A stretch of 64,000 bases of DNA from a virus. Its lineage: Duplodnaviria > Heunggongvirae > Uroviricota > Caudoviricetes. The stretch lies in the IMG/VR virus record IMGVR_UViG_3300046656_000613, positions 30,167-94,166 of that record; one strand, written 5' to 3'. The position numbers and the translations under genes are program-made. Shown here piece by piece: positions 1 to 64,000 of the stretch; position 1 is the first letter of the stretch, and each line of letters opens with the position of its first letter. The notes beneath the pieces were generated by a model. It made no database searches and was not told the origin of the DNA. It was given only the letters and a program-made list of their open reading frames with translations.

Positions 1-85
1 CGGCTGCTGCGCGGCGCCTGCGCATGAGGTTGCGCATGTATAGCCTGCGGTGCTCAGACGGCATGGGGCTATTCCCTGATCTGGC

Positions 86-463
86 TCATTGGATTGCCGC
101 GCGCAAATTATCGATATCAGCCCAGATTGATGGCGCATTCTTCTCCAGTCGCGCCAGTCCGGTGCCGATGCCGTCCAGCGGCCAGATGATTGTCCGTCCT
201 CGTTGGGCGGCTTCCATCAGGCGCCGCATCGTCGGCTGCTCGGCCGCAAACCAATTGTCGTAATCATGGTCTGCGAGGAAAGCGTCAGGCTCCATCGACG
301 GCTTGCGCTTGGTAGCGATGCCGATGGCGTTGGGCTCGCCGCGCGCCTCAGCCGCCTGCCCGCCCAGGCCGTGCCGCATCATATTGTCGCCGAACACGAA
401 CAGCCAGTCGGGATGCGCCTTAATATAGGCGCGGGTGTATTTCTTGATGTAAAGCAGCGTCAC
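86..463 (-). CDS. hypothetical phage protein (125 aa)
   Basis: ORF track; sits in the compact minus-strand gene string; motif LFVFGDN; function unknown. Confidence 0.45.
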   Translation of the reverse strand: MTLLYIKKYTRAYIKAHPDWLFVFGDNMMRHGLGGQAAEARGEPNAIGIATKRKPSMEPDAFLADHDYDNWFAAEQPTMRRLMEAAQRGRTIIWPLDGIGTGLARLEKNAPSIWADIDNLRAAIQ

Positions 464-660
464 AGCCGCGCCTCCCAGCCCCGCAACCAGCGGCCGAAGG
501 TCTCCATGAAAGTGGCTTCCAGCTCGACATCGACCGGCATCATGATCAGCATCTCGCGCGTCACCATCAAGTCGAGCGCGTCGCCGCGTCCGGCCTCGGC
601 ATCGGCCTCAACATGCTGGGAATAGGGGGTGTACATCCCCTCATAATCAACGGCTGGCAT
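460..660 (-). CDS. hypothetical small protein (start at internal Met)
   Basis: ORF 460..783; N-terminal part is low-complexity, so a later start is assumed. Confidence 0.3.
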   Translation of the reverse strand: MPAVDYEGMYTPYSQHVEADAEAGRGDALDLMVTREMLIMMPVDVELEATFMETFGRWLRGWEARL

Positions 661-922
661 TGGGGTCGGCCTCCACGGCACGGATGGCGTAGGCCAGCAT
701 GCGCATCCAGGTTCTGATGAACTCGGTTTTGTCTTCCTTGGTCTCGATCGCCCCCTCGCGCTTGGCGTGGCCGGCGACGGCAAGGGCCATGATGCTGGCG
801 GCGTGGACGAGATCGTCGGTCATCGCGTCCAGAATCGTGACGATCGCCTTGGACATCACCATGTCTGCCTCGTCCTGGGCGGAGGGCCGGCTCTTCTCGA
901 TCAGTACGGATGCGTCAACCAC
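647..922 (-). CDS. hypothetical protein (91 aa)
   Basis: ORF track; same-strand neighbours. Confidence 0.35.
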   Translation of the reverse strand: MVDASVLIEKSRPSAQDEADMVMSKAIVTILDAMTDDLVHAASIMALAVAGHAKREGAIETKEDKTEFIRTWMRMLAYAIRAVEADPNASR

Positions 923-971
923 TGGACCCTCCCCATTTCACCACGCAACGTAATCGATGCGGTCCGCCCGG

Positions 972-1373
972 TCAATAGGGGATGTTGTCGAGGGTCTCCT
1001 CGGGCATGGCCGGCGCCCGGTCGCCCCCGCCGCCCTCCTTGCGGTCGAGGAAGATCACCTCGCCATGGAAGGCCGAGACAATGATCTCGGTGATGGTGCG
1101 CTTCTCGCCGTCCTTCTCATAGTCGCGGGTTTCCAGATCCCCCATGACCATGACCTTGCTGCCCGTCTTGAGGTATTTGGCGCAGGGATCGGCGATGTTC
1201 TTATTGTAGACAACAACGCGATTCCAGGAGGTCTTCTCCTGCTTCTCGCCGTCCTTGTCTTTCCACTTCCGGGTGGTGGCCACGGACAGCGAGACCACCT
1301 TATTGCCGTTGCTGAGATCGCGCACCTCGGGGTCTTGACCGAGATACCCGATAATCTGAGCCCGTGCGAGCAT
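972..1373 (-). CDS. ssb: single-stranded DNA-binding protein
   Basis: OB-fold SSB signature (IIGYLGQDPEVR...NG..VV.LSVAT...W.DK.GE..E.T.WNRVVV), Gly-rich linker and acidic C-terminal tip DNIPY. Confidence 0.9.
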   Translation of the reverse strand: MLARAQIIGYLGQDPEVRDLSNGNKVVSLSVATTRKWKDKDGEKQEKTSWNRVVVYNKNIADPCAKYLKTGSKVMVMGDLETRDYEKDGEKRTITEIIVSAFHGEVIFLDRKEGGGGDRAPAMPEETLDNIPY

Positions 1374-1374
1374 G

Positions 1375-1572
1375 TTATTTCTTTCGTTGCTTCTGTGCCT
1401 TGCGAATTGCCTTACGCATCTTATCTGCTACATCTGCCAGAAAATGAAACGTCTCTTCCTCGCCCTGCGCCATGATCAGCTCGTTGACCGCATCGCAGAC
1501 CTTCTTCTCAGGCGCCACTGATGAGCGTCGGATACGCGGGTGCTTCTTGGGAAATTGGTGAACGACCCCCAT
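1375..1572 (-). CDS. hypothetical small basic protein
   Basis: ORF track; stop abuts the ssb start. Confidence 0.35.
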   Translation of the reverse strand: MGVVHQFPKKHPRIRRSSVAPEKKVCDAVNELIMAQGEEETFHFLADVADKMRKAIRKAQKQRKK

Positions 1573-1828
1573 GCCATGCCCTCAATGCTGCTTTGGCCGC
1601 AGCGGTGCGCGTGAAGAAATGTCGGTGCCCCGGTGGCCGCGGCGCACGGAATCGCCGCCACAGCCATTCTCGCCCTTCGCCATCGACCCGGCAAACGAAA
1701 AAGAGTCCACGGGAATAATCCCCGTGGACTTCAATGCCGTACTCTGTATTGATGTATAAGTCCTGACTTACGCGGTAAAAACGGACCTTGAGCACCGTGA
1801 ATTCTGCCGGGTCCATGGTCTCTCCCTA

Positions 1829-2065
1829 TTACAACGTGCCGTCTCGTTTTCTTTGCCCCAGCCGGCGCTTGGCAGCCAAGTCGATCTCCCGGCTGCGCTC
1901 GCACCGCTTGCAGTCGGGATGGCAGGGGTATTTCGATCGACGCCCAAGGGCGCGGGTTTCCCGGAACAGAGCGACCCGCTCGTTGATCGGCCGCTCCAGA
2001 TCCTCGATCCGCTCTTTCGCCCGGCGCAGCAGCGCCGCCATATCCGATACGCCATTGCCGGTCAT
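1829..2065 (-). CDS. hypothetical Cys4 zinc-finger protein (start at internal Met)
   Basis: C-terminal CHPDCKRCERS motif; the longer ORF 1829..2248 overlaps the HAD gene, so a later start is assumed. Confidence 0.3.
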   Translation of the reverse strand: MTGNGVSDMAALLRRAKERIEDLERPINERVALFRETRALGRRSKYPCHPDCKRCERSREIDLAAKRRLGQRKRDGTL

Positions 2066-2105
2066 CTCGTAGGCCCGGATGCGCAGCTCGATTTCTTCTG
2101 CAACA

Positions 2106-2555
2106 CTAAGTGGCAACAGCATGTGTGAGTCCCAAGAGATGCTCCACCCTGGCGAGATGCTGGGGCAGCAGGCCGTGTTGGTAGCTGGTCTGCACGAAGC
2201 GGCGCGCGACGGCTCCGCGGAAAAACTGCATGTCGTCGAGGATGGCATAAGCCTGGACTTGCGGGTGCCCGGCCAGCCATGTCTCGATTTCCCGTTGCCG
2301 GCCGTCCATGCTGAGAGTGACGGAATGGAGCGGGATGCCGGCCTTCTCGATCATATCAACCAGCCGCCCGTCCAGGCGCCATGTGGAGGAGAGCGCGACG
2401 ACGACTTCCGGGTGCGCCTTCAGCCAGTTCAGCAGCAGCGCGACCAGCTTGGCGTCGAGCCCGTGCATGGCGGCCCAGATGCTGTCGCCGCCGATGCGCT
2501 CTTTTGTTGTGGCTTTGTTTAGGACACCATCAATATCCAGGAACAGGACTTTCAT
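2106..2555 (-). CDS. HAD-superfamily hydrolase (phage nucleotide phosphatase-like)
   Basis: Motif I MKVLFLDIDGVLN at the internal Met; HAD-like fold features; upstream part of ORF 2106..2675 is Arg/Ser-rich junk. Confidence 0.65.
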   Translation of the reverse strand: MKVLFLDIDGVLNKATTKERIGGDSIWAAMHGLDAKLVALLLNWLKAHPEVVVALSSTWRLDGRLVDMIEKAGIPLHSVTLSMDGRQREIETWLAGHPQVQAYAILDDMQFFRGAVARRFVQTSYQHGLLPQHLARVEHLLGLTHAVAT

Positions 2556-2801
2556 CGCCACCCAATCTGTTGACCAGAACCTCCTGGCTGACCTGCTCGG
2601 CGACCTCCGCAGGATCGCGCCCGCGGAGATCTGTGCATTTGTATTCGACGGCTTCCGCGCCGGCAGCGCCGGCACTCAGCGCCATCACTGCTGCATCGGC
2701 ATGACATTCCTCCACGGTTGGATAGCGCTTAGCCACGGACACGCCCACAGTGCTATCGAGAAAGATAACCATTACCAGCAGCCATATACCGGCACCTGAG
2801 A

Positions 2802-3158
2802 TCATTTGCCCGTTTCCCGCATTAACGCCAACTCTGGGTATTCCGTCATCAGCACGCCGACGGCGGCGTACATCGCGTTGCTTCGTGAGACCGCGAGCTG
2901 CGCGGTCAGGGCGGCATCCTGCTCGGTGTACGGCACATACATCTGATTGCCGCGGTAGCACAGCACCCAATGTCGATTCATCTTGTCGAACTTTACCGTC
3001 CAGCGGTCCAGCTCGGCGTAATAAGCCTCCACCATCTGATTAATGAGGGCGGAGGCTTTGTCCACCGTCATGCGGGCGGGGCTGCGGGCGGCGTCAGACC
3101 GGAGAACACCAGCCAGACGATAATCGCCGCGGCAACGCAGCCGGCGAGCGACCACCAC
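2802..3158 (-). CDS. hypothetical protein (118 aa)
   Basis: ORF track. Confidence 0.35.
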   Translation of the reverse strand: MVVARRLRCRGDYRLAGVLRSDAARSPARMTVDKASALINQMVEAYYAELDRWTVKFDKMNRHWVLCYRGNQMYVPYTEQDAALTAQLAVSRSNAMYAAVGVLMTEYPELALMRETGK

Positions 3159-3174
3159 AATTGCGATCGTGTCA

Positions 3175-3480
3175 TCATTGCACTTTCTCCTTTTGCCGCT
3201 TCACTGCGGCTTCCCAGATCTGCTGGATCACGCGCTTCAACGCATTGTTGTGTTTCACGATAAACTCTGCCGCAGTCTCCGGGGTATCGAGCTGCGCATC
3301 CTCGCCGGCCGCCAGGGCAAGCGCGGTGGTCAGGATCGCCAGCCGGGTGTTGGGCTGGAACTCCTGGAGCATATTGCGGATCTCAGCCGCCGCCTGTGCC
3401 GTCCTCGGATCTGCTGTCATGGCCCTGGCCTCCGTCCTGTGCAGTGCAGCCCGTGCTCCGAGCCGCCCTTCATGGTGCAT
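3175..3480 (-). CDS. hypothetical protein (101 aa)
   Basis: ORF track. Confidence 0.35.
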   Translation of the reverse strand: MHHEGRLGARAALHRTEARAMTADPRTAQAAAEIRNMLQEFQPNTRLAILTTALALAAGEDAQLDTPETAAEFIVKHNNALKRVIQQIWEAAVKRQKEKVQ

Positions 3481-3592
3481 TTCTGTTCAAGCGGCTGCTC
3501 GGGGCGGTCCCGCCAATGCGGCGCCCGGCTGAGGCCACCGAAGGTGAGCACCATGAACAGCCAGAGGAAGAGCATGGCCACGCCGAACGGCA

Positions 3593-4141
3593 TTACACCA
3601 CTCCTCCCACAGAGCGCCACTGATCGATGCGTTCCTGCCGCGCCTTGATCACCTCTTCCGATTCCTTGGAAAAAGTCGATGCCTGCACGGCGTAGCCATC
3701 GGGGATATCGTAGGCGGCACGCACCATCGCAGCGCAGACCGCGCGCGGGAGCTGAGCGCGATCGTAATGCGCGGGGGAGCTATAGCGCACCGGCTTACCA
3801 TTCGGGTAATGCCGGGCAGCATTCGACCACGGCAACCCATCGGCGGGGCCAGTCGGGATGATCTCAGCTTGCAGATGGCCGATATGCCACCACCAGTTCT
3901 CGGGGATCAGCATCAGCGCATGAGAGAGATTCGAACTCGGTGACAGCGCGCCGGATGCGCCGGCCTTCAATGCCCTGATCACCGCGGAATCGATATCGTA
4001 ACCATGCCCACCTCGCGCCAGCCGCGAGATCAGCCGGCGCACTTCTGGGTGCGGCAGATCGAGGAAGTCATATTCGGGAGCTTCGGTCACAGCGTACCCT
4101 CCTCGCGCCGCAGCCGCTGCTCGGCAGCAAGCCTCAGCCAA
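3593..4141 (-). CDS. hypothetical protein (182 aa)
   Basis: ORF track. Confidence 0.4.
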   Translation of the reverse strand: MAEACCRAAAAARGGYAVTEAPEYDFLDLPHPEVRRLISRLARGGHGYDIDSAVIRALKAGASGALSPSSNLSHALMLIPENWWWHIGHLQAEIIPTGPADGLPWSNAARHYPNGKPVRYSSPAHYDRAQLPRAVCAAMVRAAYDIPDGYAVQASTFSKESEEVIKARQERIDQWRSVGGVV

Positions 4142-4335
4142 TCGTTGATGGTCTCGCCGTTCTTATCGGCTGATTCCTTGATCCGCCGATGCAGAGATTG
4201 CGAAACATAAGAGTGCATGCCCATCTTATCCTTGCGGTTGGGCTGCACGCGCGACGCGCCATTTTTCTCACCGATCGGCATCACAGCAAAATCCATAGAG
4301 CCAGCAAAACAACGCCCAGCCCGATCATCAGCCAA
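4087..4335 (-). CDS. putative ribbon-helix-helix / HicB-like DNA-binding protein
   Basis: C-terminal SLHRRIKESADKNGETINDWLRLAAEQRL resembles RHH antitoxin-type folds; start uncertain. Confidence 0.35.
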   Translation of the reverse strand: MADDRAGRCFAGSMDFAVMPIGEKNGASRVQPNRKDKMGMHSYVSQSLHRRIKESADKNGETINDWLRLAAEQRLRREEGTL

Positions 4336-4438
4336 TCGACCGGCAGGGTGTTGGCGTCAACCCACTGGAGCTTTCGCTTCAGCCAGATGCCGACGGGGGT
4401 TAGGTTCTTGTCATCCGTGAACATTGTTTCTCTTTTCC

Positions 4439-4864
4439 TCAGTCGGCACTCTCGGCGCGCAGCCTCAGCAGATGTTCGGCGTAATAGCCGAGGCCGCCGT
4501 ATGTTTCCCCGTCCTGCTCATGAACGGCTCCGTTCGGCCACAGCAGCACGACGAACTTGTTTTCGATGCCGGCTGTGGTGATCGCCATGGGGGGCTCATA
4601 GTCCGCCGATTCCGCCACCTCCCAAGCAATCACCGGCCACTGCACCAGGATACGCAGGATGTCATCAACCGTCTTGGCGGCCTTCATCTTGTCGGTGTCG
4701 AATTCGATCACATAATACCCAGGCAGAGCCGGGATGATTACCTTCGCCACGACGGGCTCCTCTTCGATCTCGTCTTCGTCTTCATCCTGGAATATCCAGA
4801 TCAGCCACGCCGCGAACGCCGCGGTCAGCAGCACGGCGCCCGGCGACATGGTGAGGGTGATCAT
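4439..4864 (-). CDS. hypothetical membrane-anchored acidic protein
   Basis: N-terminal hydrophobic helix followed by a DEDEDEIEEE acidic run. Confidence 0.4.
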   Translation of the reverse strand: MITLTMSPGAVLLTAAFAAWLIWIFQDEDEDEIEEEPVVAKVIIPALPGYYVIEFDTDKMKAAKTVDDILRILVQWPVIAWEVAESADYEPPMAITTAGIENKFVVLLWPNGAVHEQDGETYGGLGYYAEHLLRLRAESAD

Positions 4865-5078
4865 TTTGCAAACAGCTCATAGGCAAACAGCAAGCCGCCG
4901 ATGACGATCAGCGCCCTTAGCCCAATGACAATCCAGCGCGTCCGGGTCGGGCCGGATAACCAGAACTCTGTCTTGCAGCTCGGGCACCAGATTGCCCCGA
5001 ACCTGCCGTCCCATTCCATGTCCGGGATGACGTTCGTCGAGCTGCACTTCGGACATTTTACGACTTCGATGGTCACAG
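4861..5078 (-). CDS. zinc-ribbon membrane protein
   Basis: CPKC...CPSC zinc ribbon followed by a C-terminal TM helix; start moved to an internal GTG to avoid overlap with the next gene. Confidence 0.35.
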
Positions 5079-5273
5079 CCCGCGCTCCACATACAACTGC
5101 ATCAGCATCCTCCGCAGCACGGCCTCGGTCGGCCTGCCCTTCTTGATCCTGGCGCCGCGCGCCCGCGCCGTGTCGATGAAAGCCTCGGCAAAGCGCTCCG
5201 GCGTCTCCAGGGACTTCACCCAGCGATCCAACTCGGCAATCTCCTCCTCGCGATTGAGATCGGGCGCACTCAT
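5073..5273 (-). CDS. hypothetical protein (66 aa)
   Basis: Well-formed small ORF between neighbours. Confidence 0.4.
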   Translation of the reverse strand: MSAPDLNREEEIAELDRWVKSLETPERFAEAFIDTARARGARIKKGRPTEAVLRRMLMQLYVERGL

Positions 5274-5476
5274 GCCCCACCCTCATGAATATCGCGCAGG
5301 GTATCGGAGACGCCCTCGACGGTCTCGGCCAGATTGATCATCGTGGCAACCAGCAGCTCCAGCCCCAATCCCTCGGTGGAACAACCAGACAATCTGCTGG
5401 CCCGCATGACATCCAGCTCTCGGCGTATCTCCGTTCGCTGGGCGCGCCGAAGGTTCCGCTCACGCTCACTCATCAC
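5270..5476 (-). CDS. hypothetical protein (68 aa)
   Basis: ORF track; 4-nt overlap with neighbour. Confidence 0.3.
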   Translation of the reverse strand: MMSERERNLRRAQRTEIRRELDVMRASRLSGCSTEGLGLELLVATMINLAETVEGVSDTLRDIHEGGA

Positions 5477-5859
5477 GCATCCTCATCAACATAGAACCGG
5501 GCGACAGTGCCCATCAGGATCTCGCGCTCGGCGACGCGCGTGGCCTCGCGGCGACGCAGATGGACGATCGCATTATCGAGCTGCGGGAGGAGCTGGCCGC
5601 TCCACCCGCGCTCCTCCACCCAATCCACCCAGCCCTCAGTCTCGCCGCACCAGAAGCCGACTTGGCATGAATGGCGGACATAGCTGCGATGAATGCTGCC
5701 CATGCGCAAGCCGGGCTCATTGTTGATCCGATGCCGCACGGCCTCGACGAACAGGTCCAGCTCGGCCTCGACGTCTCTCACCCCCGCCACCACCGGACCA
5801 TGGCCTCGGCGCGCTCGCAACAGCCGGGGAACAGCGAGCCGCCAGCGCAGAGGCCGCAC
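5473..5859 (-). CDS. hypothetical protein
   Basis: ORF track; start uncertain. Confidence 0.3.
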   Translation of the reverse strand: MRPLRWRLAVPRLLRARRGHGPVVAGVRDVEAELDLFVEAVRHRINNEPGLRMGSIHRSYVRHSCQVGFWCGETEGWVDWVEERGWSGQLLPQLDNAIVHLRRREATRVAEREILMGTVARFYVDEDA

Positions 5860-6016
5860 CCATCATCGGCCGCCGCCCGGCACGGCTTCAGCCCGAAGCC
5901 CATCTGCAACCAGATCAGCGGCCACATCGGCGCCAGGACGATTCCGCGCACGAGCTTGCCCGGCTTCGGCGGCTCCTGATAATCGCCCTGATAACCCGGT
6001 AATGCCTGTTCCATCG

Positions 6017-6247
6017 TCACTTTCCTTCTCTCGCCTTCAATAATCTGCGCACGGCAGGGAAGTGGTCGGCAGGGAAGTGGTCGGCACCGCAGCGCGTGCA
6101 CTCCCACCCCTCGTCCAACGACCCTCCGCACAGGACGCAAGGGCTGCCTCGCGTGTCAAAGCTCGGAGGCAGGATATCGATCTCGAAGCCCGTCCTGTTC
6201 GGCGGGTTCTCGACCCAGATCGGTTTCAGCCCGGCGACGGGTCTCAT
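6017..6247 (-). CDS. hypothetical zinc-ribbon protein
   Basis: CVLCGG...CTRCG motif; contains a 15-bp tandem duplication encoding ADHFPADHFP. Confidence 0.3.
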   Translation of the reverse strand: MRPVAGLKPIWVENPPNRTGFEIDILPPSFDTRGSPCVLCGGSLDEGWECTRCGADHFPADHFPAVRRLLKAREGK

Positions 6248-6422
6248 TTCAGCTTCCCATCCAGCACTCTTTTGCCATGTTCGATCAACTGCTGCCCGTG
6301 CCAGATGGCCTGCTGGGGGGAAAACTCCAGAACCAAAACGGCCCCAGCGCCAAGCTTGAACTCCACAGAGACATGTGGTGGATCAGGGAAATCCCCATGA
6401 ACCTGAACCAACGTATACTCGC

Positions 6423-6677
6423 TCATAGCGCCGGCACCTCGAAGCCCAATTCCTTGCAGATCCTGGCGATGTCCAGGAGGAACTCATGCTTGGCCTCGGC
6501 CGAGAACGACGTCAGGCCACCGCTGGCTTTCACGCCGATCTTCTCCAGCGCGAGCGACAGCTCCGTGATTGTCGCGGCCGGTTGAGATCTGCCAACCGGG
6601 AGAACCCCAGCTTCGCGCATCTCCGCAACGATGCCGTCGAAGAACTTATCTGTCTCGGCTTGAGAATCGCTCATCAC
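6423..6677 (-). CDS. hypothetical protein (84 aa)
   Basis: ORF track. Confidence 0.35.
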   Translation of the reverse strand: MMSDSQAETDKFFDGIVAEMREAGVLPVGRSQPAATITELSLALEKIGVKASGGLTSFSAEAKHEFLLDIARICKELGFEVPAL

Positions 6678-7054
6678 TTCAACTCCACTAAGCTTACATA
6701 CCCCTTGCTCGCCCTGATCCCATCGGCCGCCATGCCCAGCATGAGTGCGGCAACCGCTTCGGGGTCGGCGACGCTGACATCCCCGACATCCGTCGTCATG
6801 TCAAACCCAACGCCCTCCCAGCCGCTCTGGTAGGTGGGCACGACCCTGCCGGAAAAACGGACAGCACTCGTCGGTAGCTTCTGGGCGCGACATCCACCAA
6901 GATCCGTCGAAAGCCTCCAGACCTGATCCCGGTCGTTTTCATAAATGCGGCGCGGCAGGCCACGAAGCTTGGCCTCGATAATTTTCTCAACCGCCTGCGC
7001 AAACTGATGCACATCAGGCCCCAGCACCTTTGCCGCGAACTCCTCGTAGGTCAC
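6674..7054 (-). CDS. hypothetical protein (126 aa)
   Basis: ORF track. Confidence 0.4.
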   Translation of the reverse strand: MTYEEFAAKVLGPDVHQFAQAVEKIIEAKLRGLPRRIYENDRDQVWRLSTDLGGCRAQKLPTSAVRFSGRVVPTYQSGWEGVGFDMTTDVGDVSVADPEAVAALMLGMAADGIRASKGYVSLVELK

Positions 7055-7503
7055 TTCACCCTCGCCTTCTGCGCGCAGATCTCCAGCGCCAACGCATCCG
7101 TCCGCCCCTCGCCGCGCACATACCGCCCGTCAGGGTGGGTCAGCAGCCAGAACGTGTAGAATTCTCCATTCATGGTATAGTCATTGTGGATGGCGACCAT
7201 CCACCCAGCCCGGCGCAAGGCGCTCAAATGCCGGGCATGAAGCCCCTCGGTCTCAGGAAGTAATTCGTATGGCTCAACGCCGAGCGCCCCAGCCACCAAC
7301 TCCATCATCATCTGCGTTAGCCCAACCAAGCCGCGCTCAATTCGACTGATGTGCGCTTGCGTTGTGCCAATCCTGTTGGCCAGTTCAGTCGTTGAAATCC
7401 CCAGCGCCCCGCGCAGCTCCCTGACCCTATTGCCCCGCGTCGATTGGCCAAGCGATCGAGGTCGATCATGGCCATCCTCAATATCCGTGGTCTCAGCCAT
7501 CAC
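7051..7503 (-). CDS. XRE-family HTH transcriptional regulator (Cro/CI-type) with C-terminal domain
   Basis: HTH signature LRGALGISTTELANRIGTTQAHISRIERG. Confidence 0.7.
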   Translation of the reverse strand: MMAETTDIEDGHDRPRSLGQSTRGNRVRELRGALGISTTELANRIGTTQAHISRIERGLVGLTQMMMELVAGALGVEPYELLPETEGLHARHLSALRRAGWMVAIHNDYTMNGEFYTFWLLTHPDGRYVRGEGRTDALALEICAQKARVK

Positions 7504-7883
7504 TTCACCCCCAGCCGCATCTCAATCGCCGTCGCGACCCACTCTTCAAGCGTGGTCTCCGCCTGCGCAGCCTCCACCTTGACCCGAGTGGCCAGATCCT
7601 TCTCGATCCATATATTGAGCTGGCGCTTGCCGACCCGGCCCGCCTCGCGCGCCTTGCCAATCACCTCGGCCGTGCGCTTCTTCCCCTTCGTCGCCACACT
7701 CGGCGCAGGCTTGGCCGGCTTCAGATCCGGGGGAGGCGCATCAGCAACCTCAACCATCTTGCCAATGGCTCGCTGCAAATCCGTCAGCGACGCCTTCTTC
7801 TCCTCGCGCGAGGGACGCCCCTGCTCGGTATGCCGGGCCTCTCGCATCGCCCGCAGCGCTTCTGTCTTTGTCCCCTTGGTCAT
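7500..7883 (-). CDS. putative ribbon-helix-helix DNA-binding protein (candidate repressor)
   Basis: C-terminal RQLNIWIEKDLATRVKVEAAQAETTLEEWVATAIEMRL is RHH-like; start lies directly at a promoter with TCTAGA repeats. Confidence 0.45.
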   Translation of the reverse strand: MTKGTKTEALRAMREARHTEQGRPSREEKKASLTDLQRAIGKMVEVADAPPPDLKPAKPAPSVATKGKKRTAEVIGKAREAGRVGKRQLNIWIEKDLATRVKVEAAQAETTLEEWVATAIEMRLGVK

Positions 7884-7891
7884 GTCTAGAT

Positions 7892-7920
7892 GTATAGATG
7901 TCTAGATAGCTAGCTGTCAA
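7892..7920 (-). promoter_or_regulatory. sigma70-like promoter for the 7883 gene, with TCTAGA operator repeats (7884..7912) and a near-leaderless start
   Basis: Minus strand reads TTGACA, 17 nt, CTATAC; only about 8 nt from the -10 to the ATG; three CTAGATG-type repeats. Confidence 0.45.
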
Positions 7921-8012
7921 TGGCCTTTTTGGGGGAAGGGGGAAGTGAAGTAAAAATTTTTTTGATTGTGTGGGGGAGGATGGCACTATGGGCGCGCCCG
8001 TACTCCGCACGC

Positions 8013-8033
8013 GGGGGTGGGTGGGGGTGGGGG
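8013..8033 (+). other. G-quadruplex-forming motif GGGGGTGGGTGGGGGTGGGGG
   Basis: Four G3-5 tracts with 1-nt loops; further G5 tracts at 7931-7945 and an A5T8 tract at 7952-7966. Confidence 0.5.
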
Positions 8034-8453
8034 CGTGTGCACGTGGCGCGTGTGCTGCGCGCGGTGTTCTTTCGCGCGCGCATGTGCATCAGGCCATTCG
8101 CATAAGGTATCTTATGGCAAATTGGCCCCGGCTGCCAGGGGGTGCAAACCCTTGCTCACCAACGGTTTCCGGGGTGTGGCGACAGCGGACTGCCGCGACC
8201 TGTCGAGGGTGCGCATGCCACCCCGCCTCGCCACGCGCGGAGAATCGCGCACAGGCGCGTAGTAATACCCCGCTTTCGCATGCGAGGCCCGCCGACTTAG
8301 TTGAGCGACGAAGCGCATCCACAACCTGTGGCTGATACGCGCATGCGACAATCGCGTGTGAGTGTGCGCGGGTAGTCTTTCCTGGGGCTATCTGGCAATG
8401 GTCTGAGAGTTGTGCAAGGCGGCGATTTGGGCGTCAATTTTCGCGGGGATAGA

Positions 8454-8717
8454 CTACGCATGCGCGTGAGGCGCGTGAGGATGGCTACACACGGGCGCGG
8501 GCGCGGTGTCTTGGCCTAGCGACGCATCGCGGGCGAGCGCGACCAGCGCGGGATTGACTACGCACATGCGCACAAGCGTCGCGAGCGCGCCCGGAATGGG
8601 TCGCTCACCCGAGCGCCAGCGTCGCGCGCTGCGCACGGTGGTTCCTTCCCAGGCCGCGAGGTCAGCCGTTTTCAACCCAAGCGTGTGGCAGTGTGCTGTC
8701 AGTTCTGCGGCGGTCAT
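8454..8717 (-). CDS. HTH DNA-binding protein (Cro/antitoxin-like)
   Basis: LGLKTADLAAWEGTTVRSARRWRSGERPIPGALATLVRMCV is HTH-like; start placed at the sixth-codon Met. Confidence 0.5.
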   Translation of the reverse strand: MTAAELTAHCHTLGLKTADLAAWEGTTVRSARRWRSGERPIPGALATLVRMCVVNPALVALARDASLGQDTAPAPVCSHPHAPHAHA

Positions 8718-8761
8718 GCGGGAGGGCATCAAAACTCCAAGCTGAGCAACGGTTTTGTGAG

Positions 8762-8770
8762 TTATCCACA
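8762..8770 (+). promoter_or_regulatory. perfect DnaA-box consensus TTATCCACA
   Basis: Exact 9-mer, 30-45 bp upstream of the 8717 start. Confidence 0.4.
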
Positions 8771-8810
8771 GGCTATTTCAGTTTCAACCAGAGATTGGTT
8801 TACAGGACCG

Positions 8811-8838
8811 TCCGGTCCCCCTATAGTGAGGGCATAGC
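8811..8838 (-). promoter_or_regulatory. T3/T7-like single-subunit RNAP promoter core (CCCTCACTATAGGGGGA on minus strand)
   Basis: 12/12 match to CTCACTATAGGG and 16/17 to the T3/T7 core (-11 to +6); adjacent palindrome GGACCGTCCGGTCC. Confidence 0.35.
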
Positions 8839-9081
8839 AGAGACGGACCGGAAACGCTCCACTCTGCTACAAGGGCTCTGACGACGTTACCCGGCCCTAT
8901 GTCGGGACAAGTCACCCTAAAGAGATGCTGGGCACACACGACCGTGCAAGCATCCCGCAAGCGTCCGGTTAGTCCGGCCAGCGCATGCGGGCTGCACGGT
9001 GCCCAGGCTCAATATGAGCTTGGCTGTGCGTAGCATCAAGCACGTAGTGCTTCACTGGTCAGCCAGTGGAGTGTGAACTAA

Positions 9082-9306
9082 ATGGTAACATCTCAACAGC
9101 TTATCGACCTGATCAAGCCCTTGCTCGCCAAGGCGCGTGAATTGGATCGCATCGATATCCCTCATCGTTCCGACTTGCATCGCGAGGCGGCGATTGCCCT
9201 TGGGTATTCCGAAGGCATCACCAATTTCCTCGTCCTGGCGCTGCATTGGGAGAACGATATCGAGGCGTGGATTCGCCACGTCGAAGACGGCTTGATTGAG
9301 CCCTAA
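9082..9306 (+). CDS. hypothetical protein (74 aa)
   Basis: ORF track; first gene of the plus-strand block. Confidence 0.4.
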   Translation: MVTSQQLIDLIKPLLAKARELDRIDIPHRSDLHREAAIALGYSEGITNFLVLALHWENDIEAWIRHVEDGLIEP

Positions 9307-9435
9307 CACACTGCTCAGCCGCGCCATGCGGCTGACTTGTGAAGCGCTACGTGCTGGGAACCTCACGAATTCCATAGGCAGCCTAGACTCCAAATCCGCC
9401 TGATCACTCCCATGGGCAACCATTGGGGGATGACA

Positions 9436-9548
9436 TGAACCATTACACTCAGCAGCGCAAGCGCTCGGAAGCCGTGTTCGTGGCCAGCATGGTGTTCATG
9501 CTCGGCCTGACCGCGTTCATGGCCGCTTGCCTTGTCGTGCTCACATGA
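9436..9548 (+). CDS. small hydrophobic protein (37 aa)
   Basis: ATG preceded by GGGGGATGA; single predicted TM helix; below the ORF-track size cutoff. Confidence 0.25.
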
Positions 9549-9698
9549 GGGCAAATATCGCTTGGGCACTGTTCACCCTAGCTTTCCAGCTTGGCATAAT
9601 CTGGATTTTGCTTAGTCATTACAAGCACTAGCGACCGCGCAAGCGGTTGCCTTTGAGAGTGATCAGGCAGTCAAATCAACCTATGGGAGAATTGTATC

Positions 9699-10193
9699 AT
9701 GACCATTAACACCTATCGCGCTGTTTTCACGGCCTCGAACGGCCTGGAAATCATCGAAAACCGCGACTATGCCAAGCCGCTCGGCTTCGCATGGCGCGTG
9801 GAATACCACAATGCCAAAGACGAGACGCAAAAGGCCGTCAAGTTCGGCTTTTCCGCCACGCGTGAAGCCGCCGACAAGGCGACCAAACTGCCCAAACGCT
9901 GCACTGTCACGCATACGCAAGTCGTGGAAGCGCAGAACGTCGGCACCGTTGCCCTTAAGGGCAAGAAACCCGCCAAGGCCAAGGCTGTGAAGCCGTGCGC
10001 CGTCGGCGATATCGTCAGTTTCGACCTGGGCACGCATCTGCCCGGCATCGCCGCGACTGTCGCGGGTAAGGTGGCCAAGCTCGGCCGCAAATATGCATAC
10101 GTGGAAGTCGCGGGCGCCCTTGATCATATCAAGGTCGCGTTCGCGAACATTCGTCCCCTCGATTCCGCCCCTGCTCAAGCGCTCGCGGCGTGA
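9699..10193 (+). CDS. hypothetical protein (164 aa)
   Basis: Strong SD GGGAGAATTGTATC before the ATG. Confidence 0.5.
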   Translation: MTINTYRAVFTASNGLEIIENRDYAKPLGFAWRVEYHNAKDETQKAVKFGFSATREAADKATKLPKRCTVTHTQVVEAQNVGTVALKGKKPAKAKAVKPCAVGDIVSFDLGTHLPGIAATVAGKVAKLGRKYAYVEVAGALDHIKVAFANIRPLDSAPAQALAA

Positions 10194-10290
10194 TCGACAG
10201 AGCACCAATTGATGGCCACAATTGGCTGTCTCTGGAATTCGTGAGGTAACCTGTATTTGCGCCTTTCATGGGCAACCATGTGAGGCAGCT

Positions 10291-10701
10291 ATGGAAATCG
10301 ATATCACCGCACTGGTGGCGGAAGAAGACATGTCCGAGTTCTCCGCCTCCCAAGCCGAGCGCGGCCCCAATGCAGGGCCTGAAACATGGAATAACGCCAT
10401 GGATGAGGCGCGCGATAGGCCAATGCTATTGCCTGATCAACTGGACGAATTCCGCGATTACTTCCGCGGTTTCGGCGCATGGGAAGATGAGGAAATCAAT
10501 AGCTGGGATATCATCACCTGCAATGCGCTGTTCATTCAGTTCGTGGCTGGCGATATCCGGGAGGCGGAAAGCCTTTGCCCAGGCGATGGCACGGGCGGCA
10601 TCGATTGGGAAGCCTATCACGCGCTGGCGGAAGCTGGAACGTGCTCGGGCCGCATCTATCCCGGCGATGATGGCAAGGTCTATGCCTATATCGGAGACTA
10701 G
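10291..10701 (+). CDS. hypothetical acidic protein (anti-restriction-like?)
   Basis: Internal Met start (MEIDITALVAEED); highly acidic composition. Confidence 0.4.
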   Translation: MEIDITALVAEEDMSEFSASQAERGPNAGPETWNNAMDEARDRPMLLPDQLDEFRDYFRGFGAWEDEEINSWDIITCNALFIQFVAGDIREAESLCPGDGTGGIDWEAYHALAEAGTCSGRIYPGDDGKVYAYIGD

Positions 10702-10822
10702 CCTACTGCAACCCTTCGGGGTTGCCCTTGTAAGGCGCAAATACAGTTCCCTATTCCCATGATTTTCTTAGTGAAGGGCAGGTGTTACCCGTCTGAAATC
10801 CATATATGCAACGGAGTCACAC

Positions 10823-11677
10823 ATGACACTTGCTCAGCGCTTTTCTTATCAGGGTCTGCGGAAGCTCGACGGCTCGCGTGTTCTCAATGAAATCGAGATG
10901 CGCGAAGTCGCGCCGTCTATCTTCGCAGCGGAAGCTCACGAAAGCCGGTCTGATCGCTATGCGTACATTCCGACAATCGACGTGCTCCGCGAGCTTCAAA
11001 AGGCGGATTTTCAGCCCTTCATGGTCTGCCAGTCCACCTCGCGCATCCCCGGTAAGTCGGATTTCACGAAGCACATGATTCGCATGCGTCATCCTGACCA
11101 CATCGGCAAGGGCGGCGCGGCGGAAGTGATCCTGCTCAATTCCCATGACGGCACATCAGCTTACCAGATGCTTGCCGGTTATTGGGAAATGGTCTGCCAG
11201 AATGGCCTCATGGTCGGCAAGACCTATCAGGATGTGCGCGTTCGCCACTCTGGCAAAGCCATCGACGATGTTGTCGAGGGCGCGCATGAAGTCCTGAAAA
11301 CACTGCGCGTGGTCGAGGACTCTCGCGACCACATGCGGCAGATTCCTGTCAATCGTGACATGCAGATGGCGTTCGCTCGCGCGGCGCTTGAGCTGCGTTA
11401 CGATGAGGATGAATTCGGCAACTCGAAAGCCCCTATCCAGGCTGAAAAGCTGCTCACGGTTCATCGCCCCGAAGAAGGTCGCGATTTTGCCACGCTGTGG
11501 CGCACCTTTAACGTGGTCCAGGAAAACACCGTGCGCGGCGGCATTCGCGGCCGGACGGCAGACAATCGCCGCACCCGCACCCGCGAAGTCAAGGGCATCG
11601 ATCAGGCCAACAAGCTCAATCGCGCCCTCTGGACTCTGGCAGATGAGATGACAAAGATCCTCGCCAAAGCCGCATAA
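10823..11677 (+). CDS. DUF932/DUF945-family phage-plasmid protein
   Basis: 284 aa; recalled similarity to the DUF932 family that is common in leading regions of conjugative elements and in phages. Confidence 0.55.
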   Translation: MTLAQRFSYQGLRKLDGSRVLNEIEMREVAPSIFAAEAHESRSDRYAYIPTIDVLRELQKADFQPFMVCQSTSRIPGKSDFTKHMIRMRHPDHIGKGGAAEVILLNSHDGTSAYQMLAGYWEMVCQNGLMVGKTYQDVRVRHSGKAIDDVVEGAHEVLKTLRVVEDSRDHMRQIPVNRDMQMAFARAALELRYDEDEFGNSKAPIQAEKLLTVHRPEEGRDFATLWRTFNVVQENTVRGGIRGRTADNRRTRTREVKGIDQANKLNRALWTLADEMTKILAKAA

Positions 11678-11761
11678 CATAGCCTAACCGCCTGCCTGCC
11701 CTTCTCTTAGGAAATCATGGGAACCCGAATGCCTTCACGGGCAACCGTGTGAGGAAATACC

Positions 11762-12232
11762 ATGAAAGAACATGCTATTATTGCAGGCGCCTTGATCGAT
11801 GCTTGGGCCGATAGGCTCGACTCGGGCATTCCTCAAGCAAGCGGCGCAATGCGCAAACGTGGCGGGCAATGCTGTCTCGGCGTCTATGCCGATATAGCGG
11901 GCATTCCGCATAAATACGATGGCGATGTCAGCGACTGCGCCGTCTATGACTTTGGCGCTGGTCTCGGCCTTGTCAGCTTCCCTTCCGGGAGACTGATGCG
12001 CGAAATTGGCATCAGCGATACCGGCACCCCGCTGGACACCGAAGGCTGGAATGTGCCGGAAGAATTGCGTCACATGACCAGCGGCGAAGCTGTATGGGAA
12101 TATTCCCTGGCCACGCTCAACGATGGCCAGAACGATAACAGATCCTGGACCTTCCCGCAGATTGCGGCACTGCTGCGTCACAATAAGCAACGGCTCATGG
12201 AAATCGTTGACGGCCTTCACTTTGACGACTGA
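11762..12232 (+). CDS. hypothetical protein (156 aa)
   Basis: SD GAGGAAATACC before the ATG. Confidence 0.45.
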   Translation: MKEHAIIAGALIDAWADRLDSGIPQASGAMRKRGGQCCLGVYADIAGIPHKYDGDVSDCAVYDFGAGLGLVSFPSGRLMREIGISDTGTPLDTEGWNVPEELRHMTSGEAVWEYSLATLNDGQNDNRSWTFPQIAALLRHNKQRLMEIVDGLHFDD

Positions 12233-12314
12233 CAAACTCGCAACCGCTTTTGCGGTTGCCTTTGTAGGCATTCGGGAAATGCAATCTGCTCTATAAGGGC
12301 GGCTCACGCCCCCT

Positions 12315-12764
12315 ATGGAGAAGCACATGCTCAATCAATTCAACATGACTGACAGCAAGCTGCCGCAGCAGGTGCGACTCGATTGGTCGCGCCTTGTCAC
12401 GGACGATTGCGAGCAACCGCGCCCCGATGAGGCGATGGATGGCTTCTGGCCATCCGGCACCGCCAGCGAGGACGGCTATATCGGCACAGATGATCCGAAG
12501 GCGCTTGAAATCGCCTGGAATAATGCCGACGCTCGCATGGCCGCTTTCGAAAACGGCGACTGGACATGGGTGGGCGTGCAAGCGCGCGTTCGCATCATGG
12601 TCCCCGTCGGCGGCACCAGCTTTGCCTGCTACGAATTGACCTCGCCCGGCCTCTGGAGCATCGAAAGCGACAGCGGCGAAGAATACCTGTCGGAAGTCTA
12701 TGAGAACGAAAGGGCCACGCTTGAGGCGCATCTGCGCGTCATTGCCGCCGCCCTCGCCATCTAG
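12315..12764 (+). CDS. hypothetical protein (149 aa), bracketed by a 25-bp perfect inverted repeat
   Basis: ORF track; flanking IR at 12278..12302 and 12779..12803. Confidence 0.45.
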   Translation: MEKHMLNQFNMTDSKLPQQVRLDWSRLVTDDCEQPRPDEAMDGFWPSGTASEDGYIGTDDPKALEIAWNNADARMAAFENGDWTWVGVQARVRIMVPVGGTSFACYELTSPGLWSIESDSGEEYLSEVYENERATLEAHLRVIAAALAI

Positions 12765-12865
12765 TCACCCGCGCCGGGCCGCCCTTATAGAGCAGATTGC
12801 ATTCGGGAATCCCTTATTACCATTGCCCCCTTGATGTGGAGCTACCGCAACAGGGGAGAATTATC

Positions 12866-13339
12866 ATGCGCAAGACTTTCTCACTCGGAAAAGTCGATTA
12901 CAACCAAACCGGAAAAGCCAACTGCCCCGCCGAACTTGATGTTTCGTGGGATGGTGTCCGCTTTTCAGCTTCGGCAGGAATCTGGCAGCCATCGCGCCGT
13001 GACTACTACACATGTGGTCAATGCGTCGAGGAGGTCGCCGGATATTTCCCCGAAAATCAACTCGCTCAACGCATTCTCGCAATCTGGCGCGACTGGCATC
13101 TCAACGACATGCGCGCGGGAAGTCCGGCTCAACAGGCGTGGCTAAAAGCCAATCCTGTTACTTTCGTCTACCCTGAAAGCCACTATGAAAAAGCGTGCGC
13201 GGCGCTGGCCGATGTCGGGCTCAACCCTGACCCTGGCCACCTCCGCAATGGCAAGCCGTATTCATATGGCAGCGCATGGTTGACGGAAGAAATCCCGGCC
13301 GAGATTGTGAGCGAGATTGAAAGCTGGTTTGCAGCATGA
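12866..13339 (+). CDS. hypothetical protein (157 aa)
   Basis: SD GGGGAGAATTATC before the ATG, nearly identical to the context at 9699. Confidence 0.5.
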   Translation: MRKTFSLGKVDYNQTGKANCPAELDVSWDGVRFSASAGIWQPSRRDYYTCGQCVEEVAGYFPENQLAQRILAIWRDWHLNDMRAGSPAQQAWLKANPVTFVYPESHYEKACAALADVGLNPDPGHLRNGKPYSYGSAWLTEEIPAEIVSEIESWFAA

Positions 13340-13424
13340 CCTGAGTTGAGCCGCTTCCGGGCGGCTCCGCTTCAAGAGGGCAACGGTATGCATCCGTTTC
13401 GGTAAATGGAGCGGAGGAAAGAGC

Positions 13425-13604
13425 ATGGCCAAATACAGCGTAACGATTGAGGAGACGGTTCGCTACCAATTTGAAGTGGAAGCCGAATCCGAGACTGAAG
13501 CAAAGCTTGCGGCTGAAGACGCCTATGGCAATGCCGACAATCTCAATGATCATTATCTCCACAGCGAGAACCGCAAGGCAATCGACGTGGAGTTGCTGGA
13601 GTAG
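13425..13604 (+). CDS. small acidic protein (59 aa)
   Basis: SD GGAGCGGAGG; upstream box GGCTCCGCTTC is complementary to the SD. Confidence 0.4.
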   Translation: MAKYSVTIEETVRYQFEVEAESETEAKLAAEDAYGNADNLNDHYLHSENRKAIDVELLE

Positions 13605-13686
13605 CGCCTAGCGGGCTTCGGCCCGCTGCATTTCCCGAAGTGGATGCACTTCACGCCTGCCCTGCCGCGAGACAACGGAGGGCACC

Positions 13687-13860
13687 ATGGCACATTTAGA
13701 CATTCCCCTGACTGTTGGGTTCTTCCTGATCGTGACCGGCGCATTGACATGGCTGTTCATCGCCATAGCCGGATTCTGGTTCGTCATCGACGGGCTCGAA
13801 CGGCTTATCGACCGCCTTACCGGGCGCGAGCGGCCTGTCACGATCAGGGTTATTCGATAG
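13687..13860 (+). CDS. small membrane protein (57 aa)
   Basis: SD GGAGGGCACC before the ATG; two hydrophobic helices. Confidence 0.35.
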   Translation: MAHLDIPLTVGFFLIVTGALTWLFIAIAGFWFVIDGLERLIDRLTGRERPVTIRVIR

Positions 13861-13924
13861 CCACGGGCGCGGCGCGCGAGCGCCGTTGTCCCCCGCCAGG
13901 GCAGGCGATACCGGAGAACACCAA

Positions 13925-14134
13925 ATGACCGAAACAAAGTATCGATTGGTACGGGAGGAGCCCGGCCTATTCCGGGTTTTCTACCGTGCACACGGGCGGC
14001 TTTATTGCTTGCGGAATGATGGTGGCTTCGGACGTAAGGCGCTGACTTTCTACCAGTGCCGCAATGGTGAACCACGTTACGCGCTCGCCTTCATCCCCGG
14101 TGAAGACGAGTTCGATAACTACATCGAACCGTGA
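13925..14134 (+). CDS. hypothetical protein (69 aa)
   Basis: Internal ATG of ORF 13886..14134. Confidence 0.4.
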   Translation: MTETKYRLVREEPGLFRVFYRAHGRLYCLRNDGGFGRKALTFYQCRNGEPRYALAFIPGEDEFDNYIEP

Positions 14135-14140
14135 GGTTTT

Positions 14141-14329
14141 ATGAGCAATCTCGATATCGGCGACCGCATCACATACCACCCGCAAGGCGTGGTGCCCTCA
14201 TTGCGGGGGCAGCGCGGCGTCATCACTGCCATTGTCCGTAACGGCTGGTTCCTGGTCGATTTCGACAGGGGCTGGCTCAGCGTGAAGTGCAGTGACGTCA
14301 ACCTCGACAAGGAGAGCGCGGGCACCTAG
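14141..14329 (+). CDS. hypothetical protein (62 aa)
   Basis: ORF track. Confidence 0.4.
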   Translation: MSNLDIGDRITYHPQGVVPSLRGQRGVITAIVRNGWFLVDFDRGWLSVKCSDVNLDKESAGT

Positions 14330-14334
14330 CCCGC

Positions 14335-14386
14335 CTCGCCCTCACGTCGGGCTGCCCGCAAAGCAGCCTCATCTGGAGGCGAGTCC
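14335..14386 (+). promoter_or_regulatory. leader cassette: anti-SD box CTCGCCCTC, hairpin, SD GGAGGCGAG
   Basis: Box and SD are reverse complements and covary with other copies; hairpin GGGCTGC...GCAGCC lies between them. Confidence 0.5.
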
Positions 14387-14758
14387 ATGAACATTGAGAA
14401 TATCAACAAAACCATCGATTTCCTGAAAACCCGCAAATGGCATAGCGACGATTTCCTCATGCATGACGATTGCATGGTCGGAATCATCGGCGATGCCCTG
14501 CATGGAGATCGGGCGCACTCGCGTGCCGACAACAAGCCCTATGGGCTGCACTACATCGCCGATGCCTTTGATATCGGAGTGTCCGCCGCCCGCTGCCTTT
14601 ACATCATGAATCAGAGCGACGCGGCTGTTAACCCCTATGCCTCGCTCGCCACGTTTATGGGAATGCGGACCGAAAAGCAGAACCGCGTCCTGATCCGCAT
14701 GCTGGAGGGCCTTCGCGCCAGCGGCGGCACCCGTGTTTTCTGGGATTTCAATGCCTGA
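14387..14758 (+). CDS. hypothetical protein (123 aa)
   Basis: ORF track; preceded by a leader cassette. Confidence 0.5.
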   Translation: MNIENINKTIDFLKTRKWHSDDFLMHDDCMVGIIGDALHGDRAHSRADNKPYGLHYIADAFDIGVSAARCLYIMNQSDAAVNPYASLATFMGMRTEKQNRVLIRMLEGLRASGGTRVFWDFNA

Positions 14759-14782
14759 GACCGAGCGCGGGCGCAAGCCCGC

Positions 14783-14842
14783 CTCACCTTCCCGGAGGGC
14801 TGCCAACTCACACTCGGCAGCCCTTTTTGGAGGTGAGTTCCG
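14783..14842 (+). promoter_or_regulatory. leader cassette: anti-SD box CTCACCTTC, terminator-like hairpin plus T5, SD GGAGGTGAG, then an 11-codon uORF (14842..14874)
   Basis: Same architecture as the other copies; uORF is GTG-AGG-AGA-ATC-ACG-CCT-CAC-CAT-AAC-GCA-TAA. Confidence 0.45.
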
Positions 14843-14890
14843 TGAGGAGAATCACGCCTCACCATAACGCATAATAGCGAGTTGATTACG

Positions 14891-15340
14891 ATGGATTACG
14901 CAAAAGAGCACACCGCCGACCACACCCGCGCCCCCGATGCCGCCCGGCTCACCGAGCTGATCGAGTTCATCAAGGGCGCTCCGGCGAGCGAGCCGATCAC
15001 CGCCAAGAATTTCCGGCGCTGGTTGGTCGAGCTGGCCGGTGAAATGGTGCCGGACGGCGGCGCGCTCTGCCCTAACGGCAAGGATCACGCCTGCAATCGC
15101 GGCCTCGGCGAATGGCTCGGCATCGAGCCCTACGGCCAGGGCCGTGACGGTAGCGTGGCCTGGAATGAGCAGACCGGCTTCTCGTCGGAGCGATTCAACC
15201 GCTACGCCGACCCGGCGTGGGTTGCCGAACTGGTCAAGGCCCCGTTCGAAGAGCAGAAGGCGATGTATATCGCGCTGATCGAGCGCGTCCGTGATGCGGG
15301 CGAATTCGTCTATGACGCCAAGGTCGCGGTCGCGGCCTGA
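14891..15340 (+). CDS. hypothetical protein (149 aa)
   Basis: ATG 14891 (MDYAKEH); downstream of leader cassette and uORF. Confidence 0.45.
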   Translation: MDYAKEHTADHTRAPDAARLTELIEFIKGAPASEPITAKNFRRWLVELAGEMVPDGGALCPNGKDHACNRGLGEWLGIEPYGQGRDGSVAWNEQTGFSSERFNRYADPAWVAELVKAPFEEQKAMYIALIERVRDAGEFVYDAKVAVAA

Positions 15341-15388
15341 TAGCCTCGGCAATGCCAATGTGAGCGCGCGGTCCCTGTGATCGCGCGT

Positions 15389-15438
15389 CTCACCTTCGCG
15401 ATGGCCAGCTTAATCGGCTGGCTTTTCTGGAGGTGAGC
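15389..15438 (+). promoter_or_regulatory. leader cassette: anti-SD box CTCACCTTC, hairpin GGCCAGC..GCTGGC plus T-run, SD GGAGGTGAG
   Basis: Nine contiguous base pairs possible between box and SD. Confidence 0.5.
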
Positions 15439-15855
15439 ATGCCTGACAACGAACAACGGGCTGGCTGGGCGCTGGCATCCATCCAAGGCTTCAATAAGGC
15501 CAAGGGCGAGGTGCTGACCGATGCCGACCTGCCCGACGAGATCACAGATCTAATCGCCGATCTCGGCCACCTGTGCGACAGGCGCGGCATTGACTTTCTC
15601 ACTCACGCAAAGCGCGCCATCGGCACGTGGAGCGCGGAGAAAGAAAATCCCGAGCCCAGCATGAACCATACCGTGGAAATCGATCTCCACGGCAACCTGA
15701 CCGGCTTCGTCCGCATGATGGCGAACGCTGTCCCGGAAGTCGGCGGACTGGTCAACGACAACACCGGCGCACTGATGACGCCGGAGAGCATCCAGCGCAC
15801 CGCGCGCCATGTGCTCGAAGAAAGCGAAGCCTGCGATATCAGCGAACAGGACTAA
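15439..15855 (+). CDS. hypothetical protein (138 aa)
   Basis: ATG after SD GGAGGTGAGC. Confidence 0.5.
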   Translation: MPDNEQRAGWALASIQGFNKAKGEVLTDADLPDEITDLIADLGHLCDRRGIDFLTHAKRAIGTWSAEKENPEPSMNHTVEIDLHGNLTGFVRMMANAVPEVGGLVNDNTGALMTPESIQRTARHVLEESEACDISEQD

Positions 15856-15875
15856 CGGCTGGGGGCATTGCCCCC

Positions 15876-15926
15876 GCCACCTTCGCGTCGCGTCGCCATC
15901 ATCGGCGGCGTCATCTGGAGGTGAGC
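15876..15926 (+). promoter_or_regulatory. leader cassette: box CCACCTTCGCG, hairpin, SD GGAGGTGAG
   Basis: Same module, fourth copy. Confidence 0.45.
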
Positions 15927-16091
15927 ATGGCAGGAAGACGTGGACCCTACAACAACGAGAACGTGAAGCCGACCCGCGATCAGCCCGCGATCCGCGAGCG
16001 CATCGACAAGGAAGGCCCGGCGACGCCCGGCCGCAAGGAGGGCTCCAAGACAGGCCCGTACACTACGAAGACGGACAAGACGAAAGAGTGA
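15927..16091 (+). CDS. small basic protein (54 aa)
   Basis: ATG after the cassette; MAGRRGPYNNENVKP... Confidence 0.4.
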   Translation: MAGRRGPYNNENVKPTRDQPAIRERIDKEGPATPGRKEGSKTGPYTTKTDKTKE

Positions 16092-16116
16092 CAGGAGGGC
16101 GGGCCGCGTGCCCGCC

Positions 16117-16170
16117 TTCACCTTCGCGCCGAATTGGGCGAGATTCGCCCAATTTCGTTTGGAGGTGAAC
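16117..16170 (+). promoter_or_regulatory. leader cassette: box TTCACCTTC, 10-bp hairpin, SD GGAGGTGAA
   Basis: Box TTCACC covaries with SD GTGAAC, while other copies have CTCACC with GTGAGC. Confidence 0.5.
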
Positions 16171-16446
16171 ATGCCAAAAAAGCTACCCCCCATCCACATC
16201 CACCTTCCGCAAATGCCTCCGTCCATTGGGCTGGCGCACGACGCGGAGGGCCTGTCGATGGCGTTCACTGCCACTCCCGGCACGGATGAAGCCAAGCAAT
16301 TGGGAGGCGATTTCATCAATGCTGGACTCCGCTTGCTGGGCCGAACATCACCACAAGCAGCACTCCTCACGCGCGTGATCCGTAACGAACAACTGACCGT
16401 TGACGAATGGATCGCGACGGCGCGCGCCAAGGATATGATGAAGTGA
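16171..16446 (+). CDS. hypothetical protein (91 aa)
   Basis: ATG after the cassette. Confidence 0.5.
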   Translation: MPKKLPPIHIHLPQMPPSIGLAHDAEGLSMAFTATPGTDEAKQLGGDFINAGLRLLGRTSPQAALLTRVIRNEQLTVDEWIATARAKDMMK

Positions 16447-16709
16447 CCAGTAAAGACTACTGCGGCCGACGCGCCTGGGCGGAAGCCTGGGCGCAAAGGC
16501 TGGCGCCATCCGTCGGCACCGTTACCCCGGATGGACGCCGCATCACCTCTATCGTGGCTCAGCCCTATGGTGAAACATGGCGCTGGCCGCGATGGATCTA
16601 TAAGCGCTGGTGGTGCGTGGTCGAGCGCTGGGAATATGATGGCGAGCCCTCGCTGGGCACATTCGGCGAGGAGAACGCTCTCATGCTGGAGAGGAGAATG
16701 CCGCCGTGA
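16443..16709 (+). CDS. hypothetical Trp-rich protein (88 aa)
   Basis: GTG start overlapping the upstream stop (translational coupling). Confidence 0.35.
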   Translation: MTSKDYCGRRAWAEAWAQRLAPSVGTVTPDGRRITSIVAQPYGETWRWPRWIYKRWWCVVERWEYDGEPSLGTFGEENALMLERRMPP

Positions 16710-16831
16710 TGGAGTTCTTGACCGACCCGGCTGGTAGCCTGCTGATCGAGGACTTGATCACGCTGGCCGCCGTCCTTGTCTTTGCCGGGCGCAAGTGGGC
16801 GCTCGCGCGTTCATAGCATGGTGAAATGACA

Positions 16832-16869
16832 AAGGCCCCGGTTAGCCGTATAAGCTAAGCCGGGGCCTT
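16832..16869 (+). terminator. long GC-rich hairpin terminator
   Basis: AAGGCCCCGG...CCGGGGCCTT 10-bp stem with inner 5-bp stem, followed by TTGTTGT. Confidence 0.5.
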
Positions 16870-16891
16870 GTTGTATGTGGAAAGGAAAACA

Positions 16892-17050
16892 ATGACTCAG
16901 AAAGACAACCCGACGCCGCCGAGCCGTGAGGATGTGGTCCGCGAGGACTACGAAAAAGATCCGGGCGGCTTTGAGGACAAGTGGGGCGTAGACCCCAGCG
17001 CGCCGCCACCCGAGACGCAAGATCCGGGCGCGCCGGGCAAACGACACTAA
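16892..17050 (+). CDS. hypothetical Pro-rich small protein (52 aa)
   Basis: ATG after AAAGGAAAACA. Confidence 0.35.
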   Translation: MTQKDNPTPPSREDVVREDYEKDPGGFEDKWGVDPSAPPPETQDPGAPGKRH

Positions 17051-17076
17051 CCTACCGGGGCGGCCTTTCGGGGCCG

Positions 17077-17132
17077 CTCCTCCCGTGATGCGCTGCCTGT
17101 CCGTATCAGGCGGCGTTTTTTGGGAGGAGTTT
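17077..17132 (+). promoter_or_regulatory. leader cassette: anti-SD box CTCCTCCC, intrinsic terminator hairpin plus T6, SD GGGAGGAG
   Basis: Perfect 8-nt complementarity between box and SD; different sequence but same logic as the 14.3-16.2 kb copies. Confidence 0.5.
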
Positions 17133-17312
17133 ATGCCTGCCGATTATCACCTTCGGCCTGATCTGATCGGGCCGCTGATCGACGCCATCGCCTTCTCCGG
17201 CGACCCGCGCCTGGATGAGCTGATGGAGGAGCTGGACAGCATCCGCAAGGAAACGGAAGCCGGTCGCAACGTCATCGTCTCCATAGGCCACACCAATGAG
17301 GCGAGCACATGA
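17133..17312 (+). CDS. hypothetical protein (59 aa)
   Basis: ATG after SD GGGAGGAG. Confidence 0.4.
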   Translation: MPADYHLRPDLIGPLIDAIAFSGDPRLDELMEELDSIRKETEAGRNVIVSIGHTNEAST

Positions 17313-17524
17313 CAACCTGGATGCTGTTGATTCTCTTCGCCTACTCCAACAGCGGGCCGAACGACCCTGGCAGCGTGGCATTGCAAAGCGAGAAGATCGA
17401 TTTCTTCTCGAAGGAGGAATGCAACGCCGCCAAGCAATCGATCAGCGCCGCCGCCGAGAAGGCGGGATACCGGCGCACCATTGCCGTGTGCTTCCAGCGC
17501 GGCAGCAGCCTGATGGATAAATAG
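17309..17524 (+). CDS. hypothetical secreted or lipoprotein-like protein (71 aa)
   Basis: N-terminal hydrophobic signal-like segment. Confidence 0.4.
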   Translation: MTTWMLLILFAYSNSGPNDPGSVALQSEKIDFFSKEECNAAKQSISAAAEKAGYRRTIAVCFQRGSSLMDK

Positions 17525-17526
17525 CC

Positions 17527-17715
17527 ATGCAAGGCTATCTGTTCGGATACGCCTACGATGGCAGCCAAATGGGCCGAGTCTTCTATGGGCTGGACGGCCC
17601 GCTGACGGAAGCCAAGATCCTGGAGATCGAAGCGGATCTCGAAGGGGAAGGCATGAAGAACGTCTGCGTTATGTTCGTCACCAAAATCGACGGGGACATC
17701 ATCCCCGCACGATAG
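17527..17715 (+). CDS. hypothetical protein (62 aa)
   Basis: ORF track. Confidence 0.35.
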   Translation: MQGYLFGYAYDGSQMGRVFYGLDGPLTEAKILEIEADLEGEGMKNVCVMFVTKIDGDIIPAR

Positions 17716-17817
17716 CACCTAGGCCGGGGGAAACCCCGGCCGCCTTCCCAGATCATTTCAACACCGGCGTTAAAATGATCTGGGTGGGCGGCTGAAACGC
17801 CCAGGTAGGAGAGTCCT

Positions 17818-17991
17818 ATGAACGTAGTGCGAGTCACCGCTACGCTCGACGTCACAGTCCCCGGAGACGGGGGCTGCACTGACGCCGCGCGCACTGCGGT
17901 AACGAATGCCCTGACCCGGATCGTTGATCCGATGAAGGCAGGGATCACGATCTCCGGCGCGTCCGTGGATCGTGTGGAGCGCCTGACGTAA
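17818..17991 (+). CDS. hypothetical protein (57 aa)
   Basis: SD AGGAGAG before the ATG; preceded by a 12-bp palindrome at 17738..17778. Confidence 0.3.
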   Translation: MNVVRVTATLDVTVPGDGGCTDAARTAVTNALTRIVDPMKAGITISGASVDRVERLT

Positions 17992-18190
17992 TCGCAGCCG
18001 GACAGGCCACCTGGACCCCCGCGGGGTGAACGATGGTAGCCGGCAAGATGAAGACTACAAGGGGCGCTCGCGGCATCCGTCCGCTTGCGTCCCCAACGCA
18101 TACCACTGCGTAAACTGACCCCGGCCGAACAGCGCGGGGCGAGTACCGCTCCGCCCGGCCGGGGATCGTCCCCTGTGACCGGAGACAATC

Positions 18191-19066
18191 ATGAAAATCC
18201 TGATCGTCGCATTCCCGCGTGTCGTCTGCGGGCTATGCGCCCTCGCGCTTGGCTATTTCTGCGTAGCCAGCGCCTGGGAGGCCGGGATTGATTTTGCTGG
18301 CCTGCCCGCTGCCCTGGGCTTCTCGGCCCTGGCGGCGGGCTGCTGGTTCATCCCGTCCATCATCAGCACGACCACCTTTGCCAACCAAGTGCTGGGCTGG
18401 GTGGTGTTTGCCGTCGGCACCCTCATGGTGCTGACCACCTCCATGGGCAACGCGGCCAAACACCGCTCGGCCAATGTGGGGAGCGCGCAGACCACCATCA
18501 CCGCCTACACTCAGGCCGAGGCCGATCTGGCTCGCCTCACCCGCGAGCTGGACACCATGCGCGTCAATCCCAAGCGGCCCGGAGAAGCCCATCGGCTCTG
18601 GACCGCTACGGCGGGCTGCTCGAACGACACCCTGCCGGAAAGCAAGGACTACTGCCAAGCGGTGCGGCGCACTCAGCGTGAGCTGGGCGTGGCACGCGAC
18701 ACCATCGGCCGGGGGCGCCCTGTCTCTGCCGATCCTCAAGCTGCATCCCTGCGCAAGTTCATCGACGCGACGCCGGATCAGATCAACGAATGGATGCCGA
18801 TTCTCCTCGCCATCGCGCTGGAGATCGGCGCCACCGGCCTCATGTCCCTGGCCTTCGCGCCCATCAAGCTCCCAGGACGCCCTGGGAAGCCCCAGGAAGC
18901 CCCCATGCTGCCGCCGCCCGGCGATCCGGCATGGCTGTCATCCACGCCGCTCAGCGGCGACGTGATGCCTCGCTACACGCGGGCGCACCCGATCGGCCGT
19001 ATCGATGGCCGCAAGCTGCGCTGGCTTCCAACAAATCCCCGTCTCAACGACAACGAGGCGGCGTAG
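18191..19066 (+). CDS. multi-pass membrane protein (291 aa)
   Basis: Four or more hydrophobic helices in the N-terminal half; Pro-rich C-terminus. Confidence 0.5.
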   Translation: MKILIVAFPRVVCGLCALALGYFCVASAWEAGIDFAGLPAALGFSALAAGCWFIPSIISTTTFANQVLGWVVFAVGTLMVLTTSMGNAAKHRSANVGSAQTTITAYTQAEADLARLTRELDTMRVNPKRPGEAHRLWTATAGCSNDTLPESKDYCQAVRRTQRELGVARDTIGRGRPVSADPQAASLRKFIDATPDQINEWMPILLAIALEIGATGLMSLAFAPIKLPGRPGKPQEAPMLPPPGDPAWLSSTPLSGDVMPRYTRAHPIGRIDGRKLRWLPTNPRLNDNEAA

Positions 19067-19070
19067 GCAT

Positions 19071-19104
19071 GAAAAAACCCTGGCTGGAGAGACCCGGCCA
19101 GGGT
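19071..19104 (-). terminator. bidirectional intrinsic terminator (hairpin CCCTGGC...GCCAGGG with A6/T6 flank)
   Basis: 9-bp stem; T-run on the minus strand ends the leftward tRNA operon; also follows the plus-strand gene. Confidence 0.5.
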
Positions 19105-19149
19105 TAGTTTCGTGCAACCGTCGTCACCACATACGCACTGAAAACTCAT

Positions 19150-19241
19150 TGGCGGATAGGGCAGGATTCGAACCTGCGGGCCACGCTTTCGCGGACCAAC
19201 GATTTAGCAAACCGCCGCAATCGGCCTCTCTGCCACCTATC
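19150..19241 (-). tRNA. tRNA-Ser (GCT), type II
   Basis: Acceptor GGATAGG/CCTATCC, anticodon loop TTGCTAA, long variable arm, T-loop TTCGAAT, CCA encoded. Confidence 0.7.
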
Positions 19242-19311
19242 CAGGCTTCCCGATGGAATCCTGTCCTTAGACTCGCATCCCAACCTTATCGCACATATTC
19301 CACCCTGGCAA

Positions 19312-19406
19312 TGGCGGAGGAGGTAGGATTTGAACCCACGGGGCGCACTCTCGTGTCCCGACGGTTTTCAAGACCGCTGCCTTAAGCCAGACTCAGCCAC
19401 TCCTCC
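19312..19406 (-). tRNA. tRNA-Ser (TGA), type II
   Basis: Acceptor GGAGGAG with complementary CTCCTCC; a one-base anchor conflict forces a G-U at the 7:66 pair, possibly hiding an off-by-one in the gene or in the ORF track; anticodon loop CTTGAAA; long variable arm. Confidence 0.7.
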
Positions 19407-19630
19407 AACTCAAACAGGGCGCTGGCGACGGGGCGTTACCCCGTTGGCTCGATTGACTTGTGCACGTCGTGCAAGCGCGCCAGCATTAACTCGATACGGG
19501 TCTAGAGGACATGGGGATTGTACCTCCAGTTGCGATTCTTCGCGTTTGCGCCTCTTCGCCGGTTCCCTAAACCGAACCCGCTCTGGCCGATCACTTCCAT
19601 CGACCGGGGCCGGTCTTTCAGGCCCGTGTT

Positions 19631-19706
19631 TGGTAGCGGGAGTCGGATTTGAACCGACGACCTCCAGTTTATGAGACTGGCGAGCACTCCGCTGCTCTAT
19701 CCCGCA
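19631..19706 (-). tRNA. tRNA-Met (CAT), U1:U72 mismatch (initiator-like or elongator unresolved)
   Basis: Anticodon loop CTCATAA; perfect anticodon stem CCAGT/ACTGG; T-loop TTCAAAT. Confidence 0.7.
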
Positions 19707-19712
19707 ATAATT

Positions 19713-19789
19713 TGGTGCCACCGGCACGGTTTTGAACCTGCGACCTGCCGCTTACAAGGCGGCTGCTCTACCATCTGAGCTACGGCGGC
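19713..19789 (-). tRNA. tRNA-Thr (TGT)
   Basis: Acceptor GCCGCCG; anticodon stem GCCGC/GCGGC with loop CTTGTAA; T-stem has a 1-nt bulge. Confidence 0.7.
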
Positions 19790-19795
19790 GAAACT

Positions 19796-19869
19796 GGTTC
19801 TCCCTCAAGGATTCGAACCTCAACCTTTGCGTCCAGAGCGCAACGTCACTACCGTTAGACGAAGGGAGA
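19796..19869 (-). tRNA. tRNA-Gln (CTG)
   Basis: Anticodon loop CTCTGGA; D-arm similar to enterobacterial tRNA-Gln; T-loop TTCGAAT. Confidence 0.65.
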
Positions 19870-19872
19870 CCT

Positions 19873-19947
19873 TGGTCCTGAAGGCCAGAATTGAACTGGC
19901 GTTTCGCGGTCCACAGCCGCGCGTCCTAGCCACTGAACGACATCAGG
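19873..19947 (-). tRNA. tRNA-His (GTG) with no encoded G-1 and A73 discriminator
   Basis: Anticodon stem CGCGG/CCGCG with loop CTGTGGA; base before position 1 is C, not G. Confidence 0.65.
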
Positions 19948-19949
19948 GT

Positions 19950-20024
19950 TGGTCTGCGCGGCCTGGGTCGAACAGGCGGTCTCCTGATCCCAAATCAGGC
20001 GGATTACCTCTTTCCTACGCGCAG
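19950..20024 (-). tRNA. tRNA-Pro (TGG)
   Basis: C1:G72 acceptor CTGCGCG/CGCGCAG; anticodon stem CCTGA/TCAGG with loop TTTGGGA. Confidence 0.75.
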
Positions 20025-20358
20025 CAATAGCAGCGCCCCTCTCGGAGCGTTTACCGTTGATGCTGTCGCGGTCGGAAAGTCCACATAGGTCGAATTCCTT
20101 AAAAGAGTATGAGCCGCTCGCCATTCATCATGTCAGCGAGGAATGAGTCTCTTCCAACAACCGGGGTTGCTAAATTTGCCTCAGCGAGCGGCCCTGAGAC
20201 ATTTCATAGCGCATTATGCAGAAGTGTGCAAGCACCCATCGGCGCCCAAGCCAATAGGGTGTTGATAATTTCAAATTATCGGGGGTGAATTGGACTGGCG
20301 GTTGCGTGCCCGCGCAGTTCTGCATCTTGGGGAAAGATAGCAGGCCCCGACCGTTGGG

Positions 20359-20955
20359 TCAAGCCTGCTCGTGCTCCAGCAGCAATTGCGCCAAAGTGCT
20401 GATCCGCCCCCTGGTGTCGATCAGGTGGTGACTGATGCCGTAATGCTGGCAAAGCTCCGCGCCCATCAGCTCCAGCACCATGCCGGCCTTGGCCGATTGC
20501 GTCTGCGCACCCAGATTGGGCGCGTAGTGCTGGCCAAGCGTGGAGAGCGGCGCGCTCTCGCCGAGCGTGGACACCACCCATTCCAGCGCCAGCTTGAAGA
20601 TCGGCGGCACGGCGAGGATGGCGCGCTCGGTCTCGCGAGCGTAGTGGATGCGCTGTGTCAGATAATCGGCGGAACCATTGGCGCCCGGCGACGTTTTTTC
20701 CCTATAGCCGAACGCTTTGGGAGAGGCATACAGGCCCAGGTAATACTCGCGCAAAAAACGACAAAATGCTGCGTGCGAGTCCGAGCTGATCGTTTTGCGT
20801 CTTTTCAGCTCCTGGAGAACGGGGGAGATGCGCCAATGGCGTTCCTCCCCCGAACCCCATTCCTCGATCCCCAAGCCGGCCTCAGCAGCCCGCAAAATGC
20901 GCTGAGGGGTTGGGCCGATGGATTCCCCCGTCTGCACCTTAGCCCGCACCCCCAT
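20359..20955 (-). CDS. hypothetical protein (198 aa)
   Basis: Internal ATG with SD GGGGAG; the upstream part of ORF 20359..21141 is Arg-rich junk. Confidence 0.4.
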   Translation of the reverse strand: MGVRAKVQTGESIGPTPQRILRAAEAGLGIEEWGSGEERHWRISPVLQELKRRKTISSDSHAAFCRFLREYYLGLYASPKAFGYREKTSPGANGSADYLTQRIHYARETERAILAVPPIFKLALEWVVSTLGESAPLSTLGQHYAPNLGAQTQSAKAGMVLELMGAELCQHYGISHHLIDTRGRISTLAQLLLEHEQA

Positions 20956-21433
20956 CGTTACTCCCCGCCCCCGCATTCCCCTTAACGATCTCGGATTCCA
21001 AAAGACCGTGCAAGTCCATCGACGCCGCAATCGCCGGGAAATCCTCAGCAAACTGTTCGAGCGACCGCCGCGCGAGCTTATGCTGATCTCTCGGGAACAG
21101 CCGCAGCGGCCGATTTGCCGCCCCGGCGATGGAGGTGACAACCTGATGCAGGAACAGCATCGCCCGTCGATACTCCGCCGCCTTCTTCTCGGCCTCGGCG
21201 CGCGCGTTGCGCGCTACGACAATCTCCGGCGCTTCCTTGGGCTGGAGCCAGCCACCGTCCGCAGCCTCGTTGTCCTGGATCGGCGTCGGCTCGCGCGTGA
21301 TGCAATCCGGGCAGATCTGGCTGCCGTTGAAGCTGTCAAAGCCCTGCGCGCACAGCGGACAGATGAACCGACCGACGCGCCCTGACGCGAGGCGCCGGTC
21401 CAGGGGATCAAGCTCGAACACGCCTTGCCTCAT
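20939..21433 (-). CDS. hypothetical zinc-ribbon protein
   Basis: CPLC...CPDC motifs; internal Met start. Confidence 0.35.
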   Translation of the reverse strand: MRQGVFELDPLDRRLASGRVGRFICPLCAQGFDSFNGSQICPDCITREPTPIQDNEAADGGWLQPKEAPEIVVARNARAEAEKKAAEYRRAMLFLHQVVTSIAGAANRPLRLFPRDQHKLARRSLEQFAEDFPAIAASMDLHGLLESEIVKGNAGAGSNDGGAG

Positions 21434-21615
21434 GAACGGTCCACAGCCGCTCCATGCGCTCCTGCTGCGTCTCCTGCCGCGGCACCAGCCCGTAGCGCTC
21501 GCTATCAGCCGCCGCATTGCGCAGCCTGACCAGCACCTCCTGGGTGTAGCCAAGCGTCTCGCAGCTCATGGCCAGCGCCTTGCAGCGCTCCCGGCGATCC
21601 TCTCGCGTCTCCATC

Positions 21616-22191
21616 TCACCCCGCTAGGCTGATAATTTGCGCGTGTAAGGTTGCGTTGGCCCTGGCGTTGCGGACCTGCTCGCGGAAATGCTCCTCGCGC
21701 ATCGGCTGCTGGAGCTTGAGGATCTTCTCCATCAGCTCCGGCACGCTCTCGGGCGGCAGGATGATCTGCTTGCGCACCACGGGCGCGAAGTGAACAAAGT
21801 CATCGATTCGCTTCGGCCGATCAATGGGCCGCATTTGCGGATAGGGATCAACGGGGCGCCAGCGCATGTCGTCAACGCCGAATGCTTGCCGCGTAAAGAT
21901 CTGCCGGCCCATGCGATCGACCTTCAGGCCAGTAGTGCGGGTAGGGGCGCCGTCCCATCCACCATGATATGGGTCAAGCAGGCGGCGATAATTCCACTTC
22001 TCAGCATAGGTGATGCCGCGAATGTCGCTTTCCTCATGCTGGAAGGCCACCGTCAGCTCATCGCGCTCGAAATGCTCGCTGGCGCTGATTTGCCAGCCAT
22101 GGTGCGCCAGCCGCAGCGTGTCGGTCTCCCACCCCATCCAGTGGATCGGGATGGGCTCGGACAAGGTGTATTGTCCAAGCCCCGACGGCAT
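21616..22191 (-). CDS. hypothetical protein (191 aa)
   Basis: ORF track. Confidence 0.4.
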   Translation of the reverse strand: MPSGLGQYTLSEPIPIHWMGWETDTLRLAHHGWQISASEHFERDELTVAFQHEESDIRGITYAEKWNYRRLLDPYHGGWDGAPTRTTGLKVDRMGRQIFTRQAFGVDDMRWRPVDPYPQMRPIDRPKRIDDFVHFAPVVRKQIILPPESVPELMEKILKLQQPMREEHFREQVRNARANATLHAQIISLAG

Positions 22192-22394
22192 TAGCGAGCC
22201 TGCGCGCGCAGATCGCGCTGAAGCGCTGCGTATTCCAGCTCCAGATTGGCGACAATGCGCTTGGCATCAGCGATCTGGCGCAGCTTGCCCAGGAGCTGCC
22301 GGGTGGCTCCCTTGCTGAGTTCCTCGGCCATTTCCTTCTCGGCCTGGGCAATTGCCGCCGTGATCGGATCGATGGAAGTGATATTGTCGGTCAT
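22191..22394 (-). CDS. small coiled-coil protein (67 aa)
   Basis: Internal ATG; heptad-like sequence. Confidence 0.3.
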   Translation of the reverse strand: MTDNITSIDPITAAIAQAEKEMAEELSKGATRQLLGKLRQIADAKRIVANLELEYAALQRDLRAQAR

Positions 22395-22502
22395 GTCTCG
22401 CCTTGCTTCATAAAAACGCCGTCCGAGGTCTCCCCCGAACGGCGCCGCGTGCCCGCGTCTTGGAAACCAGAGCACAAATCTATGATCACGGCACCATGCC
22501 GA

Positions 22503-22841
22503 TCACCGTGAAACCCTAGCCGCCCGCGCCCGCCGCTTCAAGCGCTTTTTGCGTAGTGCACGGATCAGGAGCTTGTCGCCAGCGGGAATATAATAATTGC
22601 AAATTTCGCAATCTCCCTCGCGCAGCTCCCAGCTTCCGTTCTGCCGGCGCAGCGGCGGCGGCAATTCCTCGTGCTCAAAAAACTGGCATGTGTAGACTTC
22701 GGGGCACACCTCAATTTTTGGCTTGAGATGCGGCTGATTATCCTCAAATGGGATAAATTCAATTTCTTGAACTTGGCGTGCAAAAGCACATGTGCCGAGC
22801 CTGCTCATGTCATCCCTACCTAGCCCGCCATACCAAGCCAC
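22503..22841 (-). CDS. hypothetical Cys-containing protein
   Basis: ORF track; start borders the repeat tract. Confidence 0.3.
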   Translation of the reverse strand: MAWYGGLGRDDMSRLGTCAFARQVQEIEFIPFEDNQPHLKPKIEVCPEVYTCQFFEHEELPPPLRRQNGSWELREGDCEICNYYIPAGDKLLIRALRKKRLKRRARAARVSR

Positions 22842-23462
22842 GACTTGCCCAACCGAACCATACCACGCCCGCCACGCCTAGCCTAACCGGAACCAGCCCT
22901 GCCTCAACCAGACTCGCCCCGCCTCGCCTGCCATGCCTTGCCGTGCCGAAGCTTGCCCTACCCTGCCCGCCCTACCCGGCCTTGCCAGAACAGGCCAAGA
23001 CCTACCGCGCCAGAACTCACCATACCAAGCCTGCCTTACCAGGACATGCCTCGCCGCACAATACCATGCCGCGCCATGCCTGCCGTGCCCTGCCTTAACG
23101 CACCATGCCTCGCCGGGCCTTGCCTAGCCCGCCTTGCCTTAACTTGCCAAGCCCTGCCCTGCCTCACCCGCCCTGCCATGCCTGCCCGGCCGAGCCAGAA
23201 CCCGCCGCGCCTTACCATATCATGCCTGCCCAGCCCCAACCTGCCGAGCAGCACCGAACCCTGCCACGCCAGCCTTAACACGCCTTGCCCCGCCGCGCCT
23301 TGCCCTGCCATGCCTGCCCCGCCGAGCCGCGCCCTGTCCTGCCGCGCCGTGCCATGCCTGCCGCGCCACGCCGTAACGGAACGAGCCTTGCCGCACCCCG
23401 CCTGCCCTGCCGGGCCAGAACAAAACCAACCGGACCCCACCGTGCCTAGCCTGCCCTGCCAA
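22842..23462. repeat. 620-bp degenerate hexamer-repeat tract: (C/A)(C/A/T)TGCC on plus, GGCA(A/T/G)G on minus
   Basis: About 50 copies of CCTGCC, CATGCC, CTTGCC and CCAGCC-type units; longer recurring words CCAGAAC (4 copies) and CCTTAAC (3 copies); unit period not a multiple of 3. Confidence 0.8.
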
Positions 23463-23921
23463 TCAGTCCGCGCCCTTCAGTGCAAAATATCGGGCTAATT
23501 TTGCATGAAGCTGCTCGGCCTGCTTGAGGATATCTTGCTGATACGCTTCATCAAGATGCCGCTCGGAAACAATGCGATTCATCGGAATCCAGGTTTCCCT
23601 GACGAATTCGACTGCGCGCACCTCGATCACCCTATTGCGAACAACATGGGGCACGATCAAGCTGGACACAACCTTGCGCGCGAATTCCATTCGGCCACGC
23701 GTCGCCCAAGCCTCATCTCCATCGGACCAAAAAGCCTCGTGCAAAACATGCGACGGATCTTTTGATGCGTGAAAAAGCTTTTCAGGAGAATGGGCGCCAG
23801 CCTCCTGCATGGACCGCCACACCGCGACGGCGGAAACCCCCTTGGGGGCATGAAAGCCGTCCGCCCAGCGAACGGCCTCATCGCCCTCCACGGGCTTTAG
23901 ATATGATGTTCCTGCCGCCAT
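23463..23921 (-). CDS. hypothetical protein (152 aa)
   Basis: ORF track. Confidence 0.4.
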   Translation of the reverse strand: MAAGTSYLKPVEGDEAVRWADGFHAPKGVSAVAVWRSMQEAGAHSPEKLFHASKDPSHVLHEAFWSDGDEAWATRGRMEFARKVVSSLIVPHVVRNRVIEVRAVEFVRETWIPMNRIVSERHLDEAYQQDILKQAEQLHAKLARYFALKGAD

Positions 23922-24586
23922 ACCAGAAAATCTCCTTCATTGACCACGCGAAACGTACCGCAGTCCCCGTCTTTCTCGGGGCGGTAATCACCAATGCCAA
24001 CACCGTGGCCGGCTGCATCAAACATCGTCATCATCTGCTCGATGCTGATCACTTGCGGATTCAGGCTGACGTTCAATTCCACGCCCCAGGTAGAATACTC
24101 CGGCCGATAGCGCATCTCAGGCGGCCGGCCGGGGCCAGACAGCCGCGCGACGTCCTCACGCATAACAGGCGCCTTGGCAATCAGGGGCACCAACGCAGTA
24201 CGCACGAATGAGCCCTCAAGAACACCGGGCCTATCCATGGAAATGCCGCTGACGCGAAACGCCTGCCGCGCTGCGACCTTGGTGATATCGGAGAGCGATG
24301 TGCAAGCTGTCACTGCGGCGGCCTTGAAGCCGATTGCCGGGAACCCATCACCAGCATGGGGCTCCGGGAGCGGATAGCGCGACGCCTCCATTTCGGCGTA
24401 AGGATCGCGCGCGTCCCGGCCACCCTTGGCGATCTTGCGCTGCTTATCGAGCATCTCTTTCCGGGCTTTCTCGGGAAAGGCGTGGACGATGAGCGGGGCG
24501 GTGCCGATCAGAAACACCTTAACTTCTTGCACTTTAAAATCGGGCAGGGTAATGGTTCCGCCGACGGCGGGTTTTGCCTTCACCAT
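23897..24586 (-). CDS. hypothetical protein (229 aa, starts MVKAKP)
   Basis: Internal Met; the N-terminal LLLLLL segment of the longer ORF is rejected. Confidence 0.4.
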   Translation of the reverse strand: MVKAKPAVGGTITLPDFKVQEVKVFLIGTAPLIVHAFPEKARKEMLDKQRKIAKGGRDARDPYAEMEASRYPLPEPHAGDGFPAIGFKAAAVTACTSLSDITKVAARQAFRVSGISMDRPGVLEGSFVRTALVPLIAKAPVMREDVARLSGPGRPPEMRYRPEYSTWGVELNVSLNPQVISIEQMMTMFDAAGHGVGIGDYRPEKDGDCGTFRVVNEGDFLVWRQEHHI

Positions 24587-24682
24587 ATCTGTTCTCCACA
24601 GCAGATTTCTATCGTCAGGGGGCGTTGGCGCGCCCTCTGATAATTTCGTTGTAGAGTGACATAGCAATAATAGCAAGAGCAA

Positions 24683-25474
24683 TTACGCGAAGCGGCGCCG
24701 GGCCTTAAAAGCGCTCCCGATGGTCTTGAGCGATTCCTTGCGCGACAGGCCGATCGATGCCGCGGCCTGGGCGAGCATCTCGGCGGTGGCCTCATCGGCG
24801 TAGCCGCCTTCCGCAGCCCGACAGGCCGCCCAATACAGACAGGAATTGCGCTGGCTCTCGGCGGCGTTGGTGACAAACTTCGCCAGCCCTGACAAGGCAG
24901 CGTTGGCGTCGCGAATGCCTTCCTTGCGGACGAAGACGGCATTCTCCTTGGGCTTGAGCGCCATGCTCGCCCAGATCGGCATGCGCGCGATATCCGCTCC
25001 CAAGGGCGCGAGATGCCAGCGATAGAAGCGCCCGCCATCGAGCACGCTCGGCGGCGCCACGACATAGCCCCCGGTGGTGCGGATGTCGATCCCCTTCCCC
25101 AGCAGCGACTTGGAATTCAGCACCTGCGGCACGTAGCCGTAATAAAGGTGCCAGCCCCCCGACGGCGTGCGCGCGCTGACCGTCGGCTTGAAGATTCGGC
25201 CGAGCGCCTTCATCTGCCGCACCGTGTCATTCGATCCGGCCTTGGGATCTAAATCAACGACAGTCAGCCCCGACACCGCGCCGCAGGCGATGCCAACATT
25301 GGCGTGCGGGAAGCGGCGCGCCCATTCCCGAATCTGATCCAGGCTCTTGGAGGCATCGAGCACGCCCTGGCCGCCCGCCTTCTTCGAGATCGCCGGCAAC
25401 TTCGAGCCCGGCGACAGCGGGAACACGGCCCAATCCAACTCCAGCAACCGCTGCGCTGCATCCAGAAATTTCAT
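24683..25474 (-). CDS. bifunctional DNA primase/polymerase (PrimPol-like)
   Basis: Resemblance to the archaeo-eukaryotic primase PrimPol N-domain (AVFPLSPGSKLP, ANVGIACGAVSGLTVVDLDPK, GGWHLYY) of phage/plasmid replication proteins. Confidence 0.55.
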   Translation of the reverse strand: MKFLDAAQRLLELDWAVFPLSPGSKLPAISKKAGGQGVLDASKSLDQIREWARRFPHANVGIACGAVSGLTVVDLDPKAGSNDTVRQMKALGRIFKPTVSARTPSGGWHLYYGYVPQVLNSKSLLGKGIDIRTTGGYVVAPPSVLDGGRFYRWHLAPLGADIARMPIWASMALKPKENAVFVRKEGIRDANAALSGLAKFVTNAAESQRNSCLYWAACRAAEGGYADEATAEMLAQAAASIGLSRKESLKTIGSAFKARRRFA

Positions 25475-25477
25475 GGC

Positions 25478-26578
25478 TCAATCCTTCCAGATGTCCTTGA
25501 CCTGCTCGGTCGCGTAAGCGTCATATTCCATATGGAAATTTGCGGTGTCGAACCGCGAAGCCACCGTGCCGCGGATGCCCATTTTCTCCTCCACCTTGGA
25601 CTTATCCAGGCGCCAGATCGTATGGCCGCGGGTGGCCTCCCATTTCTTGCTGCGCACAATGCACAGGCCGCGATCGGCCTTGTTGCCGAAATTGCCCGAG
25701 CCGAAACTGTGCGCGATCTTGAACGGCTGAATGCTGCCGTCGCCGTTGATCATTTTTGCCGGGACGTGGGTGCCAATCGCGCTGATGATCCGGTTCGTAT
25801 CCACGGACCGTCGGAACATTCGCATGGCATCGCGAATGTATTCGGTCTCGATCTGCCTGACGTCCTTTTTGTGATCCATCTCGTTCCATGGATCAAGGAC
25901 GTGAAAAAGCGCGTTATACTTGCGCGTATAGAAATCGACCAGCTCGATATACCAGTCAACTTGGCGATCCTTATCTGGAGCACGACAGACGTAATGGATT
26001 CTGTCAAGCATATGATCGAGATTCGCCTTGTAGAGGTGCTCGTAATACTTGATGAAACGCTCCAGATTGCGCCGCATGTCGGCCGCCTCGTCTTCCCAGG
26101 CGCAGATCAGCGCCGAGCAATCGCCCAGCTCAGCACCGTTGACCCTGACGAACTGAAACGCCAATTGCTGCAAAACGGTGGACTTGCCCGAGGCGTAGGG
26201 GCCAGCCACAACCATCAGCTCGCGCAGACGCCACCGCCATCCCAAGTTCTTATCCAGGAACCCGATTCCCGAGGGGTAGGTCTGGAAAGTGTCGGCACTC
26301 GGCGCCCGGCGCAGCGACTGTGCGTCCCTGAAAAACAGGTGCCTGACCCGATTGCCATCATCGGATGAGCAGATCGACACCCGGCTGGCTGGCAGCCCCT
26401 GCCCGACCAGCTTCCAGGCTTCGGCCTCGACGCCTTCGAGGACAGTGCCGACAAGAACCAGATCACGGTCTCCGAGGATGTCCGGCCCCAGCTCATTGAG
26501 CGAGACATGCTGTTGCTCGGCCCTGTCGAGGGCTTCGTGAGCGGCGAGGTTGATTGTGACAAAGAGACGATCGGTCAC
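25478..26578 (-). CDS. P-loop NTPase, replicative helicase-like
   Basis: Walker A AGPYASGKST, Walker B-like VLDPWNE; lies between the PrimPol-like gene and the replication-initiator gene. Confidence 0.6.
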   Translation of the reverse strand: MTDRLFVTINLAAHEALDRAEQQHVSLNELGPDILGDRDLVLVGTVLEGVEAEAWKLVGQGLPASRVSICSSDDGNRVRHLFFRDAQSLRRAPSADTFQTYPSGIGFLDKNLGWRWRLRELMVVAGPYASGKSTVLQQLAFQFVRVNGAELGDCSALICAWEDEAADMRRNLERFIKYYEHLYKANLDHMLDRIHYVCRAPDKDRQVDWYIELVDFYTRKYNALFHVLDPWNEMDHKKDVRQIETEYIRDAMRMFRRSVDTNRIISAIGTHVPAKMINGDGSIQPFKIAHSFGSGNFGNKADRGLCIVRSKKWEATRGHTIWRLDKSKVEEKMGIRGTVASRFDTANFHMEYDAYATEQVKDIWKD

Positions 26579-27579
26579 AGCAGCGCTCCGACATACGAAC
26601 CATTGGCAGAATAGTTGGACTGACGCTTGCCTCCGCGCTCATAGCCGCCCTCCATCAGCCGAACGAAGCTTTTCGACTGAAGCAGGAAATCGAAATCAGC
26701 TTTCCAGCCCCGTTCGTTGTCGCCAAGCAGGAAGCCGGACTTCTCGACCTTGGCCATCACCTCCAAGAATTTCTGAAGTGAACCGGCATCCCTGATCCGG
26801 GCGACAATGGCCGCGCCACGGGTGGTCGTGAGCTTCTCCATCTTCGCCAATCCGCAGCGTCCGGCCAGTTCGTTCCAGGCCCTAGCGACGATGCGCGCCG
26901 CCTCGATCGCATCGATCATTTTTGGCGCCTCGACGGGAGGGGCGTCAGACGGCCCGGATGACGAGTCCTCGTTAGAGGACTTCTTCTCTAAGGGAATGGG
27001 AATGGGAATGGGAAGCATTGCCGTCGCATCCTCTGCGACCTTGATTTTATTGACTTTTTTCGCTGTCTTTCGCGGAAGTTTGCTCGAAGTTTGGGGCAAA
27101 CTTGGCTCAAACTTGGCGGAAACTTCCTCGGAACTGCGGTTTGCCTGCCAGCGCGCATGGGCATTTGCGGCAGCCTGTTTGATACGCTCGGCCCGCTTAA
27201 TTCGCTCCCGCTCGAAGCGGGCATTTGTCAGACAGCCGGCGCGAATAATCACCTTCCCGGCCGACACCAGGACTTCCTTAATCCGCTTCCAGACGCGCAG
27301 CGACAGGCCCATGGAAACCGACATAAAGCGGTCATCATCCGGCAGGGGCTTTCCACGCTGATAGAGGCGATTGAGGAACCGGCAATAGGCGCCCTCCAGC
27401 TCCAGGCTGAGACCCATGGTCCCGCCGAGCCAGTCGCCGATGTGCCAGTCAATATGATGGAATTGGACGATCTCGTCGGGACTCGAAACAGACGAGTCAA
27501 CAGGTTCCCCAGACTCTGTGGGAAACACGTGTGAAACAGGGCTTGCATCCATTAGGGAGCGCATGTATATATACCCCAT
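26575..27579 (-). CDS. phage replication initiation/organizer protein
   Basis: N-terminal YCRFLNRLYQRG motif as in DUF1376-type replication proteins; contains a PIPIPIP run from a (GGAATG)3 tandem repeat. Confidence 0.45.
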   Translation of the reverse strand: MGYIYMRSLMDASPVSHVFPTESGEPVDSSVSSPDEIVQFHHIDWHIGDWLGGTMGLSLELEGAYCRFLNRLYQRGKPLPDDDRFMSVSMGLSLRVWKRIKEVLVSAGKVIIRAGCLTNARFERERIKRAERIKQAAANAHARWQANRSSEEVSAKFEPSLPQTSSKLPRKTAKKVNKIKVAEDATAMLPIPIPIPLEKKSSNEDSSSGPSDAPPVEAPKMIDAIEAARIVARAWNELAGRCGLAKMEKLTTTRGAAIVARIRDAGSLQKFLEVMAKVEKSGFLLGDNERGWKADFDFLLQSKSFVRLMEGGYERGGKRQSNYSANGSYVGALL

Positions 27580-27894
27580 GTCGTCGCGCCCCCCGCTTCG
27601 ACATGCGAAAGGCGGCCCCGGAAAACGCTTAGCGTCCCAGGTGGTTGTCAGTAAACCGGATGGAAGCCACAGGCGTGGCAGCAGGAGCTTCTTCCCGGAT
27701 CGCCCCCTTCCGATATTGCGACGGCCCCTTCGGGGGTCGTTTGCATTTCGGGGAGGTTTCCCCTTGTCTCACAGACTCGGGATGGGAGCAAGCCGGGAAT
27801 CTCTTGAAATTGGCCGCGGATCGGCATACATTCTCCAGCACGATATGCGGTTGAACTTGCCGTCATCGCTTAAAATGAGGTGGCGGTTTTTCTT

Positions 27895-27935
27895 GTTGAC
27901 AGGGGTTGCATGATGCAATAGAAACTGTCTCACAG
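27895..27935 (+). promoter_or_regulatory. sigma70-like promoter TTGACA, 17 nt, TAGAAA, overlapped by palindrome TTGCATGATGCAA
   Basis: Located 20-55 bp upstream of the 27953 ATG; the perfect 6-bp-arm inverted repeat is a likely operator. Confidence 0.45.
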
Positions 27936-27952
27936 AAGGCGAGACACACATC

Positions 27953-28684
27953 ATGAAACTGAATCAGATTATCGCGATCGAGAAGGGCGTGAAGGCGCGC
28001 GCCCAGGAAACCCTCGATGTTCTCTACAAAGTCGTGCAGAAGCCGGCCCTGTTCGAGGGCATGACGCGCGTCTACCGCCCCAAAAACGATGAGGGCGATA
28101 AGCTGCCGGGCGAGCGGAAGGTGGTGCAGTATCGCGTTGACGATGCGCTCAGCACGATCCGGCTGGCGGAGACCGAGGCGATCAATGTGACGGCCCAGAA
28201 AGAGCAGGCCAACACTGTGGCAGCCGCGCCGGTACTTGTCGATGGGAAACTGGTCATCGGCAAGGTTCCCGCGACGACGCTGCTGTTCCTGGAGCGCCGG
28301 CTGACGAATCTGCGCACGTTTCTGGAAGCGCTGCCCGAGCTGGACATCGGCGAGGAATGGGAGCCCGACTATGATTCCGGGCTGAGCCGCACGGCGCCGG
28401 TGGAGACCCAGCGCACCGTGAAGCTCCAGCGCCCGCTCGTGCTGTTCCCGGCGACCGACAAGCATCCGGCGCAGACCCAGGTTGTTACCGAGGACGTCCT
28501 GGCCGGCTTCTGGAACACCACGCGGCAGTCCGGCGCCATCGCCAAGACCCGCAAGCTGGAGCTGATCGATCGGGTGGACAAGCTGCTGATCGGCGTCAAG
28601 GAGGCCCGCGAGGAGGCCAACAGCGTGGATGCTGGCGAGCGCGCCAATATCGGCGGCGCCATTTTTGAGTTTCTCCTGAAATAG
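27953..28684 (+). CDS. hypothetical protein (243 aa)
   Basis: ORF track; immediately followed by the tRNA-like cluster. Confidence 0.45.
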   Translation: MKLNQIIAIEKGVKARAQETLDVLYKVVQKPALFEGMTRVYRPKNDEGDKLPGERKVVQYRVDDALSTIRLAETEAINVTAQKEQANTVAAAPVLVDGKLVIGKVPATTLLFLERRLTNLRTFLEALPELDIGEEWEPDYDSGLSRTAPVETQRTVKLQRPLVLFPATDKHPAQTQVVTEDVLAGFWNTTRQSGAIAKTRKLELIDRVDKLLIGVKEAREEANSVDAGERANIGGAIFEFLLK

Positions 28685-28689
28685 GAGTC

Positions 28690-29080
28690 CGAAAGTCTTA
28701 GACTGGTCTTTAGGCTAAAGCAGTGACGTGCTGGTTCGAGTCCAGCCCCCGGCACCAACCTATGCCGGGGTGGCGAAATGGTAGACGCAGCGGTTCCCAG
28801 GATCGTGTCACTTCAGATTTAGACTATTCCAACCAGACTGAGCAGATGCCGTGCCGGACCTATCGACCGGCTCCACAATGAAACGATAGACAGGAGTTCG
28901 AATCTCCTCCGGCTCGCCAAATCCTTATGAGCCGGTAGTCTAGTTGGTATGACGATCGTTATAAGCTTAAGTGGAGTCTAAACTGCCGAGGTCTGGAGTG
29001 AGCGGTTTAGGTAGCTCAATGGGTAGAGCAACACCCTTGTAAGGTGTCGGTAGCAGGTTCAAATCCTGCCCTATATCAAA
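28690..29080 (+). other. cluster of chimeric or permuted tRNA-like segments (three units) ending in a tRNA-Thr(TGT)-like gene with no CCA (29007..29078)
   Basis: Perfect T-arms GCTGGTTCGAGTCCAGC and AGGAGTTCGAATCTCCT; D-arms TGGCGAAATGGTAGACGC and TAGTCTAGTTGGTATGAC; each 3' acceptor strand pairs with the 5' acceptor of the next unit rather than its own. Confidence 0.5.
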
Positions 29081-29136
29081 CGGGCCGTCGGGGCAGGCTA
29101 GTCCCCGGCGGCCTTCATTGCGACCGGATACAGCAG

Positions 29137-29334
29137 ATGAAGCAGGAAGACTTTCGACGAGCCGGCGAGACCCTATACGGCGAAAAATGGCGAGAACCCC
29201 TCTCCAAGGCCCTCGACATCAGCCCCTCGACAGCATGGCGCTATTGGCGCGGCAAGCTACCCATTCCCACCAAAGTTGAACTGGCCGTCCAGAAGCTTCT
29301 CGACAATGCAGAACGCGAAAAAGCCCGGCACTGA
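29137..29334 (+). CDS. small putative DNA-binding protein (65 aa)
   Basis: Internal ATG of ORF 29044..29334; basic, Trp-containing helix-rich sequence. Confidence 0.3.
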   Translation: MKQEDFRRAGETLYGEKWREPLSKALDISPSTAWRYWRGKLPIPTKVELAVQKLLDNAEREKARH

Positions 29335-29351
29335 CGCCGGGCTTTCGTGTT

Positions 29352-30209
29352 TTAAAGATCCAGGCTGCCCTGCTTTGGCGATTGCTGCTCCTGGCTAAAA
29401 TGTTGCTTTAATTCTTCTTCGCGATGCTGTTGGCCGAATTTATACAGCAGCACCATGGCGCCCTTCCACGTCAGCCGAATTCCCATGCACATCCTGCCAT
29501 TGATCACTTCGCGCCACCGAACGACATAGGGCTTTTTCAGGCGGGCCTTGTTTTCGGTCGGCACCCATGTCCCATCGAGCCTGTAGGCCCAGCCCTCCGC
29601 CTTGATGGCGGGGAACAGCTCTGTGCGCGGATGAATTCCAAGCCATTTTGCCATCCATGTAACGGTGACGGTTCCCTCCTGATCCTTGATGGCGTGGAGC
29701 GTGGCGTGCGACGGCTCGGTGATTTCCAGCCGCTTGTCTTTATGCTCGGACGCGGCCTCGGCGATCTCAGCGCGCTCGATGGCAATCCTGCGCTCCTTCT
29801 CGATCTGCCCAGCCAGGATCAGCGCGTCGCCGAGATTGTCGGGGATCTGGAATTTTGGCTTAACGCTATAGGAGCCGGTTTTGCGGATCGACGGCAGCAC
29901 CTCGCCGGCCAGCCATTTCTGGATTGGCAGTGCCTTCGGCATGTCGGAGCGGATCAGGTAGAAATTGACGCCCTCTTCGGTGAGAACCAGCATTTGCTGT
30001 GATCCGCCAGGGGTCCATACAGAGTGGACCCCTTGCCACTCCTGCGGAACATGCCGAATGCTCTCTCCAGCTTTCCACACCGCCCCGACGCTCTCCACCA
30101 CATCCTTGGCGACGAACAACGGAATGCCGCCATCCCCCGCGGCCACCCGAACCTCGATTTCTTCCAACCGATAAACGGTCGGGACATTCCCAGCAGTCCC
30201 CATTGACAC
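29352..30209 (-). CDS. phage antirepressor (Bro-N / KilA-C domains)
   Basis: N-terminal FVAKDVVESVG Bro-N-like region and a C-terminal KilA-C-like region. Confidence 0.65.
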   Translation of the reverse strand: MSMGTAGNVPTVYRLEEIEVRVAAGDGGIPLFVAKDVVESVGAVWKAGESIRHVPQEWQGVHSVWTPGGSQQMLVLTEEGVNFYLIRSDMPKALPIQKWLAGEVLPSIRKTGSYSVKPKFQIPDNLGDALILAGQIEKERRIAIERAEIAEAASEHKDKRLEITEPSHATLHAIKDQEGTVTVTWMAKWLGIHPRTELFPAIKAEGWAYRLDGTWVPTENKARLKKPYVVRWREVINGRMCMGIRLTWKGAMVLLYKFGQQHREEELKQHFSQEQQSPKQGSLDL

Positions 30210-30356
30210 CCTCCTGATATCAGATATCGTGTGTCCATATGGTTTTGAGACACTCCGAATGATTGCAAAGATTGCCGATTTGGGCTCGGCAATCTCTTGC
30301 TTTTACCACACCTGTGACAATAAAAAAGCCCGGCTCATCACCGGGCCTTCGTGTTT

Positions 30357-30851
30357 TCAGGGCCTGCGCTGGATGCCCTCTTCCGGGCTGAGGCTGTCCC
30401 AGAAATCAATCGGCAGCGCGCAGGAGCTGTCGTGCTTGCAGGCGATCCGCACAGCCGTCATGGCGTTGGCTCCGCCCTCCATGGCGCCGATGGCATACTC
30501 CGAACCCGAGCCGATCCCAGCCGGCGCGCCCAGCTTCCAGGGATAGGGCGCGCAATAGGCAATGCACCAGCACTGCCAATGCGCGGCGTCCGCGGAAATC
30601 ACCAAAAAATTGCCGAAGTTTTCGGTGTTGCCCTGGCCGATCCCCGGCATCTCCCCGATCCCCGCGCCGTCCCGCCACCACTCGGCCAGCTTGCTCAGAT
30701 GCGTATCGACGATCCGGCCGCTCGCGCCATAGGCCCGGCCGTCGGCATAGAGCAGCTTCGAGTCCGGGGTGCCCTGGACGATGCCCGTCCCGCCGACGCT
30801 GAAGCGCGTATCGGCCGCCAGGAAGCGGCCATCCCAAGCAATAACCGTCAT
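30357..30851 (-). CDS. Ntn-hydrolase family protease (HslV/proteasome-beta-like)
   Basis: MTVIAWDGRFLAADTR with Thr directly after the initiator Met, then G-rich strands typical of HslV-like folds; internal Met start. Confidence 0.5.
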   Translation of the reverse strand: MTVIAWDGRFLAADTRFSVGGTGIVQGTPDSKLLYADGRAYGASGRIVDTHLSKLAEWWRDGAGIGEMPGIGQGNTENFGNFLVISADAAHWQCWCIAYCAPYPWKLGAPAGIGSGSEYAIGAMEGGANAMTAVRIACKHDSSCALPIDFWDSLSPEEGIQRRP

Positions 30852-31276
30852 GCCACGGCCCGCAGGGTTTCCGTCGGCACCGCCAGTACGAGGCCGGTGA
30901 AGGCTTTCCCATGCGTGCCGACCCTGGCCGCTACCCCGCGGATGAACTTGCCCTTGCTGAGCGGCATCAGCTCCTCGGCCCGGCACCATGCCAGATAATT
31001 CTTCCAGGCATTGTCATACGGGCAGGGAAGGCTTACATCAGAAATACTGGTGCATTCGTCCAGCCAATGAGCAGCGCGGCCGACGGTGCGGTGCTTGTGT
31101 CTCTCCCGGCGCGGGGCCTGGGCGCGCTTGGCGGCTGGCGGCGCGAATTCGGGGTGGAACGCGGAAGCGTAAGTGGGCATCTTCGCCGCAGGCGCGGTGG
31201 CCGATTTGGCCGCGGGAACAACAAGTTTCGGTGTTTTCTTAGCTGGCAGCATCCATGAGAAAAGGAAACGGAACAT
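30848..31276 (-). CDS. hypothetical protein
   Basis: ORF track; start uncertain. Confidence 0.3.
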   Translation of the reverse strand: MFRFLFSWMLPAKKTPKLVVPAAKSATAPAAKMPTYASAFHPEFAPPAAKRAQAPRRERHKHRTVGRAAHWLDECTSISDVSLPCPYDNAWKNYLAWCRAEELMPLSKGKFIRGVAARVGTHGKAFTGLVLAVPTETLRAVA

Positions 31277-31378
31277 AGTCCACCTTCGGATTGTAGTTTC
31301 GGATAACTCCTCACGCAACGCACTGATTTCACACGATTTTTTATAATAGTTTGGCGATACCGGGGCAGGATCGAATTC

Positions 31379-31834
31379 CTACCCGAGGTAATCCGTGTTG
31401 TGTTTCTCCTCAAATTCTCGGCGCTCGCTCTCCTCCTCAAATCTATTGAGGTAGAGTTCGATCAAGCGCTCCTCATTGCGTCGCCATTGCAGCCGCATGA
31501 TCGCGCTAGGCGACAGAGACCGGAGAGCAGCAAGATCTGGATCAAGCAGCCGGCTCTCCCGCGCAGTGCGATGAAATTGCCGCGCTTTCCAGGCTGGCAG
31601 GCCGCGTTTCCTAAAGAAGGCCGAAAGCATGCGGCCGGCGAGCCGCCCAATCCCGCCCTCGCTATGCCCATTTACATAGGGCTCCGCGACGGGATAGGCA
31701 GCCGGACCGAGGCTGCCCTGGACGCCGGCCCCGATGCGCGCCAAGCCATGGGCCTGGATCTCCGCAGCGGCCGAGCGCGCCACGAGCGTGGCGGCCGGCA
31801 CTGCCCGGAAGAATGCCCTCCGAGTAAAATTCAT
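31379..31834 (-). CDS. hypothetical exported protein with Tat-like signal
   Basis: N-terminal RRAFFRAVPAATLVARSAAA. Confidence 0.4.
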   Translation of the reverse strand: MNFTRRAFFRAVPAATLVARSAAAEIQAHGLARIGAGVQGSLGPAAYPVAEPYVNGHSEGGIGRLAGRMLSAFFRKRGLPAWKARQFHRTARESRLLDPDLAALRSLSPSAIMRLQWRRNEERLIELYLNRFEEESERREFEEKHNTDYLG

Positions 31835-32367
31835 GGCTGGCAGGGCCTTCCCTCGGCCGTGCAGCGCTTATTGATTCCGCGGTCGCCGATGATCCGGCAC
31901 TTGCCGACGGTGAAGCCCTGGGCGTAGCGCTCATCGACATAGTTTTCGTTGAGGCTGAGGCGAACCTGCTTGCGCCATTCCTTCAGCGCCGAGCCGCGCG
32001 CAAGCCCTTCTGTCCAGCGCGCATCGCCCTTCACCGCGATGTACGGGCCGCAGCGGCTGGCAGAGCGGACCCGCACCGGCCGGCTATCATCGACATAGCG
32101 GGCGGCAGCCTGACGGCGCGGCGTGTAGGAGGCGACACGGCGGCGGGCCTCACGCTCGGCCTGGATGCGCCGGCACTCGCGCCGGGTGAACTCGGGAGGG
32201 CAGGCCCAGCCGCGCAGGGGAGCCGCCTGATAGCTGTAGGCGCGCCGCGCGGGCGCCGGGCCGTCCTTGTAGCCTCCGCAGTCCTGGTGGCGCGGATTGC
32301 AGCCGTCAGCCTGCGCGGGGGCCGCCAGGAGCAGCAGCGCGAGCGCGGCGAATGTCGTCTTGAACAT
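31831..32367 (-). CDS. secreted Cys-rich protein
   Basis: Signal peptide MFKTTFAALALLLLAAPAQA; several Cys residues. Confidence 0.45.
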   Translation of the reverse strand: MFKTTFAALALLLLAAPAQADGCNPRHQDCGGYKDGPAPARRAYSYQAAPLRGWACPPEFTRRECRRIQAEREARRRVASYTPRRQAAARYVDDSRPVRVRSASRCGPYIAVKGDARWTEGLARGSALKEWRKQVRLSLNENYVDERYAQGFTVGKCRIIGDRGINKRCTAEGRPCQP

Positions 32368-32524
32368 GGAATGATCTCCGGTTCTTCATATTACAGTCAG
32401 ATTCGGGGCGTTAAACAAGAAGGGGCCGGTGACAACACCCCGCTGTCACCGGCCCCCATTCGAAGATGCCCTCTTCGAGAAAATCACCCGGCGCTTGGTA
32501 TCGCGTGCGCCGGGTTTTTTGTGA

Positions 32525-33352
32525 CTATTCGAGGCCGGGGATGGTCCCGCCGATGCGATAGTTGAGGCCGGCGCGGATCACATCGAAATTCAAATCCGAT
32601 TCGAAGCTATCCGTGTTGAAGGGCTGGCCAGTGGCGGTCTTGCCCTTGAAGGCGTAGTCTTCGGTGCCGAGATCGACGTGAAGATACTCGATCTTGAATG
32701 TCCAGCCGCTGCCGATGACAGTCTCGATGCCTGCGCCGGCAACCCAACCGACATGGGTTTCTTCTGCACTGGCGTTTGAGGTCTTGCCCTTGGGACCGTA
32801 GCAGGGCGGGCACGGATAGCTGATTTCCAGATCTGCTTCTGTCTGCGCCCAGGCCAGACCGCCTGTGACATACGGCATGAACCGGCCGGCGTCGTAGCCG
32901 AGCCGAGCGCGCACGGTGCCGAAATATTCCATGGACAGATCGTGCTTTTTGACGAAGCCGCCCTTGTAATCGTCGGTTGTGAAGGTGTCGCCACCCTCAA
33001 AATCGGTAGCCGAGACATCGGCCTCAAGGCCGAGAACGATCTTGCCGATCTGTCTGTTCGCGCCGATTGTCAGCCCGGCATTCCAGCCATCCCCGTCGAT
33101 TGAACGATTGGGGTTGTCAAATCCCGCGTCGTCGGTCTTGCCTGTTTTGGGATCGGTATAAGCAAGGGTGCCGTCCCACTCGCCGGTTGCCCAGCCGCCC
33201 GTGACGCCAACATAGAAGCCAGTCCAGGTGATGGCGGGCATATAAGACGCCGGGGCGTCCTTCGTGGAATTCCCATAGATATCGGCACCATAGGCGGCGC
33301 CGCTGCTTGCCAGCGCGACTGCCAGCGCCGCGATTCCGATTGTACGTTTCAT
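32525..33352 (-). CDS. outer-membrane beta-barrel protein (Omp25/Omp31/RopB-type)
   Basis: Signal peptide MKRTIGIAALAVALASSGAAYGA; alternating beta-strands; C-terminal aromatic barrel motif LNYRIG. Confidence 0.7.
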   Translation of the reverse strand: MKRTIGIAALAVALASSGAAYGADIYGNSTKDAPASYMPAITWTGFYVGVTGGWATGEWDGTLAYTDPKTGKTDDAGFDNPNRSIDGDGWNAGLTIGANRQIGKIVLGLEADVSATDFEGGDTFTTDDYKGGFVKKHDLSMEYFGTVRARLGYDAGRFMPYVTGGLAWAQTEADLEISYPCPPCYGPKGKTSNASAEETHVGWVAGAGIETVIGSGWTFKIEYLHVDLGTEDYAFKGKTATGQPFNTDSFESDLNFDVIRAGLNYRIGGTIPGLE

Positions 33353-33484
33353 AATAACCCCTTCCGATTTGCGCCGATCTTGCGAGTCGGCAGACATTGC
33401 GTAGCACAATGAAAAAGGCCGCGGGAAGCGGCCTCTGTCGTTTTCCGCTAAGTAATGGATGGTATTGTGGTGTTTACGCCACAG

Positions 33485-33670
33485 CTATCGCCACTGCCCA
33501 TGTGCGTTTTTCCGCAGCGGACTGCGCTGATAGAGGCCGCAACTGTCACAAAAGTCTTCGGTGATACCGTTCGTCCAGGTGCGCGGTGCGATCTGGGGAT
33601 TCTTGCAGCAGGGCTTGTCGAGCAGGCGGAGAACCCGTTCCGCTATCAGATCATAGAGGGCGCGTATCAT
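33485..33670 (-). CDS. hypothetical protein (61 aa)
   Basis: ORF track. Confidence 0.25.
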   Translation of the reverse strand: MIRALYDLIAERVLRLLDKPCCKNPQIAPRTWTNGITEDFCDSCGLYQRSPLRKNAHGQWR

Positions 33671-33891
33671 TTAACCTCCACAGGCGGATGATAGCCAAAG
33701 TCCCATTCCTGGATGAGAAAGTCCAGCGCGCGCCATTCTTCCTCGGTCGGCTCATGTCCGGTCGGATGGTTATAATACCATGTCTCCGACAGGTGCCAGC
33801 CCTTCTCTTTGAGGAAGGCCATCGCCTTGTCTTCGCCGATGCCATCCTGCCCGCCCCACTCGGCGCGCAGTTCATCGCTGGCGCTGGGCAT
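33667..33891 (-). CDS. hypothetical protein (74 aa)
   Basis: ORF track. Confidence 0.35.
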   Translation of the reverse strand: MPSASDELRAEWGGQDGIGEDKAMAFLKEKGWHLSETWYYNHPTGHEPTEEEWRALDFLIQEWDFGYHPPVEVK

Positions 33892-34421
33892 CAGTCGGGC
33901 CGATCCGCTTCCATAACGGTGACGTCGCCGATAGTGACATCGGGGGCGTTACCGGCCGCCTCGTATTCCGCGGCTTCCTGGGCGGTCATCTCCTGATTGA
34001 ACGTGTCCTCGGGAAGATTGATGCGCTCGGGCTTGAAGATGGCGCGATTGATCGCCATGAACGCCTGTTCGATGTGGGTGCGGCCAATGGCCAGCCAGCG
34101 CTGATCAACAAGCTCATCGCCCTTGAAATCATCAAGGCGCCGGAGGACTCGCTCCTCAAGCTGCTTGTTGATGTTGACGACGGCGATTCGACTGTCGGGC
34201 TGCGCCGTGTAGCCGGCGACGGGAAGGGGGCTGTGGGTGGCCGGAGGATCGAGCGCATCGGCCGCCGCGCCGATCTGCTTTGCCAGGGTCAGCGAGATGA
34301 GTTCGCTGCCCAGGCTAGGGAACACCAGCTCGACCACAGGCCCCTGTGCGTTTTCGTATTCCTCCGAGCCTCTGTTGTGAGTGACGATCGTGAAATCGTC
34401 GGCCGTGTAAACTCTCTTCAT
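33891..34421 (-). CDS. hypothetical protein (176 aa)
   Basis: ORF track. Confidence 0.45.
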   Translation of the reverse strand: MKRVYTADDFTIVTHNRGSEEYENAQGPVVELVFPSLGSELISLTLAKQIGAAADALDPPATHSPLPVAGYTAQPDSRIAVVNINKQLEERVLRRLDDFKGDELVDQRWLAIGRTHIEQAFMAINRAIFKPERINLPEDTFNQEMTAQEAAEYEAAGNAPDVTIGDVTVMEADRPD

Positions 34422-34425
34422 GATC

Positions 34426-34773
34426 CTACCAGTAATAGCAGTGTTTATCGTGACTCTTCGGCCATACCGCGCCGTCGGGATCGATCTTGCCGATCATGAC
34501 GTTGCGGGTGATCTGCTTCGCCCTGCGCCGCGCCGGGCGCGTGTGGAACAGAATATCCCACCAGCGAGGCCAGTTGCGTCCGAACCAGTGGCCGTCAGGC
34601 CAGTAATGCCGGCGCTCCTCGCGGTAGCGCAGATACTCCAGGGTGTTGTGCGGCGGCGCGTCCTTCCAATCAGGAAGGATAAAGGGCTTGAGCCCGTGGC
34701 GTTTCCGCATTGAAGTCGTGCTCGTGTGCGCCCCGCCTGTCGTGCGGGGCCGCTTGCGCTTGTAATGCGCCAT
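34426..34773 (-). CDS. hypothetical basic Trp-rich protein
   Basis: ORF track. Confidence 0.35.
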   Translation of the reverse strand: MAHYKRKRPRTTGGAHTSTTSMRKRHGLKPFILPDWKDAPPHNTLEYLRYREERRHYWPDGHWFGRNWPRWWDILFHTRPARRRAKQITRNVMIGKIDPDGAVWPKSHDKHCYYW

Positions 34774-34795
34774 AATAGGTCTCCATGATGGTTAC

Positions 34796-34987
34796 TTAAT
34801 TCATGGCGGCCTCCTTAATCTTGAATCCATTGGCGTTGCACTTGCCGCAGATCAGCCGGTCGCCCAGCAGGGTGATGAACTGATCGCCCCGGCGCAGGAC
34901 TTGCCCGCATCCGATGGCCTCACAGGCGCCGATCACTTGATCGCCGGCCACGGTGCCGAGCTTGGGATAGGGCGACTTGCGTTTCAT
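34796..34987 (-). CDS. small zinc-ribbon protein
   Basis: CEAIGCG...CGKC motif. Confidence 0.35.
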   Translation of the reverse strand: MKRKSPYPKLGTVAGDQVIGACEAIGCGQVLRRGDQFITLLGDRLICGKCNANGFKIKEAAMN

Positions 34988-35400
34988 GGCGCAATGCTGC
35001 TCAATTTATAGGTTTGATGCGGCACATTGTCAATCAGCCGGTCGCCCGCGCCGAGCAGCAGCCCCTCCTCGATCATCCGCTGGATGCGGCTGTCGGGCAG
35101 GCGCTTGGGCGTGTTGAGCGGACGGCCCAGCGAGTCCATCGAGACGAAGCCGCCCAGCCGGCGAATGGTCTCGGCCGCCTCCTTCATCCGCTCCGGCTCC
35201 ATCGCGCGCATCTCGGTGATGTGCAGCTCGACCGCCAGCACGGTGAGCTTGCACGGGCGCCTCTTCCCGTCCAGCAGCCCATGGACGAAGCCGTTATAGG
35301 TCACGGCGTCGATGGAGTTCCGGCTGGCGCCGAATTCCCTCAAGAACGTCTCGACCACTTCGGCGAGCGGATGCCGCTCGATAGGTTGCTCACTCATCAC
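34984..35400 (-). CDS. hypothetical protein (138 aa)
   Basis: ORF track. Confidence 0.4.
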   Translation of the reverse strand: MMSEQPIERHPLAEVVETFLREFGASRNSIDAVTYNGFVHGLLDGKRRPCKLTVLAVELHITEMRAMEPERMKEAAETIRRLGGFVSMDSLGRPLNTPKRLPDSRIQRMIEEGLLLGAGDRLIDNVPHQTYKLSSIAP

Positions 35401-35433
35401 GCCTTGCCCTTATACCTGATTTTGGTGTTGGCC

Positions 35434-36138
35434 TTATGCTCCGCCTTCAGCCGGGTCGAGACGTCCAGCTTGGCCATCTGCGCCTTCTTGTCCGGCACGA
35501 TCCGGGTCTTGCCGTCCGGCCCCTTCACTTCCTTGAACCCCGACCCGATCGATTTTGTCGGCACTGCTGCTCTCCACGTAATAGGCGATCGTCGCCGGAC
35601 CGCGATGGGTCCAGTCCCAGATCCACCAACTGTGATTCACCGACGGCGAAGCCTTGGGCTTGCCGGTGAGGGGATCGACAAACCAGACGATGCGCCGGGT
35701 CAGCACGAGCCGCTTGGCGAACCAGTCGTCATCAAACAGGAAGCGCCGGCTCTTGGCGTGATCGAAGTCGGCACGCAGCAGCATGGCGACGAAGCCGTGC
35801 TCGCGGCGCGTCAGCTCCAGGGCGCGCTCAATGAACTCCTGCGCCAGATGGAAGGGCGGATTGGTGACAATCCCCGGCGCGTGAAAGACGCTGCTTTCGT
35901 TGAGGAAGTCCACCGAGCCCTTGGCGGTGGGCATGCCGTTGCCCGGTCGCAGATCGGTGGCAATGGTGACGAAGCCGACATCGCGCAGCACATTGGCCAT
36001 CGCGCCCTCGCCGGCTGCCGGCTCCCAGATCGTCTTGATCCGCGGCGGGATATGCGGGATCAGCGCCCGCGTCACCCAGGCCGGGGTCGCGTAGTTGTCG
36101 GCCTCTTGTCGGGCGTAGCCGGATGGGCGCTGAGACAA
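35434..36138 (-). CDS. DNA N6-adenine (or N4-cytosine) methyltransferase, orphan
   Basis: Motif I IWEPAAGEGAMANVL and motif IV TNPPF; no nuclease neighbour. Confidence 0.7.
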   Translation of the reverse strand: MSQRPSGYARQEADNYATPAWVTRALIPHIPPRIKTIWEPAAGEGAMANVLRDVGFVTIATDLRPGNGMPTAKGSVDFLNESSVFHAPGIVTNPPFHLAQEFIERALELTRREHGFVAMLLRADFDHAKSRRFLFDDDWFAKRLVLTRRIVWFVDPLTGKPKASPSVNHSWWIWDWTHRGPATIAYYVESSSADKIDRVGVQGSEGAGRQDPDRAGQEGADGQAGRLDPAEGGA

Positions 36139-36147
36139 AGGCGATCC

Positions 36148-36528
36148 TCACTTGTGAAAATATTCCCGGATGGGCTTGGTATACTTATCCGATTTGCACT
36201 CAACCTCGATCAGTGTGAGCCAAATCTCAATGTCGCCGAGCGCAATGCGCCGTCCCTGCTCAAACGCCAATTGTGCCTGGATGCCAAGAATCTCTGCGAG
36301 CGCGTCTCGCCCTTGATCCTCAAGAGAATAGGCGAGATTTTCCGCACTCAGCGCCTGCTCGACCGGCAAAGAGCAGGCTCGCTCACGCCCGCCGATCTGC
36401 AACCCATCCCAAGGAATATCCTTGTCCGCCCTGCGCCGCTTCATTTCATAGGCAAAGCGGATCGCCCTGGCAATTGGCCGAGTCAGATCTTCAAACGAAA
36501 CCGGCTTCCCGCCCTTCGGCCATTCCAT
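36148..36528 (-). CDS. hypothetical protein (126 aa)
   Basis: ORF track. Confidence 0.4.
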   Translation of the reverse strand: MEWPKGGKPVSFEDLTRPIARAIRFAYEMKRRRADKDIPWDGLQIGGRERACSLPVEQALSAENLAYSLEDQGRDALAEILGIQAQLAFEQGRRIALGDIEIWLTLIEVECKSDKYTKPIREYFHK

Positions 36529-36737
36529 CAGGCTGCCTTCCGCATCAGCGCGCCATAAGCCGGCACGGTCCGCACGACGCGGCGCCGGTGCTCATCACAC
36601 CACATCCAGCGCTGATAGGTGCCGTCGGCCTTGCGGGCGCGCGGGGCGCGGCAATAGCACCACTCCCCGGTCTCGATCTCACCGAGCACCCAGCGACAGT
36701 GGTCCTCGGTCAGCCCGTCCAACTGATCATTCGGCAT
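36528..36737 (-). CDS. hypothetical Cys/Trp-rich protein (69 aa)
   Basis: ORF track. Confidence 0.3.
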   Translation of the reverse strand: MPNDQLDGLTEDHCRWVLGEIETGEWCYCRAPRARKADGTYQRWMWCDEHRRRVVRTVPAYGALMRKAA

Positions 36738-36748
36738 ATCGATCCCCG

Positions 36749-36958
36749 CTAGGAGTCCACATCCACCCTCGACCAGTCCTTCAAGCCTACGCGGCCACCT
36801 GTTTGCCTATGAATTTCCTGGATCAGTTCGAGCGAGGGGACGCGCTTCCCTCGTGACAATTTTGATACCATAGAGGAACTGATGCCCAGCTTCCTGGCCA
36901 GTTCCGTCTGCTTCATGTTACGGCTCTTAAGCCACTCGGACAGTTTCATGATTCCCAT
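36749..36958 (-). CDS. Cro-like XRE-family HTH regulator
   Basis: MKQTELARKLGISSSMVSKLSRGKR is an HTH; sits at a divergent promoter region. Confidence 0.65.
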   Translation of the reverse strand: MGIMKLSEWLKSRNMKQTELARKLGISSSMVSKLSRGKRVPSLELIQEIHRQTGGRVGLKDWSRVDVDS

Positions 36959-37317
36959 CCTACCACCAGAGAAATGGGACGGAAAGTCCCTCTCTATGCG
37001 GTGCTATTGCAAGACGGCAACATGCCACAGGATAATGCGAATGTGACTGTGAGTACCAGATTAGCATTGACTCACGCAATGGAATCCCCTACAGTTCCCT
37101 GGTGACGCATGAGAACTTTCATGCTTCCTCTCCCAGAACCTGGGCCGCTTGCTTTCCCGTCGGCGGCCCCTCTTTTGGGTCAGAATTCAACCGTTACCCT
37201 CAGCGCGTATGGATCGCGTAGCGCGGAGGTGCCTGGGGCCGGTAAGGATCGTCCCCCCGTCCTGCGCAGGGCCGCCCCATTGCCCCTCGCGCCGGCCCCA
37301 GGCAATTAGGAGGCGGC

Positions 37318-37689
37318 ATGGCCATCATTCTTCCCTTCCCGCAAAGACGGCCCATGCCCGTGTCGCCGAGAACGATCGCGCAGGATTCAGATTATTTCCG
37401 CCACGCCCGCCAGCAAGTCCGCACGGCTATTCTGGGGGCTCTGGTCTGCGCGATCGTTTCGGTATTGTGTGGCGCAATGGCTTATGCTTTCATAAGCGTC
37501 GCATACCTCGCAAATTCTGTGGTTTTTCTCATACTTGGCATCGCCGCTGCCGTTATAGGCGGCTGCTTTGCTCATTGGGGAAAACGCGAATGGGATGAAT
37601 ACCGCACGCAACGGAGTTGTTATCGTGACCGCCGAAGCTGCGCTCAAAGAGCGCCTGCATCGCCTTACCGAAGATTCAACCGACCATAA
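37318..37689 (+). CDS. small membrane protein (end uncertain)
   Basis: Two hydrophobic helices; SD AGGAGG before the ATG. Confidence 0.3.
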   Translation: MAIILPFPQRRPMPVSPRTIAQDSDYFRHARQQVRTAILGALVCAIVSVLCGAMAYAFISVAYLANSVVFLILGIAAAVIGGCFAHWGKREWDEYRTQRSCYRDRRSCAQRAPASPYRRFNRP

Positions 37690-37921
37690 CGAAGTCGCTG
37701 CCGTCAACCTCCTGGCCGCTGGAGTCTCACTCCTGATTGCTGCCAAGGGGCATCACGCAACGATTGAAATGTTGGAGCGTACAATCGCTTTTGCTGAAGA
37801 GGATCGAGCGGCGCGCTTAACGGAGCGTGTTCCACTTGCCACCAAGCCAACCATTCCGACCCAAACTGGCGGAAACCTTTCGCTATTGGGAATGCGCCGT
37901 CGCGGCGCGCTACGCAACTGA
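37595..37921 (+). CDS. hypothetical protein
   Basis: Internal ATG of ORF 37568..37921. Confidence 0.3.
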   Translation: MNTARNGVVIVTAEAALKERLHRLTEDSTDHNEVAAVNLLAAGVSLLIAAKGHHATIEMLERTIAFAEEDRAARLTERVPLATKPTIPTQTGGNLSLLGMRRRGALRN

Positions 37922-37973
37922 CGACGACGAACGCAAGCGGATCTGGACCTTTTCCACCATTCCAGATCCGCTG

Positions 37974-38765
37974 ATGCAATTGCCAGCGCCGCAATGCGGC
38001 TACTGGAAGGTGCGGTGGACGTCGGCCGGCGTCAAGGTGTGGAAACCCGTCGCCATCTGGATGGAAGACGGCCAGATGCTCGGCAGTGTCGGCACCTCGC
38101 GCCAGCACGATCTCGACCGCCTCTGGCAGCGCTGCGGCACCGAGCCGATCACCTATGAGACCTATAAATATGCCTATGAAAATGGGCATTTCCCAGGCGA
38201 GATCGATGTCCTCGCGCTGAAGCTGGACAACTACGCCGACGATCCTGGCGCCAAGCTGCGCGACGATCTGATCGAGCTGGTCGGCCGGGTCGAGATCTAT
38301 ATCAAGAAATGCGGTGAGCCCCTCACCGATGAAGCCGCCAACTCCCTCGCCAATTACCTCGACATGATCCGCATGGCCGAGAAGATGGCCGGCGAGACCC
38401 TCACCACCGAGATCGAGCAGCAGAAGGCCGAGATCGCCCGCAGGCGGGAGATCTGGTCGGCCCCCATCGATGCCGCCCAGGAGATGGCCAAGCGGCTGCG
38501 CGGCCTCCTGACGCCCTTCCTCAAGGCCAAGAAGGACGCCGGCCAGGAGACCAAGCTCGGCGGGCAGGCGAGCAAGCGCGTCGGCCTACGCACGGTCTGG
38601 AGGGCGCGCGTCACCAATTGGGATCTGGTGATGGCCGAATACCACAATGACGCCGCGGTGCGCGCGCTGATCCAGAAGCTGCTTGACGCTCGCGCACGCT
38701 CGGCTGACCGTGACGGGCTCGCGATCGCGGGCGCTGAATTTTACGAAGATGGAGTGGCAGGATGA
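37974..38765 (+). CDS. hypothetical protein (possible nuclease partner of RecT)
   Basis: Position upstream of the RecT-like gene; DDLIELVGRVEIYIKK could be a PD-(D/E)xK-like element but this is unverified. Confidence 0.35.
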   Translation: MQLPAPQCGYWKVRWTSAGVKVWKPVAIWMEDGQMLGSVGTSRQHDLDRLWQRCGTEPITYETYKYAYENGHFPGEIDVLALKLDNYADDPGAKLRDDLIELVGRVEIYIKKCGEPLTDEAANSLANYLDMIRMAEKMAGETLTTEIEQQKAEIARRREIWSAPIDAAQEMAKRLRGLLTPFLKAKKDAGQETKLGGQASKRVGLRTVWRARVTNWDLVMAEYHNDAAVRALIQKLLDARARSADRDGLAIAGAEFYEDGVAG

Positions 38766-39073
38766 GCGCCAAACACTGGAACGACATGGCCCGGCTTGCC
38801 GCCCACGGCATGTTTGCGCATTGCAACGGCAGCCGCGAGCATGACGGCGGCCACGTCAGCCAATGCGATGAGATGACCCTGGTCATCGCTGCGAAACTGC
38901 AATCCATGACATATCGCGATGATGTGCATCGCGAGCTGATGGATGTGCGCGGACTGCTCTCCGACCTCATGACCATGATCTATGACCAGGGCGCTATGAC
39001 GATGTTCAACAAAGCGCCCTACACCCGCGCTTTCACCTACCTGGAAACTCTGAAAGTCCCCGAGGACAAATGA
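38762..39073 (+). CDS. hypothetical protein (103 aa)
   Basis: ORF track. Confidence 0.35.
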   Translation: MSAKHWNDMARLAAHGMFAHCNGSREHDGGHVSQCDEMTLVIAAKLQSMTYRDDVHRELMDVRGLLSDLMTMIYDQGAMTMFNKAPYTRAFTYLETLKVPEDK

Positions 39074-39426
39074 CATACCAAGAAGGCGTCGATAAATGGC
39101 TGCTCGCATGCTTTGGCGAGGAGATCGCCCGCGACAAGGCCGAGCGCAGTCACCGCTTCATCGAAGAAGCGCTGGAGCTGGTCCAGGCGGCCGGCTGTTC
39201 GAAGGAGGAGACGCTGGCGCTGGTTGATTATGTCTATGGCCGCGATGTTGGCGAAATCAAGCAGGAGGTTGGCGGCGTAATGAACACGCTGGCCGCGCTC
39301 TGCCTTGCTTATGGCATTGACATGACCATCGCCGCCGAAGCCGAGATGGCGCGTTGCTGGCTATTGGTGGATAAAATTCGCGCCAAACAGGCCGCCAAGC
39401 CGAAATTTTCACCGCTCCCACAATGA
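39070..39426 (+). CDS. MazG-like nucleotide pyrophosphohydrolase (putative)
   Basis: All-alpha protein with EEALELVQA...GRDVGEIKQE arrangement reminiscent of MazG/HisE. Confidence 0.4.
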   Translation: MTYQEGVDKWLLACFGEEIARDKAERSHRFIEEALELVQAAGCSKEETLALVDYVYGRDVGEIKQEVGGVMNTLAALCLAYGIDMTIAAEAEMARCWLLVDKIRAKQAAKPKFSPLPQ

Positions 39427-39433
39427 GGGTCGC

Positions 39434-40465
39434 ATGAACGAACTGACCACGGCGGCCCCTGGCCGCGCCCTCCAGGACATCCCCATCGGCGGCCCGGCAC
39501 CCATGCCGCGCATCCTGATTCCCGATGAGGTGATCGATAACGCGCTGCGCATCGCGCGGATTGCCGTCGGCTCGGGGCTGATGAAGGCCACCGACGGCGA
39601 TGCCGTCGCGATAGCCACGATGATCATCTTGAAGGGCCGCGATCTGGACATGAGTCCGACGACGGCGCTGGATTCCATCGCGCTGATCAATGGCCGCACA
39701 TGCGTCTGGGGCAAGGCGGTGCCGGCCCTGGTGCGCTCGCGCGGCCACCGCATCCGCGAATGGGAGACCGGCACGCGGATGGCCGACGACTGGACCTTCT
39801 ATTGCGAGATCACCCGCGGCGACACCGGCGAGATCGTCACCCGGTCCTTCAGCGTCACCGACGCCAAGCAGGCCCAGCTCTGGAATCAGGAGCCGATCCT
39901 CAAGAAGCGCGGGCGCGACGGCCCCTATGAAAAGCCGAACGACAGCCCGTGGTTTAGATATCCGCAGCGCATGCTGCCCGCTCGCGCCCGCGGCTACGCT
40001 GCCGCCGACGGCGCGTCGGAGGCGCTTCTGGGAATGTACACCGTCGAGGAGATGCAAGATGTGGCGCGGGTCGAAGGGGAAATGGAGGAAATCCGTGGAA
40101 CGCTTGTCACTGCGCCGCCACCGCCACCTCTCCTTGACCAAGAGCAAGCACAAGATCAGAATGATGAAAATCCGGCCGTGGATGCAGCCGGGCCGCAGCC
40201 CGCTGAGGTCGATCGGCCGGGCGACAGCGTATCCGACACCGCGCCCGAGACGCCGGCCGATCAAGCCGAAGAGACTCTCGGAGCCGTCGAGGTGGCTGCG
40301 GTGGCATGCGCTGGCGCGATGAGCCAAGCCAAGACGGTCGATCGGCTGGACAAGCTGATGGACGCCTTCAACGCCAAGTATGATGGCGAGATCACCATCA
40401 AGATTTCCACCCAACTCGAAATGATCTATAACCAGAACAAGGATCGGATCGAGAACCCGAAATGA
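39434..40465 (+). CDS. RecT-like single-strand annealing protein
   Basis: Sits next to a NinB/Orf homologue; the N-terminal half resembles RecT-family proteins; acidic low-complexity C-terminus. Confidence 0.45.
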   Translation: MNELTTAAPGRALQDIPIGGPAPMPRILIPDEVIDNALRIARIAVGSGLMKATDGDAVAIATMIILKGRDLDMSPTTALDSIALINGRTCVWGKAVPALVRSRGHRIREWETGTRMADDWTFYCEITRGDTGEIVTRSFSVTDAKQAQLWNQEPILKKRGRDGPYEKPNDSPWFRYPQRMLPARARGYAAADGASEALLGMYTVEEMQDVARVEGEMEEIRGTLVTAPPPPPLLDQEQAQDQNDENPAVDAAGPQPAEVDRPGDSVSDTAPETPADQAEETLGAVEVAAVACAGAMSQAKTVDRLDKLMDAFNAKYDGEITIKISTQLEMIYNQNKDRIENPK

Positions 40466-40869
40466 GCCGCTACGTCTTCATCCTCAACACGCCGGCCGAT
40501 CGGGAGCGCGCGAGCAAGTACATCGCCGCCGCGCCGCCCGGCACGCGCGTCGAGGTGAAGGCGGCCCGGCGCACCGCGCCACAGAATGATCGCATGTGGG
40601 CCATGCTCACCGACATCGCTGAGCAGCTTCCCTGGCACGGAGTCCGCTTGCGTGCCGACGATTGGAAGCTGCTGTTTATGAATGCGCTCCAGCGCGAGAT
40701 CGAGCCGGTGCCCAATCTCGATGGCACCGGCTTTGTCAATTTGGGCACGGCATCATCGGATCTCAGCAAGATGGAAATGTCGGGAATGATCGACCTGATG
40801 TTCGAATTCGGCGGCCGGCATGGTGTGATCTGGAGCGATCCGACAGCACCGCAGGAGCGGGATGGTTGA
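40462..40869 (+). CDS. ninB: NinB/Orf recombination mediator
   Basis: Recalled similarity to lambda Orf (NinB), e.g. TAPQNDRMWAMLTDIAEQLPWHG...VPNLDGTGFVNLG...GVIWSDP. Confidence 0.8.
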   Translation: MSRYVFILNTPADRERASKYIAAAPPGTRVEVKAARRTAPQNDRMWAMLTDIAEQLPWHGVRLRADDWKLLFMNALQREIEPVPNLDGTGFVNLGTASSDLSKMEMSGMIDLMFEFGGRHGVIWSDPTAPQERDG

Positions 40870-41266
40870 CCGGCTAGAATTTACCAAAAAGGTCAAGATC
40901 GAGATCTTCAAACGGGCCGGTGGCCCCGAGAACCCGCAGTGCGAGAACCCGCAGTGCGGGATTTCTGTTAAGAACAAGCCGTTTGACATCGATCACATCA
41001 TCGAGGAATGGGAAAAAGAGGATATCCAGCACGGCCTGCGCCCGCCGCTCTGCGCCAATGATGGGCAGTTGCTGTGCAAGGCATGCCATGCGATCAAGAG
41101 CGGCAAGAAGTCCGGCGAGCGCGCTCATGGCGTGCGGATCATCGCCAAGCAGGCCAAGGCCGACAAGAAGAAGGGCGGCGGCTTCTCCCAGCGCTATAAG
41201 CGCAAGATGGACGGCACGGTCGTGGACCGCGAGACCGGCGAGATAGTTAAACGAGGCGCGAGATGA
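40862..41266 (+). CDS. HNH endonuclease
   Basis: CENPQCG...DIDHII...CKACHAIKS is an HNH/zinc-finger motif. Confidence 0.7.
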   Translation: MVDRLEFTKKVKIEIFKRAGGPENPQCENPQCGISVKNKPFDIDHIIEEWEKEDIQHGLRPPLCANDGQLLCKACHAIKSGKKSGERAHGVRIIAKQAKADKKKGGGFSQRYKRKMDGTVVDRETGEIVKRGAR

Positions 41267-41535
41267 CGCAAGACTGCCTTCATTGCAAACTAATGGATGC
41301 AATCGACGCCTGGGTAGAGGAGAACGAGGAGGGCGACGCTCGCGATATCCTTGAAGTATTGGCACACTGCTGCGGTGAGATTATGTCTCGGGCAGACTTT
41401 GGCCGCCATGGACCGATCTCAGGGCCTCTGTCATACATTACTTTCTGCATTTCAGATTCTTTCGCTCGTGCCGAGGCCACCAAGGGAGGGGAGGGCGAGG
41501 ATGGGGCGTCGGCGCCCAGGGGCGCTGTGCATTGA
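41263..41535 (+). CDS. hypothetical Cys-rich protein (90 aa)
   Basis: ORF track. Confidence 0.35.
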   Translation: MTQDCLHCKLMDAIDAWVEENEEGDARDILEVLAHCCGEIMSRADFGRHGPISGPLSYITFCISDSFARAEATKGGEGEDGASAPRGAVH

Positions 41536-41825
41536 GGGCGGAGTGGCAGCGCCGGCTGCTGGCCATCACCTATGCCGCGACCTTTGCCGGCATTTCCCGG
41601 CGCTGGGAAAAAGCCTATGAGGCGATAGGCTTAGATCCGGTGTGGATAACCCGGATTATTGCTATTGCGCTGCTGATCATCTGTTTCAAACTGGCAGACA
41701 AGATCCCCGATGATTCGTGGCCGAGATGGGAGCTACGTATGCCATTGGCTTACGGTCTCTATATCATACTGCTAGCGATCTGGCTCTCGGTGCTTCTCGG
41801 CCTTTTTATGGGAGGAGCCCATTGA
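41532..41825 (+). CDS. membrane protein (97 aa)
   Basis: Two or three hydrophobic helices. Confidence 0.4.
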   Translation: MRAEWQRRLLAITYAATFAGISRRWEKAYEAIGLDPVWITRIIAIALLIICFKLADKIPDDSWPRWELRMPLAYGLYIILLAIWLSVLLGLFMGGAH

Positions 41826-42103
41826 CAGCGGACGTAACATTTCATATAAATATCGGACCACCTGTATTATGGTGCGCCGCCCTCTGGATCTTCGGATGGG
41901 CGCTGTGCTTTGTCTGGAACGTCGCGACGATAAAACAACAAATGAGTAACGCGCGACACGTTGAAAGCCTTGTGTATCAGCAGGCCGAATCGCCCTGGCA
42001 GGCACCGCAGCCGGCAGTCCTGGTGCAGCGGGTCGATCCGAAGACGGCGAACATCATTCGCCATTGGGGCGCGGAAGAGGAGGATATCGATGACGCCGCT
42101 TGA
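41822..42103 (+). CDS. membrane protein (TTG start)
   Basis: Hydrophobic helices; start uncertain. Confidence 0.3.
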   Translation: MTADVTFHINIGPPVLWCAALWIFGWALCFVWNVATIKQQMSNARHVESLVYQQAESPWQAPQPAVLVQRVDPKTANIIRHWGAEEEDIDDAA

Positions 42104-42338
42104 ACGCATCGAGCTGGAGCACAAATATTTCGATTCCTGTGCGAGGCGATCTGGGTTTGATGTCAGGCTTCACGTCTTCTCTTCCGGCTTGAGCTTCTCG
42201 ATCGCCGATCCCAGCAGTGGCGCCGAATGGTATCGCACCGCCCCCGCCCTGCCGAATTCGCCCTTCCATTTCTGCAAGATGCTCGACGACGCGCTTGCCA
42301 CCGCCCGGCTGTGCGCCGAGCTTGGCATTCGCGCGTAA
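42090..42338 (+). CDS. hypothetical protein (82 aa)
   Basis: SD GAGGAGG before the ATG. Confidence 0.4.
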   Translation: MTPLERIELEHKYFDSCARRSGFDVRLHVFSSGLSFSIADPSSGAEWYRTAPALPNSPFHFCKMLDDALATARLCAELGIRA

Positions 42339-42373
42339 GTTCACCATAATTCAGATTATGCGAATCCAGATCC

Positions 42374-42679
42374 ATGCGAAAACGCGGTCAATCGAAGGAC
42401 GTGAAAAAGACCCTGCCAAAGGGGTATCTCACTGAGGCGATGAAGGCGGCGGACTACCCACTCATGCTGCGCTCCTTCGTCCCCGACACAGAGCGCCGCG
42501 TCGTTACGGCCTATATGTGCGGGGTGGATTGGGAATGCGAAATTGGCCAGCACTGCCACGGGGTCGAGATTTATCGCTCGATCGAAGACTTAAGAGCCAA
42601 TAAAACCTGCACTCATGAATGCGGGATCGTTGAAGTCGAAGTTACCATCAAGAAGACCGTTCAACCACAGGACATATAG
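42374..42679 (+). CDS. hypothetical protein (101 aa)
   Basis: ORF track. Confidence 0.4.
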   Translation: MRKRGQSKDVKKTLPKGYLTEAMKAADYPLMLRSFVPDTERRVVTAYMCGVDWECEIGQHCHGVEIYRSIEDLRANKTCTHECGIVEVEVTIKKTVQPQDI

Positions 42680-42682
42680 CAC

Positions 42683-43687
42683 ATGACCAAATCTGTCAGC
42701 TTCGCCGTACCGAAATCGCATCTTGCCCGCGTGCCCCCCAAGGCCGCTGCGCCCCAGCCGCCCATGGCCGTCGCCCCGGCCTCGCCGCAGGACATCGAGA
42801 CCTTCACCGGCCCGACGCCGAATTTCGTCACCACCACGACCCAGGGCGCCAGCGACTGGTTCGAATACCATCTGCGCAAGGCGCGCGTCATCGGTATCTT
42901 CACCGTCCAGGAGATCTTCACCGCCGCAATGGCGCGCTGGCTGCTGGAGAACAACCCGGAAAACCGCCACGTCTCGGCAATGAAGGTGGCCGAGATGGTC
43001 GCCGACATGAAGCGCGGCACCTTTGACAGCCTCAACGGCCAGACCATCCAGGTCGCCCAGGATGGCCTGATGAACGACGGCCAGCACCGCTCGCATGCCA
43101 AACTGGAAAGCGGCATCGATCTGCCGTTCCTGTTTATGTTCGGCGTGCGCCGCGAGGCCCGGCTGACCATCGACCAGGGCCGCCCGCGCACCGCCGCCGA
43201 CTATTTGACGATGAGCAAGTTTAGCCACGGCACCAAGGCTTCGGCTATTGCAACGCTGCTGTATCTGCACCGGCGCCGCGGCAATATCAAGGATCTGGGC
43301 GGCAAGAACATCGACCGTCCCAGCACCTCACAGCGCGCCGACTATACCCGCGCCAATTTCGAGCAGATCAAGGCCACGATCGATGCGGTCGGGCAGAAGC
43401 CCGGCATGGTCATGCTCGGCGGCTATGCGCTCATCGCCTTTTGCCATCTTCTGTTCGCGGAAAAGCACGCGGCCGGCGCCACCGAGTTCATCAACAAGCT
43501 GATCACCGGCAATGATCTGTCGGATACCTCGCCGATCAACACGCTGCGGCGGCGGTTGCTGTCGGAGCGGCGCCTCAAGCGCGAGGAGCGGCTGGAGCTG
43601 ATCATCCGCGGCTGGAACGCCTATCGCAGCGGCGCGACACCCAAGACGCTGCTGATCAACAAGCACATCCCGGAGATCGCCGACTAA
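42683..43687 (+). CDS. DGQHR-domain protein (DndB-like / ParB-like fold)
   Basis: Motif MNDGQHRSHA in the central region; Ala/Pro-rich N-terminus. Confidence 0.55.
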   Translation: MTKSVSFAVPKSHLARVPPKAAAPQPPMAVAPASPQDIETFTGPTPNFVTTTTQGASDWFEYHLRKARVIGIFTVQEIFTAAMARWLLENNPENRHVSAMKVAEMVADMKRGTFDSLNGQTIQVAQDGLMNDGQHRSHAKLESGIDLPFLFMFGVRREARLTIDQGRPRTAADYLTMSKFSHGTKASAIATLLYLHRRRGNIKDLGGKNIDRPSTSQRADYTRANFEQIKATIDAVGQKPGMVMLGGYALIAFCHLLFAEKHAAGATEFINKLITGNDLSDTSPINTLRRRLLSERRLKREERLELIIRGWNAYRSGATPKTLLINKHIPEIAD

Positions 43688-43690
43688 GGG

Positions 43691-43975
43691 ATGCTGACCA
43701 GCAAGCAGGCCAGGGTTCTTGAGCTGATTGAAGCGGGCATCGCCGAGACAGGCGGTGCCCCGACCTATCGCGAGATCGCCGCGATGCTGGGATCAAACTC
43801 AATCAGCAATATTTATAACATCGTCAAGGCGCTAGAGGCGCGCGGGTTCGTCGAAAGAATCGGTGTCGAGCACGGACACCGGCAGATCAAAGTAATACGG
43901 CCCCAGACCCACCTTAATCCCGAATATCTGCGCGGGTATCAAGATGGGTATGAGGCCGGAAAGGCGAAGACATGA
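43691..43975 (+). CDS. LexA-like winged-helix DNA-binding protein (N-domain only)
   Basis: MLTSKQARVLELIEAGIAETGGAPTYREIAAMLG...KALEARGFVER resembles the LexA DNA-binding domain; no peptidase domain. Confidence 0.6.
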   Translation: MLTSKQARVLELIEAGIAETGGAPTYREIAAMLGSNSISNIYNIVKALEARGFVERIGVEHGHRQIKVIRPQTHLNPEYLRGYQDGYEAGKAKT

Positions 43976-44142
43976 CGGACATCCCCATCACCATTGAGCG
44001 GGGGAAGCACGGGCTGTATTACGGCACCAGCCCTGCCTTAAGGGGATTGCTGGTCGCCGGGAAAAGCATTAAAGATGTGATGGCAAGGATACCGCAAGCT
44101 ATCACCGAACTTCGGACGGCTCAGCAGACCCCTTCTGAATGA
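43972..44142 (+). CDS. HicB-like (UPF0150) small protein
   Basis: 56 aa; TIERGKHGLYYGTSPAL.GL..G.S..DVMA resembles the HicB N-domain; below the ORF-track size cutoff. Confidence 0.35.
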   Translation: MTDIPITIERGKHGLYYGTSPALRGLLVAGKSIKDVMARIPQAITELRTAQQTPSE

Positions 44143-44304
44143 CGGTCACGGTCGGCACCACGCGGATTGCCGGCCGTTTCTGTTCCTGGGCCACGATGGG
44201 CGCGGCAGCGCGCTTGATCGCCCACTCCGCCACGTAAAACGTCCCCTTGCCCACGGTGAGCAGGGTGAGCGCGATCAGCGCCGCCCGCGTGCTCTGATCC
44301 AGGA

Positions 44305-44616
44305 TCAGCGCAGCACGAGCGAAATAGCCTCCTTGAGATCGATATTGGCCAATCCCAGGATGGCGATAGCTGCGATCCGAAGCCACCACGTGTCCATGAT
44401 CTGCCGAAAGGCGATCGGCTGGGTCTCCAGCCTCTTCTCTAAACCCTTCAGATCGCGGCGCAGTTCCCGGATAAGCGTTGTCGTCTCGCGGCGATCCGCC
44501 AACGAGGCGAGTTTGATGCGCTGCTCGATAACGCTCACGCTCGCGCTCAATCGCGCGAGCCGCTCGCTCAGCAAACGTGTCTCCCGGAGGAGAGCCGTAA
44601 GCATGTCCGTTGCCAT
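44305..44616 (-). CDS. coiled-coil protein with C-terminal TM (spanin or holin accessory?)
   Basis: Downstream of the lysozyme gene; C-terminal helix WWLRIAAIAILGLANI. Confidence 0.35.
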   Translation of the reverse strand: MATDMLTALLRETRLLSERLARLSASVSVIEQRIKLASLADRRETTTLIRELRRDLKGLEKRLETQPIAFRQIMDTWWLRIAAIAILGLANIDLKEAISLVLR

Positions 44617-44777
44617 GAAGAATCATTCCCGCCATCAGGCCGCCATCCTTTAGACATGAGTTTGAGCTTAGCCATGGGCGGGGCCGTCTACTAGCAGGCA
44701 GCATTTGCTGGTAGGCGTAAAACGGAGCGGTGCGGGCTGCCGGCCCGGCCGCTCCTGCCCTGGCGGGGGAGGAAACG

Positions 44778-45389
44778 TTAGGCTGGGCTGGGACGCGCCA
44801 GCCCGTCGAGCAGACCACGAACAACTTGTTGCCACCATGAGCCGCCCGCTACGGCGCTGACCGCGGCGACAGGCTTGGATGGCGCGGGAGCCGGCGCCGT
44901 GAGAAGCTGGGCGACACCGCGCATGAATAGCGCAGCCTCATCCTTGCGCCGGGACAGCAGCCCGGTGAGCACCCGGCCGCCGCCGATTTTGTAGCGGCAG
45001 AACGCCTCGGTGCAGCCGCTCCACTCGCGCGCATTGATGCGGCGCGCCAGGGTGGATTTGGCGAAGGCGCCGGTGCCGATATTATAGGCCAGCGAGATGC
45101 AGGCGGCGCGCATCCAGGGATGCATGGGCACCTTGATCGCGCGATCGACGCAATCGGCATAGGTCTGAAGTTGGCGCAGCAGGAGCTGCCGGCCCACCTC
45201 CTTGGTGATCGCGTCGTCGGAGAGCTTCACCTTGCGCCCGTCGGTCCAGTATGTCGTGCCGAATCCGATGGTCGGCACCTTCGCCGGGCACAGATACGGC
45301 TTCGCCCGGCCGTCGGGAAGGGCCTTGTGCCAGCCCTCCCATTTTTCGCACAGGGCGACACCTTCGGTCGGGGTTGCCGCGCCAGCCAT
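44778..45389 (-). CDS. phage lysozyme (GH24 endolysin)
   Basis: CEKWEGWHKALPDGRAKPYLCPAKVPTIGFGTT is a lambda R / T4 E-type catalytic motif. Confidence 0.8.
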   Translation of the reverse strand: MAGAATPTEGVALCEKWEGWHKALPDGRAKPYLCPAKVPTIGFGTTYWTDGRKVKLSDDAITKEVGRQLLLRQLQTYADCVDRAIKVPMHPWMRAACISLAYNIGTGAFAKSTLARRINAREWSGCTEAFCRYKIGGGRVLTGLLSRRKDEAALFMRGVAQLLTAPAPAPSKPVAAVSAVAGGSWWQQVVRGLLDGLARPSPA

Positions 45390-45877
45390 TACGCTACCGC
45401 CATCTTCTTCGAGCTGGCCACCGCGCGGGCGCCGAACATGAAGCCGATCACCGCCTGGACGGCCTCGGAGAACAGCGCGATCAGCGAGGTGCCGAAGGCG
45501 TCGTTATGCACGAGGCCGAAGCTGTAGCCGCACAGGCCGACGGCGAACATGAACACGAAGATCAGCGCCGTCATCGGGCGGATCAGCGCGTTGAAGCCGT
45601 CGATCCAGGCGATGCCGGTGTGATAAGAACCCTGGACGGTGATTGCCGTGATAAGCTGCTCCTTGGCCGCGGAAACCTCGGCGCGGAAGGAGTCCTCGCG
45701 GCTCTCCTCCAGCTTGGCCGACACTTCCATTTTGGCGCGCTCCAGGGCGAGCTGATGGTTGAGGGTGGTGAATTCGATTTCGCGCTTATGCGCGCGGCTT
45801 TCCTTGAACTCCTTGAGGAGATCCGGGGCAAGGCCCGACAGGATGCCCGTCACTGCGCTAACCAGTGCCGTAATCAT
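45389..45877 (-). CDS. holin-like membrane protein
   Basis: Two C-terminal TM helices; stop-start ATGA overlap with the lysozyme gene. Confidence 0.45.
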   Translation of the reverse strand: MITALVSAVTGILSGLAPDLLKEFKESRAHKREIEFTTLNHQLALERAKMEVSAKLEESREDSFRAEVSAAKEQLITAITVQGSYHTGIAWIDGFNALIRPMTALIFVFMFAVGLCGYSFGLVHNDAFGTSLIALFSEAVQAVIGFMFGARAVASSKKMAVA

Positions 45878-45954
45878 GCTTGCATTCTCCGTTGCGTGGT
45901 GCTATGAAGTGGTCTCGGCGCAGTGCCGATAGCTCTTTGACATTTGAAAATTTT

Positions 45955-46029
45955 GCTGGGGTAGCTCAGTGGTAGAGCGTCGCGTTGAAGGCGCGAGCGT
46001 CGGTGGTTCAACCCCATCCCCCAGCACCA
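45955..46029 (+). tRNA. tRNA-Phe (GAA)
   Basis: Perfect acceptor GCTGGGG/CCCCAGC; anticodon stem TCGCG/CGCGA with loop TTGAAGG; CCA encoded. Confidence 0.85.
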
Positions 46030-46031
46030 AT

Positions 46032-46106
46032 TGGCATGAAGCACAGCGGTTGTGCATCTGGCTGTTAACCAGGGGGCCGCAGGTTCGAATCCTGCCTTGC
46101 CAGCCA
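46032..46106 (+). tRNA. tRNA-Asn (GTT)
   Basis: Anticodon stem TCTGG/CCAGG with loop CTGTTAA; T-loop TTCGAAT; one U:U in the acceptor. Confidence 0.7.
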
Positions 46107-46111
46107 TATTC

Positions 46112-46185
46112 GGGGATATAGCTCAGTGGCAGAGCATTGCTCTTGCAAAGCAACGACCGGGGTTCGATTCCCCGTTTCTCCACCA
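46112..46185 (+). tRNA. tRNA-Ala (TGC)
   Basis: G3:U70 wobble present; anticodon loop CTTGCAA. Confidence 0.75.
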
Positions 46186-46190
46186 AATTC

Positions 46191-46264
46191 GGGAGTGTAG
46201 CTTAGTGGTAAAGCGGCGGTCTCCAAAACCGCTGGCCGCGGTTCGATTCCGCGCTCTCCCGCCA
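46191..46264 (+). tRNA. tRNA-Trp (CCA)
   Basis: Anticodon stem GCGGT/ACCGC with loop CTCCAAA. Confidence 0.7.
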
Positions 46265-46265
46265 T

Positions 46266-46340
46266 GGTCCCTTCGTCTAAAGGTCAGGATTGCGCACTTT
46301 CACTGCGCCGGTGTCGGGTTCGAGTCCCACAGGGATCACC
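46266..46340 (+). tRNA. tRNA-Glu (TTC)-like, weak T-stem
   Basis: Resembles enterobacterial tRNA-Glu (GTCCCTTCGTCTA...); anticodon loop CTTTCAC; T-stem only 3 bp. Confidence 0.5.
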
Positions 46341-46448
46341 AAAGTTAGCTGTGTCGTGGTCCGCGAAAGCCTGGACGGGCACTGGCGGAGAACGGCAAGC
46401 GGTTAGCAGCCACGAGGCTGCGCAAGCAAGCTGTTCCCGCCCCGGATT

Positions 46449-46522
46449 GCGAATGTAGCTTAATGGTAGAGCAGGGCGTTGCCAACGCTCAGACGCGAGT
46501 TCGATTCTCGCCCTTCGCTCCA
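46449..46522 (+). tRNA. tRNA-Gly (GCC)
   Basis: Anticodon loop TTGCCAA; T-arm GCGAGTTCGATTCTCGC. Confidence 0.7.
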
Positions 46523-46528
46523 GTTTCC

Positions 46529-46603
46529 GCGAACATAGCTCAGCGGCAGAGCGCCACGCTTCCAACGTGGGCGTCGGGAGTTCGATCCTCCCTGTTCGCT
46601 CCA
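46529..46603 (+). tRNA. tRNA-Gly (TCC)
   Basis: Perfect acceptor GCGAACA/TGTTCGC; anticodon stem CACGC/GCGTG with loop TTCCAAC. Confidence 0.8.
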
Positions 46604-46610
46604 AACTTAT

Positions 46611-46713
46611 GCGGGAATAGTGTAAAGCGCACGCCGGTTAACCGGAAGTACGGTATAGATGGTCAATCCGCGGTAGCGGCCATCGTCGGGGCGGTTCCCC
46701 GTTTCCCGCTCCA
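46611..46713 (+). tRNA. atypical 103-nt tRNA-like element (perfect acceptor GCGGGAA/TTCCCGC plus CCA)
   Basis: Acceptor pairing and CCA present but the body is too long and the T-arm non-canonical; possible intron-containing gene or pseudo-tRNA. Confidence 0.35.
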
Positions 46714-46718
46714 GTCAT

Positions 46719-46796
46719 GCCCCCGTAGCTCAGTGGAACAAGAGCGCTGGCCTACGAAGCCGGATGTCGCAGGTTCGAATCCTGCCGGGGGCTCCA
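46719..46796 (+). tRNA. tRNA-Arg (ACG)
   Basis: Perfect acceptor GCCCCCG/CGGGGGC; anticodon loop CTACGAA. Confidence 0.8.
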
Positions 46797-46854
46797 ATAT
46801 CGCACCAGGATCTACTTGTCGTCAACAAGTATTGGTGCTATATATTACTACAGT

Positions 46855-46931
46855 GCCCCTCTGGGCAAATGGTAAAGTCGCTGGACCCAGACTCCAGAGT
46901 TATCCCGGTTCGAGTCCGGGGAGGGGCACCA
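46855..46931 (+). tRNA. tRNA with anticodon CAG (Leu-type) but a short variable arm
   Basis: Perfect acceptor GCCCCTC/GAGGGGC; anticodon stem CTGGA/TCCAG with loop CCCAGAC (C33 unusual); class-I length. Confidence 0.45.
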
Positions 46932-46936
46932 CTCTC

Positions 46937-47013
46937 GCGCGGGTGGGCAAACGGTAAAGTCGCTGCCTTGAGGTGGCAGAGCACTGCGGGTTCGAATCCC
47001 GCTCCGCGCACCA
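46937..47013 (+). tRNA. tRNA with anticodon GAG (Leu-type) but a short variable arm
   Basis: Anticodon stem CTGCC/GGCAG with loop TTGAGGT (U33, G37); T-arm GCGGGTTCGAATCCCGC; 77 nt. Confidence 0.5.
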
Positions 47014-47017
47014 ATAC

Positions 47018-47094
47018 GGACCCGTCGCCAAGTGGTTTACGGCACCTGACTCTTAATCAGGCATGCGCTGGTTCGAATCCAGCCGGGTCTACCA
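47018..47094 (+). tRNA. tRNA-Lys (CTT)
   Basis: Anticodon stem CCTGA/TCAGG with loop CTCTTAA. Confidence 0.8.
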
Positions 47095-47101
47095 TTCTTA
47101 C

Positions 47102-47190
47102 GGGCTCTTTTCCCTTCGGCGGGCTGTAAACCCGTTGGCTATGAAATAGAGGGGTCGGTGCCGAGCAGTTCAAATCTGCGGGAGCCCACC
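47102..47190 (+). tRNA. tRNA-Tyr (GTA)-like, type II length, aberrant D-arm
   Basis: Anticodon loop CTGTAAA identical to bacterial tRNA-Tyr; acceptor GGGCTCT/GGAGCCC pairs; 89 nt; D-arm cannot be folded confidently. Confidence 0.4.
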
Positions 47191-47219
47191 ATTCACGGAA
47201 ACCAAAGGCGAGAACTAAC

Positions 47220-48161
47220 ATGAGACAAATCTCTGACGGCGGCCCGAGCGGACAAGGCAGCAGCCTGATGCTCGGCGGCTGGCTGACCATCGGCGCGGTG
47301 GTGGTCAGCATCCTGATCGCATTCTGGAGCTATTACACCGTGGACGCCGGCCATGTGGCGGTGATCAAGCGCTTCGGCGCGGTGCAAGAGGGCTATTACG
47401 GCCCCGGCCTGCATTTCAAGAACCCGCTGCTCGACAGCGTGGTCCACGTCAACACTCAGCTCAGCAGCGTCGAGGCCAAGGCCGGCGCCGCCTCCAAGGA
47501 CATGCAGGTTGTCACCACCGAGGTGAGCGTGCCTTATTACCTGCAAGACCCGCAGGTGCCGACGATGATCAATGCGCTCGGCTCGCGCGAGGTGCTGGCC
47601 AAGAGCGTCCTGGCGACCGCCATTCAGGAGTCCGTCAAGAGCGCCACGGCCGGCTATACGGCCGAGGAGCTGCTCACCCGGCGCAATGAGGTGAAAGCCA
47701 AGATCGTCTCCGGCATCGTCGCCTACGTCAACGACACCCTGCGCGCCAAGAAAATCGAAGGGCTGGTCGGCATCGCCAATGTCGGCATCACCGACTTCGA
47801 CTTCTCCCCCGACTTCAACAAGGCCATCGAACAGAAGGTCCGCATGCAGCAGGACGCTCTGCGCGCCGAGATCGAGAAGACCAAGCGCATCACCGAGGCC
47901 GAGGCGAAATTTGCCGAAGCGAAGCTGAGTGCCGACGGCGAAGCCTACAAGACCAAGACCGAGGCGGAAGCCCGGATCTTCGCGATCGAGGGCGAGGGCA
48001 AGGCGATCCGCGAGAACCCCGGCATCGTGCCGCTGCGTATCGCCGAACGCTGGGATGGCACTCTGCCGAAATATAACAGCTCGACACTGCCCATGTTCAT
48101 GATGCAGGCTGAGCCCGAGACCGCCACACCGACGTCGCCGACGCGCGCGGCCACCCGGTAG
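47220..48161 (+). CDS. SPFH/band-7 (prohibitin/HflK-like) membrane protein
   Basis: N-terminal TM then GHVAVIKRFGAV...GLHFKNPLLDSVVHVNTQ... SPFH core and a coiled-coil C-terminus; embedded in the tRNA array. Confidence 0.8.
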   Translation: MRQISDGGPSGQGSSLMLGGWLTIGAVVVSILIAFWSYYTVDAGHVAVIKRFGAVQEGYYGPGLHFKNPLLDSVVHVNTQLSSVEAKAGAASKDMQVVTTEVSVPYYLQDPQVPTMINALGSREVLAKSVLATAIQESVKSATAGYTAEELLTRRNEVKAKIVSGIVAYVNDTLRAKKIEGLVGIANVGITDFDFSPDFNKAIEQKVRMQQDALRAEIEKTKRITEAEAKFAEAKLSADGEAYKTKTEAEARIFAIEGEGKAIRENPGIVPLRIAERWDGTLPKYNSSTLPMFMMQAEPETATPTSPTRAATR

Positions 48162-48168
48162 CAAGACT

Positions 48169-48243
48169 GGTTCTGTAGCTCAGCGGTAGAGCGTGCGCCA
48201 TATAAGCGCTTGGTCCCAGGTTCGATCCCTGGCAGAACTACCA
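48169..48243 (+). tRNA. tRNA with anticodon loop CATATAA (Ile- or Met-like, unresolved)
   Basis: Acceptor GGTTCTG/CAGAACT; T-arm CCAGGTTCGATCCCTGG; coordinates adjusted +1 to match the ORF track. Confidence 0.5.
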
Positions 48244-48246
48244 GAC

Positions 48247-48322
48247 GGTCCCGTAGCTCAATGGACAGAGCGCCGGCTTCCGAAGCCGAAGGTTGCAGGT
48301 TCGAGTCCTGCCGGGATCGCCA
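48247..48322 (+). tRNA. tRNA-Arg (CCG)
   Basis: Anticodon loop TTCCGAA; T-arm GCAGGTTCGAGTCCTGC. Confidence 0.7.
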
Positions 48323-48339
48323 TCAATCAGGAGAGACGC

Positions 48340-48549
48340 ATGACCACGCAGCGCGTGCGGGGCAAGACGGAACGCAGTTGGACATGGCGCGTCTTCAAGC
48401 GCTATGCGCTTCTGGACAATTCCAGGATCTTCTTTGCGATTGTTGCCCGGTTTCCGCCCCGGCGCGATCTGTGGTGCTGGCTCCATCGTTGGCCGGAGGG
48501 CATCGACATCAGGGTGTGGCCGGTCGATTTATTTATTAAGCGCGCCTAG
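48340..48549 (+). CDS. small hypothetical protein (69 aa) inside the tRNA array
   Basis: ATG after SD CAGGAGAG; Trp/Arg-rich. Confidence 0.3.
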   Translation: MTTQRVRGKTERSWTWRVFKRYALLDNSRIFFAIVARFPPRRDLWCWLHRWPEGIDIRVWPVDLFIKRA

Positions 48550-48615
48550 CCCAACGGGAGAGGCAACACCGTTAAGCCGTGTAAAGTGTCAGTTCGAATC
48601 TGACGGCGCGTACCA
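48540..48615 (+). tRNA. tRNA with anticodon TAA (Leu-type) but class-I length
   Basis: Acceptor GCGCGCC/GGCGCGT; anticodon loop GTTAAGC; T-arm GTCAGTTCGAATCTGAC; 76 nt. Confidence 0.45.
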
Positions 48616-48619
48616 AATA

Positions 48620-48696
48620 AGGTGTGGGAGCCAGACGGCAGCGGCGCTTGGTTGCAACCCAAGAGATAGCCGGTTCAATTCCGGCCCACACTTCCA
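48620..48696 (+). tRNA. tRNA-Cys (GCA)
   Basis: Perfect anticodon stem CTTGG/CCAAG with loop TTGCAAC. Confidence 0.75.
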
Positions 48697-48788
48697 AAAT
48701 CGCAGTTAGAGGGTCGCGCCCTGTCGGGTTTCTGGGCGGTTCTGGCAAGCAATCCTCTATGCAAAGCTGGCTCGGGGCGCTGCGATAC

Positions 48789-48825
48789 GCTCTTGACACG
48801 TTTCGCTATGCAATATATGGTTCTG
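48789..48825 (+). promoter_or_regulatory. sigma70-like promoter (CTTGACA, 16-17 nt, TATATG) inside the tRNA array
   Basis: Good -35/-10 with canonical spacing, upstream of tRNA-Asp. Confidence 0.4.
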
Positions 48826-48948
48826 TTGTCCCCGGCTCGCATGGGCGCGGTGCACCGGATTTGCGTAGCCCTAGCCTTGTGCCTACAATATGGCCGTAAA
48901 CATGATAAGCCGGCTGAGGAAGCATAGTAAACCGGGGGCACCCCTTAT

Positions 48949-49023
48949 GGTCTGTTAGCTCAGTGGTAGAGCGCCGGCTTGTCACGTCGTAGGTCGCGGG
49001 TTCAATTCCCGCACAGATCGCCA
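48949..49023 (+). tRNA. tRNA-Asp (GTC)
   Basis: Anticodon loop TTGTCAC; T-arm GCGGGTTCAATTCCCGC. Confidence 0.8.
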
Positions 49024-49025
49024 AT

Positions 49026-49102
49026 GGTCCCGTAGCTCAGTTGGTAGAGCGCCCGTTTTACATGCGGAAGGTCGCAGGTTCAAATCCGTGCCGGGACTAC
49101 CA
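49026..49102 (+). tRNA. tRNA-Val (TAC), bulged T-stem
   Basis: Anticodon loop TTTACAT; acceptor GGTCCCG/CGGGACT. Confidence 0.6.
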
Positions 49103-49107
49103 TTTTC

Positions 49108-49182
49108 GCCCTTGTAGCTCATCGGCAGAGCACGTCATTGGTGATGACGGGGCAGCAGGTTCAATTCCTGCCTGGGGCACCA
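49108..49182 (+). tRNA. tRNA-Thr (GGT)
   Basis: Perfect anticodon stem CGTCA/TGACG with loop TTGGTGA. Confidence 0.7.
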
Positions 49183-49198
49183 TTATAGGAGTGGAGTT

Positions 49199-49471
49199 AT
49201 GGCAGCGGCAGCGGTCACATGTAGAGCATTTCTTGAAGCCAGACCGGGCATCAGCGTCATTGATCTCGCAACCGAGGCTGTTGCCGATCACATCGAGAAG
49301 AACGGCTGCGCCTTTGAGGACAACGCCCCGGCTCGCGCCGTTGAGCTGCTCGGAATCGACCCACACAGCGTGGCGACGGCGCTTCCGCCCGAGATTTTGA
49401 AGCGCCTTGAAGATGCGCTGGAAGACATGGAGACATATTGTCCCCACCGGACGCTTGGCCAAGTGGCTTAA
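49199..49471 (+). CDS. small hypothetical protein (90 aa) whose 3' end overlaps tRNA-Lys
   Basis: SD AGGAGTGGAG before the ATG; overlaps the next tRNA by about 23 nt. Confidence 0.3.
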   Translation: MAAAAVTCRAFLEARPGISVIDLATEAVADHIEKNGCAFEDNAPARAVELLGIDPHSVATALPPEILKRLEDALEDMETYCPHRTLGQVA

Positions 49472-49525
49472 GGCACCCGACTTTTAATCGGAAGATCCTG
49501 GGTTCGAATCCCAGAGCGTCCACCA
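49449..49525 (+). tRNA. tRNA-Lys (TTT)
   Basis: Perfect acceptor GGACGCT/AGCGTCC; anticodon loop CTTTTAA. Confidence 0.75.
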
Positions 49526-49526
49526 T

Positions 49527-49600
49527 GGTCTCGTAGCTCAACGGTAGAGCATCCGACCGATAATCGGCCGACCGTGGTTCAACTCCACGCGAGACTACCA
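49527..49600 (+). tRNA. tRNA-Ile (GAT)
   Basis: Anticodon loop CCGATAA; T-arm CGTGGTTCAACTCCACG. Confidence 0.65.
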
Positions 49601-49602
49601 TC

Positions 49603-49679
49603 GGCCCCGTAGTTCAATGGAATAGAACGCCCGTCTTCTAAGCGGGATGTTGCGGGTTCGACTCCTGCCGGGGCCACCA
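49603..49679 (+). tRNA. tRNA-Arg (TCT)
   Basis: Perfect acceptor GGCCCCG/CGGGGCC; anticodon loop CTTCTAA. Confidence 0.8.
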
Positions 49680-49689
49680 ATAAGCGGTT

Positions 49690-49742
49690 AGTGGGGGATG
49701 AGCAGCGCAACTTGATGCTCCACTGTAACAAGATCCCCCACT
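49690..49742. terminator. large hairpin (AGTGGGGGAT...ATCCCCCACT) between convergent transcription units
   Basis: 10-bp GC-rich stem with an inner stem; lies between the end of the tRNA array and the stop of the giant minus-strand gene. Confidence 0.4.
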
Positions 49743-49768
49743 AGGTAAGGCGAGGGCGCGCGCCGCTC

Positions 49769-52700
49769 CTATTCCCCGATCACCGGACCATACAGATCGC
49801 TGACGTCGGCATCCTTGCGCTGGCTATTGATGCGCTCGCGCACCTTGCCCCAGACCTTGGCGAGGTGCTTGCCGTCCTGGACCTTCTCCTTCTTCATCCG
49901 GCGCAGCATCTCATCATAGACTTCCGGGGCGCCGGCTTTGAGCACCTTCAGCCGGGCGTCCACATCCATCAGCTTCTGCTGGCCCCAGCCGTCGATCCCC
50001 ATGATCTGGAGGGCGTTCTGGGCCATGCCCTTGCGAATGTGCGCAATCTCATTGCGGGCAAAGCGCATCTGCTCGCGGTCCATCTTCTTGCGCGCCTCGC
50101 CCTTCTCGTCCTTGTCCTGGATCAGCTCGCCGGTGACGATCTCCTTCATGATCGCGTTGGTGATCTTGACGGATTCGCTGGCGTTGATCATCGGATGCAG
50201 ATTGCGATATTTGCCCTTGGTGCGGCCCTTGAAGTCATTCTCCAGCACCGCGAAGGCGCGCTGATCCGGGTTAATCTGGCCGAGGAATTCCGAGGCCCGA
50301 ATGCTGTTCTCACCGCCCGAGTCGATCATCTTTTTGTAGGTGTTCGAGGCCGAGTGGAATGAGCGCGCGTCCTCGCTGACCGTATCCCAGAACCACTTGT
50401 TCAGCCCCTCGCCGTCGGTCATCATATTGTAGAACTTCGACAGCGAGTTCGAGGTTTTGCCTGCATTGTAAGTGAACCGGCGCGCCACCGGGTATTCTGC
50501 GATCGACGGCATCGGCCCCTCGCCAAGCGCCGCATCCAGGCCAGACGCTGCGTCCTGGCCCACCGAGGTGGTCAGATTGCGGATCAGGAAGTCCGCATAA
50601 TACGGCGACATGTTGAGCGCTTCGCCGATCTGCTTGGCCGCCCATGAGGTGTACGGGCCGAACTGCTGCTGACGCTCAACCTCCTCGGGGCCTTTCTCCC
50701 AGATCGGCACGATGTCGTTGCCGGAATACATATCCTTTCCTGACGCGAAACCATAAACCAGATCCAGCGCCGAGATCGAATGCGGCGGCAGCAGCGTGGT
50801 GAAGAAGTCGCTGACCATGCCGGCCGCCGCGCGCGGATCGTGATCGACCAGATAGTCCCAGCTCCGCTCGACCGCATTGGCGAACCATGCGATTTCGAAG
50901 GGCTTGGGAATGCGCATCATCCAATCGGTCTTCTCATCCTCGCCGGCCAGGAAGACGCGCATGTCTTTGGGCAGCAGGTACAGCACGCCATTGAGCGACA
51001 GCCGCCAATGGGTGGCGCGCACGCTGTCCGGCACCTCCTTCATGTCGTCATCGTCGGCACCCAGCATGCAGAACAGCAGCGACAGGCCGCCGAGCACGAC
51101 GGTGGAGATCATCCACGCCTTGCCGGCCTGCCCGAGCGCGCGCTGCTCATTGACCGACAGCGGCAGGCCACGGCTGTGCCGATCCCAGATCTGGATCAGG
51201 TTGCCGTAGTCATTGGCGCCGGTCATGGTCTTGGCATATTTGTAGACACCCTGGAGCGCGGCATTGAAGAACGGGATGACGCGCCGGAAGGCTTCGGTTT
51301 TTGAGCCGTGCTGGCTGAAGTCCATCACGTCATGAGCGTAGTGCCCGGCCTCGATCGCCGCCTCGAACTCGGTCATGCCGTCGGCCTGGGCAGATAGCAT
51401 GGCGTTGCGGAAGATGCCAACGCGGGTGGCGGTCTCAGAGAATTCGCCAACCTGGAACACCAGCTTGACCAGATCCTTGATGCTACGCGGCACCCGCACA
51501 TTGAAGCCGCGCAAGCGCAGCCCCTCGATGTCGCGCTGGATCGACTGATCCGTGAGCGAGGCGTGGCCGGCGCCACCCATCATGCCGGCGTAGCGGTTAT
51601 ACAGATGCAGATAGGGTCCGCCGCGGACGATCTCGCGCATGCCGCGCGCCTGGGTGAGAAATGGCCGAGCATAGGGCGAGTTCACCCAGGACGCGATCGA
51701 GTCGGTGATGATGTTGCGGATCATGAAGCCGAACGAGAAGGTCACGCCGGTGCGCACCACGCTGGTGGTGATGGCCATGGCGTCCATAAGCTGACCCATA
51801 TTGCGCTGGCCGACGGCAGTCAGACCCTCGAACATCATCTGCCCGAGCGTGCCATCGGGGAGCTGCGCCGGGATCGGCTTGCCGTTCTCGAAGAACCAGA
51901 CGATCTTCTCGCCCTTCTCATTGGCCTGCGCCTGGGTGAACATGGTCGTGACCACGTTCTGGCCGATCTGGGTCTCGACATTGGCGAGCATGATCGCAGT
52001 GTCCTGCGCCGTCATGCCGGCCGCGCGCGCCGCCTGCCGGAGCTGCTCGCGAATCCGCACTTCGACCGCCCGTGCCTCGGTGGGCGGCAGCCGCTCGAAG
52101 ATCTCGTTGCCCGCCTGCCCGGCCTGCCGGGCGATGCGATCCATAGCGCGCAGCGTGTCATTGATCGCGGCGCGCAGCCGGATCTCGAACATGGTCTGCA
52201 CTGTGGACTGGATCGGGTTGATGATATCGCGCATCGAGCCTTCGAGCTGGCGATAGACATCATACTTATTGATCTTGTCGCGCCCACGTCCCGGCCGCTT
52301 CGAGGTGGCATCCGTGCCATCCACCGTCTCGCGATCGGACATGTTGCGCTGGAACGGACAGTAATCCCGGTCCTGCTGGTACTCATTGCGCTCATCGAGG
52401 GTGATCAGACCCTTCTCGTACATCAGCTCGATGATGTCTTTGTTGAAGCGATAATACAGCTCGGCCGCCTGCCGGAACTGCGGGTTCTGTTGCTCATGGC
52501 GCAGCAGCCGATTGAGGTGCTCATACAGCGCCTCGGCGGTCGGTGGATTGGCCAGATCCGAGACGGTGTTGGTCGGCAGCCGCTGGAGCAGGAATGCCAT
52601 CTGCGGGTTGGCGGCCACGAACTGCTGGATCTGCACACGGAACTGCGGCCGATAGCGGACATAGAGCAGGATCGCGCGCCGGCTGATCAGATAGTCGCCG

Positions 52701-55700
52701 AACGCGCGCGCCCGCGCCTCATTCCAACTGCGCCGATTGGTGTTGCCGAAGGCTGTCGCCAGCACCTGATGCATCGATACGCCGCCGACGCCATTGGGCC
52801 GCGAGCGCAGCGCAACCCCCTCCTTGAGATCCTGCATCGCCCATGCCTGGGTGTGCGAGGTCATCTTCAGCAGCTTGTTGGGATTGTCGGCCGCCGCCAG
52901 GGTGACGCGCTGGCCGGTGACGCGATTGATTTCTTCGAGCAGCGCCCGCGTCGCCATCCACCAGCCATGGCGCTTGTCGAAGACGTTCATGACGAAGCCA
53001 TGATGCAGATCATACAGCCGATCGGCCATGGTCGAGACGAAGCCGTCGCGCTCGGCGTCTTGCAGGAAGCGCCGGGCGGCATTCGGGGTGCGGGTGAGCA
53101 TGGTCTGCTGCGCGGCGCCGCGATCGAGCGGGTCGCCAAGCAGGAAATTGTCGTACTCATCCTGGATGTCCTGCATCGCCCAGAACAGCCGCGGGTCTTC
53201 CGCCTCGACCAGATTCTCAAAGGTGCGATAGAAATTCGGCGCCTGCTGGCGCGCCGCGGTCTCGTTGGTCAGATAGCGGCGGAAGAATTCGGCAAAGCCC
53301 TCCGACAGATTGGTGTTGCCCTGGCCGGCGACCACGCCGGCCAGCGGCGACAGCTCGTGCGAGAACGCCACCATGGCCGCGCGCAGTCGGGCGCCCAGCG
53401 TGCGCTCCAGATGATGGCCCGCCTCATGGGCGAAGGTGTCGAAGTCGATCTGCACGCGCAGGCGAGCGCGACCATTATACTGGCCGTTGACTTGCCCGCC
53501 GCCCGCCGCGGTCGCCTGCCGCTGGAGCGCCGGGTCGATGCGCCCGGTCGCCACCGACAACCCGGCCGCGCGGCGGAAGTCCGCCATCAGCTCAGAGAGC
53601 GCCTTGAGAGGCCGCTGGCGGGGCAGGAAGCGCTGCACGACGTTCTGGGCCATGCTGCGCGGCGCTGCCGTCTGCCGTGCCCTGGTGGCGCCTGGGGCCG
53701 TGGCGATGCCGCGCGCGTCGGCGAGCACGCCCGCGCGGATCATCGCCTGGGTGTTCACCTTCTCAGTGCGGCCATAGATCTCCTCATAACGACGCTTCAG
53801 CTCGCCCTGATCGACCTTCTGGAAAATATCCTCCCATGTCTGGGAGCCATTGCCCTTGATGCCGTTGACCAAGCGGGCCATGAAGTCGCTCAGTCGCTTG
53901 AAGGCAATCCGCACGATCCCCTTGGGGGCATACTGGTCGGCACGATAGCGGCCGAACATCTCCATGATCGATTCCTTGAGGATCAGATCCTGGAGTTGTC
54001 GCGGCCCCATGGTTTTGCCATAGCGCTTGGTGTAGGCGCGGGCGACGCCGGTCTTGCGAACCCAGCCCTCTTTCTGCGCGGCGGCCTGGAGTGCCGACCA
54101 TTCGGCTGCGGTGATCATGTCGTGCGCCAGGAAGAACTCCAGCGCCTCATGCCGCACCGTGGTCTTGGTGATCTCGGCCATGGACTGGCCGGTGGCGCGG
54201 GCCTTCTCCTCGATGGCCTTGGCGCCGATCGAGATCATCTCCGCGCGTGGGTCGGTCTGGCCGAGTGCGCGAACAATGGCGTTGTCGATATTTTCATTGC
54301 TGTCGTCGAGGGAGAACAGCTCGTCGAGCACTTCCTGCTGCTCGCCGGCCTCCATCGGCTCACCGTTTTTATGGGTGATCCTGACGGAGCTGTCGTCGAA
54401 CACCACAATGTTGCGCGTGCCGTCGGCCTGCTTCACATCGGCGGCCTGGACTTCCAGGATCTGGTCGAGCGTAGCCTGGGCGTCGCGGAGCCGTTCGGCG
54501 GTCAGCCGCTGATGGTTCGGCGGGACGAATGGCGAGAAGTCTTCCGACTCCTTGTCGCCGCGGCGCATCTCGAAATTGAGCTTTTCGACATGCTCGCGGT
54601 ATTTCTGCTCGGTCTCGTCGAGCGAGCCGTCAAGCTTCTGCTGCGCCCAGCCCCAGAGCTGGTCGGGGACAGGCTTGCCGTTCAGGCTGATGGTGCGCGA
54701 CGACGCATCGAGATAACGCAGGCCGGGGACGCCGGCCGCGTGAAGCGCTGCCGAAGCCTCTTGATCTGTGTAGAAACGGCGCCTCAGCTCATCGATAACA
54801 TGGCGTCCGTCGCGATAATCGACGGCATCAAACCCAAGCGCTTTCAGTTTTTCTTGGACGCCCGCAGGCTGCTTGCTCAGCGGCTTATCCCAATCCAGGA
54901 GCTGCTCAGGCTCAAGATCGATCTCGACCTGATAGAGCATGCCCTTGTCGATCTCGGGCTGTGGGAAGCGAATCTGCTTGCCGTACAGCCCCTTGAGCCA
55001 CTCGATGGCTTCCTTTGCCGCCTTGCGCTCATCCAGGCTCAGAGTTTCGCCGAAGGAATCCATCCCGGCGTCCAAATCAACCTGGATAATTGCGGTATAT
55101 TCCTGGATCATCCCCAACGGGATGACGCCGCCCGCCTTGGGAAGATCATCCTTAAGCTGACTGCCCAGCCAATGGATCATATCATTGCCGGTGATGTCCG
55201 TTTCCTGATCATCGATAAACATGATGTCAGGCACAACGGTCTGCTGCCGAGCGGCGCCTGATAGCGCCTCGCGATAATAGTCGGCGATGCCCTTATTCTC
55301 AGCAAAATACAGGCCATACCCATAAGCCTGCGCGCCCTCGCCGGTGCCGATCGCATCCATGCTGAAGCGGTCAAAGCGGTGCGGCGTGCCGTGGAACGCC
55401 GTCAGCGAGAACATATTCGGGGTCTCGGCGCGGGCCTCAACGGGCATCTTCGACCACAGCTTGATCAGCTCACCGCGTTCCTTGCGCGCGTTGGTCAGAT
55501 CGAATGCCTTGTTCTCATCGTCCGGTCGCGCCGCGATTGCTCGCAGCTCTTTGCCAATAAAATCAAGGTTGTCCTTGATCCGTCGCGGCGAAATATAATA
55601 CCCCTCAAACTCGGACCACTGATGCCATTTCACGCTCTCGGGTGAGCGCTTTTTCCACATGGCATAGCCTTCTTCCGACAGAATGCCGGAAGGCGACATC

Positions 55701-58700
55701 TTGATGCCCAGGTCTTTCTCGATCGCGGCGTACAACTTGCCGGACATGCCGCGCGGAGCTGTGCCGCTTCGTGCGGTGCGCTCCACCATGGAGACTTCCC
55801 AGGTGCCGTCCAGGTGCTGAGAGACGCGCGCCCAGATCAACGGCCGGTGGACCGTTGTCCCCGACTGGAACATGGGCGCGAAGTTCTTGATATTTTTGAG
55901 AGTGGCTGCGTCAATCTCGGCGGACTCGTCATACATCCGATAGGTGAGCGTCGTCAGCCGGTACTCGGATGGGCGGGCATTGCGCTCCCGCAGTCGGTCA
56001 TGATCGGCGGCGCGGCCGGCGCTGACTACGCCCTTAAATCCATCGATATCGAACAGCTCAAAGCTATCGACCTTCTGGATCTCTCCTGCATTCGATGCGC
56101 GAGCATCAGCAGATCGGCTCGCTGAGGAGATTCGGCCGGCAATGATTGAGCCGTCGTCTCGTAATGTTGCGCTCTCCTGGCGTAGTATGCGGCCTTCACC
56201 TGTTGCGCCGCCAACAGCCGCGCCGCCTCCGCGAGTTGCCGCAGTGCCTGCCGGCGTTCCACGCTCGGATGCACCATCGCCTTCTTGTCCAGCGCCTCGG
56301 CTATCGCCCGATAATTCATCGCTCGCCTCCGTTTCTGACATAATATCAGAGCGCGATGAACGCAATGCAAACAGCTCATCCTCGCGGGCGAGCCGGCCGA
56401 TCTCGATATTGGCCTTGACGTCCACGCGCACGCTGGCCGGCAGGATGCCGTCGGCCGCCTCATCGGCGACGCGCTGGAGCGCTTCGGCTTTGCTCTCGGC
56501 CTGAGGGGTGAGCATCACCTCTTCATTGGCGACGCGGCCCGGCGCGATGAACGCGGCTGTGCCGCGAGCGCCGGCCGTCAGCACGGCGGCTTTGCGACGA
56601 CTGTCGGCGATATTGGTGATCCGCGCATTGATTAAGGCGATGATCTTGGGGCGCGATGAGCCCTCGCTTTTCTTGACGGTACGACCGACCAGCTTGCTGG
56701 CGACCTTTTGCACATCAGCTAGCGGCAATCTGCCAAGTCCAGCCACGATCATCGTCGCGCGCGCATGCCAATTGTCCACGGCCTTGATGACGGGCGCGCC
56801 ATTCTTATCCAGCGGCATGGCTTCGTCGAGCAGTGCATCGAACTCAGCCGAAATACCCTTGACGTCCTTGACCTGATCCACTGGCGCCCGGCGCACCACG
56901 CCGCGCTTGTCGTAAGCGAGAATGCCGGCCTGGACCGCCTCGGTGACGGCGATATGCATCTGATGTGGCTGAAGCCCAAGCGATGCCGCCCACTGATCGC
57001 GCGGCATCTTGGAGTTGGCGAGCCTGATGATCTCCTGCATGAGATCACGCTCGGGCGCGGGCTCGGCTTCGGCCGTCGGCACCTCCGCTTTCGCGGGCGC
57101 CGGTGCTTTCCCGGCCTTCTCGGTAGCCTTCTGCGCCGCGCGCTCGATCGCGGCCTTCTCGCCGCCGATGGTGAAGCGCTTCTTGAAGCTGTCGTAATCT
57201 TCGGTCTGCCGGGTGTCGCCATGCTTCTCGGCGACCGCATTCTCCGCGACCAGCGGGTAGTTGTCATCCAGACGGTAGGCGCGAGCGTATTCCTCGACGC
57301 TGACGCCCTCTTTTTTCAGGTGCCTGCGCAGATCGGTATGCTTGCTGCCGTCGATCAGCGAGGCGATGTATTCGGGCTGGACGGACTGCTGCACCGGCAC
57401 GGCGGGGTCGCCGCCCAGCTTGGTGTCTGCGCGCTCGCCGCCTGCCAGCGCTGGAGTAGCGCCCGCAGGATTGGTCTGGGCGTCGCGGATCGCCTTGAAA
57501 TAGCTGGCCTTGGTGCCCTTCTTCGGCGCCTTGCCGATGAAGTCGGTGGCGATCAGATAAGCGTCGTCTTTCAGGATCTTACGATCCCGCTCCAGCTCGC
57601 CCATGGCCAGCTCAAACGCGGCGGGATCGCCGGCCATTCCCTTCAGCCGGACGCCCATATTGCGCACCAGCTCGGGCGGCTCATCACCGGCACGGCGCGC
57701 GGGCTCGCGCGGCACACGCGGGCGCCGGGTCGGGAGCCCTTCCAGCATTTTATCGAAGGCGACCAGCAGATCGGGCTGCTGCTGTGCGATCAGCTCGCGG
57801 ATGCGGCCGACCAGCTCGGGATTAGGACCGTAGGCCGCGACCATCGCCTGGACGGCCTCGACGTTTATATTGCGCGCAACGATCTCTTCGATGACGTTGA
57901 GGGGATCTTCGCCCTTGCGCACCGCCTCGATCACCTCGATGCGCTCATCGGGGGCGAGCTTGCGGTAAACTTGGCTCAGCGTCGGATCGCCGGTCTCTTC
58001 CTCGAACACCTCGATTGCCGGCAGCACAAACTGCTTCTCGGCCCAATCGAGCTGCTTCTGCGGATCGCTGCTGTCCAGCGACGCCTCGAAATCGCGATCC
58101 TCCTGCTGTTCGGCCAGCGGCACGATGCGCTCGCCGGCTACGGCGCGCTGGATGAGGTCGAGCACGTCATCGCTATTGCTCAGCGACGCCTGATCCGGGC
58201 CGCTCTCTTCGAGATAGCCGGCCTCCACCAGGGCCTCGCGCACCTCCTCCAGGCTCTTGCCGTTCTCGTTGACCAGACCGGGGAAGCGCTGGCCGTCGAT
58301 GGTGTCCAGCTCACCGATCGGCTGCACACCGCCGATCGACTGGATGAACTTAAGCGCGCCCTGCCCCTTGGTCGCCTCGGCCGGATTGGGCGTGGGATCG
58401 ACGGACGGATCTTCCATTGGCGGCTGGATGCCGGGCTCCTCGGAGGCATCCACCGGCGCGAGCGGTGCCTCGGGCTCGCTGCCCTCTGCGGCCGGGCCGG
58501 CACCAGGGATCTCAGCGGCCTTCTTGGCGTCACGCACATCGCGATAGGCTTCAACGCTGGAGCCGGGCAACGCCATGCCGCCCGCGCCGATAATGGTGCG
58601 CAACGCAATCTCAGGCGCGGTCTCGGTGGCAAATTTCTGCACGTCGCTGCCGGTGATGCCCTTGCCGGCCATCGCCTTCGAGCCCAGCTCAGTCAGCCCT

Positions 58701-59668
58701 TCCTGGGCCAGCTCAGTCGGCAGCTCCACCAGGATGGTGTCCTTGACCAGCGACTTGCCGAACTGCTTGGTGAACTCGGCCGCGGTGCGCATCTTGCCGC
58801 CCTGCGCAAGGTTCTGCGCCAGCTTCTGCGCCACCCGGTCGGCGAGCTGCTTGCGCGCGAAGCCGCCGATCTTGGCCGCTTGCAGCGCAGGGAATGCGGC
58901 ATCCAGGCTGACCAGAATGGCCGCGCCCATATTGGTGTAGTTGACCAGATTTTGGTCGGATACGCCCTCTTTTTTCAGGGCGTTGCGCATGTCGCTGGTG
59001 TGAAGGTGGATCGAGCCCAGCGCCGAGCCGGTCAGTGCGCCGACGGTGCCGCCGACCATGGCGCCGGTCTTGCCGCCCGCGATCTGTCCCTGGGTGGCGC
59101 CGATGCCGCCGAGCGCTGCCGCGCCGACGATCGAGGGCGCCATCACGCCGACCTGCTGGCCGACGGTCTCCTTCACATATCCCCAGAAATCGCGGATGCC
59201 GCCGATCTGCTGGTAGCTCTGATAGACCGGCCGGTAGCTGGAGCCGTCCTGCTTGAGGCTGGCGCGGACGGATTCCGCCTTGCGCGACCACCATTTATCC
59301 CCGGTCCAATCGGACAGATGATCCATGGTGTCAGCGAAGGCTTCGATATTCTGGTTGCCCAGCGCATGCTCCATCGAACCCCAGAAGGACGCCTCCTCCG
59401 GGGTCTCCATGCGCGGGTTCATCTTCTCGGCCTGGGTGCGGGCGCGCGCGGATTCGCGGGCGTTGTCGATCGACACCCCGTCCATCAGATCGTCGCGCCA
59501 CGACCGGCCCGGCGTGGTCTTGGGCACGATGGTCTCGTTGGCGCCCGGCCGGGCCGGCGCCTGCCCGACTTCCTCATCGAAGAAGTTTTCCGGGGCCTTG
59601 ACATGCGTCGAGGCCGCTGATGGAGCAACGGCCTCGTCTTCGTACTGGTCAAAGAAATTTTCGGCCAT
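49769..59668 (-). CDS. giant virion-associated polyvalent protein (3299 aa) with ART-like and HExxH metallopeptidase-like motifs
   Basis: Single uninterrupted ORF; Gly-rich N-terminal region; H-Y-E ADP-ribosyltransferase-like triad context (FHGTPHRFDRF, GYGLYFAE); zincin motif FAHEAGHHLE; C-terminal hydrophobic helices; start couples to the upstream gene by ATGA overlap. Confidence 0.8.
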   Translation of the reverse strand: MAENFFDQYEDEAVAPSAASTHVKAPENFFDEEVGQAPARPGANETIVPKTTPGRSWRDDLMDGVSIDNARESARARTQAEKMNPRMETPEEASFWGSMEHALGNQNIEAFADTMDHLSDWTGDKWWSRKAESVRASLKQDGSSYRPVYQSYQQIGGIRDFWGYVKETVGQQVGVMAPSIVGAAALGGIGATQGQIAGGKTGAMVGGTVGALTGSALGSIHLHTSDMRNALKKEGVSDQNLVNYTNMGAAILVSLDAAFPALQAAKIGGFARKQLADRVAQKLAQNLAQGGKMRTAAEFTKQFGKSLVKDTILVELPTELAQEGLTELGSKAMAGKGITGSDVQKFATETAPEIALRTIIGAGGMALPGSSVEAYRDVRDAKKAAEIPGAGPAAEGSEPEAPLAPVDASEEPGIQPPMEDPSVDPTPNPAEATKGQGALKFIQSIGGVQPIGELDTIDGQRFPGLVNENGKSLEEVREALVEAGYLEESGPDQASLSNSDDVLDLIQRAVAGERIVPLAEQQEDRDFEASLDSSDPQKQLDWAEKQFVLPAIEVFEEETGDPTLSQVYRKLAPDERIEVIEAVRKGEDPLNVIEEIVARNINVEAVQAMVAAYGPNPELVGRIRELIAQQQPDLLVAFDKMLEGLPTRRPRVPREPARRAGDEPPELVRNMGVRLKGMAGDPAAFELAMGELERDRKILKDDAYLIATDFIGKAPKKGTKASYFKAIRDAQTNPAGATPALAGGERADTKLGGDPAVPVQQSVQPEYIASLIDGSKHTDLRRHLKKEGVSVEEYARAYRLDDNYPLVAENAVAEKHGDTRQTEDYDSFKKRFTIGGEKAAIERAAQKATEKAGKAPAPAKAEVPTAEAEPAPERDLMQEIIRLANSKMPRDQWAASLGLQPHQMHIAVTEAVQAGILAYDKRGVVRRAPVDQVKDVKGISAEFDALLDEAMPLDKNGAPVIKAVDNWHARATMIVAGLGRLPLADVQKVASKLVGRTVKKSEGSSRPKIIALINARITNIADSRRKAAVLTAGARGTAAFIAPGRVANEEVMLTPQAESKAEALQRVADEAADGILPASVRVDVKANIEIGRLAREDELFALRSSRSDIMSETEASDELSGDSRGAGQEGDGASERGTPAGTAATRGGGAAVGGATGEGRILRQESATLRDDGSIIAGRISSASRSADARASNAGEIQKVDSFELFDIDGFKGVVSAGRAADHDRLRERNARPSEYRLTTLTYRMYDESAEIDAATLKNIKNFAPMFQSGTTVHRPLIWARVSQHLDGTWEVSMVERTARSGTAPRGMSGKLYAAIEKDLGIKMSPSGILSEEGYAMWKKRSPESVKWHQWSEFEGYYISPRRIKDNLDFIGKELRAIAARPDDENKAFDLTNARKERGELIKLWSKMPVEARAETPNMFSLTAFHGTPHRFDRFSMDAIGTGEGAQAYGYGLYFAENKGIADYYREALSGAARQQTVVPDIMFIDDQETDITGNDMIHWLGSQLKDDLPKAGGVIPLGMIQEYTAIIQVDLDAGMDSFGETLSLDERKAAKEAIEWLKGLYGKQIRFPQPEIDKGMLYQVEIDLEPEQLLDWDKPLSKQPAGVQEKLKALGFDAVDYRDGRHVIDELRRRFYTDQEASAALHAAGVPGLRYLDASSRTISLNGKPVPDQLWGWAQQKLDGSLDETEQKYREHVEKLNFEMRRGDKESEDFSPFVPPNHQRLTAERLRDAQATLDQILEVQAADVKQADGTRNIVVFDDSSVRITHKNGEPMEAGEQQEVLDELFSLDDSNENIDNAIVRALGQTDPRAEMISIGAKAIEEKARATGQSMAEITKTTVRHEALEFFLAHDMITAAEWSALQAAAQKEGWVRKTGVARAYTKRYGKTMGPRQLQDLILKESIMEMFGRYRADQYAPKGIVRIAFKRLSDFMARLVNGIKGNGSQTWEDIFQKVDQGELKRRYEEIYGRTEKVNTQAMIRAGVLADARGIATAPGATRARQTAAPRSMAQNVVQRFLPRQRPLKALSELMADFRRAAGLSVATGRIDPALQRQATAAGGGQVNGQYNGRARLRVQIDFDTFAHEAGHHLERTLGARLRAAMVAFSHELSPLAGVVAGQGNTNLSEGFAEFFRRYLTNETAARQQAPNFYRTFENLVEAEDPRLFWAMQDIQDEYDNFLLGDPLDRGAAQQTMLTRTPNAARRFLQDAERDGFVSTMADRLYDLHHGFVMNVFDKRHGWWMATRALLEEINRVTGQRVTLAAADNPNKLLKMTSHTQAWAMQDLKEGVALRSRPNGVGGVSMHQVLATAFGNTNRRSWNEARARAFGDYLISRRAILLYVRYRPQFRVQIQQFVAANPQMAFLLQRLPTNTVSDLANPPTAEALYEHLNRLLRHEQQNPQFRQAAELYYRFNKDIIELMYEKGLITLDERNEYQQDRDYCPFQRNMSDRETVDGTDATSKRPGRGRDKINKYDVYRQLEGSMRDIINPIQSTVQTMFEIRLRAAINDTLRAMDRIARQAGQAGNEIFERLPPTEARAVEVRIREQLRQAARAAGMTAQDTAIMLANVETQIGQNVVTTMFTQAQANEKGEKIVWFFENGKPIPAQLPDGTLGQMMFEGLTAVGQRNMGQLMDAMAITTSVVRTGVTFSFGFMIRNIITDSIASWVNSPYARPFLTQARGMREIVRGGPYLHLYNRYAGMMGGAGHASLTDQSIQRDIEGLRLRGFNVRVPRSIKDLVKLVFQVGEFSETATRVGIFRNAMLSAQADGMTEFEAAIEAGHYAHDVMDFSQHGSKTEAFRRVIPFFNAALQGVYKYAKTMTGANDYGNLIQIWDRHSRGLPLSVNEQRALGQAGKAWMISTVVLGGLSLLFCMLGADDDDMKEVPDSVRATHWRLSLNGVLYLLPKDMRVFLAGEDEKTDWMMRIPKPFEIAWFANAVERSWDYLVDHDPRAAAGMVSDFFTTLLPPHSISALDLVYGFASGKDMYSGNDIVPIWEKGPEEVERQQQFGPYTSWAAKQIGEALNMSPYYADFLIRNLTTSVGQDAASGLDAALGEGPMPSIAEYPVARRFTYNAGKTSNSLSKFYNMMTDGEGLNKWFWDTVSEDARSFHSASNTYKKMIDSGGENSIRASEFLGQINPDQRAFAVLENDFKGRTKGKYRNLHPMINASESVKITNAIMKEIVTGELIQDKDEKGEARKKMDREQMRFARNEIAHIRKGMAQNALQIMGIDGWGQQKLMDVDARLKVLKAGAPEVYDEMLRRMKKEKVQDGKHLAKVWGKVRERINSQRKDADVSDLYGPVIGE

Positions 59669-59670
59669 GA

Positions 59671-62331
59671 TTACCTTGGCTCGGCAAGAATCTCCTCAGC
59701 GGAACCTTGCCCATATTTCTGATTGAATTCTGACGCCAACGCAGGGTTGCCCTTGAGGGCACTGATCGCAGTCTGGGAAGGTTTGGGCATACCGTAATAG
59801 GCATTCGGGTCGCCCTGCATGGGGATCGCAGGGGCATCGTCACCGAGACGATTGCCGAATGACTGGAAAGCGCGCTCTGCGGCGCCGCTTTCATTCAGGT
59901 AGCGGATACGATTTGCTATCACGCCTGAGACGGGAAGTCCATCAAGACTTCTTTTGATCTGTGAATGAACTGCTTCGGCGAGTTCTCTATTCTGCACCAT
60001 GTGTTCGACTGCCGCAACCCCCGCCGCGCGCGCATAGGGGCCGTATTGCTGCTCCATGCCGGCGAGCACGCCGCTCATGGCGTCGGTCAGCGACTTGCCT
60101 TCGAGCCCGCGGATCGGCGCCATGATCACCCGCGCCTCGCTCTTGGTGATCGGCGAGCGCCGGTCCTCGGGCACGCCGACCTTGCCCTGCGCCTCGATGC
60201 GCACGCGCGACAGCTCCTGGATCGCGGCCGGATCACCGGGATTGGCATTGGCCAGCTCGGCGGCGGCCTTGACGTCCGGCAGCATGTCCACTGAGCGGGC
60301 CGGGTCGGTATCGCGCCATTCGATCAGATCGTCAGCCATCTTCTTGGCCTTGTCATAGACCTTGGCCTTCATCTCGAAATTGGCTTCGCCCGGCTTGGGC
60401 GCGATGCTGGCCAGCCGGCCATAGACCTGATCGGTCGGCATGGTCGGCAGATCGCTGAGCGCGTCGTGTTCGAGCTGCGCCTCCTGGCGCTGAAGGAAAT
60501 AGCGGTTGATCTGGTTCGGCTCCAGCACACGCCGGGCCATCTCCAGATCCGGGGCGGAGGCTTGGCCGGTGCGACGGATCGACTCCACATCGTCGTCGAG
60601 CGACTGCTTGAGCTGCTCGCGATGCGCCTCGAACTTGGTGCGGTGGGCGCGCTCGGCCTCATTGAGAAATTTGGCGCGCTCCAGCGGCGAGAGCATCGCA
60701 TATTTGCCCTCGGCCTGCTGGGTGCCCTCTTCACCCATCGCCATGGCCATGGAATAGCGGCCATACAGGCGGGTGTTGTGACCCTTGGCGGAGTAGACGC
60801 CGCTCGCGAGTGCCGACGGGAAATCGTCTTTCAGCTTGCCGCGATCGGCCTCGGTCATCCGCGCCAGGAAGTCGCGCACATCCTTGGCGCCGCTGGCCGC
60901 GCCCGCGACGCGCTCGGCGTGGTTGGCGATCGAGGCTGGACCCTGCTGAATCTTCCGGTCCGCAAAATAGGCGATGACACGGGGATCGCTGGCCAGTTCG
61001 GTCGGCACCCCCGCGGTTTCGAGGTCGCTCTGCGTTGGCGCCAGAATGTTCTTTTGGTGCCAGTCCTTCTCGGCGGCGATGAGCCCCTGCGGATCGGCGC
61101 GGGACACTGCCTCCCAGGACGAGTCGAACTCAGCGGTCCCCGGCTTGCCCTTCAGCCCGAGCGCCGAGCCATATTCGCGCATGAACTGCTGTGCCGAGCC
61201 GCCCTCCTGGCTGTTGAGGCCGAGATTGCCGTAGGACTTGGTGCCCTTGCTGTCCTTGGAGATGTTCTTGACGCCCTCGACCGGATTGGTCTTGCCGGTT
61301 TCCAGGCGCCCGGTGATGTCTTGGGGGCTCGCGCCCTTGTAGGTTTTGAACGCCTTGCCCTGGCGCTCGGACAGATTCTTCGCCCAGGTGGTGGCGTTCT
61401 CGCGGCTGTCGAATTTGCCCAGATGCTGGCCGGTGCCGAGATAGCGCTCGATCGACTCTTCCTCGGTCATCTCCTTGCCGTTCTCGTCGATCGTCGGAAT
61501 CAGGACTTCGCGCCCGTCTTCCTCGATTGAGATCGACTTGATGGTGGAGATGCTGCCGTCCTCGTTGCGCACCACGGGCCGCTTGTCGAGTTCGATGTTG
61601 CCCGGCTCCAGCTCGCCCACCGGCGCAGTCGCGCCGAGCAGCTCGCGGCGCAGCCCCTCGGGGTCATCGAGCTTGCGACGCTCGGCCTCCTGGAGCACGG
61701 CGCCCTTGACGTATTGCTCATCGAGCTTGGCCTGCTGCGCGGGCGACAGCATGCCGGCCCGCTGGCCAAGCTGGATCGAGGTGCGCATCTGATCGATGAT
61801 GCGGCCCCGCTCGGTGTCCGGCGTGCGCGGGTCGCTATAGTCGTCGCGGTACTTCTCCAGCGTCGATTCGAGCTGGACGAAGCGCTCCTGCCGGCCGTAT
61901 TCGTCGGCGCGCTTCATCAGCCGCTCGCGCCCGGCGAGCACGTCATTGCCGGCCTTGAGCTGCCATTTCTGGCGCATATCCGGGTTGCGGATCAGTCCGG
62001 CCGCCTGTGTATTGATCTCCTGGGCGACGGGAGTGTAGCGCTGATCGTGGGTCGAATAGTCGCCATCATTGTCCAGCGCGCGCTCGGCATCGAACAGCCC
62101 CTGGCGCTGCGCGGCGTCGGCCTTGATCAGATCGAGCGCGTCCTGTTCGCGCTTGGCCTTCTCCTGGCCGCGGTTGAGGGCGTCGATGCCCTGCTCGGCG
62201 CCGCGACCAAGCGACGCCAGCCCCCGGCCGACCGCAGAGGCATCGACATCCGAAGCTGAGACGATGCCGCGGCCCGAGCGCAGCGATTCCGCGCCGCCCT
62301 GGAGCTGGCTTTTATCAGGCATTTTTGGCAT
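59671..62331 (-). CDS. large virion internal/ejection-like protein (886 aa)
   Basis: Size and position in a small, medium, giant gene series analogous to podovirus internal virion proteins; Ala/Gln-rich coiled segments. Confidence 0.45.
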   Translation of the reverse strand: MPKMPDKSQLQGGAESLRSGRGIVSASDVDASAVGRGLASLGRGAEQGIDALNRGQEKAKREQDALDLIKADAAQRQGLFDAERALDNDGDYSTHDQRYTPVAQEINTQAAGLIRNPDMRQKWQLKAGNDVLAGRERLMKRADEYGRQERFVQLESTLEKYRDDYSDPRTPDTERGRIIDQMRTSIQLGQRAGMLSPAQQAKLDEQYVKGAVLQEAERRKLDDPEGLRRELLGATAPVGELEPGNIELDKRPVVRNEDGSISTIKSISIEEDGREVLIPTIDENGKEMTEEESIERYLGTGQHLGKFDSRENATTWAKNLSERQGKAFKTYKGASPQDITGRLETGKTNPVEGVKNISKDSKGTKSYGNLGLNSQEGGSAQQFMREYGSALGLKGKPGTAEFDSSWEAVSRADPQGLIAAEKDWHQKNILAPTQSDLETAGVPTELASDPRVIAYFADRKIQQGPASIANHAERVAGAASGAKDVRDFLARMTEADRGKLKDDFPSALASGVYSAKGHNTRLYGRYSMAMAMGEEGTQQAEGKYAMLSPLERAKFLNEAERAHRTKFEAHREQLKQSLDDDVESIRRTGQASAPDLEMARRVLEPNQINRYFLQRQEAQLEHDALSDLPTMPTDQVYGRLASIAPKPGEANFEMKAKVYDKAKKMADDLIEWRDTDPARSVDMLPDVKAAAELANANPGDPAAIQELSRVRIEAQGKVGVPEDRRSPITKSEARVIMAPIRGLEGKSLTDAMSGVLAGMEQQYGPYARAAGVAAVEHMVQNRELAEAVHSQIKRSLDGLPVSGVIANRIRYLNESGAAERAFQSFGNRLGDDAPAIPMQGDPNAYYGMPKPSQTAISALKGNPALASEFNQKYGQGSAEEILAEPR

Positions 62332-62337
62332 GAATGA

Positions 62338-62766
62338 TTATCCGTAAGCGCCGCCGCCAGGGGCGGGAGCTGGAGCACCAAAGGCTTTGCCGACGCCGCT
62401 GAGGAACTGGCCGCCCGCTTCGAGCAGCGAGCCCTTATAAGCGGCCTTGCCCTTGAAGCGCGCTGCGTTGGCCTGGGAGAGCTGACCGCGCGCGCGACTC
62501 TCGCCGCCATAGAGCGCGGTCTGAGCGTTGTATTCGCCGGTCTGTGCGGTCTCGCCATAGATGTCGAGGATCGAGGGGTTGACCACACCGGCGCCGCCCG
62601 ACGCCGCCAGGGCGACCTGCCGGGACATCAGCCGCTCGGCATCGCCGCGCTTGGTGATGGCGTCGCGCTGCGAGGCGGCACGCTCCTCTGCGGCCACGCG
62701 CTCGCGTTCATTGGCCTCATAATTGAGGGCGGCTTGCTGGGCGCGCCCCTGCTGGAGCGTGCCCAT
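62338..62766 (-). CDS. small virion internal protein-like (start uncertain)
   Basis: Ala/Gly-rich protein with an N-terminal hydrophobic segment; start chosen at the Met that gives a TGATG coupling with the GNAT gene. Confidence 0.4.
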   Translation of the reverse strand: MGTLQQGRAQQAALNYEANERERVAAEERAASQRDAITKRGDAERLMSRQVALAASGGAGVVNPSILDIYGETAQTGEYNAQTALYGGESRARGQLSQANAARFKGKAAYKGSLLEAGGQFLSGVGKAFGAPAPAPGGGAYG

Positions 62767-63215
62767 CACCTGGAGGCCGGTCGCGCCGAGCGAGGCAACC
62801 ATGGCGATGGCGGGGAGGGCTGCCATTCCCAAATCCTTAGTTTGCGGTTGGGATCTCGAAAGTCTGACATCACCTTCTCGGTCCGCTTGAATCCGATGGC
62901 GGCGAGAAGTCGGTGGGAGGTGGGGTGAGCATCATCCTGCTGGACGATGATCGGATCGGTCTGCTCTTTGAGGAAATGTCGCATGGCCACGACGACTTGC
63001 CAGCCAAGCGGGGGAGCCGTTTCGGAAACGGAGAGGAAGGCGATCCAGCGGCCATCATCTTCAAAGATCGAACCAAAATAGCTGGGATCTTTGTACAGGC
63101 CGGACATGGCGACCACGGTGCCGTCGATGATGGCGCAGCGCAGCGACCGAATAGCCGGATCACTCTTTCCGAAAAACGCCCTCTCCTCATCGGGGGTAGC
63201 GTCACGGATCTGCAT
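62766..63215 (-). CDS. GNAT-family acetyltransferase-like protein
   Basis: About 150 aa with an acetyl-CoA-site-like beta-alpha pattern; start overlaps the upstream stop (TAATG). Confidence 0.4.
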   Translation of the reverse strand: MQIRDATPDEERAFFGKSDPAIRSLRCAIIDGTVVAMSGLYKDPSYFGSIFEDDGRWIAFLSVSETAPPLGWQVVVAMRHFLKEQTDPIIVQQDDAHPTSHRLLAAIGFKRTEKVMSDFRDPNRKLRIWEWQPSPPSPWLPRSARPASR

Positions 63216-64000
63216 TACTTTTCCTTGGTCTCGATGCCGACCAACATGGCGCTGAGGCCGGCAGAATGCCCTGCTTTGATTTTGATGTGCACGCGGGCGT
63301 CGGTGTCCCAATTGCCGGGGAAGGACTGGATCTCCTCCTCGACCGAACGATCGAAATACGTGACCACGCCGCGGGCCAGCCCATCACCCTGGATCTCGGG
63401 AAGCTCCGACATCTCAGCTTCGACGAAGCTCTGGCCGAACAGCAGTCCGCGAGGATGGGTATCGAGCAGGGCCAGACCGACATGCTCGATGTTCTTCTTT
63501 TGCAGCAGCGCCGTGCCAGCCTGCCCGGCAAAAGCCAACTTGGCGGATTTGTAGAAGCCCTCATAGGGCAGCCCAACGCAGACCGTCCCCTCAACGCCCT
63601 CTTCGGTGGCGATCGCGCCATCCTCGACCGTATAGGCTGTCCCGGTCGGGCCAAAGCTGCCGTCGGCCTGGGCGCCGATGATGATCACCTCGCGTCCCTC
63701 AAGATGATCGAGTCCGCTGATGACCTGCCCGATGCCACCCAATCCCTCTACCTCGATGAAGCTGTCCACCAGCCGCGTGCCATTTTTGACGATGGCCTTC
63801 TGCTGGACTGGATCAAAGACGCGGGTGAAGGTTTCCTTGTGGCGGGCCAGTCGTTCAATGTAATAATCTGTTGTCGTTCCGCCAGCGCCGTCGGAGATCA
63901 TGCGCTCAACGGCGGCGAATACAGCATCTTCACCCAACTGCGGGAGAATCACAACAGAAACAATGCGATCTGCTGTACGATTTACATCGAGGCTGCCGAT
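63215..64000 (-). CDS. virion structural protein (tail/tubular-like), 5'-partial because the ORF runs off the window end
   Basis: ORF stays open to position 64000; beta-rich Gly/Thr composition. Confidence 0.45.
   Translation of the reverse strand: MGSLDVNRTADRIVSVVILPQLGEDAVFAAVERMISDGAGGTTTDYYIERLARHKETFTRVFDPVQQKAIVKNGTRLVDSFIEVEGLGGIGQVISGLDHLEGREVIIIGAQADGSFGPTGTAYTVEDGAIATEEGVEGTVCVGLPYEGFYKSAKLAFAGQAGTALLQKKNIEHVGLALLDTHPRGLLFGQSFVEAEMSELPEIQGDGLARGVVTYFDRSVEEEIQSFPGNWDTDARVHIKIKAGHSAGLSAMLVGIETKEK

Follow-up and report, generated by a model that had tools for sequence, protein, structure and literature searches.

To our knowledge, almost none of the polyvalent proteins has been studied experimentally. 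Those with the domain LPD38, which passages of the 2017 survey of the class report only from phage-type polyvalent proteins (Iyer et al. 2017, PMC5512222), include gp25 of the E. coli phage PTXU04 and a 2634-aa protein of the Vibrio phage vB_ValP_FGH, and the protein described here is like them. Another LPD38 protein, gp47 of the Stx phage phi24B (LPD5/LPD1/LPD38/MuF-C, 2811 aa), was found in quantity in virions by proteomics but could not be seen by cryo-EM; it has been proposed as an ejection protein and the authors suggest that its peptidase digests peptidoglycan (bioRxiv 10.64898/2026.04.10.717836). According to passages of the 2017 survey, gp50 of phage N4 is packaged and injected and its C-terminal region is needed for encapsidation, while T4 Alt, an ADP-ribosyltransferase (ART), and P1 DarB, a methyltransferase-helicase, are packaged in the head and injected, to modify the host or counter restriction before phage genes are expressed (PMC5512222). 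The pre-ejectosome proteins of cyanophage A4 have enzymatic domains and hold DNA (PMC12002296).

The window analysed here, the whole stretch of 64,000 nucleotides, contains an ORF of 3299 aa (Table 1) that is very likely a phage polyvalent protein of the LPD38 class. Its gene closes an operon of tail and ejection-protein genes, and no other product of that operon is as large; the phage, tRNA-rich and ~94 kb in size, probably infects an alphaproteobacterium. An ART fold, a lethal factor (LF)-like zincin, a Ros/MucR domain and LPD38 are found in this one ORF; the LPD domain is specific to the class and the context is that of a phage, beside virion genes. The match to LPD38 (PF18857) covers the full-length profile with 83-88 bits against a cut-off of 27, which bears out the original prediction of a polyvalent protein. 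In passages of the 2017 survey the phage-type proteins are giant polypeptides in which unrelated enzymes (ART, zincin MPTase) are strung on LPD domains (PMC5512222), and this is also the case here; LPD38 near the C-terminus and a gene at the end of the structural module are shared as well. The 3299-aa protein differs from the LPD38 proteins in those passages in its own N-terminal 2000 aa, its Ros/MucR domain and its two-slot cassettes. It adds a member to a class known since 2017 and is not a new kind of system. The expectation of something unusual and likely undescribed needs correcting as far as the class is concerned: the C-terminal module turns up in over 4000 clusters (50% identity), and an LPD38 protein has been reported as a virion component in a 2026 preprint.

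The ORF is a genuine gene and is intact in its family. Its position and reality, as originally predicted, agree with the ORF list, the codon composition and the homologues. The GC content at the three codon positions (GC1 0.65, GC2 0.44, GC3 0.81) is typical of a real gene in a genome of 61% GC. A protein in the public collection (P0001, from a 94,166-bp JGI contig) is identical to it, and 18 full-length homologues of 2936-4014 aa with 41-74% identity are carried on independent contigs of 22-92 kb from JGI, NCBI, Logan and ENA. The homologous genes are intact and syntenic in the loci L001, L002 and L009, and the relatives P0006 and P0007 supplied gene context. Given the identical public sequence, the 18 intact independent homologues, a coding signature that is uniform over the whole ORF and a conservation along the protein that is unbroken across the family apart from the cassette, there is next to no chance that an assembly or annotation artefact has fused several genes, the outcome that the original prediction had named as its refutation. 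The N-terminal 2000 aa are specific to this family, which comprises about 19 phages from metagenomes. No DNA similarity to cultured phages was seen when the ORF was compared by megablast with 50,697 phage genomes, no prophage copy was found in a scan of sequenced genome contigs, and no match was obtained when viral contigs were scanned with the single 3299-aa sequence as query. No homologues were obtained with the N-terminal 640 aa as query, in all probability because the candidate list was flooded by low-complexity words. NCBIfam gave no match to the protein, and in a whole-protein sequence search of the PDB the sole match was Ros. More distant LPD38 proteins (P0030-P0053) have a DarB-like methyltransferase and a helicase.

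Table 1. Features of the 3299-aa ORF and its neighbourhood (nucleotide positions are those of the window)
Feature	Residues	Nucleotides	Strand	Details and basis
Whole ORF, very likely a phage-type polyvalent protein, LPD38 class	1-3299	49769..59668	minus	ATG start; stop codon 49769-49771
Family-specific region with Gly-rich hydrophobic segments	1-440 (segments 165-267)	58349..59668 (segments 58868-59176)	minus	Hydrophobicity scan
Conserved domain	440-640	57749..58351	minus	Local phmmer; no Pfam match
Ros/MucR-type DNA-binding domain	747-814	57227..57430	minus	Pfam PF05443; alignment to Ros 2jsp_A
Cassette slot 1, empty here	1096-1102	56363..56383	minus	'EDELFAL'
Family-specific conserved domain	1103-1417	55418..56362	minus	Alignment; no Pfam or PDB-sequence match
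Cassette slot 2, type-A ART cassette	1418-1790	54299..55417	minus	Bounds 'NMFSL' / 'ELFSL'
Predicted ART core	1423-1665	within 54299..55417	minus	H1426, Y1454, Y1465, E1582
Conserved domain	1800-2040	53549..54271	minus	H1840-E1841-x-x-E1844 and E1899; alignment
Lethal-factor-like gluzincin	2040-2180	53129..53551	minus	H2081, E2082, H2085, E2123/E2127 in 'SEGFAEFF'
Helical C-terminal 'chassis' module	2181-3299	49772..53128	minus	Pfam, phrog_9854, AF2, BFVD
Hydrophobic helix and acidic patch	2853-2878	51035-51112	minus	
LPD38	2873-3061	50486-51052	minus	Pfam PF18857 E 3.5e-23
Terminator-like hairpin, 13 nt past stop codon		49735..49756	minus	Consensus scan only
886-aa ejection ('DNA transfer')-type protein, gp15 position		59671..62331	minus	Domain match at its aa 239-353
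164-aa internal virion protein, hydrophobic N-terminus		62338..62832	minus	phrog_418 E 1.5e-21
149-aa ORF (start MQIRD…), first read as 'GNAT'		62766..63215	minus	No Pfam match
Large tail protein, C-terminal part, runs past window end		63215..64000	minus	phrog_376 E 1.7e-20

The genes on the minus strand are in the order tail protein, 149-aa ORF, 164-aa protein, 886-aa protein and 3299-aa protein; the last three are spaced 2-6 nt apart and the 149-aa ORF overlaps both of its neighbours. In L001 and L002 the homologue of the tail protein has 1157-1161 aa with a Laminin_G_3 domain, and a 136/137-aa gene is syntenic with the 149-aa ORF. The domain in the 886-aa protein matches podovirus proteins annotated as DNA transfer and IVP-C-like proteins; there is also a weak VgrG3-like_C match. 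In the distant locus L010 the gene before that of the LPD38 protein encodes a homologue (E 1e-19) of the C-terminal half of the 886-aa protein, so that the pairing of a ~850-aa ejection protein with an LPD38 protein after it is conserved there. The structural modules of vB_ValP_FGH and PTXU04 also end with a homologue of the 3299-aa protein. Beyond the gene are the terminator-like hairpin and then a convergent tRNA array. The series of genes for virion-internal proteins that had been predicted is thus present (phrog_376, phrog_418 and the 886-aa protein) but the GNAT gene that was to be part of it could not be confirmed, that label for the 149-aa ORF having been rejected for want of Pfam support at E <= 0.1. 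A GNAT domain in aa 1160-1415 of the large protein, suggested by eye from 'RGMSGKLY…', was likewise rejected, there being no Pfam or PDB-sequence support for it. The predicted likeness to T7 gp14/gp15/gp16 holds for the gene order, in which the tail genes are followed by a small membrane protein, a protein of ~850 aa and the largest protein, with a presumed role as DNA conduit. It does not extend further, as neither a gp16-type lytic transglycosylase domain nor structural similarity to gp15 or gp16 was found in the 3299-aa protein.

The C-terminal 1260 aa, which are the zincin and the helical module, match 4296 cluster representatives (50% identity clusters, E <= 1e-3), and in all homologues of the chassis the position of this module is C-terminal. 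An alignment-based scan of IMG/VR viral contigs gave 80 loci with the chassis. The C-terminal 1000-1200 aa are homologous to podovirus proteins at ~22% identity (tblastn), the module matches phrog_9854, and in BFVD proteins named 'Large polyvalent protein associated domain' match across the whole 1200 aa with a TM of about 0.5. In the AF2 model, which is of moderate confidence only (pLDDT 72), the chassis is nearly all helical. Among solved structures it has no relative and nothing like T7 gp15/gp16 or the A4 pre-ejectosome was found; it is therefore the position and the ubiquity of the module alone that point to a role in packaging or in a conduit. The Gly-rich and membrane-like segments noted earlier correspond to aa 165-267 and to a strongly hydrophobic helix at aa 2853-2871.

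The three motifs on which the original prediction was based are all present, HGTPHRFDRF at aa 1426, YGYGLYFAE at aa 1449 and FAHEAGHHLE at aa 2079, and both enzymes read from them were upheld. The last motif contains the HExxH of the zincin, which together with the downstream Glu is invariant in the family and in homologues of 30% identity. By structure the domain is closest to anthrax lethal factor, PPEP-3 and MtfA, and the HExxH helix followed by a helix with the downstream Glu is that of the MPTase of polyvalent proteins. Distant homologues of the preceding domain, aa 1800-2040, carry HExxH…EEAIAE and the family here has lost the second His. From its sequence this domain may be a second, degenerate zincin-like domain; Pfam, a PDB-sequence search and hhalign against the true zincin gave no support for a second zincin there.

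The first two motifs belong to a predicted H-Y-E ADP-ribosyltransferase fold. The features of the H-Y-E clade are found, namely, His in beta-1, Tyr in beta-2, a second Tyr 11 residues on and an acidic residue in beta-5, and the set H1426-Y1454-Y1465-E1582 is complete. The match to ART-PolyVal (PF18760) is below the cut-off, 24.4 bits against a gathering threshold of 31.2, and covers profile positions 8-46 of 140, about the first third; all 31 homologues of the type-A cassette match PF18760 in the same sub-threshold and partial way. The type-A ART thus forms a subfamily of its own, divergent and enlarged by a helical insert of considerable size. The third catalytic position, Glu here, is acidic in 24 of the 31 homologues and non-acidic in the other 7.

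By sequence comparison the protein has two cassette slots, with a short motif, h-[FY]-[SA]-L, at the bounds of each, and the ART is in one of them. Slot 1, empty here, is filled in relatives by LPD23 with HExxH (P0012), by a canonical ART-PolyVal (P0013 and P0018), which in this slot of a sister phage scores above the Pfam cut-off, or by a coiled coil (P0016). Across the family there are three sequence-unrelated types of cassette and two further inserts. The ART is thus accessory, being located in an exchangeable slot that is empty or otherwise filled in sister phages, and since 5 of the 19 family members are without the ART cassette it is not needed for the core function. Of the 18 filled cassettes 15 are closed by the motif, irrespective of fold, and the empty slots are marked by it too. 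The motif is kept as protein sequence: the DNA is not conserved past the codons of the motif, and for this reason a recombination site at the junctions was rejected. That the protein is cleaved at the junction motif is a conjecture, and it counts against this that in type-A cassettes the upstream 'FSL' directly adjoins strand beta-1 of the ART model, which starts with the motif Leu. This two-slot organisation with its junction motif was not found in passages of the 2017 survey (PMC5512222).

In the N-terminal part, aa 1-440 are 50-68% conserved within the family and have only weak matches, to phrog_15869 and to Romo1/C19orf12 glycine-zipper-like proteins, and the domain at aa 440-640 is common to other LPD38 polyvalent proteins (P0021, P0024, P0026 and P0046). 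The Ros/MucR domain has E values of 6e-13 and 5e-14 against PF05443, that is 49-53 bits for a gathering threshold of 25.4, and matches only positions 44-112 of the 123 in the profile. By this match the N-terminal oligomerisation region of MucR, which serves in DNA bridging and silencing, is absent. The Cys2His2 zinc ligands are missing too: SLID…RHLKKE stands where Ros has CLEC…RHLTTHH, so in the alignment to 2jsp_A both Cys are replaced, by Ser and Asp, and the last His is lost. This is the situation of Ml4 and Ml5, whose zinc-free Ros/MucR domains still bind DNA (PMC9779718). MucR is a xenogeneic silencer of alphaproteobacteria (PMC9410896). Two family members (P0018 and P0019) are missing the domain, and the 2017 survey makes no mention of a Ros/MucR domain, a text search of it for 'MucR' giving 0 occurrences (PMC5512222).

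Compared with the other known systems, phi24B gp47 is also a giant LPD38 protein with a metallopeptidase and is from a short-tailed phage; by its description it has neither ART nor Ros/MucR, and its peptidase is MuF-C in place of the LF/PPEP/MtfA-like zincin found here. With T4 Alt and P1 DarB the likeness is one of delivery logic; both are from myoviruses with different packaging routes. The match to the A4 pre-ejectosome gp26-gp29 (PDB 9k3a) is confined to the ART-like domain, and the C-terminal module finds no A4 protein; chain B of 9k3a, judged by its length, is probably gp28, whose alpha+beta domain was given no assignment by the authors. The 3299-aa protein resembles N4 gp50 (3500 aa) in size, in following two smaller virion proteins and in its MPTase-type zincin. 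It has no RNA polymerase (RNAP) domain and no sequence or profile similarity to gp50, so the likeness is one of position and role only. It is extremely unlikely that the protein is a divergent virion RNAP of the N4 or crAss type. Its size class and the place of its gene after those for a ~150-aa and a mid-size virion protein are those of gp50, which according to passages of the 2017 survey likewise combines an MPTase with a C-terminal domain for encapsidation (PMC5512222). However, BLASTP against gp50 gave nothing below E 0.24, the hhalign probabilities were 2% with the zincin profile and 0.9% with the C-module profile, no RNAP family was found in Pfam, PHROGs or NCBIfam, and the region that could hold a polymerase is taken up by identified non-polymerase domains. 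The prediction that RNAP motifs are lacking was therefore correct, and homology to the N4 vRNAP was rejected while the positional analogy was kept. N4 gp51 and gp52 have no similarity to the 886-aa and 164-aa neighbours.

Two other explanations were weighed. The protein could be mainly a structural ejection or conduit protein, a channel or filler of the capsid core, in which the ART, zincin and MucR-like parts are inactive relics or spacers. That the cassette is dispensable, that the third ART position has lost its acidic residue in some homologues, that the second zincin-like domain is without its second His and that the chassis is nearly all helical like known ejection proteins would fit this. 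We regard it as unlikely because the H-Y-Y-E and HExxH plus Glu sets are complete here and the zincin ligands do not vary even in distant homologues; besides, unrelated cassettes that include a canonical ART-PolyVal are what is expected of effectors under diversifying selection and not of spacers. Less likely still is an unpackaged toxin or anti-defence protein, expressed late and either secreted or kept in the cytoplasm, such as a prophage polymorphic toxin directed against competitors. An ART and an LF-like protease are typical toxin domains, and genes of a temperate type are carried by the phage (Ant, RecT and NinB in relatives). Against this, the gene is translationally coupled to the ejection genes, with a gap of 2 nt to the 886-aa gene, and is followed by the hairpin and the convergent tRNA array, neither a signal peptide nor a small immunity-like gene downstream having been noticed in passing, and LPD38 proteins end the structural module in unrelated podoviruses, one of them being a virion protein confirmed by proteomics.

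By analogy with these systems, the 3299-aa polyvalent protein probably travels inside the virus head and enters the cell with the injected DNA. In the mechanism that follows only the domain identities are directly supported and we infer the remainder; the phage is known only from metagenomic contigs. During assembly the protein would be taken up inside the capsid together with its internal companions of 164 and 886 aa. Uptake would be brought about by the C-terminal 1260 aa, the LF-like zincin followed by the ~1100-aa helical module with its hydrophobic helix and LPD38. This is the only part common to thousands of such proteins. On infection the protein would be ejected before or along with the DNA, and the hydrophobic segments at aa 165-267 and 2853-2871 may contribute to forming or crossing a conduit through the envelope. 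The N-terminal 2000 aa would be the cargo delivered into the cell. There, the zinc-less Ros/MucR domain may hold the phage DNA or compete with the host silencer MucR, and the ART would draw on the NAD+ of the host and modify one of its proteins or its nucleic acid, in the service of take-over or counter-defence. The zincin has its greatest similarity to protein endopeptidases that are sequence-specific; probably it would either act in cis on the polyprotein, perhaps at the h-[FY]-[SA]-L motifs, or cleave a host protein. A further form of this proposal, an injected polyprotein that processes itself, its zincin cutting at the junction motif to free the effectors and its Ros/MucR part acting as an injected anti-silencer, is speculative and we think it unlikely.

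If it is true, interchangeable effectors would be released in the host by an endopeptidase acting in cis, and the freed Ros/MucR domain, having neither zinc nor the oligomerisation region, would keep host MucR off the incoming phage DNA. The Ros/MucR domain in itself raises the possibility that alphaproteobacterial phages inject a competitor of the host xenogeneic silencer. The family is a natural allelic series on a constant scaffold, with type-A ART, canonical ART-PolyVal, a type-B domain, LPD23 with HExxH and empty slots, and can be used to test whether the cassettes are determinants of host range or counter-defence, whether the zincin cuts at the motif and what role the LPD38 chassis has. 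Polyvalent proteins as a class are regarded as the earliest weapons to be delivered by a phage.

The giant ORF runs uninterrupted from an ATG start, and its GC content at the three codon positions (0.65, 0.44, and 0.81, in a window sequence of 61% GC) follows the pattern of a real gene. An identical protein is recorded on a 94-kb JGI contig, 18 full-length homologues (2936-4014 aa, 41-74% identity) are encoded intact on independent contigs, and the gene was called intact, with synteny kept, in three loci. Thus, an assembly artefact or a joining of several genes is excluded. The original prediction was right in observation and interpretation, except that its GNAT label for a neighbouring gene could not be verified and that it overestimated the rarity of the protein type. 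All three motifs that it quoted are found, at aa 1426, aa 1449, and aa 2079, and the Gly-rich and membrane-like segments that it described correspond to hydrophobic Gly-rich stretches (aa 165-267) and to a helix of strong hydrophobicity (aa 2853-2871).

Features of the giant protein, its operon, and the remaining window
Feature	Residues (aa)	Window position	Strand	Remark
Gene 1, large tail protein			-	phrog_376; runs past window end
Gene 2, 149-aa ORF		62766-63215	-	Between genes 1 and 3, overlapping both
Gene 3, 164-aa 'internal virion protein'			-	phrog_418; hydrophobic N-terminus
Gene 4, 886-aa protein			-	
Gene 5, giant ORF, 3299 aa		49769-59668	-	
Ros/MucR	747-814			Pfam E 6e-13, above cut-off
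Slot 1	1096-1102	56363-56383	-	Empty; also placed at aa 1098-1102
Slot 2	1418-1790	54299-55417	-	Type-A ART
ART-PolyVal	1423-1467			Pfam E 5.5e-5; 24.4 bits, below cut-off of 31.2
Conserved HEALE domain	1800-2040	53549-54271		
LPD38	2873-3061			Pfam E 3.5e-23, above cut-off
tRNA genes		45955-49679	+	
tRNA genes		19150-20024	-	
tRNA genes		29004-29078	+	
SPFH/Band-7 gene		47220-48161		Breaks tRNA array
Temperate-type/replication genes		23897-30209, 37827-40465		

The window sequence is that of a phage, and the giant gene is the last gene of a tail and ejection-protein operon; the predicted virion-internal gene series is borne out by the phrog_376, phrog_418, and ejection-type 886-aa neighbours. 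In relatives the phrog_376 tail protein has 1157-1161 aa with Laminin_G_3, and the 149-aa ORF, the supposed GNAT, for which Pfam gave no match at E <= 0.1, has syntenic counterparts of 136-137 aa. The 164-aa, 886-aa, and 3299-aa genes are spaced by 2-6 nt, and a terminator-like hairpin follows the giant ORF stop codon. A 100-aa domain of the 886-aa protein also occurs in ejection proteins annotated as 'DNA transfer' and 'IVP-C-like' in P22-, epsilon15-, and KP34-type podoviruses. The C-terminal half of the 886-aa protein is homologous (E 1e-19) to an 837-aa protein of L010, an unrelated 37-kb viral contig in which the 837-aa gene precedes the gene for a 1774-aa LPD38 protein. Since the same homologous pair occurs there, genes of the 886-aa type and LPD38 protein genes travel together.

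The window protein shows those defining features of phage-type polyvalent proteins that were tested (PMC5512222). The same paper reports LPD38 only in phage-type members and proposes that the MPTase autoprocesses the polyprotein. In Stx phage phi24B, the LPD38 protein gp47 is abundant in virions but was unseen in the reconstruction, and a 2026 preprint proposes an ejection-protein role for it (bioRxiv 10.64898/2026.04.10.717836). N4 gp50 matches the giant gene in genomic position and has an MPTase and an encapsidation domain; no homology between it and the window protein was found by BLASTP or profile comparisons, and no RNAP domain was found, in agreement with the prediction that this is not an N4-type virion RNAP. 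The protein is not of the T7 gp16 type, having neither an SLT domain nor a structural match.

The C-terminal 1260 aa, comprising the zincin and the helical C-module or chassis, are ubiquitous. When 1.84 billion cluster representatives were scanned in full by HMMER with aa 2181-3299 as query, 4296 proteins matched at E <= 1e-3, of which 434 reached E <= 1e-30, and it is by this count that rarity was overestimated. Among the matches listed, in proteins of 780-5644 aa, the match always runs to the C-terminus, and the N-terminal partners vary (methyltransferase + helicase + SLT, RelA/SpoT, GGDEF, ParB-like, or ART). The zincin and C-module unit is present in 80 IMG/VR loci, the majority being contigs of 35-48 kb, and in the cultured podoviruses vB_ValP_FGH, BA3, Pelagibacter phages, and PTXU04, where its gene ends the structural module. 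The chassis model (pLDDT 72) is nearly all helical, has no solved structural relative outside the zincin, and superposes full-length on BFVD models that carry the name 'Large polyvalent protein associated domain-containing protein'. Where LPD38 begins, distant homologues keep a hydrophobic helix with an acidic patch after it.

The predicted HExxH zincin holds up: neither the family nor homologues of only 30% identity vary at H2081, E2082, H2085, or the glutamates of 'SEGFAEFF', and a PDB search with the profile of the region matched the catalytic centre of anthrax lethal factor (E 0.0019), aligning both motifs. The nearest zincin structures, lethal factor, PPEP-3, and MtfA, are sequence-specific protein endopeptidases and not cell-wall hydrolases. 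Neither Pfam nor PDB sequences matched aa 1-440, 440-640, 1103-1417, or 1800-2040. In the last of these, a conserved domain, the family has HEALE, whereas the homologous domains of distant polyvalent proteins show HExxH and then EEAIAE. It may be a second zincin, degenerate and either inactivated or re-purposed, lying in tandem with the intact zincin. The Ros/MucR profile was matched only in its DNA-binding part, and the zinc site has other residues in place of both Cys and the last His; the same holds for Ml4 and Ml5, which are zinc-free yet DNA-binding proteins (PMC9779718).

All 31 homologous ART domains in alignment A2, taken from many polyvalent proteins, matched ART-PolyVal, only across profile positions 8-46. 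H1426, Y1454, and Y1465 are invariant, the catalytic-Glu position (E1582 in the window protein) is acidic in 24 of the 31, and the AlphaFold2 model built from A2 has a pLDDT of 86. Therefore, the ART fold and the predicted H-Y-E constellation are supported, and the domain represents a divergent ART-PolyVal subfamily. In the 19-member family (the window protein and 18 relatives) conservation is interrupted only at aa 1423-1789; other indel hot spots follow aa 728/740, 850, and 1966. Slot 2 holds the type-A ART in six members (the window protein and five others), a type-B domain unrelated in sequence in six, a canonical ART-PolyVal (66-90 bits) in the relatives P0004, P0005, and P0009, and no insert (26-30 aa) in five; P0009 is counted twice because it has both type-A and canonical cassettes. 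This polymorphism shows that the ART is an exchangeable accessory module. Slot 1 is filled in four members, by LPD23 + HExxH, a canonical ART, or a coiled coil, and the canonical cassette, which ends in …GNRGTFDPxDPRxS[FY][SA]L, occupies slot 1 in some phages and slot 2 in others. Both slots start with h-[FLY]-[SA]-L ('EDELFAL', 'NMFSL'), and 15 of 18 inserts, irrespective of type, end in [FY][SA][LIMY]. This boundary motif, summarised as h-[FY]-[SA]-L, is kept as protein sequence, not DNA; it could mark a site of processing, act as a linker, or contribute to a docking element. We found no description of a two-slot organisation in the literature consulted.

Downstream, 21 of the 29 tRNA genes of the window form an array between the lysis genes and the giant ORF stop, convergent with the giant ORF; several '+ strand ORFs' in this region are tRNA DNA. 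Because the giant gene is directly followed by 160-aa and lysozyme genes in the relative loci L001 and L002, the array with its SPFH gene looks like an insertion peculiar to the phage of the window. In L002, downstream of the giant gene, an inserted HNH/NUMOD4 homing-endonuclease gene (22056-22742), absent from the window and L001, separates the 160-aa gene from the lysozyme gene. Elsewhere the window has genes for replication, recombination, lysis, and an anti-repressor. Temperate-type/replication genes include primase-polymerase, helicase, DnaD/O-like initiator, anti-repressor Ant, RecT, and exonuclease-like genes, and relatives additionally have NinB and a DNA-binding protein resembling LexA. 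The ORFs scanned revealed no integrase, and 185,579 reference genomes gave no match.

We propose that the chassis would pack the protein into the capsid core, that the protein would be ejected with the DNA, and that its N-terminal cargo would thereby be delivered to the cell. There the ART may modify a host target in an NAD+-dependent manner, the Ros/MucR domain may bind DNA or antagonise MucR, the xenogeneic silencer of alphaproteobacteria (PMC9410896), and the zincin may process the protein in cis. The Ros/MucR domain, the 61% GC, and the source names of two partial relatives, Afifellaceae and Hyphomicrobiaceae, point to a probable alphaproteobacterial host. The window protein is a new member of a protein class that is already known and very common, and within this class it represents a new family found in about 19 metagenomic phages. 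Its value lies in a chassis that is still unexplained, in the Ros/MucR association, and in a clean natural series of cassette variants.
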